Source of the DNA: Takakia lepidozioides
Lineage: Eukaryota; Plantae; Bryophyta
NCBI GenBank assembly: GCA_030704615.1
Contig: CM060733.1
Location: 70,680,001-70,744,000, forward strand
Direction: 5' to 3'
Length of the DNA: 64,000 nucleotides
The notes beneath the pieces are model-generated. The model did not search any database, was not told the DNA's origin, and saw nothing but the letters and a program-made list of their open reading frames with translations. Both the position numbers and the translations under genes were made by a program. Positions 1-64,000 of this stretch are shown piece by piece (the stretch's first letter is position 1; every line of letters begins with the position of its first letter).

Positions 1-438
1 GAATTGTGAAGTACTGCAGACTGTATTGGTGCAGACTCCATTGGTTCAATCGCGGCAAAAGGGTCAGCTTCATTCCAATGTTAAGGCATGTAAAACCGCG
101 GAATACTCTATACAGGCCAGTATGCGACGTCCTTTTGCAGTGGTATACTGGATTTCCCGTTGCACGGTCACTTATTTCCATGAGCGGATCTATAAAACCA
201 TGAGCGGACTTGTTACTGACGACATATCTTCGCCGCATTACATGATCTGGAACGTCCAAAAACGGCAAGGTCAAATAAAAAACTATTATTTTAATACTTG
301 TTTAATCTGCCGCATTTCCAAATTTGGAGGAGTCCGCTCATGAAATCCGCGTATCTTAGACTTCGGCTCACCGCTCATGCGGCTCATGCGGCTCATGGCT
401 CATGGCTCATGGTTTCTGCTCATGAAATAGTAAACCTC
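1..438. mobile_element. Terminal part of a second copy of the Mutator-like element found at 42322-56561, in inverted orientation; runs off the window
   Basis: 1-438 is a near-identical reverse complement of 42322-42759. It ends ...CATGAAATAGTAAACCTC, matching the GAGATTTACTATTTCATG terminus, and has GGCTCAT subterminal repeats. Confidence 0.9.
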
Positions 439-1355
439 GTGTGGGAAGTGCATTTACATCCTGGAATGCTAAGAAAGTCTCAGACACATTCTGTACATTT
501 GCATGCTTCCTTCATGGGTATGCTGAGCATGTGAATGCATAGAAATGCTGAAGATGTGGCGTCATAGTGAGGAGGTGCTTACAGATGGTGATTTTGCCAG
601 CGACGGCCGTTTCTGGGGAAGCGAGGGTGCAGGAGCTGGGTGGCGAAGAATATCTTCGCTAGAATCGCCAGTGTGCTCACCCGCAGGGACACACAACAAA
701 TCCTCCTCCTCGTCTTTGTCTACATATTGTCGTGCCTCGTCGGCCATTGTTTCTAGCCTTCCACTGCGTCTGGGTGGTCCCGTGGGTAGTGGAGGTCGAC
801 GGCAAGCATGCTTTGGTTTCGGAGCAAGAAGCCTGCAATCCTCGCCCCATGAAGAAATTAACCAATCCCGCTCTCTTCATGGTGCGCCATGATAGTGTGG
901 AGACAGGCGTCGCCTCACAACCATCATTCTGTGTACTTAGCAATGCAATCCCAACACTGGGAATGTAGAAAAAACTCGTAAACCCAAAAGACAAGGATGC
1001 GGGCAATTTCAGGCTAAACCGTAGACCTCTCACATTTTTAAAAAAAAACCCTAATGACAAGCCCCTGCAATGCGATGTCTGACAACCCCAAACTAAAGTA
1101 TTCGGGTCAGTTGAGCACTCCGGTTGAGGTGGAATGCTCTCCTGCGAGATTTAGGCCACAACACTAGGGTGAGCCGCCTCTCAGTATACTCACAGTGGGT
1201 GCGAACCAAACAACTCCACCTCAAACCTCTTTGTTGCGAGCAATGCAGGTCTCCCTTAGCTTCTCATACGCAGTCAGAGGACCGCACGGGGAGGGCGTGA
1301 CCATGGCAGTCTGACATCAGCTGCAAAGACCCTTGCACACCCCTGTGTAAGTACA

Positions 1356-3645
1356 ATGTATACAACGAGAGCGGGGTTTTGGCTAACAGCTCAACGACTC
1401 CGTGTGCGCAGGAAAGATGAGAAACTGTGGCGACTAGAGGAGGCGCATGCCATTGCACAAGGGCACCGCAAAATATTGTGCAACTGCAAAATATGCCATG
1501 GAGGGATCTCGCAGTTTCTACCAATGGCCAAAAAACACCTAACAAAGTATGGGAGGGACCCAAACCTTCGACAGTGTACAGTCCCGGTACACCTTGCACG
1601 ACGCACGCACTCTGACATGCTCGCAGCACGCCGCGCATGTCCGCATTTTGGACAGTCGTGGGAGTGACTGGAGTCCGAACTACGTGTCGTTCTTCCGTTG
1701 GATGTATTGGAGTCATGGAGTCGTAGTGATGGAGTCATGTAGTCGGTAGTGCGTCAGAGTAGTCATGTCCATGACTTCATGACCGTGGATCATGGACATT
1801 TCAACTACGTGGTGTTCTTCCATTGGTTGTACTGGAGTCATGTAGTCAGGGTCATGACTACATGGTCGTTGTTGACTGCCATGTGTGAAGGCAATATGCA
1901 TTTTGGGCTTTTGGCAGTTTGTTGCCATGTGTCATGCCTTCAACGCACTGCCCACTTGGGCATATTTGTTGAGAGCTTTCACTTTGTTGGTCTGTGCAGA
2001 TAGCTGTCTGTATGTGGGGATGTCTCCCTCTATCACAGAGGGTATGTTTGTTTTTGTTTTTCGATGAAAACTGTGTTCCTACTTTGCCGTATTATATGAG
2101 AGTAGTTTTCATTTGTGTTTGTGTCTGAGCTCCACAAGCTACTTCGAAATGAAGTCTGTGGCCGACCAATTTCGTCTCCTGATTCGCAAGTGCGGGGGAG
2201 ACTTGTAGCATTCACCTGTATTGAACTAGTGCAATTCTACAAAGTGTTTGCTTACATGACAGTGTTTAAATGAAATTTCATAATCTAGGAGTTTTGAAAA
2301 AAGCCTGTTCATCGTATCCAATTTATGATTTCATTTGCGTTCACAGGGCTACATTACATCCGACTCTGAAGTGGAGGCTGAATGTAGCCTAGAGAGTGTT
2401 GCAAACGACGTCAATTTGGATGGACAAGACGGCAATGGGCTACGGGGCCAAATTGCCCGTGCTGTGCAAGATGCATTTGAAATATCAGATACCCTCCGGG
2501 AGAATCCCACACCTGCCCCAAATGCCGTTCACTTGGACAATGATGAGGCTGTTGAGAATGGCGCAAATCCCTCTGAAATGCCTGATGGGGAAAATATGGG
2601 CGGAGAAGAAGCAGGCGCCGCCAAATGATCTTCACCATGGAAAACTCATGCGAGAGTCCCAAATCCCCTTATACGATGGGAGCGTTCACAACCGATTGAC
2701 TGCCACATTGATGTTGCTCAATTCTTGCGCCACTCACAGATGTACCAACGCATTTGTGGATGAGTTATTTTCATTGTTGAGGCTGGAGATTTTGCCCAAA
2801 CAAAACACCTTGCCGAAATCGCAGTATGAGGCCAAAAATATGATCGTCATGATGGGTCTAGGATACAAACAGATCCATGCCTGTGAGCGTGGATGTGTAT
2901 TGTTTCGTGGAGACCTCAAAAAGGCTGCTAATTGCCCCAAGTGCCATAGTCGTCGATACATGGACGGCCGTGGGAAGGTGCCCAAGAAGGTGTTGCGATA
3001 CTTTCCTCTCATACCTAGATTGAAACGGATGTTTCGAGTTAAGACGCTGGCAGAGCTCATGAAGTGGCACAACAATCATAGAAGTGCAGATGGCATGGTC
3101 CGGCATGCTGCAGACAGTAAGGCTTGGTGCCATATTGACAACACATGGCCGGATTTTGCTTCAGATCCAAGAAATCTGCGTCTTGGATTGGCACTGGATG
3201 GGGTCAATCCTTATGGCACCAAATCCACTTCTTGGTCCACCTAGCCCATCATGGTGCTCAATTATAATCTACCTCCATGGTTGGTAACGAATAAATTTTT
3301 TGTCATGTTAACACTCCTCATTCCTGGAAAGGAATCTGTGACAAGTGAAAATGTGGATGTTTACCTGCAACCACTAGTGGAGGAGCTAACGACATTGTGG
3401 GTGGGAGTTGCAGCCGTGGATGTGGCAGCCATTGAAGGAGAGCGGGCTTTTAACATGCGTGCAGTCCTCATGTGGTCCATACATGACTTCCCCGCCTATG
3501 GCTTGTTATCAGGTCAGGTTCACCAAGGGTACTGTGCTTGTCCAGCACGTGGACCTCAAGTCGATTCTAGATATTCCCCAGCTTGTAAGAAATTGATATT
3601 CCAGGGGCATCGACGCTATCTTCCCCACAATCATGCCTATAGAAG
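1356..3645 (+). pseudogene. CACTA transposase (TnpD-like), N-terminal half: transposase-associated Zn finger plus Transposase_21 domain
   Basis: Motifs CNCKIC..H, IHACERGCVLF, KVLRYFPLIPRLKR, DPRNLRLGLALDGVNP and WSIHDFPAYG. In-frame TAG at 3242 replaces Trp; frameshift near 2628. Confidence 0.88.
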
Positions 3646-4835
3646 ATCCATGGCTAAGAGGCCTGATACACTTGCAATATCATCATTGCAAATGCTCACA
3701 TCAGAAACAGCCCTGCGTGACCTGGGGTTTTTTTCCAGCACCACGTTCCATCTCGGTTCATTCACACACTCAGAGAAAAAAACTTGCTCGACCTGTGATG
3801 GGAGCACAAAAGGCTGTTCAAGTGGAGGCAACAAGTGGGAGAAATTCACCAATGTGAAGCCAGACTCGTCCTGCTTCATTGACACAGGCTGAGAGCCCAC
3901 ACGTTGTGCACGTACCCATGAACACAATAGCACCGTGGTGTTTGTGGAGCCATAATCCAATTCTAAAATCTCCTTTATGACACCCACATACCGTACGCTT
4001 TCCACCACCTGCTCACGGTCAATGCAAGTACTGTCATGCTGGAAAACAGTAGAGACCCCCGAGTCATATGTCACAAAGGGGCTGTTGAGTCCATCTGAAG
4101 TAACCCTAAAGTGGTTTCCATAAGCCGACATGCTCTTGTATGATGTTGCAATTACTGATGGGGGTTTGGACATGTCCCACAATTCCTTGCAGGCTGAATC
4201 AGTAGCATGGTTGGCAACACTTGACACATGCTGGCGGACTGCTTTTACCAGCCATTCTGCAAAGTGAGGGAGAGCACGGATCTTGTTCTGGTTAGTAGCA
4301 TTTTCAGTCTCCAACCTGCATTTCTCCACCTCATAGGACCTGCCAACACACGCACAACCACAGAAATTTATCTAGTGCAACCCCTGCAGCCGATGGAAGA
4401 ACTACTGCACACACACCTATACAAAGCATACCCATGCATAGCAGGTACCAGAACGTTTGCCACTTACCCCAACATAATGCTCAAACTGGGATGGTTGTGA
4501 ATGACGTAGTCGTGGACAAGCTGCAACAATTCGAGGGTCAACCTCCGTGGTCGACCAACTCCTTCCAATACCCAGCCCGACACTGATTCCTCCTCTCCTG
4601 CATCCCACACTCTCCGCCTAGTAGCATCAACAGAAGACAAGTACTCTGTACAAAATCCCAATGCCTCGTCAAACACGTAGCCCTCCGCCATACTGCCCTC
4701 AAGCTTCGCCAAGTTTCGCACATACCCTTTAAAATCCTTCATTGCTCTCTCCACCGGGTACATCCACCGAGAAGCTACAGGTCCACACAAATCCACCTCA
4801 TCCACCAAGTGGATAAGTAAATGTGTCATAACATC
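3637..4835 (-). pseudogene. CACTA transposase C-terminal half (DUF4218/DUF4216-like), inverted relative to the N-terminal half
   Basis: Motifs HLLIHLVDEVDLCGPVASRWMYPVER..GSMAEGY, YVGVIKEILELDY and EQPFVLPSQVEQVFF. Confidence 0.88.
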
Positions 4836-6482
4836 GTTGCCTTCCTCTATCTCAAGTATATGAAGGGTGGTATTGGGCAAAATTGAATATGTAATCCCGG
4901 TTGATTCATGAATAATGTGGGATTCATAAGACTGGCACTAAGGGTTGCCCTTGGGGGTGTCCTTTTTGCAAGGTGTTGGAGGTGTCCAACTTACATGGCA
5001 TGTCTGTCTGGCAACGTGTCATGACATTTATGTCACTATAGACTTTGGAACGGCATGCAAATTTACACATCAGTTCTGCCTTTGGGTACATTGTTGACAA
5101 AGTGCATGTGCCTTCCAGTTTACATTACATAATTGCCCCAGTGATTTTGTGGGTCTTATATTGGGCAGGCTCGTGTTTATGGACCATTGAATACCAATGG
5201 AGTGCTTTTAAGCTTGGTCCCTACTTATCATATTTTCATTTTTCCCCAAAAGAATCTGGCAATCCGCATAGATGATGCTCTGGCTGGTTGAATGGGTTAT
5301 TTGCGTAGATGCATTTTATGGGCAGTTTCTCTCATGCCCCAGCTATCACCATGTGACTCACTTGTATAGTCCCCCATCTGTGAATGGCTCAAGCAGGGTG
5401 CAGTACATTCAACACTACAATGTTGCTGCCCTGCAGGTGTTCCATGCCTTGCACCACATCATTATTCCCCGATGTCATCCTGCTGCTGTTCTAGCTTGGG
5501 GCAGGTCATTGGGGATATGTACATTAGAGAGAACAACATGAGCTGTTATCTCAGTTGTTTTATCATACAAGAAGCTGAATTCATGGGCTCTCCCATTCTT
5601 AGAAAACCCCCCATGGCAAAGTGGGTGGATCGGAACAGACCGTATTGCCAAGCTTCTATTCCAGTAGCACACGGCGTGGAGCTCCGGGATGGCCTACTAC
5701 AGGGACAACATGCACAAGGCGATATGTTAGAGTGTATTGGATTTCATATTTTGTTGGTGTTCTTGGTCACTGCCCAAAGACTTTTGTTGAGCCCATGTTT
5801 TGCATCACTCTCATGAGTGAATTTTTTGATTTGCATGAATTTATCTATCCCCTGAATGCATCATTTGTTCGTCTGTCATTCCGCAGTATGAGGCTTGCTT
5901 TTGATGTTGTCGGCGATCAACAAACACTAAAATGCACGCCGCCATTTGAACGTAACGTCACAAACAGATGCGGTTCCAGATCGCCTCTCTAGCATGTTGG
6001 CTTCACGTTCCATTCTTCTCCACAGAGCGCCAACGGCCTACTAAGCTGCTTCGTGTGCAACCGTTCCCTTCACTTGCATCCCCCGCACCACAATATCAAA
6101 GCCACTTAACCAATCATATGTAGACACCTCATAAGTTGTTCCATGTCACAGACTCTCCATGTCATGACGACATGTGATGATTTGGCAGAATACATTAGAG
6201 TGGCAGTCATGAAGTCATATGTCCGTCTAGCAATATGCACACGTCATTCACATATGGGCATGACCCTGACTGGTAGTCATATCCACCATGGCAATATTCC
6301 TGGTCAAAGGGTGTTTGACCTGTGTTGCGCAAAGTTCGGAGTCATACAGTCGCATAACCGGCTTCGTCGTGATCTATGTTATGACTTCAAAAGGCATTTA
6401 CGATTGCAAATGGCATTTCTGCCACAAATTGGTCGTGACTGCGCACCCATGGGAGTCATAAAAGCCGCAATCTGTTGTAGTG

Positions 6483-7320
6483 ACGATTACAGAGTAATCG
6501 TCAATGGCTGTGGAACACCCATGTTCTGCAAATCAATATCCCTGTTACTGCTTAAGTCCTTGGACTGATCATAATCAGTATTCGATAATTAGTCAATGAT
6601 ACCAGGAACTTAGGCGAAGCCGTATTGCTACAGGTGTGACTAAGTTCTGGTCAAGTACACAACAAGACAATATACTATGTGCAATGGCATATAAGATCTA
6701 TTCCAAAGATGATACACATTCTCACCATCTCACATTCTCTCATAATACACATTCTCTCCATCTCACAATCACTCTACACATAAGCACTTAGAGAAGCAGT
6801 GCTTTACTTCAGAGTCACCACGTCATAACATAAGTACATATTGGATCACTTAGATCACACCCTGATACATTGATACTTCCTAAGTTGCGTGCAGTCCTTT
6901 TATACTATGCTCGAAAGAGCCATTTACAGCATGCGGTCGTTAATGACCGTTGCCTAACTGCCTACGCAACCTAAAAGGTTTGCTAAAAAAGTGGCCCGTG
7001 GTAGTGGCTCGCACGATCGTGGTCGTGGCTCATGGTCATGTGCCTTAGTGGTACACGGCCCACGGTCCCTCACTACTCCTCCTACTAGTAAAGCCTATGC
7101 TATTGTGGCTGTGTGATGTCGTGGTTCACGGCCCGCGGCTGCTACACTATCGACTACTGCTCCACGTGGTAGTGTGGCCCGTCCTCAGATGCTGCTAAGT
7201 GCTGAGCACTTAGCCATTTCTGCCTCGTGGCCGGGTAGTGTGAAGTGAATCAGTACCCGCCTAATCCCGTCGTGGCTCAAGCTGCCATGCCCTCGTGGTT
7301 CTGGCACTTAGCCATGATCA
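6483..7320 (-). repeat. 3' LTR of the gypsy element (cut by CACTA B)
   Basis: Similar to 36339-36690. Starts TGATCA on the minus strand immediately after the polypurine tract GGAGGGGGAAGATAAA (7321-7337). Confidence 0.8.
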
Positions 7321-7420
7321 TTTATCTTCCCCCCTCCTTTGAAATTGTGTCCGCACAATTTCCTCAGTGTCTGTATTTGCCCTGTCTTTTCTGGGGGATG
7401 TAAGGTGGTGGCATGCCTTG

Positions 7421-8950
7421 CTATTGGTTTGTCTGCTGGATTGCTTCCCATGTTGGTGATTGATTTGATGGCAACTTCTTGTTCCTGTTGTCGTCGCTGT
7501 CTAGTGCTTCCTTTGGTTCCTGTATGGGCCAACTTTCGTCGTCCGGATGTTCTGACCTCTTGTCCTTGCGTATAGTGTCGATCTTGGTGGTCAGGATCTT
7601 GCGGTATGTGAGCAGTTCCTCCTTTGTCCAGGGTATAATGTATTTGGTCGCCCTGCTGCCCATTAACCAGTTAACCGCTTGTGTCCCTGTCTCCTTGAAG
7701 GGGTGGTCCCTATCCAGTACCAATGGTGAGAAGTGCTCTTTCACCTAGCGCCATGCTTCCGGAAAGAGTGGTCTGTCTACATATGCTGAAGTGCCCGAGA
7801 CTCTCTCTAGTGGTTGGAATTTGGGCAATTCCCAGTGGCTATCCTTGTCAATGCTTTCGTATCACTGCCAACTTGCCGGCATTGTCGTGAACATCCTGTA
7901 CAGGTAGCCTATGTAAAAGCTTGGGCAGCCCATTACCACATCAACTGCTAGGGTGGGGTTGATCTTCAACTGCCCCACTGCCCACATTTAGGCCACCAAC
8001 TCCTTGTACTCCAAGGGAGCTTGGCGCCAGAATTCTATCAATTCTGCCCCTGTCTAGATGTCATCTTTGCCTAGTGGCCGCATTCTGTACCTCAAGGGTA
8101 TGAGCGTCTGATTGAGCATATGCAGTTGGCCTAATGATCTGCAGGGGGTTAAGTCTTTGAATACCTTGTCCAACATAGAGAGAGAGAGAGAAAAGACTCC
8201 GGCCGGAGCGGCGTAACTAAGAGCCACTTCGCCTTGCGGCTACTGCCCCCTTTCAGGGGTGGGCCCTATTGTCCAACATATCTGGGATCTGCTAGGCCGG
8301 AATGCTCATCATCCTAAAGTATTCCTCTGAATACTTGACCCATTCCCCATCCCTCTTGCATGGCATGATTTGAAAATCATCCGCTGCAACTGAAGCTGAT
8401 GCCACTAGAATGCTTGGTAAAGGCACAGGGGTTACCTCTTGGTTGGATGGCCCTGCTATGGCCTGTACCCGTGCTTCTTCACTCTGTGGTGGTTGTGTTG
8501 CTGGTGGTGTTTGTGCTGGCGTTGTTGTCGTTGATTGTATTGGTGCTTCTTGTTCATGGTCTTGCTCCTCTTGTTCGTCCTCGTCCATGAGCTCTTCTTG
8601 TTTTGGAATTGGTGGCAGGTATTCCTCGTGAATGTTTGTCAACAATTTTGCCAATTGACATTTCATTTGCTGTACCATTGATCTATTGAGTTTCTTCATC
8701 TCGAGATGATCTTCCAAGGCCGCAATTGTAGCCTCATGGTTACATACGGTTCGTGCTGCTGCCAATTCCCTCCGATGCTTTTCTTTGAGGTGGTCCATGA
8801 TCATGGTAAGGTTCTCCGAGCTTATGTAATCCTTGGCTCTATTCATGTAGGTTGTCACCTAATCCAAGGCTTGTACTGCTTGGAGAATTGCATTCCCTGG
8901 CGTTTCCTCCAAACTCGTGTCCCAGGTTGTTGTATCCAGGACCTGTTGTG
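7421..8950 (-). pseudogene. Degenerate extra 3' ORF(s) of the gypsy element, coiled-coil/low-complexity, function unknown
   Basis: Fragmented ORFs 8292-8858 and 7421-7744 lie between the integrase and the PPT. Confidence 0.45.
8178..8268 (-). mobile_element. Short (TC)n-tailed retroposon (SINE or 5'-truncated LINE)
   Basis: Flanked by the 12-bp TSD TTGTCCAACATA (8166-8177, 8269-8280); (GA)n tail; homologous to 31545-31618. Confidence 0.85.
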
Positions 8951-9434
8951 AAAGTAATAATTCCAAGTTGGAATTATTGTCTTGTTGGGTGAAATGTTGC
9001 TGGCACTATATCGCCTGTACCGCTGGTTGTAGCTGTGCGGCTATGGCTTGCACCTCCCTTGCTTGCTATGCGATCTATGCAGGTGATGTCTGCTGAACCT
9101 CCGTGTTGGCAGGTGTTGTTTCCATCGGGGCTGCTTCATTGGCCTGCTCCTCGTTTCATTCACCTTGCAGTATAGCATTCTCCTACTATTGACTCTCTCC
9201 TTCTCTTTACAGTGTAGAATTTGCTATGGAGTTGAACAATTCTTCCGCCATTGTGCTCGTCGTACCTTCGTCTATTTGGGCCCTCTTTGCAAGTCTGCCC
9301 TCTTCCTGCAATGGCTGTTCTTCTTCCTCCTGCCCTGCGGCTGTCTCACTTCCATCCTCCAATGTTTCTGCTCATTGCATGATTCCCAAAGCATTCTGTT
9401 CTTCTGGTGTCAAGTGCACCGTATGTTGGATCAT

Positions 9435-10121
9435 TTACAGAAGTAGGGGAGTCACCATGGTTACCGTTGACTCGTTCTTCTTCTTCGTCAGTCGAGTCAA
9501 TTCTTGGATCAGCTTCTTCAATAAGAAGCCTGCCCAATTCACGAGTTGCCCATTGAGGCAAATCAACATCTGCTCTATCAGTTCTTTGGTGCAATAGCTG
9601 TGGTTTTGCCTAAGGCAAAGCAACGTGCTAAGCACTGGGCCTATCTTCCTAAAACCCGGGTCTTTGCTGCGATTGCATGTGTAGCCCTGATCGGCTTGGT
9701 TGAGATTCTCGAACAGGTCCGTAATTACAAACCTTGGTGGTTTGTTGCCGTGTGCTGGGACATCCTGACTGGGAAGATGAAACACCTCCACCAAATATTT
9801 CTCAGTCAGTAGCATTCGTGTGTCGCGGACGTTCGTATATCGAGCGCTAGTGTTGTAGTTCTCCAAGAACTCCCTGCAAAGATCATCGTGTTTGAGGTTC
9901 CAATCCAGAGTGTTGATGAAGTATCGCAAGCCAAGACTGTCCAACGTCTCCTGCGTTTCCGCGTCTTGCTCAATCTTCCTCAACGCCGGGCTGATTTTGA
10001 AACTCACCTGCGCATAAGGACCTGGTGTCTTCCGCTTATTGCCTGCCATTTCCCTTACTTTTGCTGTTGCTGTAAGGAATTGGAGAACCAATTCCTGTAT
10101 CAAGAGCAGTATGAAGCACAC
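9435..10121 (-). CDS. Gypsy accessory ORF (plant transposon-type protein)
   Basis: LGLRYF..WNLKHDDLCREFLENY..LTEKYLVEVFHLP..VNWAGFLL; visibly homologous to the ORF at 30259-31174. Confidence 0.6.
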   Translation of the reverse strand: MCFILLLIQELVLQFLTATAKVREMAGNKRKTPGPYAQVSFKISPALRKIEQDAETQETLDSLGLRYFINTLDWNLKHDDLCREFLENYNTSARYTNVRDTRMLLTEKYLVEVFHLPSQDVPAHGNKPPRFVITDLFENLNQADQGYTCNRSKDPGFRKIGPVLSTLLCLRQNHSYCTKELIEQMLICLNGQLVNWAGFLLKKLIQELTRLTKKKNESTVTMVTPLLL

Positions 10122-10672
10122 TGGAATGTGCGTAGACAGTGATTTGGGGGGTGGGGAGCCCTTCTAGGTTTACGTAGGGGTTCTACCTTTTGGGCTTCCA
10201 CTCTTGCTTCTCTCGAGGTTCTCATGGAGGTAATTTTGTCGTGCTGGAAGACCAACGAAGGGGGAAAAAAAATAAAAAAATGCTAGTGTGTGCCCTCTCT
10301 ACTAGCAAATACCACACCAGCGCAGTTAGCTTTAATTGATGGGCCCGCACTTACCAAGAAACACTTGGCTTCCGGTAACAGTTTTGGATGTATCTCATCC
10401 TTCTTATGGATGTGCTTGATTTTCTTTCGTCGGTGTTTTCTTCATGGTTCATCCTGGATTTGGATGATAGTTGTTGATGATTACCCTAGTTCGTTTGTTT
10501 TGCATTCATCCATCCTGGATGAACTAGGGCTTGGAAAATGGTCTGTTTTTAGATGTGCGGCGTGTGCGCAGTACTTACAAATCGGTCTAATGGCCTTGCC
10601 CTTATCTTCTGCCGTCTTTTGGCAATCCGTTGGATTGCGCCATTGTTCTTGTTCCATGTTATGATCGATAGG

Positions 10673-11775
10673 TCATGGTACGCTATTGCCACGGTCGGTT
10701 GGCCCATCTGGTTCGTACATCTCAGACTTCAATAAGATGAGTGACTCGTTGGCTGCTTCGTATTCGTTCACAGTTCTGTAGGGCATGTGTGATGGCCATG
10801 GCTCTCCATACGGTATACGTGGTGGTAGTGCCGACATCCAAACTCGTGGTGGTCGAACCGTGGCTGTGCCCTGAACTCGTATTGCCACCTGTTTCATTAC
10901 TTGCTGATCCACCGTGGTATCATGATGGATGTAGTAAGCGCTGGAGGTTTCACGTTCTTCATCTGCGGTTTGGTCTTCTTTGTTGGCGTATGAATCATGG
11001 GTGAGGGCTCTGTCATGTATCCCTTTATAGCCCTTTAACTTGTTGACATTCATTCGTCCCACGAACTCTTGTTCCAGAGTCTGTAAATCAACAGTTCCAT
11101 TGTCATGTACTTTTTGATTTGAAAAGGTCCCATCCATGGCATCCATGGCATGCCATCCATTTTCAATTTACCTCCCAGTTTAATCTTTTTTATTTTTGGA
11201 AGCCACAAAACGATTTCTCCATCGTGGAAAGATTTTACTTTCCCTTCTGATATTCTCTTCTTTCATTGCTCTTGAATTTGTGCCATGTTATCTGCAGCAT
11301 CTGTTCGGACTTCTTCCGGATGGAACAATTCATGTTCCCTGACTCGTAAGGACTCCTCCAGACCCCATCATTCATGAGTCTTGGTTCATAGCACGTGGGC
11401 ATCATTCAATGGGCAATAGTGCCTCTGCTCCGTACACCAGTTAGAATGGTGTATGTTTCGTGGTCACCTTGTATGAAGTTCTGAATGCCCATAGTGATGT
11501 GTTCATCTTGGTATCCCAATCTGTTCTATCTTAGTCAAGATAGTGCACAAGATCTTGTTGGTAGATTCTGCTTGGCCATTCCCTTGAGGATAATAAGCAG
11601 TACTCTTGTGACGTACGATCATGAATTCTTGTCAAGCATTTTATGGCATCATTCATAAATGTGATCCTTGATCAGTGACAAATTCCAGTGGACAACCAAA
11701 TCGTGTGATGATGTTCTCGTATAAGAATTTGGCTGTTGACTTGGCAGTGTTGTCTCTTAGTGCCTTGGTTTCTAC
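10673..11775 (-). pseudogene. Gypsy integrase, C-terminal part (core plus GPY/F region)
   Basis: VETKALRDNTAKSTAKFLYENIITRFGCPLEFVTDQGSH; downstream DNGTVDL..MNVNKLKGY; several frameshifts. Confidence 0.9.
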
Positions 11776-12674
11776 CACTATAGCAAATGGGGGGGGGTTT
11801 GCGACGCCAGCCGCGCCCCCACGCCCCGCGCGGCGTCGAGCGTGCGACGCCAACCCCGCGGAGCGTGTTTGCGAAGTCGGGCCGTCGCAGCCAAACCCCG
11901 GGGGAGTGAAACTTGGCGCCGGGGCCAGGCGGCGACGCCTGGCCGTCGCATAGAATGATGAAGGGAAAATGGCAGCCCTTCTGTGCGACGCCCACGTGTC
12001 GCCCCCAGCGAAGGGTAGAAGGCATCCCTTTCTGGCGACAACCGGTCGTCGCACGCCGGAAAAAAAACAAAAAAAAAACCATTTCTTGCCTTTTCTTTCA
12101 TTGCAGCCCTTTCTTGCGACGCTCGGCCGTCGCATGGTGGCATGAAGGGCAAAAGGCCCCTGTGACAGCCGGGCGTCGCAAACTGCCCGACTGCCCTATT
12201 CTTTCAAAACAAAAAAACATGTCACAGTTTGGGACGGCTGGCTGTCGCCGTTTGCGACCCCCGGCCTCATAAATCCAAGAAATCATGTCGCAGTTTGCAA
12301 CGCGTGGGGGTTGCAGGCGGCGACGACAGGGCTTTCTAGGTTTAGGGTCAGGGCCTTTGGGGGTTCTTAGTTTTTTTTTTTTTTTTTTTCATATGGTACT
12401 GGGGTAGGGTGTTTGTTTTTCTTTATGGTTTAGCTTGTTGTTGTGGACCTTCTTGTAGATTGTGACATTCATTTTGATAATTCTCTTGATACCACATCTG
12501 TATGTGTTGCTCCAACATATTCATTGCCTCTACCTTCTTTCTTGAAAGACTACCAGCCACAGCCATATTTCATGAATCATAGAAATAAAGTACAATATGC
12601 ATGTACATGTACAATCAATCGAAGGGATGGGTCCAGTTCGGTGCGAGAATTGTTATGTAGCTTTGATTTTGTGT

Positions 12675-15600
12675 CTAATAAACTTGAACATCATCATCCG
12701 GAGCCTCTTCATCCTCATCAAGCTGCAAGTCTTCTTCATCATCGGAGTCATCGTCATAAATGGCCCGGCTCTCAAAAGGCACCTCCGAATCATCCTCCAC
12801 CTCGTTGTCAAAAAAATGGGAATCTAGATGGGGCTTGTACAACTTCCGAGACAAGAACTGGAAAACGATATGGGGTTCTGTCTGGATTAAAACTCGTCCA
12901 TCAAAGATTGCAGCCTTCCTATGGCAAATAGTCAATAGGGTTCTCAAAGTGGGTGAATGGCTTCAGTTCCAGGGAGTAGTGATGTGTGCTTGTTGCTCAA
13001 CGGCGGTCCTGGAAACCTTATAACATTGTCTACTGACATGTCGTCTCCTTCTCCAACATCCGTATCTTCTAGACCTTCATCATATAGGGTCCAGGATGCA
13101 TTGTCCGGGGCGTCATCATCCTCTTCTACCCCCTCTACCCAACCTCCATCATCAGCATCATTATGACCAATCTCTCCGTCCACCGCAATTGCCTCACCCC
13201 ATGGAGATCCGAGACCATGATAGATACGTCTTCCTCTTGGCTGAGCATGCACAACCACCTTCTAATTCCCCCTCTTGTTTTGTCATCGGAGAAGAAAACT
13301 TGCTCCATGTCTGAAGGCCATGAAAAAGGCTCATCGGAGGGACGATGAGTAGGGTTGAGCCTATCTGAATTGACGTGCATGAAACCACAATCATCTTGCA
13401 CTAGTGTTGCGGAGGGCCCCACAAGATGTGGCTGGAACCACCTTCCCTTGAAGAGAAGAGGCTGGTACCTTGTATACTGAAGTTGGAGTATGCTCTCAAG
13501 CTCTCCAATGTACTCAAGTTTGCTCATAGCAGGTCGTGTATCTCCCTTGCCCCACACGGAGTCTTGCCAATATGTGGCACACAAGCCAGAATCAAAGGTT
13601 GTTTTGCGCTTCATGTCAAGAGCACGAATGCGGAAATGACGACCGTGAACCCAAACCGCCGTGTATGAGATCGTGAATTGAGAGGGGCCCTTGCAATGTC
13701 TTGCACCAAATCTGAAACCACCTCTCCTTGAGCAACGACATCATAAACTGAAGTCCGAAGCCGATATTGGAATGAATTTAGAGGCTGCAATTCCATGGGC
13801 AAATTTTGTGAAGAAACATTCCGGCGGCCCGCTCCTCGTCGTGGGCGTCTAGTAACCGGCCTTGGATGGTTCCGCCTCCATGCAAGCGTCTCCTCCTCTC
13901 GTTGCTGAACAAGATTATTGTATCTTGCCTCCCACTCATGTATGGATGGGGTGTTGTTCAAGTCTTGGCGACCACTGCTTCCACCAAGCGGCTGATGGAC
14001 TCTTCGGACAACTCTGTGGTCGCCCGAGTCATGCGCTTGCTCAATCACCAAGGTCGGCAATTTTACCCTCTTCGATTTTTTGGGCAAAACGATGTCATTG
14101 GTTCGTGCATCCTCCTGTTCCTTCCACATCTGAGGGGATTCCTCATCCACCCTTGCCATGTACTTTGTGCAATAGAACATAGCTTCTTGCAATGTATACC
14201 CCTCCGCCATGCTACCCTCCGGGTGCGCCATTTGTCTTACAAATCCTTTCAAAGTCTTCATATAACGCTCAAGGAAGTACATCCACTGGGAATGAGCGGG
14301 GCCGACAATCGAAGCCTCTTCCACTAAGTGCACTACCAAGTGCACTTGGATGTCAAAGAAGGAGGGAGGAAGGTGCATCTCCAACATACACATTAACCTC
14401 CTTCTTCATGCGTGGAAAATCTGCTTCTTCCAATTCTTTGGAGCAAATCCACCAGAACAAGCCTCCCAATCTATAGATTGTCTCACGAACCTCGGGAGTC
14501 AATGTCCCACGTACTGCAATGGGCAAGATGTCTTGCAATAGATTGTGGTAGTCATGAGACTTCAAACCATGGACCCCGTCTTCTTCGCTGAACTTCGTAC
14601 GGAGGGATGACCCATAACCAGTTGGTGTTCGGATAGCACTTATGGTGGCTATCACTTTCTTGTATTCCTCCTTTGTCCATTGCCAAGGTGCGCGCCTATA
14701 CTTCCACCGTACAACACCCTTTGGGTCCACACCATTTTGTTCGGCCCATAGATGGCGCATGCGACCCTGCTCCTCAAGCTCTTTTCTAACACTGAGAGAA
14801 TCTCCTTTTGCAGCCACTCCCTTCTTTGCCGGCATGCCATGAAGAACCCGAAAAAGGGACGAGCAGACATTCTTCTCAATATGCATGGGATCTAAAAGAT
14901 GGCGAATCTTCAGGTCCTACACATATCCCCACCCACAAAGACTTACACAAAAAAATTTACGTGAAAGTGACAATGCAACGCATACCAAATGTGCAATATC
15001 ACATGCATGCATAGGGATATGGACGGTGTTTTTGTGGAATATGTACCGCCCAATATGACAACTTGTAGAAGATTGAAAGTCGTTTCATGCCGGGCACGTC
15101 CACTTCACCGTCCGTGCCGGCATGGGCCTCCTTCCATCGGTCCTTCCAAAACTGCCCGGACGGTGTCATAGGGGGGGGACGTACTTCCTCTTTGCCATCA
15201 AACAAATGTTTCTCTCTTCTTCTCCATCGATGGCTCATAGGAAGAAATTTTAGTAGTTGGGATACACCATCTTGTGAAGATGGCGGGAGCTATGTGCATC
15301 AAGATCATCGCCACAATGCAAGCATGCATGGTACCCTTTGGTGCTTAGCCCCGAGCAAACAGTTAGTCCTGTACTACACATCCCGCCACATTAGCAAAAA
15401 CAAAAAGTTGTAATGTGCATGGCCCATAATGCCATCTACCCCACTACAAGACTGTCGCCGCTACTTCAATCAATCCCAATCCTCGTCCTCATCCGGCATT
15501 GACAAGTGAATGTACGCGGGTCGTTCATGGGGAACATAATATACCTGGATAATCATGCATTGTCCAAAGCAAGATGCCTCTCATCTAAAAAGATTGTCCG

Positions 15601-17050
15601 GCCATAGGGTCAAGTGAAGCATCCAATGCCGGGAGCCCTCTCCATAGCTCTTTAAGTTCATCAACAAGAGGTCGCAAGTACGTGTCCATGTTTGCCACTT
15701 GTTTTTTCCCTCTGAGACATTAACATCATTGTTTCAATGCTCCACCAATATGCAGATTATACTACAAAATGAATTACACATCTTACTCCATGATTATGTC
15801 ACTCATCAATCTTGCATCCGAATTGCGTCAAAGATCAAAAGTTTAATGTAAAGTCGAAGGCAATAATAAACATGAAATGAGTACACTCACCTGGCACAAT
15901 GGCAGCCAACATGATATGGCATTTTTTAATTGAAAGATACGGAGGGATGTTGTAATTCACCATGGTCACCGGCCAAGTGGAATGACTACATGACTGGATA
16001 GAGAATGGGTTGACCCCATCCGAGGAGAAGCCGAGGTGGACATGTCATGGGTCCTCCAAGAGAAAAGGCCACATCTCTTCAATATGTCTCCATGCTTGTG
16101 AATCTTGTGGCCCGCACACCTTTCCCGGGGGGCTCCGATGCGAGGCGTGCCATCTCATGAGTCTGGCCAATTTGGGGCTTCGGTACTGTGCCCTCAATCG
16201 CGGGATGATCGGAAAGTAATGCATTTCCTAGGATGAAATACCCCACGCCCCGCACATGTAATCATCCCATTAGCACACATAATACAACACCCTTATGCCT
16301 TTCCCTTTATGCAGCCTCTCCCTCATTTGGGTGTGAATGGTCAAAACCAAACGTCGCTCCTTCCACTCCTCACTCACTCCTTCCAAAACCACAATCAGAT
16401 CTTGCATGAGTACTACTATCTAATAATCTCCATGCGAGGGGGATGGCGCTTATACCTTGCGTGGTACATTTTTCCCTTGGACATCATCCCGATATCGGTC
16501 TTTCTTGCACTTTGGGCACTTGGTGAGATGCGAATCCTCTCCATAGTACAGGGTTTTATCACATGGACATGCATGAAAAATCTTATAGCCCATCCCCACA
16601 GAGTCCAAGACTTCGCGCGCCTTTTTCCGCGACCGTGGCATCTTGGGTTTCAAGTGTGGAACAAGGATATAGTCTGCAATAGTTCGCATTATGGCAGACA
16701 TCCCAACATTACTTATGCCAAATCAAATTTGAAGATTGAGCAAAAGTAAGATTGTTGAAAGTCGACGCACTTTCGCCCCTTCGTAGAAGGGAGTTCTCGC
16801 CTCCCTCTCCATGTCATTTGAGGGGGCCATTTCAGGATCATCGATTGGCCGGGTTCCCTCTTCATGGGATGCATCAGCGCCCACATGATGCATTAAGAGA
16901 TCCTCCATGGCTTGCACATCCTCCTGGTTAATTCCATGCTCATTGTTGTTGTCACTGTCACTATCACTGTCATCGTCATCATCGTTCGGTACCGTGGGGG
17001 CGGCGTCTCGCCCACGGCTCCCGCCTGATGTACTTGGGTTGTTTTCAGAT
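12675..17050 (-). pseudogene. CACTA A transposase (Transposase_21/DUF4218/DUF4216), intron-containing and disrupted
   Basis: Motifs YKIFHACPCDKTLY, SSDGVNPF, WTMHDYPG, MHIEKNVC, GLKSHDYH, PPSFFDIQVHLVVHL, WMYFLERYMKTLK and DEPFSWPS. Confidence 0.9.
12810..13025 (+). mobile_element. L1-type LINE fragment (zf-RVT region) inserted in the transposase 3' end
   Basis: WKTIWGSVWIKTRPSKIAAFLWQIVNRVLKVG..CACC....ETL; flanked by TTGTC on both sides. Confidence 0.7.
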
Positions 17051-18105
17051 GGGGTGCCAAGAAAGACCGGGAAGGGATGGACAAAGTCCTCGAACAAATG
17101 AACATAGGGACATATATTATAATGTGTCCTTGCAACCATACACTTCATTATAAGCGAAATGCAAACAACAACCTTCAATGTGTGTGTGCATCAAATATGT
17201 CATTCAATAATTACATGTATGTGCGCAACATACACGTATGCAAAATTTCAAACCCAAACAAAATCATTTGCCCCCCCAATGACGCATTCACCCTATCAAC
17301 CAATTTTTGTTTATTAATGTGAAAGAAAATCCTCTCATGCCATTGCACCCAACAAACGGATGTGGCTCAAGCTTCATTTTTTCCTACATGTGCTTAAATA
17401 TGTGTGCAACACCTGTACAAAGATCCAGCAGGTAAAAAATAAAAATAAAAAAATTGCCTCCCCAACGACGCACTCACCCTTGCACCAAATTTGAATTTCA
17501 ATCGATTTTAAATGAATTTAAAATAAATATTTGCATTTAGAAAATATATGATTGCGGTTTTGAGGGGCGTAATGATTTTATTTTTAGCTGAATTTTTTTC
17601 TGTGACATCGGGCTTTGCACCACTACAACCGGGCTTTGCACCACTACAACCATGCAAAAAAAGGGCAAAAAAAAATGGAAAAAAAATAAGTGTGTTTCTA
17701 GGGTCACTTTTACAGAACTCTCTATAAAGAGTGCATGAAGTTGAAGATAACTCAACTTTGGAATGCAAATGAGAGAACAAAATCTGGTTATGGGTCCAAA
17801 TGCCTTTTGTTTACTCCCAAATCTTGCACGCACAGTGCATCTGCTATCATTAAGCATATGGCTTGAAAATGGAATAAAAAAAAATTCATCTGCAGGCGAA
17901 ACACAATTTTCCGTCTCTATGACACGTAGCTGCATTCAACACTAGAATGACCCATTGAATCAACTTGGTCCAAGCTCATATTTGGTCCACATGTGCATAA
18001 GTATGTTTAGATCACATATGCAAAGTTGCAACCCACACGAGCAACAAGATTTTTTTTTACATCAATCGATTAATCGGATGTATACAAAGTACATCATGAG
18101 AATAT

Positions 18106-19576
18106 CTACAATGCCCCTCTACGCGATCCCTGTCTCAAAGGAACCCTATTTCTATCATACACATCCCACTCACGCTGTAATCGGAGGTCCCAATCATCCC
18201 GGGAGAACTCGTATGATGCAAATAGTTCGCTGCCAGCCCTAATAGTCCTACTAGCACATGTCATCACAAACATGTGCATCCCCTCACAGTATACTGACGT
18301 ATGACCACAAAAGCTCTCATGCCCATCGCTTCGCTCGTCCCATACTACATTGGTTCTCCTAAGATGACCAAAAGAACTATTGACCAGCCCAGCAACATTG
18401 CCGAAGATGTCGGGGTCACCATCACAAAATCTGATCTCAATGGGAGACAACCCCCGTCTACGTACATCCTGTCCGTTGACACACAAAATGTAGGGTAGGA
18501 TGTATGGGGCTTCGAGGCGTAATGTACGGAACTCCGCGGAGGTGTAGTATGGACCGTAGTAGGGAAACAAGTCCACCATGTTGTTTCTCCGAGGAGGAAC
18601 CACAATATGCAGGGTCTGTAACGGCTCTCACAACATACCGTCTCCCCCAATAATCGAACTCCACATTTTCTCGGATGGGGGTGGGAGGGTCGAGATGATT
18701 CCCCCAACAACGAGGCTGGATGGTCCTCAGTAACATAGTCCTATGCGCTTCCCATCGGGGGCGAGGATCCGGCTTAGGCCGCCCAAGCCGAAGGGGAAAA
18801 CCTAGGGCGAAGCCGACCCCTCCTAGGGGTTCGGGGGGCACATGCACGTGGAGGTGGAGGTGGAGGTGGAGATGGTACTGCTGGCGGAGGAGATGAAAGT
18901 GGAGGTGGTTGAGATGTAATGTCGGAGGTGCAGCCGGGGGTACAACGTCCGGATCAGGTACAACCGGAGGTGGATCAGGCAAAGAAACAAACGGGGGGGG
19001 GGGGGGGGGGCTGCTCGTCGCCGGCCATAACGCCTACGACACCTATGATACCCCTCGACCCTACGCATCTCATCTACGTGCTGCTGGGGGAACCAACTGG
19101 TCACATCGGGCACATGCTCTGGCACAAATTCTGCAAGTAGACCGGCGCGAAATGCCTCCTGTGCAATGTGATTGCGAGCTTGGGCATCAAGTCGTGGCTG
19201 CAATGTGCGTAGTGAACGACGTATCAATACTTATGTCGTAATTTTGATTCATGTATGCTTACCAATCATACTATATTATTAGATAAACCTAAATGTACCT
19301 TGAATGAATGTTAATGAGAGGAGTGGGAAAAACACTCACCTTTGCCGCATCCGCAATCTTGTTCTTCTTGTAATGTTTTTTGACAACATGCGGTCGCCGC
19401 CTCGGTGGTCTGGTGCCGCCAGGCGGTATCCGTTCCCAACACTTAGTGCACCAACACTCAATCCTGTCGTGGAAGGGGGGGGGGGTCAAAGGTGGATGTG
19501 GTTGGACGGGGTGGCCCCCAAGGGGGCAACCCGTGGCACGCCCGACTCGATCCCGGAGTGTCAGCATCCTCCGCAT
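18106..19576 (-). pseudogene. CACTA cargo gene: Zn-finger exon, Pro-rich linker and SET-domain-like protein
   Basis: Exon 19576-19340 (CWCTKC..H, AAG|GTGAG) joins in frame to the acceptor at 19197. SET-like motifs FPYYG, DG..GNVAGLVNSS..N and ASRTIRAGSELFASY. Frameshifts near 19000 and 18600. Confidence 0.7.
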
Positions 19577-19929
19577 CACCTGAAATTTGGCCTGATTAGG
19601 AACATTCCAGATCAAAAACAAAAAAAACCAAGCATGTCGGGGGCTGAGAGCAGCAAGTGCTCGAGGTCTCGAGAGGGGGCAACAAAGAGAAAAGAAAAAG
19701 GTGGGGGGAGGGAAGTGACTGAGCACCACCAGCAGTTGCTGAGCACCACGGGCTCAGTTACTCCCCCCCCCCCCCCCCATTTTTTTTTTTTTTTTGGTTT
19801 CCTGATCTCTCCCTCTCTCTGTCCCTCTCTGTCCCTCTGTCCCTCTCCCTCTCTCTCTCTCTCTCCCTCCCTCTTTTTTTTGCTGTTCACAAAAGTAAAC
19901 AAACCACAAGGGAGAGAGGGTGCAGAAAA

Positions 19930-20870
19930 AAGTTAAAAGATTGTACTCATAAGACGTTGTTTGCCGTAGCCTTGTGGCCATTGACCCCGCGCCCAGTTTG
20001 AGCGGAAACAAAAGGGACAGAACCTGCCTCTGTCAAGGGCTGACGTTGATAGTAAGACTTACCTTCATATATAGAATTAATCTGGGTTTTCCATATATCC
20101 TCTAGAAATCCCTTCACACAAGCATCAAACTGTTGTGTGTGATTTGCCCAATAACTAGGCCTCAGGAGGGCCTGGGCTTTTGGCTCAGCCTTGAGACTTT
20201 CAAAGTTGGTAAACAGAGGTACAGGCACAATTCCCTTGATAGATTTGAAGAGAGCGTCTCTTTGGTGAGAGAACCCCGAACAGTGTATCAGAAAATGTGT
20301 ACTGTCTTCAGATTGCCCACACAATGGGCAATTGCACTCTCCCTTTCCTCTCTGCTTCTGTTTGTTGTTCAAAGGTAGGCTTCCTACCTGAGTTTAAATT
20401 TCAGTCTAGTGCCGAGAGTGGGTAGACCCTTGAGGTCATCCAAGATGTCCTCCCCCATGTCACTGACTGGAAACAAGTTCAGGGAAGTTTTCTACCTAAC
20501 TTCATTTTCATCAGACGATCTCATGGCAACAGACATGGCTTTGGACACTACAGCCTCTAAGTCAGATTTATCCAGCAGGGTCAAGACTTGCGGCTCCAGG
20601 TCCAGGTCCTTGAGAATCTCTCTTCTGCCAGGACTTAGCCTATTTGACAAGGCGGTCCTGTTTCCAAGATATACAGTCGATTAACTTAGGATATCCGGTG
20701 TTGGGCATATGTTGCAGCTGACCCCACCATCTGACCTTGAATTCATCTCGTCGGGAGCTTAAGGAGGGAATGCCAAACTCACCCCAAACAGCCACATTGG
20801 CTGTTTTGGAGCATGCTGACATACACTCCTTAAGCACCCCCACTTGAATGGATTCTAGAGACTTAGCGTG
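19930..20870 (-). mobile_element. 3' fragment of a non-LTR retrotransposon (RTEX/CR1-like C-terminus with CCHC finger)
   Basis: SKTANVAVWGEFG and CPLCGQSEDSTHFLIHC. Related pieces lie in the opposite orientation at 23085-23360 and 25280-25720. Confidence 0.7.
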
Positions 20871-22479
20871 GGAGAGAGTGGGAGAGGGAAGATATTCACG
20901 TCATGTCAAGACATGGACAAGACCCATAAGGATCATTGTCAATTAAAGACATAAACAGCCCTGGATAGGGCACTATCTCACATTTCCAGTCTTGTCAAAT
21001 CATCCCAAAAGACACCACCCAATCATCCAAGACAAAACAGGGTGGGAGGGCAGGGTTTGTTCTTGTGTGGGACAAGATAAGATATTGTTGTCCCTGTGCA
21101 TGTTGCAAGGCCTCTTGGTGCAGCCTGTACATATACCAGCAGCTTACCAATTCAACCATTAACTATGGCAGGTCATGCATCAGCCAAGGCATAAGGACCA
21201 GCCTGCATTTTGTCAGAATCTCAGTATCCCACCAAGCAGTCCAACTTGATCCAGATGAAGTAGATTCCATATCATTTGTATTCACCCCAAGACATGTGAT
21301 CATACAAGGTATCAAGGGAATGTGAATGCAGCCTGTCAGGTTGAAGACTTGTACCAACAAATAACATGAACAGCCGAGATCCAGCCTCTTTTGTATAAAA
21401 AACAAATGGCAGGTCATAGGCCTGATGTCATGATAGATCCAAAACAGTAGGTAGGATTCCATTGCAGCTTACCATCCTCATCCTTCAGGAGTTCCATGCT
21501 AAGACATGCAAAGAACACCTTGCTACAATCCAGTACACATCAGAAGTAGGCCTGACAAGGAGCAGGGCAGTACCCTACCAGGCTGCCGCCTTAAACTTCA
21601 TGGCCATCAGATCCATAGTTACCCAAAACCGCAAAAAACATACCACCAAAAACCAGATCCTCTTTGGCCAAAATAACTTACAACCTAGCTTAGTAATCCA
21701 CAGGCTGTGCTGTCAAAGATTAAAAGGTAGGGTGTGGTTTGTATGCAAGCCTCAGGAAACAAGCCCGTCAGGCCGAGCTGCACATCGGCGGCAGAACGAC
21801 AAAAGCCAGAACGCAGGCTAGAGCATATCAAGTCAAGGGCAGTTGGGTTGAAATCGGGGCTGCAGCCAGCAGCCACCTCACAGCGCGCACAACCCTAGGT
21901 CTCCTCAGCCCATATCCCAATCTGCATGCTCAAGAAACTTCAAAGTAGGCGAGGATCCTTACCTGGTCCCATCACAAGCCCCCACAAAAACCAACAGGTT
22001 AGTGAGGATTGTGGAACCCCAGGTGAATCACAAACCCTCACACTTGTCATCGATGTCAACTAAGAAACTCAAAAGCAAGAGAAAGAGATAAGAACATGAG
22101 AATCCCTAAACTCCAAAGGCACCTTAAGCGATTGGGGATTATGCGCCATCACCACCCGCAGCAAGCCGCCTCCACAAAGCACATAAGCAATGAAGCAAAG
22201 CAGGCACAAACGCGAGGCACTAGAAAAGAGGGAGAGAACTTCCCATCATAAGCATCCTTGCTAAGCACAGAAAAAGCCAGAGGCGGGAAGATGCCACTGC
22301 TTTCATAGCGGTGTTTCCCGCTGCAAGAGAGACAAGGCGCCGCCTTCGCGCCCCCCAGGCGCTCGTCTAGCATGGGTACGACACCACAAACGGGGCAGCC
22401 ACCGAAGCACGCCCGCCATAACATTCTCCTCGCGAGCTCAGAAGCACATCGCGTGCTTCTGACAGCGGGAGAGACGACA

Positions 22480-23903
22480 TAGGGTTGTCCCCCGATTTTT
22501 CATCCATGGATGAAAAATGATAGGACGAATCCATATACCCTGACGGATTTCATCCGTAGCCAGGCTAAAAATAGGTTTTGGGGTAGGGTTAGGGTTTCCA
22601 CCGTAATAAATCATAATTAGGGGTAGTAAAGATCAATTCCAGGTCATAATCACATCACCCATAGACAACTCACTTGTGTCAGGATGAAAAAGTAGGGAAT
22701 ATCATCCGTGGCAGCACCTTACCTCCATCTAGGTAATTCTATCATTCCTTTCCAGACCATCCGGTATGGATAACAAAAGTCAATAAAAGAGGAATGAAAA
22801 ATTATCACCCTGGTAGTTTTTCATCCGGTACGGATGGAAAAACAGGATGCTGTTGGCAACCTCCATAGAGGTAATTCTTTTCTTCCATGGTGACTCATCC
22901 GGTATGGATGAGAGTCAATAGAGGAGGAATGAAAAGGCCAAAAGAACCATCCTAGAGGTAATTCAGTGTCCATCCTGGTGGCTCATCCGGTATGGATGAA
23001 AAAGCCTGATAGAGGAATAAAAAATCCACACTGATAGCAAACTGCCAATTCCCAGTAGAGAGGGAGAGAGAGGGAGAGAGGGGGGTTCTCTCACCAAAGA
23101 GACGCTCTCTTCAAATCTATCAAGGGAATTGTGCATGTACCTCTGTTTACTAACTTTGAAAAAGTCGAGGCTGAGCCAAAAGCCCAGCCCCTTCTGAGGC
23201 CTAGTTTTTGGGCAACTCACACACAGCATATTGATGCTTGTGTGAAGGGATTTGTAGAGGATATATGGAAAACCTGGATTAATTCTATATGTGAAGGTAA
23301 GTCTTACTACCAACGTCAGCCCCTGACAGAGGTAGGATCTGTCCCTTTTGTTTCCCCAAGAGAGGGGGCAACAAAGAAAAACAGAGAATGTGGGGGGGGG
23401 GAGTGACTGAGCAGCAGCAGCAGCTGCTCAGTCACTCCCCCCCCCCCCCCACCTTCTTTTCTTTTCTTTGTTGCCCCCTGATGTCTCCCTCTCACTCCCT
23501 CTCTCTGTCCCTCTCTCTCCCTCTCTCCCTCTCCCTCTATAACTCTTTGGATTTCATCTGGCCTTAACCTTTTGAGGTTATTTAGTTTTTCATCCCAGCC
23601 TTTTTCATCCAAATCTGGATGATTTTATTATAGGGTGATGAAACTTAATATACAGAAAGCTGGATTTACCATCTATTTCTTTCATCTAAACTGGATGATC
23701 TACATAAATAATGGTTACCTATTATAAAATCCAAGAGAATAATAAAACTACCATCATAAATTATGGCAGTTATTAAACCTAAGCCTATACCATAACCCTA
23801 AAAGATACATTTCTATGGGATGTCATCCATTGACAAAGTGCCTCTCTTGATAAAATGTGATATTTCATCCACCCTGGATGAAAAATCGGAAAGTTTTGCC
23901 CTA
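22480..23903. mobile_element. Possible non-autonomous hAT-like element with CATCCGGTATGGATG palindromes; contains a LINE fragment
   Basis: Ends TAGGG...CCCTA, with the inverted sequence CCGATTTTTCATCCA near both ends. No matching TSD found. Confidence 0.4.
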
Positions 23904-25279
23904 AGCAGGCCGACACACTTCACAGCACTGAACTCGTGCTTCAGTGAACCTTGATGATGCGCCGTATAAACCTGCTCCCCTGCTGCTACATGGTACTCGT
24001 GATGGCTGGCTCTTGGGATGCGCATTGGTGGTTAAACAAATTCTTCTCTGGCAGACGACAAAGCCGTGATCGCTTTGATCATAAACTCATGGTTCTTTAT
24101 TTTGCAGCGGCGCTTTTACTCCTTGTTGGGAAGTACTCTATCCCTATTTATCTACAGATTACATGTTGCTCTCTCTTTGTGTATGAGCCATTCTCTATCT
24201 GTGAACGCTTCTACTCTGATTGCGTTCTGTTGGAGACGATCTGTTGGACGCCATGGCGCAGGGCATACCACAAACACTCAAGGTTTTTTGAGTTTACCAT
24301 TGCTTGAATTGTGATCTGTACTTGCTTTAGAATTCAACACTGACATGGATAGCAACTGTGAAGACCTGCCATTTACCTGCTGCATCCTCACTAACACACA
24401 TCGCTATGTGGTGGTTTTTGGGACGGGCACAGGTGAGGGTCTTCACTTGTCTTGATTTCTTGAAGCTTGCAGTTCCTGTTCTTGCAAATGTGGATAATGC
24501 TGCTGCCTAAGCTGCTGATGCCATCTGCTATTTCAAACTGCCACCATGCCGCTTCAGACCTGCTCCAAGATGGCTCCAATGAGGGTCTGCTTCTCTCCTT
24601 ACCCCTGTTTATGGTTTTTTACAACCACATTTGCATGTGTAGGAGTTAAGCTATGAAGGATACAAGGATACAAAATAGCAGTTATTACTCTGACTGCCTT
24701 GATACTTGGCTCTGAAATGAGACTTCTTGGTATGACTCTGATGGATCAAAAGGATAGGCTTTGATAGATAACACACATTCTTCAAGGCCCTCATATCATT
24801 TTGGTTTCATGGCTTGATAACAAACAGGGGTTTCTGAGCTGCTCTTTCACCTTGGCAGAACTATTTTATGAGGCCTTAAAATACCATTCTAGGCCTATAC
24901 CTGCTTAAGGGGGCTCTACCCTGTTGTTTCTTCTTCCTTTTTAAGAATCTTGCTTATATCTTGGTTCTAAAACATCATCTTCAAACCAAACCTGCAATCT
25001 GGTTTTTGAAATGAGTTTTTAATGGATTTTTGAGATGATGATGTATACTATGGTGCTTTCATGATATGAATGACCTGGAATCCCACCCTCCCGCCCTGTT
25101 TTTTCAGAGACCCTAAAATGTAATGGGGTATTCAAATGAGATTGTAAACATGAAAGAGAATGTTAGATGGTGCCCTGTAAAGGGCTGTTTTGTCTTTCAA
25201 TGACAATGACCTTAGCGGTCTTGTCCATGTCTTGACATGACATGTATATCTTCCCTCTCTTCTGTGCTACTCTATTTTA

Positions 25280-25720
25280 AGCTCCCGACACCCTAAATTC
25301 AAGGTCAGATGGTGGGTTCAGCTGCAACATATGTCCAACACCAGATATCCTAAGTTAATCGACTCTATATCTTGGAAACAGGACCGCCCTGTCAAACAGG
25401 GTGAGCCCTAGGAGAATAGAGTATAAGAGATTCTCAAGGATCTGAATCTGGACCCGCAAGTCTTGACCTTGCTGGATAAACCTGACTTAGAGAGTGTAGT
25501 GTCCAAAGCCATGTCTGTTACCAGAAAATTGTCCGATGAAAATGAAGTTAGGAAGAAAACTTCCCTGAACCTGTTTCCAGTCTGTGACATGGGGGAGGAC
25601 ATCATGGATGCGCTCAAGGGTCTATCTCACTCTTGGCACCAGACCTAAATTTAAAGTCAGGGCAGGAAGACTACCTTTGAACAGTAAACAGAAGCAGAGA
25701 GGAAAGGGAGGGTGCAATTT
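25280..25720 (+). mobile_element. LINE fragment, inverted homolog of 20340-20740
   Basis: Direct nucleotide similarity (TLLDKPDLESVVSKAMSV...). Confidence 0.7.
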
Positions 25721-26889
25721 CCCTGACGTACCTCTGCTGCTGCGGTGTTGTCGCGGCTGTCAGCGGCGCGAGTCCCAGCCGCTGCAGGGCGTCTCTCCCC
25801 CGCTCACCACGGCTCTCTCTCTCTCTTCAGCTCGTTAGGTCGCGCCTCTGCGCGGCGTTCCTACCACACAGGAGAGAGAGACATCAGCCCGTGCTTAGGG
25901 CAAGTAAAAAAGACAGAAAGTGAGGGAGGAGGCAGTGCTTACTTTGGGCGTTGGAGCGGCGTTGGGGCAAACTCCTTGGGGCCTTGCGACCACCTTGGGC
26001 TCAGCAGCAGGTGCGTTTCTCCTCCACCCTAAACCCCACTCTCTGAACTACATCTCTCCCAAAGAACAAACGAAAAAGGGACGGGAAAGAGATGCTTCAA
26101 GCACTTAGGGAAAAAAAGGGCGCGGCGCCCACGTGCGACGCCCAGCCGTTGCACGCCTGCGCCTGCCCTTTTTTGAAATGTAAAAGTGAAGTTTGCGACG
26201 GCTGGCCGTCGTTTCTTATGACCCCCGGCCATAAATATAAAAAAACACGTCGCCCCCCGCGACGGCTGTCCGTCGCGGGGTGCGACCCCCAGGTAAAAAA
26301 CAAAAAAAAACTCGTCGTCCAATCCGACGCCAGGGTGTCGCAGGAGGCGACCGCCGGCCTTTCTGGATTTACGGTTTAGGGCCTTTTGGGTTTCTTAGTT
26401 TTTATTTTATTTATTTATTTTTTCATATGGTAGTGGGTTAGGGTGTTTGCTTTTCTTTATGGTGCTGGGTTTTGGATTGGCGGTTTTGGTTGTGGGTCTT
26501 GGGGTTAAAAGGATAAACGGTGTAAATTAGGATTCACATACCCAAAATGTGGTTCAATCTGATAATCGCAAAGCGCTGGGTCTCAACAAATTTTTCCATA
26601 GTGTGAGCATCCTGAAGATAGAACGAGATGAAGGATTTATTGTCTTGGGCTCTAGCACCATAGAGGAAGGATTTGTGTGTTGGTGGTGTGTGTTAATTCG
26701 GGAGGTTGTTGCTGAGCCGGATGCTCAGTTGAGCACACCCCCGGCAACCAAGATGGGTGAAATGTACCTTGGCAAGCACATCACCCGTTCGGGGGCCCAG
26801 TATGGCCACCTTTTGGTCACCCCATAGCGACCCCTTCCTCCGCAGCAAAGGCTGCACTTGCCAAGGCCCAACGTCAGGTTCAAGGGTCT

Positions 26890-28187
26890 TTGAAAGCCTC
26901 CATTGCCAGCCCATTGTTGTCGATGAGGGAGGAGGAGACGAGGAGGGCCAATGAAGTGGCCAAGATAGCAAAGCGCCTCGAAGAAGTCAAGCCGGGTGAG
27001 GGCTTCTACCCTGATACACATTTGGGGGGGGGAGAGGATGAGGTATGGGCCGGTTCAGAGCAGCCTAGCCGATCAGCGACACCGCCCCCTGAGCCTGAGC
27101 GGTCAGCAAAGAAGGGCCTGGACTACGGGGCGCCGCCACCGGCTATGATCCACATCTGGAATCTACTTCCAGTGGCGCTCCGGGAGGGGATAGAGCAGGC
27201 ACTTCCGAAAACGGGGATTCCTCCCACATCGGGTGACACCAGGGGCGAGTCGGACAAGCTTGCAAAGGTACAACTGTCGCACCTTGTTCCATGATTTATC
27301 CTTTCCTTTGCATGCATGATTTTTCTTTGTTGTTTGTTTTCTTTTTTGAATTTGGGAGGTTATTTGTCTTCAGGAGGCAGCAACATGGCTGGCCTCATTG
27401 GTGCAGTCCCGTGGGGTTGCCAATGAGGGAGAGCACGTGGTATTCATGAAGGACCCGAACACCAAAGGTAAGAAGAAGAGGCCTCGATCTCCCGAGATCC
27501 CTTTTACCATCAATGAAGGGGCTGCCGAGGAGAGAGAGAGAAGGGAGAGGGAGAAGGAGAGGGAGGAAGTAGCGGGGAAGGGGAAGGAAAAGAAGAAGAA
27601 GAAAAATAAGTCCCATGGAGAGGAAGGGGTGAGTGTGCATGCGGGGGAGGGCAGTGGGGTAACAAAGGAGCAGGGAAGGAGGCTACAAAGAAGGGAGAGG
27701 GTGGGATGGCCTTGGCGATACAGGACGTGGAGTTGGCAAAGATCGTGGTGCCACCGGTGGAGGTGAATCGCCATGGCGACCCCTGCGGTGCGTTCTGGGA
27801 GGCTATGAAGAAGCCAGCCTTCAAACTCGCATTGAGGTGGTTGCCTTTGCACATTGAGTGGGCTGATTAGCACTTTGGCGCGAAGCGGGCGTATGCCCGT
27901 GAGTTAGACCACCGGTTTCCGGGCAATTGGAGTGACACAAGGGTGATGGAGATGGTGGGGCGAAACTTGAAGGACAAGAGGTACCGTGCCAAACAGATCA
28001 TTTGGAGGGCAATGGAAAAGGGGGCCATACCCAAACCACCTTATGGAATTACACAGGTTGGCAAATCCTGAATCATGTCACCTTCCATTTGTCGCATGTG
28101 CATTAATGAGGTGGATTTGATGCAACGTATGTGTGTAATTCACTAATTGTTGGGGGGGGGGGGGGGGGGGGGGGGGGGGTGGGTATC

Positions 28188-28218
<31 letters not shown>

Positions 28219-28770
28219 TGGGTGTCGTGGGATCGAGTGCGCGGAGAGACTTGATGCGCAAACAAGGCCAAATTTGACTGGGCACTCCGAAGCACAACAG
28301 TCCGCCTTGACAAGCACGAATCCACACACAAGTGGGGCGTCGACGGATCCAAGGTTTTATCTTGCGATTTGTAAGTCGTACTTCCCTATTGATTTTGTTA
28401 TGTCTTCTTTCTGGCTCCATCATCGCGAAGAACTGACCTTTAATTTGTGGCATGTGTAGCAACGCGCGTTTGAGAGGAAGCCATCTCCGTTAGAGTACAA
28501 CTACGCCAAGGAGCATGGTTGGCAATCCCTCATGAAGAACATGGCCAACACAGAGGGAGAGTGCACTACAGGGCACTAGTATGAATGAGGTCGAGGATCA
28601 TGCCCAAGGATTGGATGAGAGCTCTGTGGGACTTAGGGGAACGCCGCCTCATTTACGTGCTCTGGCAAAGGGCGCGGAGTCATCAGGCTCATCGGATAGC
28701 TCTGAGTCCTCCACTGAGGATGACTAGTCCTAGTCCATGTAGGTCCCAGGGTCAGTCTACTGAACCCTTG
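26890..28770 (+). pseudogene. Second CACTA gene (TnpA-like accessory), spliced and degenerate
   Basis: Exon-like segments ANEVAKIAKRLEE..KLAK|GT, a Lys/Glu-rich block and WLPLHIEW..ELDHRFPGNWS..NLKDKRYRAK, running toward the right TIR. Confidence 0.45.
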
Positions 28771-29610
28771 TGAGCTTTTCAGCTCATGTCTTGTAAATAT
28801 ATTTCCGTCTTTCCATCTTCCATCTTATTCATGTGTCGCACCGTCCTCACCCTCGATTCATGCTTGCTCAATTGTGTACCTGCTAATTCAAGAAATGGAA
28901 CTGTAAGTTCTCCCCATCCCCAAATACAAAACCAGGAAAAAAAACAAAAAACCCCCCCAATTCACCCCCAAAATGAACCCCCAACCCCCCCCACCAGGCT
29001 GCCCTCACAACTGCAGCACGTCGCCAATGGCGACGTGTTTTTTAATCCGGGGTCGCAACCCGCGATGCCCCTGGCGTCGCGGAGACCGCCTCCCTGCCTG
29101 CGCCACTTTTTTTTTTAAAAAATTAAAAAAAAAAAACGCGACGCCGGAGCGTCGCAACAACCCACGCCCGAGCGTGGCGAGACCGACTCCAGCTGTTTTG
29201 TGTCCGCCCAATAGTCGCTGGCAGCGACGCACGTGCGTCGCTTGGCGTACCACCCATCCCACCCGGTTGACTCCCGGTCAGGTTAGAAAAAAAAAAGGTG
29301 ATGCGACGCCGCGCCGGCGCCCCCACCAGCGCTGTCGGCTGGAGGGCGCAATGGCGAGACGTCACTCGAAGAGGCTCCTGCCATCGGTGCGGACGGCCTG
29401 AAAAAACTGACGTCCGGCAGTCGCGAGAGTTTGGGGCGGGGCTCGCGACCCCATACATACGTCGCACTTTTGCGACGTCATTTTGGCGACGCCCTTGCGA
29501 CTGCAGGGCGACGGCCGGGCGTCGCAAATTCTGCGCCTCCCACGTGCCTGAAAAAGGGCGTTTTCCCGACGTTGCGCAGGCATCGCAAAGGCCCCCCTTT
29601 TCCTGCAGTG

Positions 29611-30068
29611 TACCCACTTGGTAGTGTAATCAGTGGCTGTGAGGATATATTGGTTCTGTGTGTACCTCGCTGTAGGTTTATGTGGTCCTACGAAGTCTAG
29701 CCCCCAACGCTGAAATGGCTCTGTTGGTAGTATTGGGTGCATAGCTCTTTTTCCAGTTCTTTCTACTGGTCCCATTCTCTGGCAAACATCACACTGTTGG
29801 CAGTGTTTGTAAGTGTCTCGAAAGATTGTAGGCCACCAGTATCCTGCAAATAATATCTTCTTTGCCGTCAGATCCGAACTGAAGTGTCCTCCTGATATTC
29901 CTTCATATAATTCTTGCATCACTGTTTTGGCCTGTTCTTTGTCCACACATCTTCTCATGATGGAATCAATTCCTCGTTTGTAAAGAATTCCTCCGATCAC
30001 CATATATGGTTTGCTTTTCATTGAAAGCTTTCTCTTGTCATCTTTGGTGTATTCTTCAGGAAATTTTC
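29611..30068 (-). pseudogene. Gypsy integrase, N-terminal part (HHCC Zn finger plus start of the core)
   Basis: [56 protein letters not shown]. Confidence 0.92.
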
Positions 30069-30258
30069 CGCATTACTACTTACGCAGTGGCACAAGGACG
30101 GACGAACGCAGAGTACCTTTTCTCTAAATCGATACTTGCAAGCCCCACAAGCTTACAAGCACTTACCCATTTCATTCTGTGCCAACCATACCTTCATGCT
30201 CTGTGCCCTGCAAGCTTTCCTTCAGCTGTTTCAAACAAAGCCTTTCTGTTTGTCTAGA

Positions 30259-31174
30259 ATGAAGAGAGTGAGGGGAATGGAGGATATCAGGGTGAAGAGC
30301 ACGATGATACTGCAGAAGCAAACAATTGCAGCACCGCAGGTAGTACAGCTGCTAAGGGAGTTGCGATTGGAAGGGCTGCTACGCAAGGACTGGTCCTTGC
30401 ATCATCGGCAATTCATGATACAATTTCTTCAGAACTTTGAGCCTCGGACAGGAGTTTTCCAGGTGAGGGGAGTAGATATATAAATTACTCCCCAGTACCT
30501 GCAGCAATTGTTTGATTTGCCATCAGACATGTGGATGTGGATGAGCACAGGGCAAGATTGCGATAGGGAATTTGTTCCAAGAAGGGAGTTTCTTTAAAAC
30601 TCAGGTTTTGCTTGTACCAAAGCCGAGTACCCAGGCTAAGGGAAGTTGGTCAATCTTGAACGTTCTGTTTGCCATGAAACAGAACCAACAGTATTTGAGC
30701 AAGTCATTCACAGAGGGAATCCTGAAAGCTTTGAGGGGAGAGGATGTCGCTTGGGCGGAGTTAATGTACAACGGATTGGTGGACGAGATGAAGAGGTTAC
30801 AGGGCACTGCTGCTAAATCTCTGATCATTGTGTCCGGTCCAGTCATTGCCCAAATAATTCTTGATTCTTGCATACTTGATACTCGGGAACGTAAGGAGAT
30901 GGGAGTGTTTGAGGCAGAAACCACAGCAATTGAAGAGCAAGGCTCTTCACACAGTGAGGGTGGACTGGCAGCGCAACACCAGTCTAAGAGACGGAGGTGG
31001 GGTATGACTGTAGTGGCGGATCCACTGGCTTCACGGAAACCGCACGATAATGTTTCCCAAGCTCTTTGTGCCGGATGGGGCACAGCAGCACAGAGAGCTG
31101 CTATTATTGGAAGCAGGGCCTTCAGAGAGGGAAGAGGAAGTCACTTCGATACCACAGCCACCACAACCAATTGA
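30259..31174 (+). pseudogene. Antisense inserted segment encoding a homolog of the gypsy accessory ORF
   Basis: LRLEGLLRKDWSLHH..FLQNF..LQQLFDLP..VAWAELMY resembles 9435-10121; interrupts pol between IKYYL and GKFP. Confidence 0.6.
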
Positions 31175-31179
31175 CTCAG

Positions 31180-31583
31180 TATCAGGTAGTATTTGATTGG
31201 CCATTGCCAATCATCTTGATCTTGGTCTTGAAGTTCTTTATGATTATTCTTTGGTGTTTCTCCTTCATCTGTGGATTCTCCATCCTCTGTTGTTTCCTCT
31301 TCATCTGTCTCAAATAATTTAAGAGAATATGGAAGATCATGGTTTGCTTGAAACACTCCTAGAGCGTCCAAAGGGTCAGTCTCTTCTTCTTGGGCTTCTG
31401 GTTGAACAGCAAACAGAAATGCATCGGGAAGTTGATCCTCCACTCCTGTTGCTGGTTCTCCTATGGTAATTCTTGATAGATGATCTGCTGTAACATGAAT
31501 CTTTCTGGTTTATGAACAACTTCAAAATCATATTCATGAAGAAGGCGAAGTGACTCTCAGTTACGCCGGCCTTGGTCGGAGTC

Positions 31584-31621
<38 letters not shown>

Positions 31622-33560
31622 TCATGAAGAAGTAATAACCATCGAGCAACCTTGCCACTAGCTATGGTCGATTTGCCAAATGAACCAAAGCCTGATTATC
31701 AACAATAAACTTTAAGCGATTGCCAAGTAAATAATGCCGAAACTTTTGAACAACATAAATCATTGCCAGTGCTTCCCTCTCCGTGGTGCTATAGTTCTTT
31801 TCAGCAAGTGTCAACAGTATGCTTGCATAATAGATTGGTTAATCTATTGTGCCTGTCACATTCTAAGCCAGAACTGCTCCCAGGGCGATGCCTGATGCAT
31901 CACTGTGTACATGGAATGGTAAATCCATCTTGGATTGATCAGGATTGGTGCCAATGTGAGTGCTCTTTTTAGTGAATCAAACGATTCCTGACATTTTGGA
32001 GACCATTGGTATTTGGCATCCTTCTTTAGCAGTCTATAGACTGGTGCTGCTTTGTGAGCGTACTTGGCCATGTACCTTCTGTAATAGCTTGTCTGCCCCA
32101 GAAATCTTTTGAGTTTCTTTGGATTCTGTGGTGGTGGTATTTTCTGGATACTGTCCACCTTCTTTGGGTCAACCAAAATCCCTTGTTGGCACACAATGTG
32201 TCCCAATAGTAATCATGAATTCATACAAAATGTGCATTTTTTGGGGTTGAGACTTACTCCATTGTTTCTGCAGGCTTTTCTGCAGTGTAGGCAGAGTTTT
32301 AACTGTGCCAAGTGTTTGGATTTCTGTCCGAAGATGCTGAAATTGTCTAAGAATACTTGTATAAAGTCAGTGAGATAGCTCTTGAATATCTCAGATACCA
32401 CTCTTTGAAACGTGACAGGTGCGTTGCAAAGTCCAAATGGCATAACTTTGTAAGCGTAGGCTCCCCATTCAGTGATGAATGCGGTCTTCTCTCGGTCTTC
32501 TTCTGCCATTTGCACCTGATTGTACCCACTGAATCCATCCATGAATGAGTACATCTCATGCCCTGCCACTGTGTCCAACACTATCTCTGTAAAAGGTAGT
32601 GGAAATGGATCTTTCTTGGTTCCTTCATTCAATTTGTGGTAGTCCACACATACTCGTAATTTGCCATTCTTCTTGGGTACTATTACAATGGGTGATAACC
32701 ATTGTGGTTTCTCTACTGGGTATATGAATCCCGCATCTAGTAATTTTTTGATTTCTTCCCAAACCTTAGCTGCATAGTTGGGATTCATTATGTATCGGTT
32801 CTGTCGAACTGGTTTGGTGTCAACTTCCAGCTCAATTCGGTGCTGATAGATGTTAGGGGGTATTCATTTCAGATCTTTGTAGTTCCAAGCGAATACATCC
32901 TTGTGTTCAGTGAATAGTGCAGTGGCTTATTGTAGAAATGATTCTTCAAGGCATGCACTCACTCGTACTATCTGTGGTTCTTCCACTGTTCCCAGATTCA
33001 CTTGAATCAATTGAGTTTCTTCCGTCACTATACATCCTGCAATCTCCTTCTTCATCCGACAGCCCACTGGACCAGTCATACTTTTCCACTATGCAAGGTC
33101 GTTTCTCTCGTGGAATCGGACCTCGTTGCTTCGTGGTGATAGTGACTTGTTCTGATCCTTTCTTGATCGTGAGAGTCTGACTTCCCCAATCATGGTGAGA
33201 TTGGGCTTGTGTTAACCATGGTCTGCCAAGTAGTAACAAATATCCTTCTACCACATCTTCCATTCTAAGAATGGTCACCGATACTTCGTATACCAGTGCC
33301 TGCAGCTTCCATTGCAAGACGTCTGATGATACCCAATGGTTGTACTTTCCGTTGATCTGCCATTTGGACCGTGAATGGAGCAGGTTCCATATGCCCCAAT
33401 CCTACTTCTTTCTTCTTCATCCTTTCTGTCATTATTTTCACTCCAAATCCTCCGTCGATGAGTACATCTGTCACCAGCTTTCGTCCGATACGTACTTGTA
33501 ACCCCGGTATTGCTTCATCGTAGTCTAGAGCTTGTGGTATACTTGTGGGTTTATCGTATA
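31180..33560 (-). pseudogene. Gypsy pol: protease, reverse transcriptase and RNase H (frameshifted)
   Basis: Motifs VLIDGG, KLRVCVDY, MDGFSGYNQV, MPFGLCNAP, FLDNF, FLGQTSYYRR and ADHLSR. Confidence 0.93.
31545..31618 (+). mobile_element. Short (TC)n-tailed retroposon
   Basis: 14-bp TSD TATTCATGAAGAAG (31531-31544, 31619-31632); homologous to 8178-8268. Confidence 0.85.
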
Positions 33561-33899
33561 AACCTCTGGTGCTGGCGGTGTAGGGGTCAAAGCCTCAATT
33601 GCTCCAAATAAAGTTTTCTTGCAGTGCGGAGCAATTTTCAGTAATTGTCCAATGGTGATTTGGGTCTTGGTCTGGCATATTACTTCAGCTAATGTTGTCT
33701 CCGTGGTTTCATTCGTGGTCTTAGTGGTTGGTCTGATCTAATTATCTGGGGTTGGATCTCCAGAAGGTATACGGGTTCCTTGTAGTTGAGCTATGGCCTT
33801 GCTTACCTCCTGGTGTAAGCTCTTTTCTTCCTACCATGCTGCACTTTCTGGATATTGTCTTCGGTCTTCTTCGGATTCAGACTCCTTATCTAGAGGTTT

Positions 33900-35624
33900 C
33901 TGTTTCTTGGCCTGAGTTTGGGTTACCGCAAGGGTGTCCATTACAGGAGTTACCACACTCGACTACACTCGGTCCGGCTTCCCTATTTCCCAATTCTGCC
34001 TTATGCTTGAGTCGCAATTGGGCATTCGTGTTTCCAGTGTCCCTCTTTCTTGCAATAGTGGCATCTCGTGGTCCTCTTGTTCTCTGGGTTGATGTTCTCT
34101 ATCCCGTGGTGGATAGTCTTCTCGTGGCCTCTGGTAACGATTACCTGTGTTGTATCGTCGTGATCCATCCGATCTTCCCCGTCGGACTTGGACTTGGGGA
34201 ACCCCCACCTCTCATGTGTACCCACTCTTCTTGGTCCCTTGATTATAAATACAATGGCTGGTACTTTGATTGTTCATATGATAAATATCACAGTATTTGT
34301 CTTTCATATGGCATTCTGTTGCTAGGTGTCCTGCATCCTCGCACTTGTGACACCATGTTGCCTTTCTTGTCTCTTCGTTTCTAAAATTCTTAAGAGCCTT
34401 TGCTATCTTCTGGTCCAAGGTGGTTTTATCAATCACCTCCTTTTTCTTTGATTTGGGTTTCTCTTCATCATAGAGTCATCTTCTTCCAATGTGTCCTTGG
34501 AATCCTTGTTTCTGCTCTGGTGGAACCCAAGTTCCAACTTCTTTGTAGTTCCTACTGCTTTCACAAAAGTGTTGTTGGGTAAGACTGTAACCATGGTTAC
34601 GTACTCATGACAAAGTCCATTGACGAACCATGACTTCTGTAAGTCATCCCCTGGTGCTTGGTTTAACTTCCTAACCAGAGTTTTCATCCTCTCTAGGTAG
34701 TCAACTACCAATTCTTTCTTTTTTCTTCTCCATGATTCGTAATCCTGAAAAGATTTCAGATATGGATTTGTTGGACCGATACCTCTCTTGGAAGGCTGCT
34801 TTCATTTCATCCCCGGTTGCAAAATGATTGGCTGGGAATGTTGCCAACCATTCGATGCCTTTCCTGGCCATTGAACATGGAAACAATCGGATCTTTTCCT
34901 GATCCGTGGCTTCATTGTAAATAGTGCACATGTTCTCAAATTGATTAAGATGGATATCTGGATCAGATTTCCCATCATACAGAGGAAATGGTGGTCGGGT
35001 TTTGCTTGCTGCCAAAGCCATTGGTGCAATTGGTGCTGCAGGTCGTCCAAACTGAAATGGTCCAGCTGCTGTTGACAATGTTGGTGTTGGGATTGTCAAT
35101 ACTAGTGGCGTCACTGGTGTCTGTCTTCCAAAGAGAGATTTGAAGCTAGGAGGTCCTTGTCCCAAGGATAGCCGACTGCTAGCTGCTGTCCCAACTGAAC
35201 TAGTTAATGAATCTTTGAAGGCTTTGAGTGCTGTTCTGGTTACTTTTTCTGGAGAAGCGGTTTCACTTCTTTCTCCTTCTTCACTAAACAGATTCTCAAA
35301 TTTCTCCTCCAATAATTTAACAAAACCTCGATTTGGGCTTGTTACTGTGGAAGGTGCTTCAGATCTTTCTTTATGGTAACCATTCGTTGAGTGTATTACT
35401 TGCAGCTCCTCCTGATGTGGTATTCTCAATTTTTGGAGATCAGGTCTCCCAATCTTCTGGATTATCAGTGTGAGCTTGTCCTGATGTCTCTCCTTGAAGA
35501 ATAGAAGAATCTGTAGCTCTGGGAATTCTACTCTTAATCGAACTTCCTTTTCTGCTGCGTATCTTTCTAATCTTTTAGTCCTGTCTTGCTTAGCTTTTTC
35601 CCTATTTTCCTCATTCATTCCCAC
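33900..35624 (-). pseudogene. Gypsy gag with CCHC zinc knuckles
   Basis: YDGKSDPDIHLNQFE, SWFVNGL, CHKCEDAGHLATEC and CHYCKKEGHWKHEC. Confidence 0.88.
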
Positions 35625-36220
35625 ATCATATATGGATTTCTTTTAATTTCCCTCTCCTAAGCCTTGGTATGTCAGTAAAGATAATTACAGTGGTCTCTAC
35701 CATTTCTTCAAGATTTCACCATCCTGCCAGAATCTGTAGCACGACTTAATCTTTCTTTACTGGTTGATCACCAATCTTTTAATAGGCACAATAATACCAT
35801 TTGTCCTTCTCAGTGTATCTAATTTGTAACAAGTCTTTGGGTATCTAGTACTCTACTTTTTCTATGATTGTATGACAATATTCATAATTTGAACAGCCTT
35901 CATTGAAGACGTAACTAGTATAACGTACTTTTTTGATAGGCAATAGAGTAATCAATAAAGCTAAATGAGAAAGCCAAATCTCACTTACACTCCTACTTTC
36001 CCATGGTGCTCGTGCAATATTGATCACTCCTCCATTCAATCCCCATTTATCCTCTTCTTTCGCAAAGATCTTATGTTGTATTGCTACTGGTAAACCCTGA
36101 AACTTTTTCAGGAATGCTTTCCATTCCTTCGCTTCCACTAACTCGTTCTCTCGTGATTTCAAGAAATCACTGAGTAGCCATCATTCCTTGAGTTCGCAGG
36201 AACTCAACATACCGTTAGTA

Positions 36221-36690
36221 CCCAGTATGGTCGCCAAATGTTAACCGCTGGTTCGTGACTTAGACGAAATGGGCCTTCATCGGTACAGTCCATTTCCCGA
36301 GGCACTTATCAGAGGTTGTCCGATAGTATGTCTACAGGACGATTACAGAGTAATCGTCAATGACCATGCAACACTCATGTTATGCAAATCAATATCCCTA
36401 TTACTGCTTAAGTCCTTGGACCGATCATAATCAGTATTTGATAATCAGTCAGTGATACCAGGAACTTAGGCGAAGCTGTATTGCTATAGCTGTGACTAAG
36501 TTCTGGTCAAGTACACAACAAGGCAATCTACTATGTGCAACGACATATAAGATCTATTCCAGAGATGATACACATTCTCACCATCTCACGTTCTCTCATA
36601 ATACATATTCTCTCTATCTCACAATCACTCTACACATAAGCACTTAGAGAAACATTGCTTTACGTCAAAGTCACCACGTCATAGCATAAA
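36221..36690 (-). repeat. Primer-binding site (TGGCGACCATACTGGG) plus truncated 5' LTR (36239-36690)
   Basis: On the minus strand the LTR ends ...TAACA followed by TT-TGGCGACC; similar to the left LTR. Confidence 0.75.
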
Positions 36691-36699
36691 CTTTACTCT

Positions 36700-37645
36700 G
36701 TTTGTGCAGATGAGATGGATGTTGGAATCAGAAGAATTGAGGCACATGCCCATGGCAGGAATGTCATTACCCATGTATCAAAACCTGCCCCCATTGGTTT
36801 TGTACACATGTTGTACCCAAATTGGGGTATGGAGTGGATAAACCCTAAGGGTTTGATAAAAGAAGCATTCTTGAAATTTGGACAGGCTGATCTGGCTTTG
36901 TTGATTGAGGAAATAATGTTTCAAGGATGGACATATCATAAGGAGAGTAGCACTTATTACTACTTGCCTGCGTAGGTTTTCCGTGACTTTAAATTCCTGT
37001 CGGGTTTGATTGAGTCACCTCCTTGCCTCTGCAATATTGCCAAGAGGTTCAATGCTTTATGTGATATGGATACACTGGCTGAATTTCAACTAACTGATTT
37101 AGCCCCCATACAACATGTTCATACTATGGATCTGGGCATCATAAGGCACCCCAAGCTAAGAGAACTCTTCAGCTTAGGTATGAACCATATCCCACTGAAA
37201 AGTACCCTGCTCAAAGATGTTGTTGCAGAAGGTATGTGATCTTCTTCATGTTAATTCTGCAGAGCCATGGGCAGTAGAGTGCTGTCTGTGGCTAAAAATA
37301 CCTGCTGGGACAGGTTGAAGAAAAAAGCCAGTATGACAAGGTTCAACTATTCTTATCATGAGAGAAACCCACTTGTCATGAGAGAAGCTCGTGATGAATT
37401 AGACTGGCTTCTTAAACACCTGTATATGTCTGGTCTTGATAAGGCTAACAACAATGTTTGTTTTCTATGTGTGAAGCACATCAGAACCCAAGCCTTAAAC
37501 GTAAAGATTTTAGACCATGTCTTCAAGATGATGTATGGTCATCACCCGACTCTGTTTTGGAAAGCCTCGTTGTTGAAGTGCCAGATATGATACCTGAAAT
37601 TCCCGTGACTTTTTGTAGTCTTCCCTACATGATGGGAATATACAA
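36700..37645 (+). mobile_element. Penelope-like retroelement fragment (possibly Naiad/Chlamys type)
   Basis: CLC..HVHTMDLGII.HPKLRELFSLGMNHIP..LDKANNNVCFLC..LPYMMGIYK, resembling the pre-RT region of Penelope-like elements (PLEs). Confidence 0.5.
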
Positions 37646-37647
37646 AA

Positions 37648-38520
37648 GGAGTTGCTATTCTATCAGCCATCAGCTATCAACCATCAACCATCAACCATCA
37701 GTATGACGTGGATGCGAGAACACTGGCCACATGGCAATCAATAATTTTTTCACGGGCTGCCCGTAAATTTGTGCTTGGATTCACTAGAGACATTAATGCA
37801 AAATGATACGGTATTGTCCCGAAACACCACCTTTGGTTACAGAAGGTGGAGACTGATCTGGAAAACAAAATATATTTCTGCGATCTACAACCTTAGCTTC
37901 TGAAAGTATAAACCTACAGTAGACATTGTCTGTTTAAAAACAAACACCATACATGTTATCAAATGATGTAGACACGCCAACACATCAAAAGGTTGACGAC
38001 AAAATTCTGGGGACACCACTTTCATTCGCCGAAGGTGGGCACAAAAAACAGAAGGTCTGGAGGTCCACAACATAATCTGGGGGAGACGACCTTCTTTTGT
38101 TGAAGGTAGGAAAAAGAATAAAAGGTCCAAGAAATAATTTGGGGACACCACCTTCGTCCGAAGAAGGTGGAAATAAAAATCAAAGATCCAATTTTTTTTT
38201 GAGGAGACTACCTTCGCCGAACGAAGATGGCCATAAAAATCAAAGATCCAAATTTGTTTTCGAATGAGACCACCTTCGTTCAACGAAGATAGGGAATAAA
38301 AGTCAAGGACCCAAAAACATTTTGATGGAAACTACCTTCGTTTAATGAAAATAGACATAAAAATCGAGGATCATAGACATTTTATACGGTGGACCACCTT
38401 CATTCGACGAAAATGGGCATAAAAATCCAAAATATTGCTCTGTGGAGACCATTTGCCGAAGGTGGGCATATAGATCAGTAGGTCTACGTCAATTTTGGGG
38501 CAGACCACCTTCGGTGAATG
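37648..38520. repeat. MULE-like terminus followed by a ~61-bp tandem array of CCACCTTC-N7-GAAGGTGG palindromes
   Basis: GGAGTTGCTATTCTATCAGCCATCAGC plus 7-bp repeats resembles the 56561 terminus. Palindrome cores at 38090, 38151, 38211, 38273, 38335 and 38397. Confidence 0.6.
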
Positions 38521-39984
38521 AGGACGTTGAAAACGTCTTCAAGAATTTATCATGGACGCCACCTCTGGTAAGAACAGGTACCTTGCATTTCTCCTCCACC
38601 CAGCTAAACCCTCTCTGTTCAGCACCTTTTTGAAACGCACAGCTAGAACTCGAAGAAGAGGCCGGGGGAGGATGTTGCAGTCACTTAGGGGAAAACGACT
38701 TAGGGAAACCATGGCAGGGTGCGAGTGGGGACGTGAAAAACAAAACCCACGCAAAGAGCTTTGATCCCATGATGTCGCGGCAAGCAGACATGGCTCTCAC
38801 CAATACGCTACATGCACACATCTGAAATTATCCTGCAAAACTATGTATATAATTTCAACGTTTTTCAGCCCCCTTATATATACATAGTCGTATGTGGGGG
38901 TATTAAATTAACCCCCTTCTTTTCACGCACGTGATAGGTACAACTGACCTTGGTGCACCCCCCATGAATTCATCCTAAACATTCATTCATCCATTTATTT
39001 ATTAATTCAAACCAATTCATCCTGATCCTCATTCATCCTAATTCATCCTAAACATTCATTCATCCTAATTCATTCATTCATTCTGTCATTCATATAACTA
39101 CAAGAAGACACTTACTCTACCATTGTGGCATAATCCACACTAGAATAAAATAAGCCAAGTAACATTTCTCACACCATGTATAGTCAGCATGCCACATCAT
39201 ATAGTTGACCCCCATTGTGTGGATTAACTTACACTATATGGCTCATTCTCACACCAGTGTGAGATAAGCCTTGTACACTGTTCGACACCTTCTCGGTCAA
39301 CAACCGTTGACCACAGAAGGTGTGAGCTTGGTGTAGACTAGTCTACACAAAACGACTTTTCTTACATTGGCTCAATCTACACCATCTAAATTTTACAGGG
39401 GTGTCAAATTTTGTGTAAGAAAAGCCAGGTGTGAACTACCCTTGATGTAAAAAAAAGCTAGGATCTCTTGTAGTGCAGGATCCACCATCTCCTCATCTTG
39501 TACTTCATTCGCCTGTAACTCTTCGGCTATCAGTATCGGAGTTAATGGGCAAATCCCGCGTCAAGTCTGCAAGGTCCAAGATATCTAAGTGCAGCTGGGT
39601 TGAGTGCAATTCACCAACCTGTGACAAAGAAACAACGGCAGACTTGGAATCATCTCCTCATCATTTTCACAGTAGCAGGCTCGGATCCACCATCTCCTCA
39701 TCATATACTTCCTTCGCCTGTAACTCTTCGGCTTGATGACTAGGAACCGTCCCCCATATAGCGGATTGTGGAGGGGCCCCATAAACAACTCCATGAATCT
39801 CACGTTGAGCATCAAAAAGGTTTTTGAATGCATTATGCACCGGAAAGGTCATGAGCTCGGACTCATCTGCTCAGAGAAAAATATATTTTAGTCATGAAAC
39901 AGGGTTCATTGACACGGGTACATTCATCGCTTCCGGTTGCACTGAATAAGGGTTACATAGGGTTACCGTTGTTTCTGTCGGGAT

Positions 39985-40625
39985 GGCGAAAGTCGGTAGC
40001 GACTATTTGCCTGTATGATGACAACAACTGAAAGATCAAAATGCAGTCGCTGCCGACTACTTCATTTCTGCGAAAATTTGAACTGTGGGGATTTTTTTTG
40101 AGGGTTGTCGGTACCGACATCTTCAAAATATAATCACATTTCCCGGCAGGACGACTAGATTGCGTCGGTATTTCTGTCTGAATCTGGAAAGTCGGCAACG
40201 ACTATTGGTAAAAACGATGACAATGACTGATGGATTGGAATGTAGTCGCTGTCAACTTCATCATTTTTGCAAAAACTTGCCCCAACAGATTGTTTCGGGG
40301 ACTTTTTTGGTGGTAGTCGGCACCGACCTTCATTTTTCCACGTGTACTGGAAACACTTTGGGATAGAATATTCGTCATTATTTCGCATAGAACGCGGATT
40401 TTTGTCAGGGCGTTGGCTTCATTTGGCGCATTCTCATAATGTAGTCGGCGCCGACTAAAATAATTTTCATATCTTATGCATAAATGTGTGGCATCAAGGG
40501 ACACAAATGTATCCTAGTCGGCACCGACTTGATGGAATTGGACAATTTAGAGGGATTTTTGGTTTTTAAAACTCACATCATCGATGATATTGGAAGTCAT
40601 TTCATTGTATGGTCAGCGCCGACCA
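39985..40625. repeat. Cluster of TAGTCGGNNCCGACTA palindromes (further copies at 42273 and 56600-56800)
   Basis: About 10 degenerate copies, e.g. TAGTCGGCGCCGACTA at about 40442. The motif continues on both sides of the MULE insertion. Confidence 0.7.
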
Positions 40626-41309
40626 AGCATAATTCGAGTTGCATTTGCAAAGAGGTAGAGTATCGCGGGGATAATTCACATCCAATTCCCAGCCTTGCAA
40701 GCAGATGTGAGGCTCCGCAACTCACTTCCTGCAAATCCAATTAGTAAATATGAAAGTGATGGATGAATGTATGTATGACGTGTAGCCCAACGATGAAAGT
40801 AGTATGGACGATGCGATGAAACTAGTATGGATGACGTTCCCTAAACCCTAGCATCGTCCATGTCTCATCTGAAATTGAAATTTGAAAGTAGTATGGATGA
40901 CGTTTCCTAAACCCTAGCATTCATTCATCGTCCATATCTCATCCAAAACTGTAATTTGAAATATTAATGGGCACATACCACGTTGGATGTGGTTGTGGGT
41001 TCAAACCACGGTCTGGTGTGTCATGAAGGTGTGGTGAAGTGACACCATAAGTTACGCTCCTTCGGGAGGCGTCATACTTTAATTTGAAATATAGTACTAG
41101 CCACGTGGCGGGAATGCAGGAAACCACATGCAGCAGGGCACGTGGCGAGGAAGCACGTTCGTAATCCTGTAGGCATTCGTTGCTGCTAACATAGGTGTCC
41201 GTTTTTCATCCCTTTTTGACTTCTCCAGTGTGTTCGGTGATCCGAATTCTCCTTTGCTGTTCCCGACTCTTCAGCTTCTTTTCCATTGTCGAAGCAGCGG
41301 AAAGCCGTT

Positions 41310-42120
41310 TTCATGGTGCACATTGAGGAAGAAGATGACAACTTCGTGCTGCCCACGCAAACACAGAAGGTTCAGCGCAATCGCACGGTCGTCTCCCAAC
41401 AAGACAGCGAGGGTGGTGGAGGTAGACCTCCAAAGAGGACTGGGAAACTTCGAAAGAAATCCATGACTTCACAGGAAGCAGGGATGGTGTCCACAGCGGC
41501 CACCATGTCCGGGGAGCGCGTTCCTATTTCCCCCATTTCAGCAAGCGGTGCCTCACCAGGTCCAGCCACAAGCGCCCAGGGAGGTGGGAGCTCGAGTCTT
41601 GCCAGTATGTTGAAAATGACATGCGCAAGCAAGCCCTGTTGTCATTGACGACAAGTGTAATGAACCACACAATGAGCTCTATTCAGCACTTGCTCAAGAA
41701 TGGGGCTCCTCCATGGATTCCATTATGCAGGATGAAGCCCCTCCCGGCTGTGTGCATGGCTGAGCGCCCTGACATCAACAAGCTCAAGCTGTACTTTGAG
41801 GCAGATAGGTACAACGATGCTCTTGCATCAATGCTGCTTTCTACCAACGCGAGTACCAACGACGACGGTGGACAGAGCTAAGAGATTGAACATGCAGATC
41901 GCGATAAATGGTCTTTACATTGGCAAGCAGCGGATGCAACATTTGAGGAGGACATAAAGAACACAGAGTGGGAATTCCTCTCAAACATTGGTTGCACATC
42001 TACAACGAGAATCACAGGTGGTATGCCTGGATGGAGGTAATCTCCGAGCAGCATCCAGACGATGCGAGCTGGCACTACCGGGTGAATGCAAAAATTATGG
42101 ATGTGAGGAGTTCAGATCCC
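41310..42120 (+). pseudogene. Decayed ParB/Srx-like gene, homolog of the MULE cargo N-terminal domain
   Basis: IPLCRMKPLPAV..DINKLK..W..HW....FE..HIYNENHRWYAW..WHYRV aligns by eye with IPLCRMVSLPIV..DVDKLK..VWDGNHRLLAW..WHYMV at 50130-50480. Confidence 0.75.
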
Positions 42121-43164
42121 GGGCTCATTTGAACGTCGTGCAATGAATTGAATGAATGTGTGAGTTGAAGTTGCATTTCTGCTCACATGAGGTTGGGTTT
42201 TATATCCACATACGAGCGTTGCATTTGTGAAAACTGCATCACAATAGCTTGCAGACCAAGGATAAACAGTCATAGTCGGGACCGACTATGACAGATTTCA
42301 TACAAGGGCAGTGCAGTGTAGGAGATTTACTATTTCATGAGCAGAAACCATGAGCCATGAGCCATGAGCCGCATGAGCCGCATGAGCGGTGAGCCGAAGT
42401 CTAAGATACGCGGATTTCATGAGCGGACTCCTCCAAATTTGGAAATGCGGCAGATTAAACAAGTATTAAAATAATAGTTTTTTATTTGACCTTGCCGTTT
42501 TTGGACGTTCCAGATCATGTAATGCGGCGAAGATATGTCGTCAGTAACAAGTCCGCTCATGGTTTTTTAGATCCGCTCATGGAAATAAGTGACCGTGCAA
42601 CGGGAAATCCAGTATACCACTGCAAAAGGACGTCGCATACTGGCCTGTATAGAGTATTCCGCGGTTTTACATGCCTTAACATTGGAATGAAGCTGACCCT
42701 TTTGCCGCGATTGAACCAATGGAGTCTGCACCAATACAGTCTGCAGTACTTCACAATTCTGTCTTCTTCGGGTATTCGGCGGGAAAGGTTTGCAACTGAA
42801 CTGGGAAATAGGGTGCCGCATTAGGGTTCGCACGTGCGAAATTTCGGAGCGGTTTGGTGTTGGCGAAGGCCGCCTCTGGGGTACCTACGACGATACTTGG
42901 AAATTCGGCGCCGCATTTCCTTGTCGGAGGTCGAATGAGGAAAGCAAGTTTTCGGAAAGCAGAAAAACATGAACCCTCCAACATACAAAAACATGCACAA
43001 CAAGTGAACGATATAGTAATATCTTAGTTCGAGCAAAACAGGTTACTGGTAGGCAAGACATATGTCGGACCTTTCTGTGGCCAGAGTCTGAGGTACTGGC
43101 AGCAGTACAGTTCTACTATCCGAAAAGGATGGGCGTACCATTGTATGTGGACCGCAAGCCAAGC

Positions 43165-46100
43165 TCACTGGTCCCCTGGATCCATATTCAGAAGAGTGTG
43201 AACCTCCTGGGGGCTCAACCCTGGTGCATGTATGAAGTGATGAGTTGTGGAATTACAACGGAGTCTCTTTAGGTACACGTAGTACAAATGCTTGCAAGGG
43301 CAGTATGATGCCCCCTTGTTCGCCATGATCTGGAAGTCGGTGCAATTGCAGGTGGGTAATTCTGAAATGGTGATGGTGTACACCTCATTGCGAACAGCTG
43401 AGCCCGCCGTGGCCATCTGATACACACGCCCGAATCCTGGTGGGGGCACTTCTGTCGAGCTCTGGATTGTACAGTTCATCCGAAGTGCATTCCCCATCCT
43501 TGTCTCGTTCACTTTGAGGGAGGTCGCCGCCTCTTCGGTTTCCCCCAACGGTGTGTAGGATGCTTAGAGCTGTCGTGTCCCATTGTTCTTGCTCTCACAG
43601 GGGTCGGTGGTGGAGGCTGTGGAAGCGGAAATGGTTGTCTGGGGACGTCAGTGCGCTGCACCATCCGAAATCCTGCGGCGGTAAGGGCGTCGGCCTCAAC
43701 CTGACTCAGATCGCAGCCTGGTTCCACCGGCCACACCGGGGGAGCCTCTGGCATTGTTTGTATGCCGTACTTGGGCTTTCCATACACGCAAGTCATAATG
43801 TCGTGCCTGCAGAACCAGAACTGGGTGGTTGTCGCCTCCGCAAACTTTGCATGGACAAATCTTCCTGTAAAAGTAGGAGCAGGGACAGCCCCATCTGGAT
43901 TCCTCCTTATCATCTCTAAACAACGTTGGTGTATCCACACGAATTGCGGAACACCTTCCTCGAAACGACGGCTTTGTGCGAGCAATTCTCCACTGTGAGG
44001 CAGACACAGTCGTCTCCACAATGGCTTGGCCATACTGCATAACAGCGGGCGGAAGGGGCAAGGGAGCGGTGGGAATTTGTTGCACGAAATCCCGGTTGAA
44101 GGCGACGGCGATCTGGAATTTCTTGGGCTTCCACTGCTGGAAGACACATTGTGCGGCAACATGACGGGACCTCGAGGTGCTGTCCGAATGTTCCTGTCGG
44201 ATCTCCAGGAATCCTCTTCGCACCCGGGTTCCTCTTCAATCCTCCGCCTGACAGGGCGAGTCCGGACGTCCCCCTCTAGGTGTTCACCTCTGCGGTGCAG
44301 AGGCGTCCCTTTGATCTTCTCTCGCAATGCTGTCGCCCATTTCACTGGATTCTTGGACCTCGAAGCTGTTCGTACCAACAATTCCTCCCTGTCCGGCCCA
44401 AAGCCCCATTGTTTGCCGCTCAGGAACTTGTAGTACGTGGCTTGCTGCATGATTGCTCTGTCGATGTCCTCCGTTGTGGCCGTCACTACGTCCACCAGAT
44501 GTGCGGCAGAAGACGCTCGCCAGGAGGAGTGGACCGATTCTGCCATATTCGTGTTCGGCATGTCCGTGTCGGAATCCAAGCACCGCTCCTAGAAGGACAC
44601 AAACAATGGTGAGGGACCAATCGAAATGTCCGTACAGAAAGACAAATGAACGAAATTGACAGCAGCCTACCTCCCGCATGTACTGTCCGAACTGTCGATA
44701 CCGAAAATGCCACACCCCCAACCAGCTGTGCAATGCTCCCAGATTGGTTGTCTCCACTGCACCTGACGTGTTCCACCAAGCCTCGATGATAGCAAACTTA
44801 ACCTCCGCGTCATCAAATGTGGGTGCATCCTTCCACGCCGTACAAAGGACACGGTGTTCAGCCTGGAATGAGCTAGCAACAAATTTGGTAGTGTAGTGGG
44901 ATAGACTCTGCATCCAATGGAATCCACAGGATCTCTCTTTCCCCTCCATTGGAACATTGGGGTCCTCACCGTACACACGCCGCACCGCTGCCCAGTTGGC
45001 CTGAGCGTTGTCTGCCATGAATCCCCTGAAATTGGGCTCTGGCAATCCCGCCCTTGCCATCTGCTCGTTTATGCCCTCCCACAGATGCATCTCGGACTGT
45101 GTGTCCTCCCCTTTCATCTCGCAGATTGCAATCGTCATGAGCCTCTTGGAGTGATAGTCATAAACATGCGCACCCATAGTCACCCACTGATGGTTTGTAA
45201 TTCGCTTGATGTGATCAAACATCACCCCAAGCATTCGACAAGTTTCCAGTTGTCATGCGAGTGACCAAGTCGACTCCACTCCCAGGCCCACACGTCGACA
45301 TTTTGAAAATGTAACAACGATCGGATTCGCTGCCTTGCCCTGGAAACCTGCTACCTTGGATGTAGTCATATCCAGTCATTCGTTTCACCTCCAGGATTGA
45401 GTACATGTCCGACCCCCTGCCGAACTCCTGCTTGCAAGATACGATGTGATTCCGCACATTCGGACTACAAACGTGCGAGACGGACTCCAAGAGGTCACGC
45501 ATCTCGTCTTCGGTCAAGGGCTCTCGGTCGGAACCATCTTCAGACATGATTTTGCCAAGAGCAATCTTGTGGGCTGCCTTCAGCTGAATCTGCTTTGGTC
45601 TGGCTCCGGGGCTCAATTTCTCCTCTTTTATGATGTCGTGTGCTTCCTGCACAGCCTCACGCATGTTGCCTCTCGCCAAGGGGTGGCAGTGGACCCCAAC
45701 GTGTATGCAAGCTCTAGTCAAGTCCGGGAGCAAATGGATTACGTAATATTGCTTGGCTCTGCACATGGACATGCACGTCGGTGGTTCTTTGCAATGTGCA
45801 CACTTGAAAGAACCCGCAGGAGCTTGGCTGGAGACAATGAATGGATGATGCGTTGTGCCAGTCCAATCCGTCTCGTTTCTCCCCCTCCTTTGGAGAGAAA
45901 GTGGAAGCAGGTGGGATTGAGGCACCTCAGCTTCCCCGCACAGAGGACATATCGTACACGAACACCATCAGCAATTTTCGTGCTACTGGTCTTCGTCACA
46001 CACCAGGGGTGTCCGTCATGCTTTCGATCCATGTCTGTTAACATCCCGGAGGCTTTGTTTGAAGAAACAGGTGGAAACTCGAAGATGACATTGCCATCGA

Positions 46101-46757
46101 CTTCGGGAGGCAGAAAAGTTACCTTTCTGACTGGGAATTTGGCATAGTCGAGAGCAGCCAGCTCGGAGCGAGAACCATCGAGGTGATGTTGTCGTAGGAG
46201 CTGCACAATGGACCGGGTTGGAGTTATGCTCGAGGGCACATGCGTAGCACCTACAGAGACGTCCATGCCGGATTTGAACGACCGTGTGGAGGACATGGGT
46301 ACCTCAATGCAATCATCTTCCTCGTCGGAAATGTCGAATACGTCCACACGAGAAGCTATGGAGGGTCTTGACGGTCCAGGTCGGGAATGATTATCGTTGC
46401 ATACCTCTCTGTTGGCAGTGGCCGCCTCTCGGTTTCCGGACTCCTTTGTGGATGGTGTGGGCAGCGACTGATTCGGAAAGGGAATGGGCATTCCCACAGC
46501 TCGGTACAGGATGGTGTCTGAGGGGGAACGTGCCATTCGATTCCGCAACCTCCGTCGTTACCTAGCACGACAATGGTCTCGTCAACCTGTCCAGGAACAT
46601 CCTTCCTTTCTTCTTCCAAATAAACTGTGCCCGGTTTGAGCTTGAATTTGGAACAAAGGTAAGTTTCAGTCACTCTGCAAAGTCCTCCCTCGTTTGGGAT
46701 CCAGGCTCTCCCAAGTTGCGGAGGACAGCAAACTATAGCGTAGGAATTCGGAGCCAT
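43165..46757 (-). CDS. MULE transposase: GCM/WRKY-like Zn domain, DDE core and SWIM finger (contains 1-bp indels)
   Basis: Motifs DGHPW..CAGKLRC.NPTC..CAHC..HVGVHCHP, MFDH, FMADNAQAN, CGFHW, TNMAESVH and SWIM CNC..CKH. GT-AG intron at 44589-44670. Confidence 0.85.
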
Positions 46758-47183
46758 CGAACACCGCACGGAGTTGGCAAGTGCGAGGTTCAGTATAGCG
46801 ACAGACCAAGGCTCACAGGCACCATCTAAGTGGATCTGCGGAGTCCATCGACGATTGGAAGTCGCACATTGAAGTGGAAAGTATTGTTTCAAGCTACATG
46901 CATGAAGGTGGGAGGTTTGATTCCATAGCCAGTGAGTAGGACAATGATGGCCGATTCGGCGACGAAATAACATCTCCTGACAGTTTCTCCTGAGGGTGGA
47001 TCCAGCAGTATTCTCGGTGCAGACAGGAACGTTCGCACTGACAAGTGCCAGGACTGCTGGTTAAAACGGTCAGACAACCAAGTTGTGCTCATCAAGACTG
47101 GCCGCAATTGTGTTGTTTCGGAACAATGCAACCCATTGAGGTTCCAGATTTCCCGTCCCGAGTGATTCTTCGATTGCTGGTGG

Positions 47184-48780
47184 ACGGAAATACGGCGCCG
47201 CATTTCCGTATTGCATCTTGGTCATGCACCAGAGCGACGGAAATGCGGCACCGAGTTTCCGTCGGGGGAAACCTTTATACTCTCCAGAACGGAAATGCGG
47301 TAACGCATTTCCATCCAGCAAGCACGGTATGTGAAGGTGGAACGGAAATGCGGTACCGCATTTCCGTTCTGATTGAGATTTATGAACAACGGGAACAGAA
47401 ATGCGGCACCGCATTTCCGTCCGAGTCGCACTTTGACATTCCAGAACGGAAATGCGGCGCCGCATTTCCATTTTGTATCTGATGCATGGAGCTGAGGGAT
47501 AGAAATGCTGCAGCACATTTCCGTCCTTAAAAGACACTCTGAACGGAAATGCGGTACCGCATTTCCGTTCTGATTGAGAATTATGAACAACGGGAACAGA
47601 AATGCGGCACCGCATTTCCGTCAGTCGCACTTTTCGACATTCCATAAAGGAAATGCGGCGCCGCATTTCCATTTGTATCTGATGCCTGGAGCCCGACAGC
47701 TTCATACAGCGCAATTCCGACCGATCCAGAACGGAAATTTTCCGTTCTGACTGAAATCGTGGAACTGAAATGCGGCAATTTCCATCCGAGTCGTCCAGAA
47801 CGGAAATGCGGCACCGCATTTTCCGCGTAAACCCTTCGTGAACCATCGGAACTGAAATGCGGCCGCGAGTCGCACCTACCACATTCCAGAACGGAAATGC
47901 GGTACCGCATTTCCGTTCTGACTGAAAATCGTTGAAATGCATTTCCATCCGAGTCGCACCTCCCAACATTCCAGAACGGAATGTATTAGATTTAAAAGGG
48001 AAATGCGGCACCGCATTTCCGTTCTGATGAAATATCCTGAAACATCGGAATTGAAATGCGGTACCGCATTTCCGTCGGAGTCCCACCATCCGACATTCCA
48101 AAACGGAAATGCGGCACCGCATTTCCGTTTTGTATGTGAGGCATGGAGCTGTGGAACGAAAATGCGGGGCATTTCCGCCAGCGTCAGACGTTAATACTCT
48201 ACAGAACGGAAATGCGGTACCGCATTTCCATTCTGACTGAAAATCGTGCGCAACGGGTACAGAAATGCGGCACCGCATTTCCGTTCGAGTCGCACCTTCC
48301 GACATTCTCGAACGGAAATGCGGCGCCGCATTCCGTTTTGTATATTCGGCCTGGAGCTGTGCTACGGAAATGTGTTGCCGCATTTCCATCCATGTGAGAC
48401 CTTCAAACTTTCCAGACCGGAAATGCGACACCGCATTTCTGTCCAGGTGAGACCTCTATACTTTCCCGAACGGAAATGTGGCACGCATTTCCATTCATCA
48501 ACGGAAATGCGGCGCCGCATTTCCCTTCTGAATCTCATACATGGAGCTGTGGGACGGAAATGCGGCACCGTATTTCCGTTCAACAACTAAGGTATGTGAA
48601 GGTGGAACGGAAATGCGGTGCCGCATTTTCTTCCAACAAGTACGGATGTGTAGCTTCGTGTGGTACTTAACGGAAATGCGGCGCCGCATTCGCATTTCGC
48701 TCCAACTCATCAGACGCTGGGACGGAAATGCCTTGAAATGTGAACACGTGGAGCAACGGAATTGCTGCACATGTCGGCAC
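47184..48780. repeat. Array of about 30 palindromes (AC)GGAAATGCGGNNCCGCATTTCC(GT) with ~53-bp period
   Basis: Copies start at 47186, 47239, 47291, 47344, 47397, 47448, 47501 ... 48208, 48261, 48314, 48366, 48419, 48472, 48503, 48556, 48609, 48672 and 48724. Confidence 0.95.
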
Positions 48781-49122
48781 TCTATCTGACGGGGGGCATG
48801 AGGCGGCGCGGCCTGACCGTTGGATAATGATGTTTGTTTTTCGGACGGCAGGCGTACCCTCAACGATTCGAATTTCGTAATGACGCAAACTCCACGAGGA
48901 GACACTTTCGTCCAACCTTTCGAACCCAAGTGGTGCATCACCGCCGTTTCATCTACTTTTGTCGTGTCTCCTCAGTCCCCCTCTCGCGCCCTTTCCATCT
49001 GCACTCTTTGCCCCTTTTCCCTCTCTCTGTTCTTCTTATGCTCGAACCTGAGGGGGGGAGTTCGTGCACCAGACAGGAGACCTCGTCGCAAGCTCCGGAA
49101 ATTATACTTCGGACGTAGGCCA

Positions 49123-52100
49123 ATGCCGAAGGGGAGGAAGCAGATGCGTCTACAGGAGGAGATTGCCATCTCCGAGCAGCAGGCCACTCAGGCAACCCAG
49201 CCACCAGTGAGAGCTCCATGCGATCGGGCTGCGCGCAGCTGATCGAGCACCGAACCCCCCATTTTGCTTCTGTAATTCTTAGACTGAATGCTAGGAGACT
49301 TGAATGCAGAACATGTTTGCATGCCTAACAGGAAAGGTGGACGTGCTGGAGGGATCGCAGGAATCCGAAGAGCCGCAGGAAGAGTCCGAGGAGCTAGCTG
49401 CAGCACGTACACCCACCCGATCCCCGAGCGCGGGTATTCCTGCCGGGCCTAGCCCTCTGCGATTCAAAGACGCGTCTTCGAAGGGCAAGTTCAAAGTCCC
49501 AGAGATCGACTCGCGTTCTTCGATCATGGAGAATCGCCAGCAGGGGTCGGGCCCTTCTCCAGCAAAGTCGAAGAAGAAGCAGCCCGTCCCTCTACTGGCT
49601 TCTGAACCGGCTCAGGCCGATTCACCCCCCCAACGCGAATGAAGCAGCAGGGTAGAAGACAGATTCTATTGCAGCAGACACCTTCACCTGCAAGGATGAG
49701 GAAGCAGAAGGCAATCAGGGCGACGGGCGAACAATCTCCCGCAAAACCGCTTCCACGAGCTGAAGCTCAGTTCCTGGAGGATTTCCCGCCTGCAGATGTT
49801 GGGGCCGACTCTGCTGCAGCGAAGGCAATGGGATCGACCGTTGATCTCGATTTGGTACCGGAGGAGGGTGCTGCCGCTGAACGTTCGCAGCAAGACCTCA
49901 CCACCGATGAGCTAGCAGGCCCGGAGGAGGCCTCTGCAATGGCAGAATTGCCCGCACACAGGCCCCAGAGTGCAGCTCCAGTTGAGGATGCTCCAGCTGC
50001 TCAGCCACTACCGGCACCTACAGACATGTCTCCGGAGGATTTCAAAAGTGCAGCGGATAAAATGTTGGAGGAGACACACAGTAGCATTGGCAGAGTTCTG
50101 GGCAGCAGGGTATTCCAGCGGACTCTTCGAATCCCACTCTGTCGCATGGTCTCCCTTCCCATCGTCAGGCAGGCCCTTCCCGGAGATGTGGATAAGCTCA
50201 AGTTCGCATTTCGAGAAGGGTACCGTCTGGGATCGGCAGCGTTTTACGTTTCCATGAGAATGAGGACGGCGAAACCGTGGACCCACTGCCGATGAATTGT
50301 CAACGTGGGATACCCACTGGCACACTCGCAACACGAATTCGAGGCGACGCTGAAGGGTGATCCCGACTTCGGCCATATGTCGGGTAAAATGTTCTTTGTG
50401 TGGGACGGAATCACCGACTTCTCGCCTGGTGTACATCAAGCAGAACCATGCCAAGCACATTGGCTGGCATTACATGGTGGAGTGTGTCATCCTCAAGGTG
50501 AAGGCGGCAGACTCCTCCCTGCTCAAGAATGCCATGGCGGACCTCAACTCGTAAGATACTCATACCCTCCCTAGCACGTTCGAAATGCGGTGCCGCATTT
50601 CGGTTTCCATTCTGGTTTGTTTCCGTGCTTCCGTGTACTGAACTGGAGAGTGTGCCTTGCAGGGTCACTGAGAATGCGTACGTGCATACCCACATGGCAC
50701 ATATGCTGTACAGGGTGAGAAAACTGGTCACTGATCCGCAGATGTTTGCGGAAATGCTGGAGCCGAGCTCATTCAGAAAGCCGTTGCAAAAACAGACCGG
50801 ACATGGTATCGTCTCACTATGGATGGAATGGTGGAGGTGATATACGAAGTAAGTCGTGCTCCAATTTCCCTCTGCTCATCCTTCCCCAATTTCCAGTAAT
50901 GTTTCCACATGAATCGAATGTAACGCTTCTGCATGTTTTTGTTGGCAGTCAAACATCAAGCTGGATTTGGCCCATGCCAAACGCTTCTTCATGGAAAGTG
51001 AGGGGCAGGTCAAAACGTTGCAGTCATTGACTGAGCACTTGAAGGAAGCCGGTGTCAAGTCCAGAACCAAATACAAGTCAAAGCTTGTGAAGCTGGTGGC
51101 AATTGCAGATCCGGCACTTGGAAAGGACTTCATCCCCGAGATTGCAAAACACTATTCTCGGGCCATGCAGCCGACCATGCAATTGGAGAAACTGCATCAC
51201 CTCTCAACGGCATGTGTGGAGGCGAAAGAGAAGGTGAGGTTTCAATGCACTGAAGTTCCTTCCTAGCAATAGCCACTCTCTTCCAGCCCTGACATTGGAT
51301 CGGAAATGGCAGACACGGTGGCTGTCGATCTGGAATGCATCCGAGAGCATAAGGACAATGTGGTCTTTTCCACTGGAAGTTTCCGACCCTGCAGTGGATG
51401 TGTGGCTCAACCGTATGACTTGGTGGTTCCAGGTAATTCAAGGTACTTCCCCAGATTTGCTTTCTGACATGAATTCCCTGAACTGCTACGTGACAATGCA
51501 TTTGGGAATCGCAGGTAATGTCGAATGCGAAGGAGCAAGTCGTAATGCACACAAATTCGTTCGGCTTGTACGTCAAATGGGATGGAACACAGACATTGGA
51601 AGACTACGTGACACGTTTCAGATGTGCGTACAAGGACAACCTTTTCGCCAGAGAGCTACAGACAGCAAGAAGGAGCGTGGAGTTTACACATCAGGAGGGA
51701 GCGGGGAAAGCTGCAATGCGAATTGTTTACAGGTGAAGCACAGCTGCCCTTGTATGCGAAGCCTGGTTACGAGGTTTGTCTCGGAAATGCGGCACCGCAT
51801 TCGCATTTTATGTTTTCGGTGGCACTCTGCCAGTAGGTTGGTCTCAACTTTTGCTCACGCATGCTGACTGCCTTGCAGGTATATGAAATACGTGCTCCTT
51901 CAGACAGGGGCCCTGGCTCAAGAGCCCCCGTTCTTCATGGCTTGGACCGTGGCGGGCCCAAGCTGTGTCTACACACCCGAGATGCAGAAACAATGGCATC
52001 CCGCGCATCTCGTTGGATGCCCGTGGTACCTGGACATGTCTGGCGGTATTGTTGACGAGTCTGAGAAAGATCTGCACGCCTTGGCAGAAGAGAAGAGAAA

Positions 52101-54228
52101 GGAAAGACGTGTCCCTGCTGGGCCAAAGTCGGCAAAGGAATCTGCTGCTCTGGAAGAATCCAGAAAGGCAGCTGAGATGGCACAAAAGACGGTGGATGCA
52201 GCTGTGCAGGCCAACAGAAGGGGTCGAAGAAGAGGACTCGCCAGCAAGGAGCAGCTGTTGTGACACCCGCCAAAACGAAGAAGCAGAAACAGCCTGTTCA
52301 GGAAGAGGGTGAGGAAGAGGACTCCGATGGAGACTTTGCAACCAGCCCACCCCCCCAAACGCAGGCTGCCTCCCCTGTGCCCACCGTTGTCACGAGAGGC
52401 ACGAGAACTGGCTCGGCAAAGAAGGCACTCTTCAACCCCCCAGGGGGGCACCCTTTCGAGCCGGTGGAAATGAAGAGGCCGAAAGTGGCTCCCGAAACAG
52501 TAGTCCAGTGTGTAAATGAGAGTTTCTTGGCGGCTTTGGATGGACGGGCAGCCAAGTTGGCATACATGAAGACCATGGAGGGTCTGAAGGGCAGAGCACT
52601 GAAGAAGGCGACTGCCGAAGAGCCTTCCGACACCCCAGGATTTCAGAATATGGTCTCGTTCTTTGAGAGGGTGTGTGCAGACAAGGATTGTAGGAGGGGC
52701 GGAAATGCCACCGAGTGGTCTTGCGATATGATCATCTTGGATATTCCGGACGGAGAGCCTGTGGAAGGACTGCAAGCTTTGCCATCTTGGAACAGGTACT
52801 CGGAGGACTTTTGGAAGAAAGGATTCGGGCTTGCCCGCATGGTGTTGGACGACAGAGGCTGTGTGGTTGTCCTGGCGAGCAGAGGAAAAAAAACACTCAG
52901 ACAGGAATTGCGAAGTGGACCCGCAAGAGCGCCGTCCCGATTCTGAAAAAGAAGTGGACGTGTGCATCAACACACTGGGCCTTCGGTCGGAAGGGAAGAA
53001 GGTGATTACGACACTGGCACTCGTCCATTCATTTGCTTGGGTGTTTCAAATGCGGTGCCGCATTCGGTTTCTAATCGTTTTCCCCCTGTGTATGCAGACG
53101 AAGCAGTTCGATGCATACTGCTTTGTGAAGGAAAACTCCACCTTTGCTTTCCGGAAGGAGGGAGGAAAGGTTGACCCGAACTGCGACCCACTCGATTACG
53201 ACGTTCTGTTCAACAACGTTCCCAAGGAACTTCTCCCTCATAGCCTCACTTCAACGGAACCCCTGCGGTACTCACGGACTCGGAGCCCTGCCTTCATTCA
53301 GACAATTATGGAGACATGCACAGACGTGGAGGGCACAGTGCTCGACCTCATCTGTGGGACAGGTATGCAGAATCTTGATCTCTGCTGTTCTGCAAATTCT
53401 CGTTAGGATGTAGTTCGCAACATCTGAAGCGCCATGTGGTAATGTGTGGATGGCATTGTAACAGGTGCCTCAATGTGGGCTGGGCGGTTTTCCGACCGGC
53501 ACCTCTTTGCCTACGAGGAGGCATCCGTGTGGGGATCCCATCTGGAGGGGCTGCAACGGAATGTGAAGGCTCCCGACAGAGCGGAAGTCTCCTCGGATTC
53601 GTCGGAGTCCGAGGAAGACACAGTGGACATTGATGAGGAGAACCCGGAATACGAGTGAGTGCAAACATTGTAAGTTTGCAAAGCCTTCTGGGTCATTTAT
53701 GTCAAACGAATTTCCCGACTGTGGTTCTCATTAGTCTCGTTGATGATTGTCATGTGCAGGATTGCAGGGTCCGGGTCGAAACATGTAGGGCCTACACTTC
53801 CTGCCAGGAAGAATGTCCCGTTCTTTGCGAGGGCCGACTTCATGACGAGCCCGGTGAGGGACTACTCCCTTCCTAGTTATGCAGCTAAACTCGCAAATAC
53901 AGCGATTAGAAGAAGTGAGAATCCCAGTAAAGTAGAGCAGATTTTGGAGAGGGCTAGGGAGGACAGAAGGATAAGGAAAGAGTTGGCAGCAGCTCAGACA
54001 GGTAGACGGGTACGAAAGTACATATGTGATTCAGCGGATGAGAGCGACGCAGACAGGGAGGAAGACGACCCAACGGAGGTGAGATGGACAGTTCCGCAAG
54101 GGGAAGATGGGATTTTCGAAAGCCTGGCCAACGAGCAGTCCGCTGGAGATGAGAGAGGCACTGAGGGGGTGGAGGAGGAGCAGGACAGTCTAGAACAGGA
54201 TGAGGATTCGGATGATTTTCAAGATTAA
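49123..54228 (+). CDS. Spliced cargo gene: ParB/Srx-like domain plus beta-class N4C/N6A DNA methyltransferase-like domain (contains 1-bp indels)
   Basis: VWDGNHRLLAW (restored by +1 A at about 50410), CDMIILDIPDG (motif IV), LARMVLDDRG and VLDLICGTG|ASMWAGRFSDRHLFAYE (motif I across intron 53363-53464). Other in-frame introns at 50551-50662 and 53655-53759. Confidence 0.8.
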
Positions 54229-54416
54229 TAGAATTTTAATGAAGTCTCTGTAAATGTAAATTCTCTTCCAGAGTATATAAAGAAAATTCTGCCCGACATT
54301 CGTGACCCCTCTCCAGTGTGCATTCCAGCCACACAATCGCCCAAACCACGACGCTCCCAAAATCAGAAATGGGTCAGGGCATTTCCAAAATTTTGGCAAC
54401 TCTAAGAACCTCTTTT

Positions 54417-54930
54417 GGAAATGCGGCACCGCATTTCCAAAACAGGGGAGGGACTAATTTTCCATTTCAATGTTGGCATAGTAAAAAGTAATCTGAATTG
54501 GGAATGCGGTGCCGCATTTCCAAATTGCATTCCATTGTAAAAAAAAGTCGATGACGGACATGGAAATGCGGCGCCGCATTTCCAGAACGGGACATCGCAA
54601 TTTGTCCATTTGCAGACCCTCTCTCGGAAATGCGGTAACGCATTCCATCGCGCTGGTCGGAAATAGGTGCACTTTTCGAAGTGTTGGACGGAAATGCGGC
54701 ACCGCATTCCCTTGTCCAAAAAGAAGTTTCCATTGCCAAGCTGGAAATGCGTCGCCGCATTTGCAATGCCAACCTCGTTTCTGATCAATTTATAGACCCG
54801 TGTTGGTATTTCGTGTACCTGGACGGAATGATGCACCGCACATGCCCGCTTTCCGACATGGAAATGCATTTCGCGACATGGAAATGCGGCGCCGCATTTC
54901 CGACATGGAAATGCGGTGCCGCATTTCAAT
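54417..54930. repeat. Second cluster of the GGAAATGCGGNNCCGCATTTCC palindrome, downstream of the cargo gene
   Basis: About 9-10 copies, e.g. at 54417, 54501, 54562, 54690, 54880 and 54907. Confidence 0.9.
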
Positions 54931-55249
54931 GTCCGACATGGCGTTACTCTGGTATATTCTTGACACATGACTCACATACCGGTTACTGCTTTATTCAACC
55001 AGACAGACAATTGTAGAAATGAGACATCAAATTGTAAACAGTGGGCCAATCCGAGAGTTATTCAACACAATGAAACACAGTCATACAGAAGTGAGGTACA
55101 TTCCAGGGCACACTCCAGGGCACATTTAAATTTCCCCCGTACAGGATCCTGGACCGATGAAGATTGGCTGCTGCATGAATGTAGCCGTTTCAGTTTCCTA
55201 CCCTGCCATGCAAACTATGGGCAGTCACTGCCAGGTGGGCCGATAGCCA

Positions 55250-56098
55250 CTGGACACGACGAAGTCCATCCCCTCTTCGATGTAAATGCGGCGCCGAATT
55301 TCCATCCGGGGGGATGGACTTCGGTGGCAGATCTCAAACTATAACTTGTTGATGAGAAAGATGTATGGTTCATCCACCGCTGGCGTGATGAACACGTTCC
55401 ACCTCCGTCGGTGGGTACGTGTGACCCAGATGCTCCATTTTGGAGGCCGGACTGCTCTTCCGCTTCGTATCTTTTCCAAAATCTAAGGGCTTCGTAGCTG
55501 TCCGCAAGGTCATCGGCATCCAAGTCGTCCTCAGGTCCTCCTTTGCAAGGATGCCGTGCTTCCGGAACCGGGACGACTGCCCCTTTGGAGGCATCGATTA
55601 TGCAATGTATTCGGCCACATCGGGAGACATTGTTATCTGGTACACAGATTACACAGAAGATACTGGTTCGATTGTGGAAACATTGGTGGCTTTTGAGTAT
55701 ATCGTAGGCCACTACGCCTCGAGCGGGGTGACGATCTTGGTCTGAGGAGTCCGTGGCGCGATTCCGATTTTCCCAGCTACGACGGTCACCCATGCAGAAG
55801 AAGGCGCACTGCTATGCTGCGGTGGAACTGCTGCCACTGGACGTGGGTGGACTCCATCGGAGAGACCTATTCTCCTCGAGGAGTGCGCTCCTCTTCTCCA
55901 TTGTATGGGGACATTCGCATTGGTGTGGACGACGAAAACGTGAAGATTTCCATATTCGATGGTGGTATGATTGAAGGGCAGGACATTGTGGTGAACATCA
56001 CTAGGGGCGGTACAACGGCTGCAATCGACTTTACATGGAGGAGCCCCATGACTCATGAGCTAGTTCTGAGAGCAGTCGAAGTCCCATTGACAACGTGA
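55250..56098 (+). pseudogene. Putative third ORF of the MULE, unknown function, frameshifted
   Basis: Successive protein-like frames (55440-55745, 55753-55860, 55814-56098) ending in TGA at 56098; no motif recognised. Confidence 0.35.
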
Positions 56099-57397
56099 CT
56101 TGTATTCAGTAGGCACAGGGCTCAAGATTTGATGGCACAATCAGCACAGTAGACGTGCTTCAAATGCAATTCATGTGGATCAATAAAAACCTCATTGTGC
56201 CCTCTTTTTATTCTATTCTGTGTCCATCGTTCCGAGAATGCGTCATTGCTCATTTCGTTTGGGATTGGGAGTGTGGGTGGATTTTGCAAATGGCTGGTAG
56301 GCTGAAATGGGCCCCCATTGTACAGAGCAGTACCACCCTACCATTCGCGAAACATTGCCTTTCAATATATAATTCTAAATAACATTGCCGAACCTCCTTC
56401 ATCGGGAGGTCCTTCTCCCCCTATGACCGTGGCACCCTAAACCCTATTCCCGCGGACACTCATTTCCGGAAAATAGTGCTGCTCATGTTTTTTTCCACAC
56501 TTACGACTCTGCTCATGGCTCATGCCGCTCATGGCTCATGGCTCATGAAATAGCAGCCCCCCAGTGTAGCATCCCTTTTAACCTAACAGTAAACACCTGT
56601 TATAGTCGGAACTGACTATAACAGTTCCCCAGTCAGTAGTACTCCCAGCATTCTTGTTTTAGGCCCTAGGTATACCAATTGATATAGTCGGAGCCAACTA
56701 TAGCAGTTTGCAGTTTGCAGATGTGTATCTTGACTGACTGATATGCCTTATTCGTTTCCCCGGGTTTTGGTATGAGCAGTTATAGTCGGAGCCGACTGTA
56801 ATTACACGTTCGTAGTCTTCTTCCAAACCTCTAGTACATTCCCAGATACTAATCAGTGAGCGAATCAGTAGTAGTGCCAGGTGAGAATGTTGAATTTCTC
56901 TTCACCTGTTCATAGGATAGGGCGTGTGCGGATTTTATCTCGTCAATGAATATTATGCAAATTCCTCCAATTTCCCTTTTTATTTTGGAGGGGGCCCAAA
57001 AATTGGGCCCACACTCAACGTTGGCGTTTCTGTGATTTTTGCCTGATTGGCCTCAAAATTGCCAGGTGTCTACGAGGGGTATGTACGAGCACAATGTCCG
57101 GTCAATTTTCCCAATTTTTTTTTTTTGCCAAGATATGTGTATTTTTCTAAGCTGGGGTCAACATTTTTCATAAAGCCCTTGTTGCAGGACTTTATTAGGG
57201 CCCGAGGGCGTGGGAATCTTGATTCGCGTAAAGCCCGAGTTATAGGACTTTAACTCACGTAAAACTGCATAAACTACCTGCCTATATGCCCGCAATCTGA
57301 GATTAGGGGCCCAACCCATGGGCTCCATGGCGTAACAGGACAAGCGGGATTTTATGCTATTTAAAGCCCACCAAAACTACACTAACTAGGTTTTTAC

Positions 57398-58291
57398 CAA
57401 TGGTGTGCGGGTCCGGGTTTTGACCCCGGGTACTCCACAGTTTAGGATCCGGGTTACCCGGACCCGTGCTATCAGCAAAATCCCGGACCCTGACCCAGAT
57501 TCATTTCTAAAATGAACCCGGAACCGGACCCGCCTGCTGGGTCCAGAACCCAGTAAACCCGCTATCTGCGGGCAAGTGTTGGTCAGGATCCAGGTCGTAA
57601 TATCAGGTGGGGCATGCGGGGTCCACCTTAGATGTGGTAGGTTGTGCAATGTGTTGAGCAATAGGCCGCTGCAGCAGCCTGCCCGCCCCCACCAAGTTAT
57701 AGCCCACTGGTAATGGCCACATACCACCTCAAAAGTGGTTGTGGGTTCAATCCACGGATTGGTGTGACAAAGGTGTGCCCCTTCAGTCGAGTGACACCAT
57801 AATTTATGCCTCCCGAAGGAAGCGGCGTCATGTATTATTACTATGAGGCTGGCTCCCACACATCCATGCTATAGTGATCTATGAGCCTTGAGGCATATTA
57901 CTATTGTTAACATGTTTCAAAATTGGTATTGAAGAATGGAACTCAATTTCTATTTTAATTCTTGTGTTAAATGAGCAATACATATTGAAGGAATGTGTCT
58001 TAAAATAAAATTCAGTATTAGGATTTAATTTTATTTCAGCCAAAAATAATTTTATCCCTAATTAATCTTATTTTTCTAATTTATTTAATAAATTAACTAG
58101 GACCTGTGAACCCCTAATATTTTCCAACAACTAACCCGGACTCGGACCGGAGTCCGTGTTGAGAAACCCGGACCCGGACCCAGTCCTGGATTTTTCAAAT
58201 TTCAAAAAGCCGGATCCGGACCCGGACTACGCTCCAAAAAAATACCCGGACCCGGTGGGTTCCTTAAAAGGGCACAACCCGCACAACACTG
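57398..58291. mobile_element. Non-autonomous hAT element (MITE-like)
   Basis: TIRs CAATGGTGTGCGGG and CCCGCACAACACTG; 8-bp TSD GTTTTTAC (57390-57397, 58292-58299); CCGGACCC subterminal repeats. Confidence 0.9.
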
Positions 58292-58478
58292 GTTTTTACG
58301 GGTTAATGGAATTCAGGGCCACCACTCCGTTTGGAAAGCAAAACAAACAAACTTGAGTGTTGTTACAGTCCAACTGTGGGTTAGCGGGTAGTTCCCTGTT
58401 TGTAGGTGTATCGTTCTACCAGGCCATGGATTATCGGTCGAGTGTGAACTGGTGTGAACCCAAAATGTGAGAGAGACG

Positions 58479-58515
58479 GCAACGTGGCGAGCGCATGGGG
58501 CAGGCGCCACGTTGC
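58479..58515. promoter_or_regulatory. Pair of ABREs (ACGTGGC) in inverted orientation upstream of the LEA gene
   Basis: GCAACGTGGCG (58479-58489) and CGCCACGTTGC (58505-58515); TATA-like CTATAA near 58626. Confidence 0.7.
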
Positions 58516-58818
58516 TGGATGGCAGGACGTCAGCGTCCACGAGGCTGCAGTGCAGAATGCCACCTGGATGAGAGTGCTGCATGGTGACGGGGCGCATCGC
58601 TGGGGAAGGCTGGCCTCACACTGCGCTATAACTCAGCTCGCTTCAGAGAGCCTTTCAACAATCAGTTTCAACAGTTCGGGATCTCACAGGGTCTCGCCGA
58701 TCTGCCCAGTCTCTTGCTCGGTTGTTTACCTCTTGAGCATTTCCCTTTAGCGTGCTTGGATTTTCCCTATCGAGACATTCTGTGGAGAGAGAGAGAGAGA
58801 GTTGGGCGGCACGAAAAT

Positions 58819-60267
58819 ATGGGTGTAAGGAGGACTTTGTTGTTGTTGTTGGCTGTTTGCCTTGTTTCCAGCCTCGTCTACGCGAGTGAGACTGTGGGTG
58901 AGACTGTAAGTGAGAAAGTGCAGGAGGGTGGGGATGTTACCAAGGAACAAGTAGAACAAGCACAAAAAACCGCTACAGACACCGCTACTGGGGTCAAGGA
59001 GGGTGCCAAGTCATGGGGTGAATGGACCACTGAAAAGCTTCAAGATCAACTGCATGTCATAACTGATGCCGTGACTGGGTGAGCTTTCATTACCTCTCAT
59101 ATAATGTATGCTGACGGTTGTCTGTGATTGCATTCACTCCGCTGCTTTGATCCTGTAAATTCTGCTTTCCTCTAGCGTGCATATCGGTTCTTGTCTCCAT
59201 GGGTTGGGGGAAACAGTCGATTTCTTTGTTTGAGGTGTTTCTTGGTCGATGGCTTGCAGGAAAGCTAGTGACCATTATGCAAGTGCAAAGGAAACTGCTG
59301 GACAGAAGGCAGAGAAAGGAAAGCAGGCTACACATGATATGACGAAACAGGCGTCTGACCGAGCTGCCAGTGCCAAGGACAAGGTTACTGAAACTGCCTC
59401 AGGTACCTAGATTGTTACTTTCAAGATCGAACTCAGATTTACAGATCTGTCACATGACAGTTTGTGATCAATCGATTGCATAATTTTAAAATTTGCAGCA
59501 TTCATGTATCATTGTCTTTCTGAACTCCCCAAGGGACCTATTTGAGGATGGATACTGCAGACACAGTGGGAAGAGTGTGTACATATACATGAGTAAGCTC
59601 GGGCAGTAACGATTGCTAGCTTTATGTGAAGTTATGTGTAATTCCTGATATTAGTTGGATAAAATTCTTTCTCGAGGACACTCTGATTTGTTCGTTTCAG
59701 TCAAAAATCATAGTCATGACGAAGTAGCCCGGATGTTTCACAGTTGCTCGAGATGGCTCGAAAACCTAAGTGGGTTGGATTTCTTGTTGCAGTATATTGG
59801 AAGAGCTTATACTCCCGCATCCAACTTATCCAAGATAGTCTTGTCAAATTCACAAAAGGTAGATAGCTTCGTCGAATTTGAACAATACTATGTATCTTCA
59901 TATGTGCCAAGAGAAATAATGCTCCTCCTATTGTACGTAATTCGTTTCCCCAACTAAGCGGGACGGGTGTTTATCATCAGCGATGTGTATTTTGTATTTT
60001 GATCAAAGCTATTGGTTGATATGTGTAGATGCGTCTGCGACTGGAAAGGACAAGACGTTGGAGACAGCTCAGAGCATCAAGGACAAGGCACAAAGCGCTT
60101 ACGATGCAGCTGCTGGAACAGCACAAGAGACAGTGCAGGGTAGCAAGCAGAAGTTGGGTGAAAATTATGAAACTGCTAAGAATGTTGTGGGTGAAACAGC
60201 AGAAGTAGCTCAAAAGAAAGTTGCTGATATTGGGGAGGAATTGAAGAAAAGTCACGAAGAATTGTAA
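58819..60267 (+). CDS. Late embryogenesis abundant (group 3-like) protein with signal peptide and ER-retention signal HEEL
   Basis: Exons 58819-59078, 59260-59402 and 60029-60267 join in frame via GT-AG introns. Hydrophobic N-terminus, A/T/K/E-rich repeats, SWGEWTTEKL motif and C-terminal HEEL. Confidence 0.88.
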
Positions 60268-60719
60268 ATGGATTTTGCAACACTCAAGACGCGTTGGTTC
60301 ATGATGGTTTAACTACAGTGTACGCGTTCCTCATTACTTTCTGAGACGATGTATGTGCATTGTAGGTAAAATAAGTACATAAAAGATTGAAAAGTGTTTC
60401 GACTGCTAATGGCCAACAGAATCTGTAGAGAAAAGGCAGAGCTTACAATGTGAGATGACCCCACCACCTTCGCATTCTTGGGTGTCCTTCTGATCAATTT
60501 AAACATTTTGCTTAAGTTCAATTCCTCACACTAAAGAATTTTAGTTCCTAATTTTTCGTCACTGTCTCCGTCACTAACGCAACTTTCGCCTCACATCATG
60601 CATAGGACCTTTCAACACCTTTGTACACTACTCCGTCCCCACAGTCCTGGTTAATGAATACTTCCGACGTTTCTCCTCCTTGTAGCTCAGATTACCTGAA
60701 CGTACGTCACCTAGCACCT

Positions 60720-61950
60720 CAGAATGAGAAATGCCCTATCTGATAACCGTGTGTTAAACATTTTAATTAATGCTTACAAAGTAAAAATGAACAATTGTTG
60801 CACCAAGGCAATATATTCCAACCCTACCTTCAAAAAAAATTTCCAATTGCACATTCATGTGTGCACAAACAGTAAACCTACCCAAAACGATGATTTGCCC
60901 AAAAGTGGCACTTGAATTAATGATAAATCTCTTACACCTTCTGAAAACCTCCTTGTTGCAACTTAAGCTTCTTTCACAAATGGCAAATGTTGCGTCCACC
61001 AATGAATATGCCTTTATTTGGCAAAATTTAAAACATCACTATTATCTCATACCGTTTGCTCCTGTGCTGGAGAATGTATAAATGTACAAACCAATTGTAA
61101 TCTTCATGGACACTTGGAGAGTTAACATAAGGGCAATAATAGGATTATGCAACCTGCTTCTTATAAACGAGGTATTGCATGAAGCCAAGAGGTCTCTCAT
61201 GCTAGACTTTGAGAAAATATTTGATAATATTGATTGGGCCTTCCTGCATAAAGTCATGGAAAAGATGGGCTTGCCATACTCCATTTCTGCCATGATCGCC
61301 TTGGGGACAAGAGTTAGGTCTCAAGTGGCTCCACCCAGCTACGGCGCATACTCTCCTGGGTTTCTAAGTAGCAATCGGGCTCTCCGAGGACTAAAGGTGT
61401 GAGCCAATTCTACAAAAGCTACGTAAAAAGTTGGCCTTTTGAAGTTCCGTTATGCTCTCCCTAGCTGGCAGAGCCTTAGTTCTTAATCAAATCTTGTTGG
61501 CTTCTATCTAGTTCTCAACTTCTGTTTGGTCCCCGGGTTCTAAGTTGGTCAGCAAAATTAAATCTTTGATGCGTAACTTTCTCTGCGGTGGTCTCCTGGG
61601 CGCAGCTCTTTAGGCCCAAGAAAGAAGGAGAGTTAGGCATCATTAATCCCTCCCTGCAGATTTCCGCCCTCCTAGTCAAATAGATACCAAGGGCTCTTAG
61701 GCATGGCGATAGTCCCTAGTGCAACTTGGTGAGAGCCCACTCAGTGGATTCTACACCTCTCACCTCCTCCTTTTGGGCTCCTTCTTTGAGGTGGTTGATC
61801 CACGGATCAGCAAAATCAAGATGCACAGGGAGTGCCGCCTGGAGGTCTATATGGGCTGCTTGGCTGTCGATCAGGCCTCACCTGTTTCAATGAAGGGCGC
61901 TTTGTTTTGAGGAGGCAATCCGCCAACCATTGTTCGGAAACAACAATCTG
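60720..61950 (+). mobile_element. Degenerate L1-type LINE reverse transcriptase fragment
   Basis: MLDFEKIFDNIDWAFLHKVMEKMGL, LMRNFL and PKKEGELGI remnants. Confidence 0.7.
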
Positions 61951-62408
61951 GACTACACCCCCTTCATCACTCTTCACAAGAAATAGGCCACTTGGGAGTC
62001 CAAGAAATGAGTTTGTTTGTTGTACTTGAGAAATTTTGATTCCATGAGCACCAAAACCAAATAGTTTGAAACATAGCAGCTATGCTCATGTGAGCTGTTG
62101 TGAAGCCGTAAAGGTACAGAAACTTGCAGTAAGGAAAAATGGTTTATATCATAGGCAAACAAAAATTATGTGCTTATATGTTCCCCAAGTACAAGTGAAG
62201 TAAACACCTTTGCACATGTACAAAGTTTACGGTTTCTGTAACATTTCTCCAGGGTCGACTAATCATCTTTGGTCTGTGTTAGTTTTCTAGGTACACTGCT
62301 ATACCATGGTTCTTGCGTTACCCCCTTAGCAGACTTCAACTTGACCCAAGAGAATGGACTTGGATGGATGTCAAGAAAACACCTCTCCTCGGGTACAAAG
62401 TCAAGATT

Positions 62409-63132
62409 TGTCGCGGCCCTTTGCCTCGAGGGCAGGGGGGTCGGGACACAAGAGGGGCTGCCCCTGTGGTGGGGGCAGTGGCAGCGATAGGTATGGGGGG
62501 GCTGAAGCACCCTTGAGTGCCCAAGGCACTCAAGGAGGCGGAGGCGCTCACTAGGTGGAGCCCCGCACACCGGGTTGCGGTGGGGGTGGCTCCACAAGGG
62601 GTGGTGGTAGCTTAGCGGGACTTAGTGGGGGTGGCATAGGACTCACCCTGGGGCGGAGACCTCGTGGTGGGAGTCGTGGGGAGTCTTGGGACTCATCACG
62701 GTCCATAGGGGCCGTGGTGGGTGGGCCAAGACTCACCGCGACTCATCACCGGGAGTCGAGGGTGTTTGTGGTGGTTCGCCATAAAATGGCATGGTTGTTG
62801 TGAAACCCCCGCGGACAGCTACAGAAGTATATATAGGGAGTAGTAACCCCGAGAACGGTGCAAGCCCGTTGGTGACCAAAACTAGTGAGTAAGCGAGCGA
62901 GCCGGAAAGCGACCAAAGAGTGGGGAGCTGTTTCCGGACTGCCAACTACCAAAGGGAATTCTGCTGGTTCCAAATCGTTGGAGGGTTCTTTGGGAGATCA
63001 AGGGGGGGACCGTTATGTCCCGGTGAGCAGCCGAAGCTCCAAGTTGGCCCGGCGGCCAGGTTGGGAGTTAGGCGCGCATCAAGCGAGTAACTATGACTTG
63101 AGGGGGAGCTTACCGAAGTGAGGTGCGCGACA
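62409..63132 (+). repeat. 5' LTR of a second Ty3/gypsy element
   Basis: Inverted ends TGTCGCG...CGCGACA, followed by the iMet PBS TGGTATCAGAGC (63135-63146). Confidence 0.85.
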
Positions 63133-63187
63133 CTTGGTATCAGAGCTTAGAGTTCAGTACGCGATCGTCCTTGGGATTGGCCTCATC

Positions 63188-64000
63188 ATGGGGTCGGGCA
63201 AGCCAAAGCGAAGCGGAACGGCCCAAAAGATGATGATCCTGGTGAGCCCGATGGGGGCGACGTGTCACCGAGGCGGCCGTTTGAGGAAGCGATGCATGTT
63301 TCCAAAAACGAGGCCGCTCAAGAGCGGGAGGAATCTGAGGAGTCGGAGCCTGAGGAATCCCTGAGAGCTCCGACCGACCAACAGATGCCTCCATGCCGGC
63401 AGCCTTTTGGGAAGGGTTGTTGGCGCAATTTGGCGGGACGTTGAAAGACGTGTTGAAGGCGGCTAATGCCACTTCCACTAAGGCAAAGTTTAAGGTGAAG
63501 CCGAAGGAACCCGACACCTTGAGGGCGTCCAAAATCGGAAGGCACTCAACACCTGGCTCTTGGAGCTGGAGCAGTACTTCCGGGCGGCCAAGTTGAGTGA
63601 CGAGGATCGGGTGGAAGTGGCTCCCACCTATTTGAGGGGCTATGCTCAACAATGTGGCAGAAACGCCTTCACGACCGAGGTCCAAGCCGGAAACCTTGAA
63701 CTGGAGTGGGTTCAAGGAATTGATGAAGAGGCAGTTTGTGCCCCTCAACGCGTCCTGGCTGCCCGGGACAAGATGAGGAATTTGAAGCAAACAGATGACA
63801 TTCGGGGATATGTCCAGGCTTTCAATGTGCTGTTGCTCGAAGTCGCGGACATGGCAGAACCAGAAATGGTCTTCAACTTTGTGGGGACTGGCCCCATGGG
63901 CCAGGCGAAGTTGGAGGAGAAGCCACCTAAGACTTTGAACGAGGCAATTGAGAGGGCTGAATGTTTCTCGGATGTCCCTAGGGGTGAAAGACAAGGCCGT
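63188..64000 (+). pseudogene. Chromovirus-type gypsy gag (frameshifted, runs off the window)
   Basis: KVKPKEPDT..WLLELEQYF..TYLRGYA..LNWSGFKELMKRQFVP..LKQT..YVQAF..PKTLNEAIERAE. Confidence 0.8.

Follow-up and report, generated by a model that had tools for sequence, protein, structure and literature searches.

The minus-strand segment 18106-19197 of the window (the whole stretch of 64,000 nucleotides of Takakia lepidozioides DNA analysed here) is, as judged from its sequence and from a structural model, a SET-fold domain. It lies as cargo in the 5' region of a CACTA transposase gene, between a CxCxxC exon and the transposase pieces 13138-17088, i.e. where the initial annotation had placed it. 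Taken as a whole, the explanation to which we incline, with slightly more belief than doubt, is that this stretch would be an alternative SET last exon, whose product would methylate the chromatin of the element itself and thereby keep it active. The copy present in the window is, from its sequence, dead and unable to make either of the two predicted proteins. The coordinates of the features are collected in Table 1.

Table 1. Features of the SET-bearing CACTA insertion, in positions of the window.
Feature	Position	Strand	Details
Whole CACTA insertion, 17,835 bp	11776..29610	-	imperfect CACT-starting ends, 3-bp target duplication
CACTA TnpD-type transposase exons (Transposase_21, DUF4218, DUF4216)	13138..17088	-	in-frame stops, frameshifts
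AT-rich stretch, GC 0.36	17089..18105	-	predicted: SET transcript ends here; in the transposase transcript, remainder of the long intron
SET exon	18106..19197	-	helical start, proline-rich linker, pre-SET stretch, SET domain, stop
SET core	18196..18609	-	FPYYG, DGDP, GNVAGLVNSS, N, A.RTI.AGSELFASY including the terminal tyrosine
Site of a small frameshifting deletion removing the GxG SAM-binding motif	18610..18622	-	window copy
Pre-SET and first SET strand (…YWGRRYVVR)	18623..18736	-	out of frame with the core in the window copy
Predicted intron, 142 nt, GT...AG, GC 0.34	19198..19339	-
Zinc-finger exon (CWCTKC...H), common to both predicted products	19340..19580	-	GTGAGT donor 19339, phase 0

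The motifs FPYYG, DG..GNVAGLVNSS..N and A.RTI.AGSELFASY follow one another in the order expected for SET, as had been noticed from the letters, in the minus-strand stop-to-stop frame 18109-18627; the frame is closed by a stop at 18108-18106. A profile made from 28 relatives meets the window in two frames, its positions 79-112 in one (the pre-SET stretch, E 0.0006 in a search of the window's six frames) and 128-262 in another, with 13 nt between them and positions 113-127 absent from the SET exon; the core score of this profile is not independent, since the relatives had been found with the window frame. A contig from another copy, over 18299-18822, has 31 extra letters, 2 of them at 18797, which leaves 29; this surplus of about 29 nt would fit the frame change at GxG, as judged from gap counts and not from a displayed insertion. 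The exon begins at 19197 and takes in a proline-rich linker with further frameshifts in the window copy. Along the exon the frame shifts at a poly-C run near 19000, at 18912, at 18797 and at about 18615; other copies are +1 at 18912 and +2 at 18797 relative to the window, and the shift at the poly-C run is suggested by the frames alone. The string SSIIGGDG, which is in frame upstream of a TGA, was considered as the GxG motif and ruled out, as relatives match the neighbouring frame at this place. The loss of GxG noted in the initial annotation is thus real for the window copy but does not extend to the family: 26 of the 29 relatives reaching that far have GxG, and its absence appears as damage of the window copy only.

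Taken alone, the window frame scores below the cut-off of the Pfam SET model (PF00856; E 0.12, 13.3 bits for a cut-off of 22.4); word-indexed protein searches with this single frame gave no match, nor did single-sequence searches of the PDB. An exhaustive search over 1.84 billion representatives retrieved 40 relatives at E<=1e-3, with 28-56% identity in the aligned parts; 33 of them meet Pfam SET at E<=0.1 and 20 exceed its cut-off. No methylase Pfam match was found in the SET exon, its neighbours or these 40 relatives. The Atlas returned SET for 28 of 30 matches (top score 0.95; recognition 2263, just below the 2300 mark), and when the family profile was compared with PDB sequences the top 54 of 57 rows were SET-domain entries, the best of them being LegAS4 (E 4e-5).

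An AlphaFold2 model of the window frame, built on 35 relatives, reached a pLDDT of 83.6, and Foldseek gave SET enzymes in every row listed for it, with SET8 as best (E 8.5e-4, TM 0.53). The intact relative P0008 was matched more firmly (Foldseek E 2.6e-7); its comparison with Set1 by VIA gave a Z of 12.0 and an rmsd of 2.6 over 125 residues, and for SET enzymes overall Z was 10-12 and rmsd 2.5-3.1 over about 125-139 residues, at 15-29% identity. The fold proposed from the motifs is therefore recovered by both tools. Enzymes acting on H3K4, H3K27, H4K20 and H3K14 are all found among the top structural matches, no more than 1-2 Z units apart; as Set1, PRC2, SET7/9 and SET8 are tied as folds, the substrate is not readable from the match.

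The canonical SET motif is NH(S)C. The NSS first read in place of NH(S) in the window turns out to be general: S replaces the canonical His in 34 of 35 relatives, preceded by N in 30 (and by Gln in 4), so that NS for NH appears as a family-wide trait. As a family, these 35 sequences likewise lack the post-SET cysteines and the His that is canonical in RFINHSC. The terminal Tyr of ELxxxY is kept in 32 of them and the E of this motif in 34, both being present in the window; Y28, Y46 and N93 are found in 32, 33 and 35 respectively. LegAS4 carries YINFS at the NH motif and is, according to the opening lines of abstracts, an H3K14 methyltransferase, which means that a non-NH motif does not exclude activity. 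Catalytic activity of the intact copies seems to us fairly likely.

The splice sites predicted in the window are all in phase 0: the donor at 19339 and the two acceptors at 19198|19197 and 17089|17088. The SET exon can thus be spliced in frame to the zinc-finger exon, as had been claimed. The same order, i.e. CxCxxC exon, short AT-rich intron, SET exon with its stop, spacer and transposase exon, is found in three other lineages. In the seven related loci long enough to show these sites, which were picked by consensus and AT-rich borders, the intron between the zinc-finger and SET exons is AT-rich and 76-135 nt long, and the spacer from the SET stop to the transposase exon measures 112-301 nt; the donor is in phase 0 in all seven, as is the transposase acceptor, and for SET six have an AG acceptor in phase 0, L018 having AA. 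In each of them the SET frame ends in a stop, with no donor common to them nearby. Phase-0 sites across four lineages, together with the stop that ends the SET exon, support a model with two isoforms, and on these sequence grounds it looks quite probable that a single donor is joined to either a near or a far acceptor, both in phase 0. The earlier proposal of one transcript with two isoforms hence keeps its ground as regards phases and stop, but not for the dead window copy, which makes neither.

The zinc-finger exon had been taken as the first one, from 19576 to 19340; we find instead a probable internal exon, entered through a phase-1 acceptor at 19581|19580 like its counterparts in relatives. 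The latter display a phase-1 acceptor at the start of the exon, several of them without a later Met, and the AG at 19581 in the window matches it. With an internal exon the ATG at 19576 may not be the start, and the true start probably lies further upstream. Other copies are without 10 nt at 19469, a difference that would align the 19580 frame with the finger. The window exon has no Pfam match and only reaches E 0.48 against the profile of the relatives' exons, its putative zinc-finger label coming from motif and position; in four of five relatives (L001, L002, L005 and L006) the equivalent exon gives Transpos_assoc (PF13963) at E 0.007-0.07, below cut-off. The window also holds a second, rearranged CACTA (1260-4937), with a zinc-finger exon at 1260-1664, Transposase_21 on the plus strand at 2393-3889 and DUF4218 plus DUF4216 on the minus strand at 3640-4937; no SET match was found between 1260 and 4937. 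An element that has the zinc-finger exon without SET suggests that the exon is the transposase's own, SET having been acquired in an intron of the transposase gene.

Assembled contigs and gene models give a mixed picture of the junctions. In P0003, a contig assembled from a run of unspecified kind, zinc finger and SET stand in one frame which ends after SET. The gene models P0002 and P0043 of Riccia sorocarpa and P0083 and P0084 of Adiantum nelumboides splice SET into an apparent first exon of the transposase, from a point before the last tyrosine of SET or from mid-domain; P0031 and P0032, whose source is unchecked, do likewise. In contigs from other copies, none of the 15 joints listed (of 61) falls at a predicted intron, two of these runs being RNA by guess only. 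Contigs of X8 and X6 run unspliced through 19198-19339, and these runs may be DNA or pre-mRNA; one X9 contig, a single case, stops 8 nt beyond the SET stop.

The SET stretch occurs in other copies and other lineages, so that the concern of a one-off captured fragment, raised with the initial annotation, does not apply. The DNA run X1 yielded 14,078 contigs over 12500-19740, with a summed depth of 67-81 thousand on the SET core versus 63-131 thousand on the transposase, and of 21-55 thousand on the low-complexity linker and the zinc-finger exon; long single contigs reach 54-108. This depth is a rough sign of many copies, most of them with the SET stretch, and does not give a copy number. A scan of metagenomes gave 55 pattern matches and 25 confirmed loci, 12 of which have a same-strand CACTA transposase 300-740 nt downstream of SET; these 12 represent three lineages and not 12 independent cases. 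Eight of the remaining 13 end within about 600 nt of SET, and the other five (L003, L004, L020, L023 and L025) have no transposase match in the 1.0-4.1 kb downstream. Judging from their sequences these five form a separate SET subtype, and the layout is not universal among members. L023 and L025 have in common a downstream frame, 60% identical, whose family was not recognised. Conserved opposite-strand frames lie behind the transposase in L002 (6841-7711) and L005 (7567-8025); they have no clear Pfam match and may represent another accessory gene. Among viral contigs, 0 of 8 pattern matches were confirmed as relatives. The named relatives come from the liverworts Riccia sorocarpa and Calypogeia fissa and from the fern Adiantum nelumboides, to whose models L001 is nearly identical. 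Trees of SET and of transposase, with 8 rows, both recover the L008 group, and place the window on a long branch.

Selection was measured on the relatives, the figures thus not covering the window's own family. For the SET core, dN/dS (Nei-Gojobori) is 0.10-0.15 in five unsaturated between-family pairs (L002, L005, L006, L017), the four pairs with L001 being saturated; among close copies it rises to 0.39-0.86 (6 pairs), and to 1.15 for L006/L017, which have 5 differences. The transposase gives 0.13-0.19 in three pairs and 0.48-0.75 in three close pairs. Between related families SET is therefore under purifying selection and as constrained as the transposase; after insertion it decays.

The ends of the CACTA insertion are CACTATAGCAAAT at 11776 and CACTGCAGGAAAA at 29610, both beginning with CACT; the same three bases stand outside both ends, the target duplication being GTA on the minus strand, and clusters of TGCGAC/GTCGCA occupy the subterminal regions 11800-12320 and 29019-29521. 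The flanking sequences on the two sides continue one another as a Gypsy integrase: the insertion splits the integrase of a Gypsy-type LTR retrotransposon (6482-36689, with RT, RNase H and integrase), whose likely LTRs are the 92%-identical direct repeats 6482-6833 and 36338-36689. In the transposase, DUF4218 is above cut-off (E 9e-30), while Transposase_21 (E 0.001) and DUF4216 (E 0.0008) are met on fragments and below cut-off. The window transposase is 30-56% identical to related transposase pieces, and differs from other copies by indels at 13687, 15250, 16442 and 17090.

Further inserts are present inside the insertion between about 19600 and 26100, and with them and an inner end-like region near 26100 the 17.8-kb insertion may be composite. 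Other copies diverge from the window at 19592, so that an insert likely lies just upstream of the zinc-finger exon; the sequence that they carry upstream of this point was not found within the window. The region 19600-25700 contains inverted repeat pairs with a zf-RVT-like remnant (20004-20277/23082-23355 and 20326-20762/25277-25723) and a short repeat (19671-19876/23360-23548). The stretch 26101-29610 forms an inner unit: its left end begins with CACT, and it contains a region 74% similar to the other subterminal region of the CACTA. Its plus-strand frames 26761-28068, which look like a decayed accessory gene and which we presumed to be TnpA-like, have no Pfam match in the frames scanned; a TnpA-like identity was confirmed neither for them nor for frames in L002 and L023.

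Elsewhere in the window, a 438-bp inverted repeat (1-438 and 42322-42759, 99.5% identical and 41.9 kb apart) starts from the very first base; its two arms may be the termini of a young giant element, or else result from a recent inverted duplication, with the nested elements inside. A large element at 43168-55400 displays a weak match to the SWIM finger (E 0.02), long frames without annotation and, at 47180-48630 and 54560-55330, arrays of the palindrome-like unit GGAAATGCGGCACCGCATTTCC. In two of its regions, 49606-50292 and 52176-53403, the frames are reminiscent of the ParB-like and DNA-methylase motifs of Plavaka accessory genes, and neither region has a Pfam match. The initial annotation had counted the SET exon as a second epigenetic enzyme in the window; this count finds no support in the candidate 52176-53403, which has no Pfam match in either frame. 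Its downstream frame (52732-53403) has no PDB match and no confident Atlas match, and a methylase identity was not confirmed. At 58588-60264 lies a host-like gene with a signal peptide and a weak apolipoprotein match (59941-60264), with repeats that we take to be of LEA type.

In the model that we propose, the SET exon would be an alternative last exon of the transposase gene, one transcript giving either of two proteins: use of the near acceptor would produce a zinc-finger-linker-SET protein of about 450 residues, and use of the far one a zinc-finger-transposase. The SET protein might reach the copies of its family via the common zinc finger, on DNA or through the transposase, and there methylate a histone lysine on the chromatin of the element, favouring expression. 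That the zinc finger does the targeting, that the substrate is a histone and that the effect is anti-silencing are tentative points, for which TnpA and VANC serve as analogies, and they leave us a little on the side of doubt.

Other arrangements of the same gene can be considered. The three parts could be joined in a single zinc-finger-SET-transposase fusion protein, methylation then riding with the transpososome; the Riccia and Adiantum gene models do join SET to the next exon, and in the window a GTGAGT at 18173 (phase 1) follows the terminal tyrosine. However, a stop comes soon after this tyrosine in all seven loci, without a common donor; the GT sites near the SET end are mostly in phase 1 or 2 whereas the transposase acceptor is in phase 0; and in the joined models the terminal tyrosine or most of the domain is missing, as would be expected of gene-finder artefacts. 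The fusion hence appears quite improbable. That SET would be a captured host fragment of the Pack-CACTA type, carried as a passive passenger, is hardly credible: capture of gene pieces is common in CACTA elements and the window copy is broken, but the stretch has the same position and phases in four lineages, a dN/dS of 0.10-0.15 and a depth close to that of the transposase, and the 40 matches have the motifs of one family, 0 of 20 proteins looked up naming a canonical host SET gene.

The activity of the domain might also differ from that proposed. A non-catalytic module, acting as an adaptor to histone tails or partners, or as a dominant regulator competing with the transposase via the common zinc finger, would agree with the substitution of Ser for His at the NH motif, seen in 34 of 35 relatives, with the lack of post-SET zinc cysteines and with the presence among the close folds of PR-type domains, some of which are inactive. 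It seems rather unlikely to us: GxG, the asparagine of NS and three tyrosines persist among sequences that share only about 30-45% identity, and the best sequence match is a solved enzyme with a non-NH motif. An active enzyme could, alternatively, modify a non-histone substrate, e.g. the transposase or a host silencing factor, or write a repressive, self-limiting mark. In favour are the tie of SET7/9, SET8 and PRC2 enzymes with Set1 among the folds and the lack of a reader or post-SET domain indicating a mark; we nevertheless judge these possibilities unlikely, as the element-encoded accessory factors that were tested, VANC and TnpA, are anti-silencing in the accessible parts of the sources.

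Several known systems resemble the alternative SET exon in part. SETMAR (Metnase) is a single domesticated primate fusion, SET and a mariner transposase being in one gene. Its SET domain is among the fold matches of P0008; here, by contrast, we deal with a multi-copy mobile family in which SET has its own stop. The minimal SET enzymes SET8/KMT5A, Set1/MLL and LegAS4 have the same fold as the intact relative, LegAS4 being also devoid of the NH histidine, but at 15-29% identity no subfamily can be assigned from the match. Another is PAG2 of the Plavaka elements of red algae, which belong to the EnSpm/CACTA superfamily: the available text of 10.1101/2025.02.11.637652 reports a SET domain (PF00856) in it and proposes a modulation of chromatin. 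Both cases thus have SET carried by an EnSpm-superfamily DNA transposon. PAG2 is described there as an accessory gene in a three-gene cassette (PAG1-3), joined to an N6-adenine methylase domain, whereas the SET of the window, as far as the two are compared by description, is an exon inside a land-plant CACTA transposase gene with a zinc-finger exon predicted to be common. SET genes are also reported, in the portions available of PMC12730594 and 10.1101/2025.02.11.637652, in HarbingerS and MuDR of Phytophthora and in Helitrons; these are likewise transposon-encoded SET methyltransferase genes, but of other superfamilies and hosts, and the description given there is of accessory genes rather than of an alternative transposase exon.

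For the splicing design the parallel is En/Spm, which makes TnpA and TnpD by alternative splicing in maize and in the Arabidopsis ENSPM3 (PMC13547354; 10.64898/2026.08.24.746577, accessible text); in Arabidopsis Spm3, TnpD and the anti-silencing TnpA come from one gene in this manner (10.64898/2026.08.24.746577, same extent). In both cases a transposase and an accessory regulator come from the same CACTA gene, as is predicted here. TnpA is, however, a DNA-binding protein, and the accessible text of the two sources names no SET domain for it, the term 'SET domain' having 0 occurrences in PMC13547354; the alternative product here would come instead from an enzyme-fold exon upstream of the transposase core. 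The accessible part of 10.1101/2024.09.22.614159 contains nothing relevant to the SET-CACTA layout. In the literature searched, at the level of titles and abstract openings, we found no description of a SET exon in land-plant CACTA transposase genes. SET cargo in transposons is already known; the alternative-exon design within the transposase gene was absent from the papers searched.

In its widest form our proposal is speculative, and we put it forward with more reserve than conviction: an ancient clade of land-plant CACTA elements, in liverworts, ferns and probably mosses, might have a transposase gene giving either the mobilising enzyme or a zinc-finger-targeted, NS-motif histone methyltransferase which writes an anti-silencing mark on its own copies. 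The plant anti-silencing factors VANC and TnpA are, in the accessible parts of the sources, DNA-binding proteins that change chromatin indirectly or by an unknown route. If the proposal is true, a transposon's own SET enzyme, borne on an exon that is used with the common zinc finger, would provide a direct enzymatic route to anti-silencing; it would be a transposon-encoded, sequence-targeted histone writer in plants. Some annotations of liverwort genes as 'SET domain-containing' would then be transposon exons, and the counts of histone methyltransferases in these plants would be affected.

Follow-up and report, generated by a model that had tools for sequence, protein, structure and literature searches.

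The transposon and its genes

The window (the whole 64,000 nt stretch of Takakia lepidozioides DNA that was analysed) contains a Mutator-type DNA transposon of 14,240 nt at 42322–56561, to which no strand is assigned and whose ends and flanks were read from the sequence. Its termini carry short imperfect terminal inverted repeats and CATGAGC subterminal repeats, and CTATTTCATGAGC is common to both terminal inverted repeats at an equal distance from each end. The element is flanked by an 8 bp target-site duplication, CAGTGTAG, on the forward strand at 42314–42321 and 56562–56569, which is within the 8–11 bp described for MULEs (PMC6446971). Furthermore, the X4 and X9 contigs stop at the right boundary, 56561, and a loose end of X7 begins at 56562. 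A sister copy of this family has its left end on the reverse strand at 1–437, with 99.5% identity over 437 nt and a different flank. A single perfect half-site of the palindrome described below is found near the left end of the transposon (42441–42450, forward strand) and also in this sister end (310–319).

A putative Mutator-type DDE transposase gene is located on the reverse strand at 43165–46752. Its start is approximate, it is frameshifted in the assembly, where short-read contigs put several of the indels right, and it holds no copy of the palindrome, its one predicted intron (44589–44670) included. The protein has a Cys/His finger ahead of the catalytic core and a SWIM-like end, for which the Pfam match was below the cut-off (E 0.019). 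Protein search and alignment gave seven homologues (E 2e-56 to 8e-38, 39–49% identity), and the aligned D, D, CxxH, E pattern is one that we take to be that of Mutator/IS256-type DDE transposases. The Pfam MULE family matched neither the transposase nor its homologues, a scan of the viral collection with the transposase profile gave no match, and the IS256-family ISCth4 matched the transposase model, which is poor, at E 0.26 or worse. A related transposase was found at another locus (L002), whose 4.1 kb hold neither a cargo region nor a palindrome array.

The cargo gene, with 10 predicted exons, is located on the forward strand at 49038–54228. Its three-frame translation gives a ParB-like region, a middle region and a permuted amino-methyltransferase-like fold, labels that come from a visual reading of motifs and from a single Atlas lead below threshold. 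The ParB-like region (about 50050–50550) has a GxxRxxA-type motif, DG-NHRLLA, which spans a frame break and requires a one-base correction at about 50410. The methyltransferase-like fold reads DIPD and then LDLICGTG, in permuted order, with DPPY or SPPY expected at the DIPD site. The catalytic motif of active amino-methyltransferases is (D/N/S)PP(Y/F/W) (PMC8885841), which DIPD does not match, and since the X6 contig covers 52459–52795 with no differences and no gaps, DIPD is not an assembly error. Because DIPD replaces the aromatic-bearing catalytic motif, the fold likely serves for binding or as a scaffold, and is not an active writer. The Atlas lead, which is weak and a lead only, was to N6_N4_Mtase (PF01555 clusters at 0.85–0.86). 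The cargo pieces, which are short and frameshifted, gave no useful match in Pfam, PHROGs, NCBIfam or PDB, protein searches with them found nothing, and no DNA-recognition domain, including helix-turn-helix, was identified in the cargo. For the ParB-like domain, neither profiles nor the Atlas gave a match. Two structure models were both poor (pLDDT 41 for the transposase, 47 for the other), and fold searches with them returned nothing at E ≤0.001. A match at metagenome locus L001 proved to be spurious, and fungal.

The introns that matter here, 2 (50551–50662), 6 (51733–51878) and 7 (53002–53097), were predicted from GT..AG ends and frame continuity. Splice joints were seen for introns 4 and 5 only, both without the palindrome, in run X9, which like X11 was taken as RNA by guess only. 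In the assembly intron 7 is an open in-frame stretch of 96 nt; in three runs a T is added at 53043, which lengthens it to 97 nt and breaks the frame. The listed common variants number 11 in 822 nt of predicted introns vs 11 in 3,007 nt of exons. A possible third gene at 55100–56260 has a coding signal that is weak and confined to 55425–55650. About half of the X6 depth has one more base after 55439, which would stop the long frame of this zone, X4 shows opposite-strand joints at 55099–55989 and 55110–55819, and a DUF11-repeat match (P0001) to the 55380–55811 frame was spurious.

Distribution of the palindrome

The transposon contains 39 copies of a 22 nt palindrome with the consensus GGAAATGCGG-YR-CCGCATTTCC. 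Copies were scored with a weight matrix trained on the 24 copies of the central array only, and 10 bits or more was required. Besides the central array, nine copies are found in the right non-coding region, two at the left, three in predicted introns and one in the 55110–56260 zone. The matrix found none in 7,749 nt of exons and none in the 49,270 nt of window outside the transposon, where the best score was below 0. Markov-resampled windows gave 0.17 matches at ≤5 mismatches vs the 39 observed. All three genic copies are in introns, which make up 11.7% of the genic DNA (chance 0.0016).

The transposase and cargo genes are divergent, and in the space between them is the central array (47186–48693; like all the palindromes, given without strand), with its copies mostly 51–53 nt apart. 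At the left non-coding end a worn copy (42804–42825, 12.9 bits) is followed 95 nt, or 9.05 turns, later by a better one (42899–42920, 34.9 bits). The intronic copies are at 50581–50602 in intron 2 (30.3 bits, bridged by the X7 and X8 contigs), 51783–51804 in intron 6 (31.0 bits, bridged by X7 and covered by X4, X8 and X12) and, one base short, 53046–53067 in intron 7 (16.2 bits ungapped, bridged by X4 and X6). Nine copies form a cluster 3' of the cargo stop codon (54365–54928; spacings of 52, 83, 62, 64, 64, 53, 137 and 27 nt), whose spacers are unrelated to those of the central array. A single copy at 55282–55303 (28.4 bits, bridged by X8 and X10) is located in a structurally variable zone. 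It lies within open frames on both strands, none of the six frames there has a positive coding score (−0.09 at best, where the 14 known exon pieces give −0.04 to 0.24), and it is probably non-coding. Neither a near-match within an exon (about 52703) nor a half-site (50750) exceeded background, and an exact scan of prokaryote and viral collections, which has no bearing on plants, gave no match.

The sites that a first-pass annotation had listed are thus all present (42804, 42899, 50581, 51783, 53046, which it gave as 53048, 54417–54928 and 55282), and its observation that they occupy introns and other non-coding DNA but avoid exons is borne out by these counts. The worn copy at 54365 is an addition to its cluster of 54417–54930.

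An older element with a second palindrome

The transposon was inserted into an older element (39991–42321, forward strand) with a palindrome of its own, AGTCGG-NN-CCGACT, and a decayed ParB-like homologue. Nine copies of this palindrome are found at 39991–40624, one at 42274 and three more at 56604–56797; at ≤1 mismatch there are 10 copies in 2,753 nt vs none in 60,790 nt elsewhere. It differs from the 22-mer but has the CGG-NN-CCG core in common with it. The decayed homologue (about 41316–42130) keeps NHRxxAW. The two ParB-like regions align as proteins with a score of 129, where the best of 2,000 shuffles reached 55 (tblastx E 1e-4). Their second halves gave a Smith-Waterman score of 59 vs a shuffle maximum of 41, and no alignment by BLASTP.

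Sequence constraint and helical phasing

In the central array the arms of the palindrome are 92% identical and the spacers 49% (shuffled 40%). The central CpG-type dinucleotide has the derived state at 35 of 78 sites, compared with 2 of 156 for the CpGs of the arms. The non-array copies alone gave 11 of 30 vs 0 of 60 (P 1e-6, a value that is too small since the copies share ancestry). Changes in the arms are one-sided in 38 cases and compensatory in one, which indicates that the sequence is conserved and not a hairpin. Furthermore, the non-array spacings fit a 10.5 nt period (mean cosine 0.69, n=9, P 0.001; P 0.03 by 11 spacing classes), and a scan over 9–12 nt peaked at 10.5. Nine joints in other copies (32, 33, 53, 63 and 116 nt) are all ≤0.15 turn from a whole number; spacings of 27, 44, 91 and 153 nt are off the helical phase.

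The conservation of arms over spacers, the retention of arm CpGs while the central CpG decays, and the helical phasing together give the palindrome the look of a selected site for protein binding. Loss of the central CpG also implies that the sites were methylated during part of their history, and that any protection is incomplete. The motif holds none of the 40 listed common variants, out of 63 (right non-coding region, P 0.022), and, as contigs break at it, variants there are under-seen. For the intronic copies variant avoidance is not significant (P 0.65 and 0.52).

Placement and origin of the intronic copies

Among 84 possible triples, introns 2, 6 and 7 rank first for evenness on gap SD and on mean distance, and within the top five on largest gap, in a test that is post hoc and has three points. 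With the transposase intron added, the choice observed falls to rank 32 of 120 over the whole element, and a motif-free gap of 4,287 nt spans the transposase gene. The earlier suggestion that the whole element is tiled with sites does not hold; only the cargo gene is tiled, going by that post hoc ranking.

The flanks of the isolated copies show no 12 nt similarity to any other copy (ungapped tests, P 0.12–0.64), which agrees with the first-pass view that they did not arise by passive tandem expansion. The copies in introns 2 and 7 have a short flank in common, and the intron 6 copy and the last array copy (48672) carry the same right-arm variant. As 18 or so of 20 bases match in the intronic copies, and given the short flank common to introns 2 and 7, the palindromes probably reached the introns by DNA copying, through template switching or conversion during repair. 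They are present in other samples of the family, but the contigs bearing them are near-identical, so that the conservation seen is between close copies. Within the intron 7 copy, one contig (X11) continues into unrelated sequence.

Absence from exons is expected for any 22 nt insertion, and does not discriminate selection from passive seeding. Of the selection proposed in the first-pass annotation, constraint on the motif itself is supported by arms, CpGs and phasing, but exon avoidance is no proof of it, and selection may or may not extend to the intronic copies in their own right.

A proposed parS-like loading site and competing explanations

We tentatively propose, at somewhat short of an even chance, that the palindrome is a parS-like loading site for the element's own ParB-like/methyltransferase-fold protein, with spreading and intronic relays that confer resistance to silencing. 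The helically phased array and the 3' cluster would be the points where a dimer of the predicted cargo protein loads, and from there it would spread along the DNA as a presumed CTP-dependent clamp. The three intronic copies would likely be kept as relay sites every 1.2–1.9 kb across the cargo gene, and insertions of the palindrome into exons would be purged. The net effect would most likely be resistance to host silencing. A bolder version, possible but doubtful, is that a land-plant transposon lineage rebuilt the bacterial ParB–parS sliding clamp for self-recognition and anti-silencing, with CTP-dependent loading on phased palindromes, intronic relays and family-specific palindromes on a CGG-NN-CCG core, independently of VANC.

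The array and 3' cluster could be functional and the intronic copies passive strays from post-excision gap repair that survived where no frame was broken. Coding constraint alone would account for the empty exons, six of the nine cargo introns and the transposase intron are empty as well, and the shared flank and right-arm variant point to copying. Furthermore, most array copies outscore the intronic ones, which show more wear (16–31 vs up to 40 bits), and X11 departs for unrelated sequence within one of them. Even spacing (1 of 84), the retention of every arm CpG and flanks that past a few bases resemble no source copy, so that the motif has outlasted them, make such an origin without function unlikely; all six listed variants of introns 2 and 6 are also outside the motif, which is not significant.

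Spreading of ParB and KorB silences neighbouring genes, and the cargo protein might bind as a repressor, in negative autoregulation of cargo and transposase, or pair the ends for transposition. An array between divergent genes, extra sites in the cargo's own gene with none in that of the transposase, and central CpG decay as a trace of past DNA methylation would suit a repressor. This is nevertheless improbable given that, in the sections cited, the eukaryotic precedents tested with a like layout, VANC (PMC5735166) and TnpA and the AtMu1 transposase (10.64898/2026.08.24.746577), activate, and that VirB is an anti-silencer (PMC10653881). Binding of the palindrome by the N-terminal Cys/His finger of the transposase, which would activate its own family and leave the cargo without a recognition role, is quite improbable too. 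The Cys/His spacing of the finger presumably resembles that of a GCM domain. The half-site holds ATGCGG, near the Gcm motif ATGCGGG (PMC4701085), and as far as the cited parts go WRKY-GCM1 domains are known in MULE transposases (PMC1702500) and the AtMu1 transposase both activates its own family and lowers its methylation (10.64898/2026.08.24.746577). However, no GCM match was found in Pfam with four homologues or in PDB with a seven-sequence profile, and the structure model (pLDDT 41) is too poor to use. The ends bear a different repeat, CATGAGC, and it is at the termini that AtMu1 is described to bind (10.64898/2026.08.24.746577), while the inverted-repeat arrays in the published accounts cited go with ParB cargo under another transposase superfamily (Plavaka). 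The palindrome could instead act as an RNA or single-stranded DNA hairpin, or be kept only by hairpin-driven self-correction with no protein partner, which would fit a perfect inverted repeat of which three copies would be in pre-mRNA. This is very improbable in view of the single compensatory change against 38 one-sided ones, a loop of 2 nt, phasing at the DNA helical period and the lack of any Rfam match in 42000–57000.

Relation to known systems

The preferred reading, a loading site for the cargo protein, has a functional parallel in the VANDAL/VANC system of Arabidopsis, to which the first-pass annotation had likened it. Both have a Mutator-type element, an accessory gene and a family-specific motif in introns, intergenic and terminal non-coding DNA, and related families have different motifs (PMC5735166, PMC10398659, in the sections cited). 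The comparison stands for this gathering of motifs in introns and non-coding DNA, but no VANC homologue was found. Furthermore, VANC motifs are described as 8–9 nt non-palindromes, tandemly repeated inside introns (PMC5735166), whereas Takakia has phased arrays and single 22 nt palindromes in introns; no tandem repeats were called in the three motif-bearing cargo introns. VANC proteins are DUF1985/DUF287, while the Takakia cargo, in short and frameshifted pieces, has no Pfam family and looks ParB/methyltransferase-like. Binding and demethylation were demonstrated for VANC (PMC5735166), and the Takakia cargo is known from its sequence. By analogy, palindrome and cargo likely work like VANC but are not VANC.

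The pairing of ParB cargo with a palindrome array is not new, as inverted-repeat arrays adjoin ParB accessory genes in Plavaka elements of red algae, according to the parts of that report cited here (10.1101/2025.02.11.637652). An array beside the accessory gene is likewise present in Takakia, with 24 copies upstream and nine downstream of the cargo. PAG3 of Bostrychia is alike in its ParB-like accessory, the tandem inverted-repeat arrays by its gene and the proposed binding and modification of its own element. It differs in its EnSpm/Plavaka transposase and red algal host, and in having a fusion of ParB with a 2OG oxygenase, the methylase being encoded by another gene; its main-text description has no mention of intronic copies, phasing or a CpG contrast, and supplements may cover repeat placement (10.1101/2025.02.11.637652). 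The accessory of Sola1-1_Ec32 from the brown alga Ectocarpus has a ParB-like domain and an N4C/N6A methyltransferase in one protein, encoded opposite the transposase strand as in Takakia, but under a Sola transposase, and the Takakia catalytic motif reads DIPD; the term 'palindrom' is absent from the main text cited (PMC12477816). Among the papers listed by the literature searches there was no land-plant description of ParB cargo with a palindrome array.

Bacterial ParB proteins have the GxxRxxA motif and form sliding clamps (PMC11229316), and Shigella VirB is a CTP-binding anti-silencer of the ParB family (PMC10653881). Palindromic site and GxxRxxA-type motif are alike in Takakia, as are the proposed load-and-spread logic and, for VirB, the proposed anti-silencing, in so far as the cited sections describe them. 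Takakia differs in having neither ParA nor an identified helix-turn-helix, and in its eukaryotic chromatin; CTP binding is predicted. How removal of silencing of the VANC type spreads over kilobases from short motifs is called enigmatic in the section cited (PMC10398659), and a ParB-type clamp, if true, would be a concrete, testable spreading mechanism. The 22 bp site and its relay copies would offer a ready assay, and possibly a tool for sequence-specific epigenome editing. The algal papers proposed protein binding by transposon palindromes from proximity, for which the phasing and the CpG contrast now provide sequence evidence.

The transposon and its genes

The palindrome belongs to a DNA transposon of 14,240 nt (42322-56561), which ends in inverted repeats that are short and imperfect and is flanked by an 8-bp duplication, CAGTGTAG. 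Contigs of other runs stop at its right end, 56561. The duplication is within the range of 8-11 bp described for MULEs (PMC6446971); a Pfam profile search of the transposon's proteins gave no MULE profile match. The transposase gene, on the minus strand (about 46752 to 43165), has seven database homologues with 39-49% identity, and the plus-strand passenger gene, here called the cargo gene, has ten predicted exons (49038-54228). The assembly contains many small indels, which were corrected by short-read contigs.

The left end of a second family copy was found at window 1-437. It is 99.5% identical, has a different flank, and lies 42 kb away in opposite orientation, which suggests a recent local transposition. 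In its right part the family varies in structure, since other copies have opposite-strand joints (55099-55989 and 55110-55819) and differ in sequence after 55099. A possible third gene remnant, Cys-rich and on the minus strand, is located at 55100-56260. A related, intron-containing transposase gene of eukaryote type (L002:17-3550) was also found on a 4.1-kb contig in a cyanobacterial genome bin, where it is probably contamination.

Distribution of the palindrome

Re-scanning recovered all palindrome sites listed in the first-pass annotation. A weight matrix built from the 24 copies of the central array, with copies counted at 10 bits or more, gave a total of 39: the 24 central copies, nine after the cargo stop codon, two at the left end, three in predicted introns and one at 55282. 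At the same threshold no copy was found in 49,270 bases of the window outside the element, nor in 7,749 exon bases, in agreement with the earlier claim that exons are avoided. All three genic copies are in cargo introns (2, 6 and 7; starts 50581, 51783 and 53046), and introns make up 11.7% of the genic DNA (P 0.0016); these introns are predictions, as splice joints in a run guessed to be RNA cover introns 4 and 5 only. The density of common variants is about 3.7 times higher in predicted introns (11 in 822 nt) than in exons (11 in 3,007 nt). Coding constraint accounts for the lack of exonic copies, a pattern that cannot distinguish selection from passive seeding. The copy at 55282 is located inside open frames, yet all six frames have a non-coding score, and the zone around it is rearranged in other family copies.

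Contigs from other studies bridge the copies at 50581 (runs X7 and X8), 51783 (X7) and 53046 (X4 and X6); the low-depth runs under other organism labels may contain co-sampled DNA. The bridging contigs show that the intronic copies are family features, not assembly artefacts, and are near-identical, so that deep conservation is not implied. A contig of run X11 fuses unrelated sequence to the element within the intron 7 palindrome, at window 53049, a possible rearrangement breakpoint.

Sequence constraint on the motif

Among the array copies identity is 92% in the arms but averages 49% over the 16 spacers, compared with 40% when shuffled. At the centre the two bases are limited to CA, CG, TG or TA, the products of CpG deamination. 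A derived state of the CpG was found at 35 of 78 sites in the centre compared to 2 of 156 in the arms for all copies, and at 11 of 30 compared to 0 of 60 outside the array, P values for this contrast being inflated by the shared ancestry of the copies. The decay of the CpG in the centre shows that methylation was present at the sites during some periods in the past. The limits on these bases could also be explained by the need for a flexible YR step.

Helical phasing was observed outside the array as well. The non-array spacings of 52, 83, 62, 64, 64, 53, 137, 27 and 95 nt match a 10.5-nt period (P 0.001), although their spacers are unrelated to those of the array; with spacings reduced to 11 classes the fit has P 0.03, and a period scan has its maximum at 10.5. 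Nine joints in other copies gave, where the intervening letters are given, 32, 33, 53, 63 and 116 nt. Furthermore, none of 40 listed common variants falls inside the motif (right non-coding region P 0.022), with the reservation that these are 40 of 63 variants and that contigs break at the motif.

Arm conservation, CpG contrast, phasing and variant avoidance together point to a putative site of a dimeric protein, which may bind cooperatively on one helix face, and thus lend support to the binding site proposed in the first-pass annotation. A role of the palindrome as a hairpin is highly improbable, since 38 arm changes are one-sided and one is compensatory in the 35 indel-free copies (four copies with indels excluded), which shows conservation of the sequence itself rather than of a hairpin.

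Candidate binding proteins

The cargo product is the candidate binder. It contains DG-NHRLLA, spanning a one-base frame break, which fits the GxxRxxA motif described for ParB CTPases (PMC11229316). Downstream, DIPD followed by LDLICGTG has the order of a permuted amino-methyltransferase, with a sub-threshold protein-cluster score of 0.86. The catalytic motif DPPY/SPPY includes an aromatic residue (PMC8885841) that DIPD lacks, a reading confirmed by a contig with zero differences, so methyltransferase catalysis appears doubtful. Profile, PDB, homologue and fold searches with the cargo confirmed neither a ParB nor a methyltransferase domain.

The pairing of a ParB accessory gene with an inverted-repeat array is already known from red algal Plavaka elements (10.1101/2025.02.11.637652). 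ParB-methyltransferase fusions have been described in Ectocarpus Sola1 (PMC12477816), and fusions of a ParB-type HTH with a methylase in chlorophytes and chytrids (PMC4738411). Among the papers that literature searches listed, none describes a land-plant case.

That the transposase finger binds the palindrome instead is quite improbable. The ATGCGG of the palindrome does resemble the Gcm motif ATGCGGG (PMC4701085), but searches gave no GCM match and the element ends bear a different repeat.

Proposed mechanism and alternatives

We infer tentatively, at somewhat less than even likelihood, that a cargo dimer would recognise the palindrome, load at the phased array and the 3' cluster, and spread along the DNA as a clamp. 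The likeliest output would be anti-silencing, by analogy with VANC (PMC5735166; PMC10398659), plant transposase activators (10.64898/2026.08.24.746577) and the ParB-family anti-silencer VirB (PMC10653881). The comparison with VANC, made in the first-pass annotation, is an analogy: the layout is alike, but the Takakia element is not a member of that group, since no VANC domain was found and its motif is a long palindrome with single copies in introns. Repression or end pairing as the role is improbable.

If the cargo spreads as a clamp, sites in some introns would suffice to cover its gene. In a post hoc test on three points, introns 2, 6 and 7 form the most evenly spaced of 84 triples when judged by gap SD and also by mean distance, and one of the top five when judged by largest gap; the three copies shorten the largest distance to a site in the cargo gene from 2,846 to 954 nt. 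Tiling of the whole element, as previously suggested, did not hold up: no copy lies in a stretch of 4,287 nt that spans the transposase gene and its intron, and for the element as a whole the observed set of introns comes 32nd of 120. The intronic copies could also be passive strays, which we consider unlikely. Selection on these copies themselves was not significant (P 0.65, 0.52). A gapped comparison revealed a short flank common to the copies of introns 2 and 7, and the intron 6 copy and the last array copy have a right-arm variant in common, so the intronic palindromes appear to have arrived by copying; ungapped flank comparison of isolated copies with all others gave no significant sharing (P 0.12-0.64).

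The older host element and other arrays

The transposon is inserted in an older element (39991-42321 and 56570-56800) that carries a palindrome family of its own as well as the decayed remnant of a ParB-like gene. This remnant is homologous to the cargo (alignment score 129, shuffle maximum 55); BLASTP of the second halves alone of the two ParB-like regions gave no alignment. The older palindrome, AGTCGG-NN-CCGACT, has 10 copies in 2,753 nt and none in 60,790 nt elsewhere. The copies are located both upstream and downstream of the remnant, with loosely phased spacings (P 0.02), and CGG-NN-CCG is common to this palindrome and the 22-nt motif.

A third array (38006-38541) consists of about eight imperfect palindromes of the ACCACCTTCG...GAAGGTGG type, spaced by 60-62 nt, or about six helical turns; no gene linked to this array was identified. 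Two related elements carry an array pair (11969-12330 and 26190-26355) of GCGAC/GTCGC inverted motifs 64-66 nt apart, and a further cluster of palindromes at 29017-29478 resembles these. Dispersed copies of another palindrome, of the TTCATCCA...TGGATGAA type, are found at 10505, 22495 and 23863. Finally, an intact-looking host gene at 58820-60270 has a signal-peptide-like start and repeats, which we take to recall those of LEA proteins.
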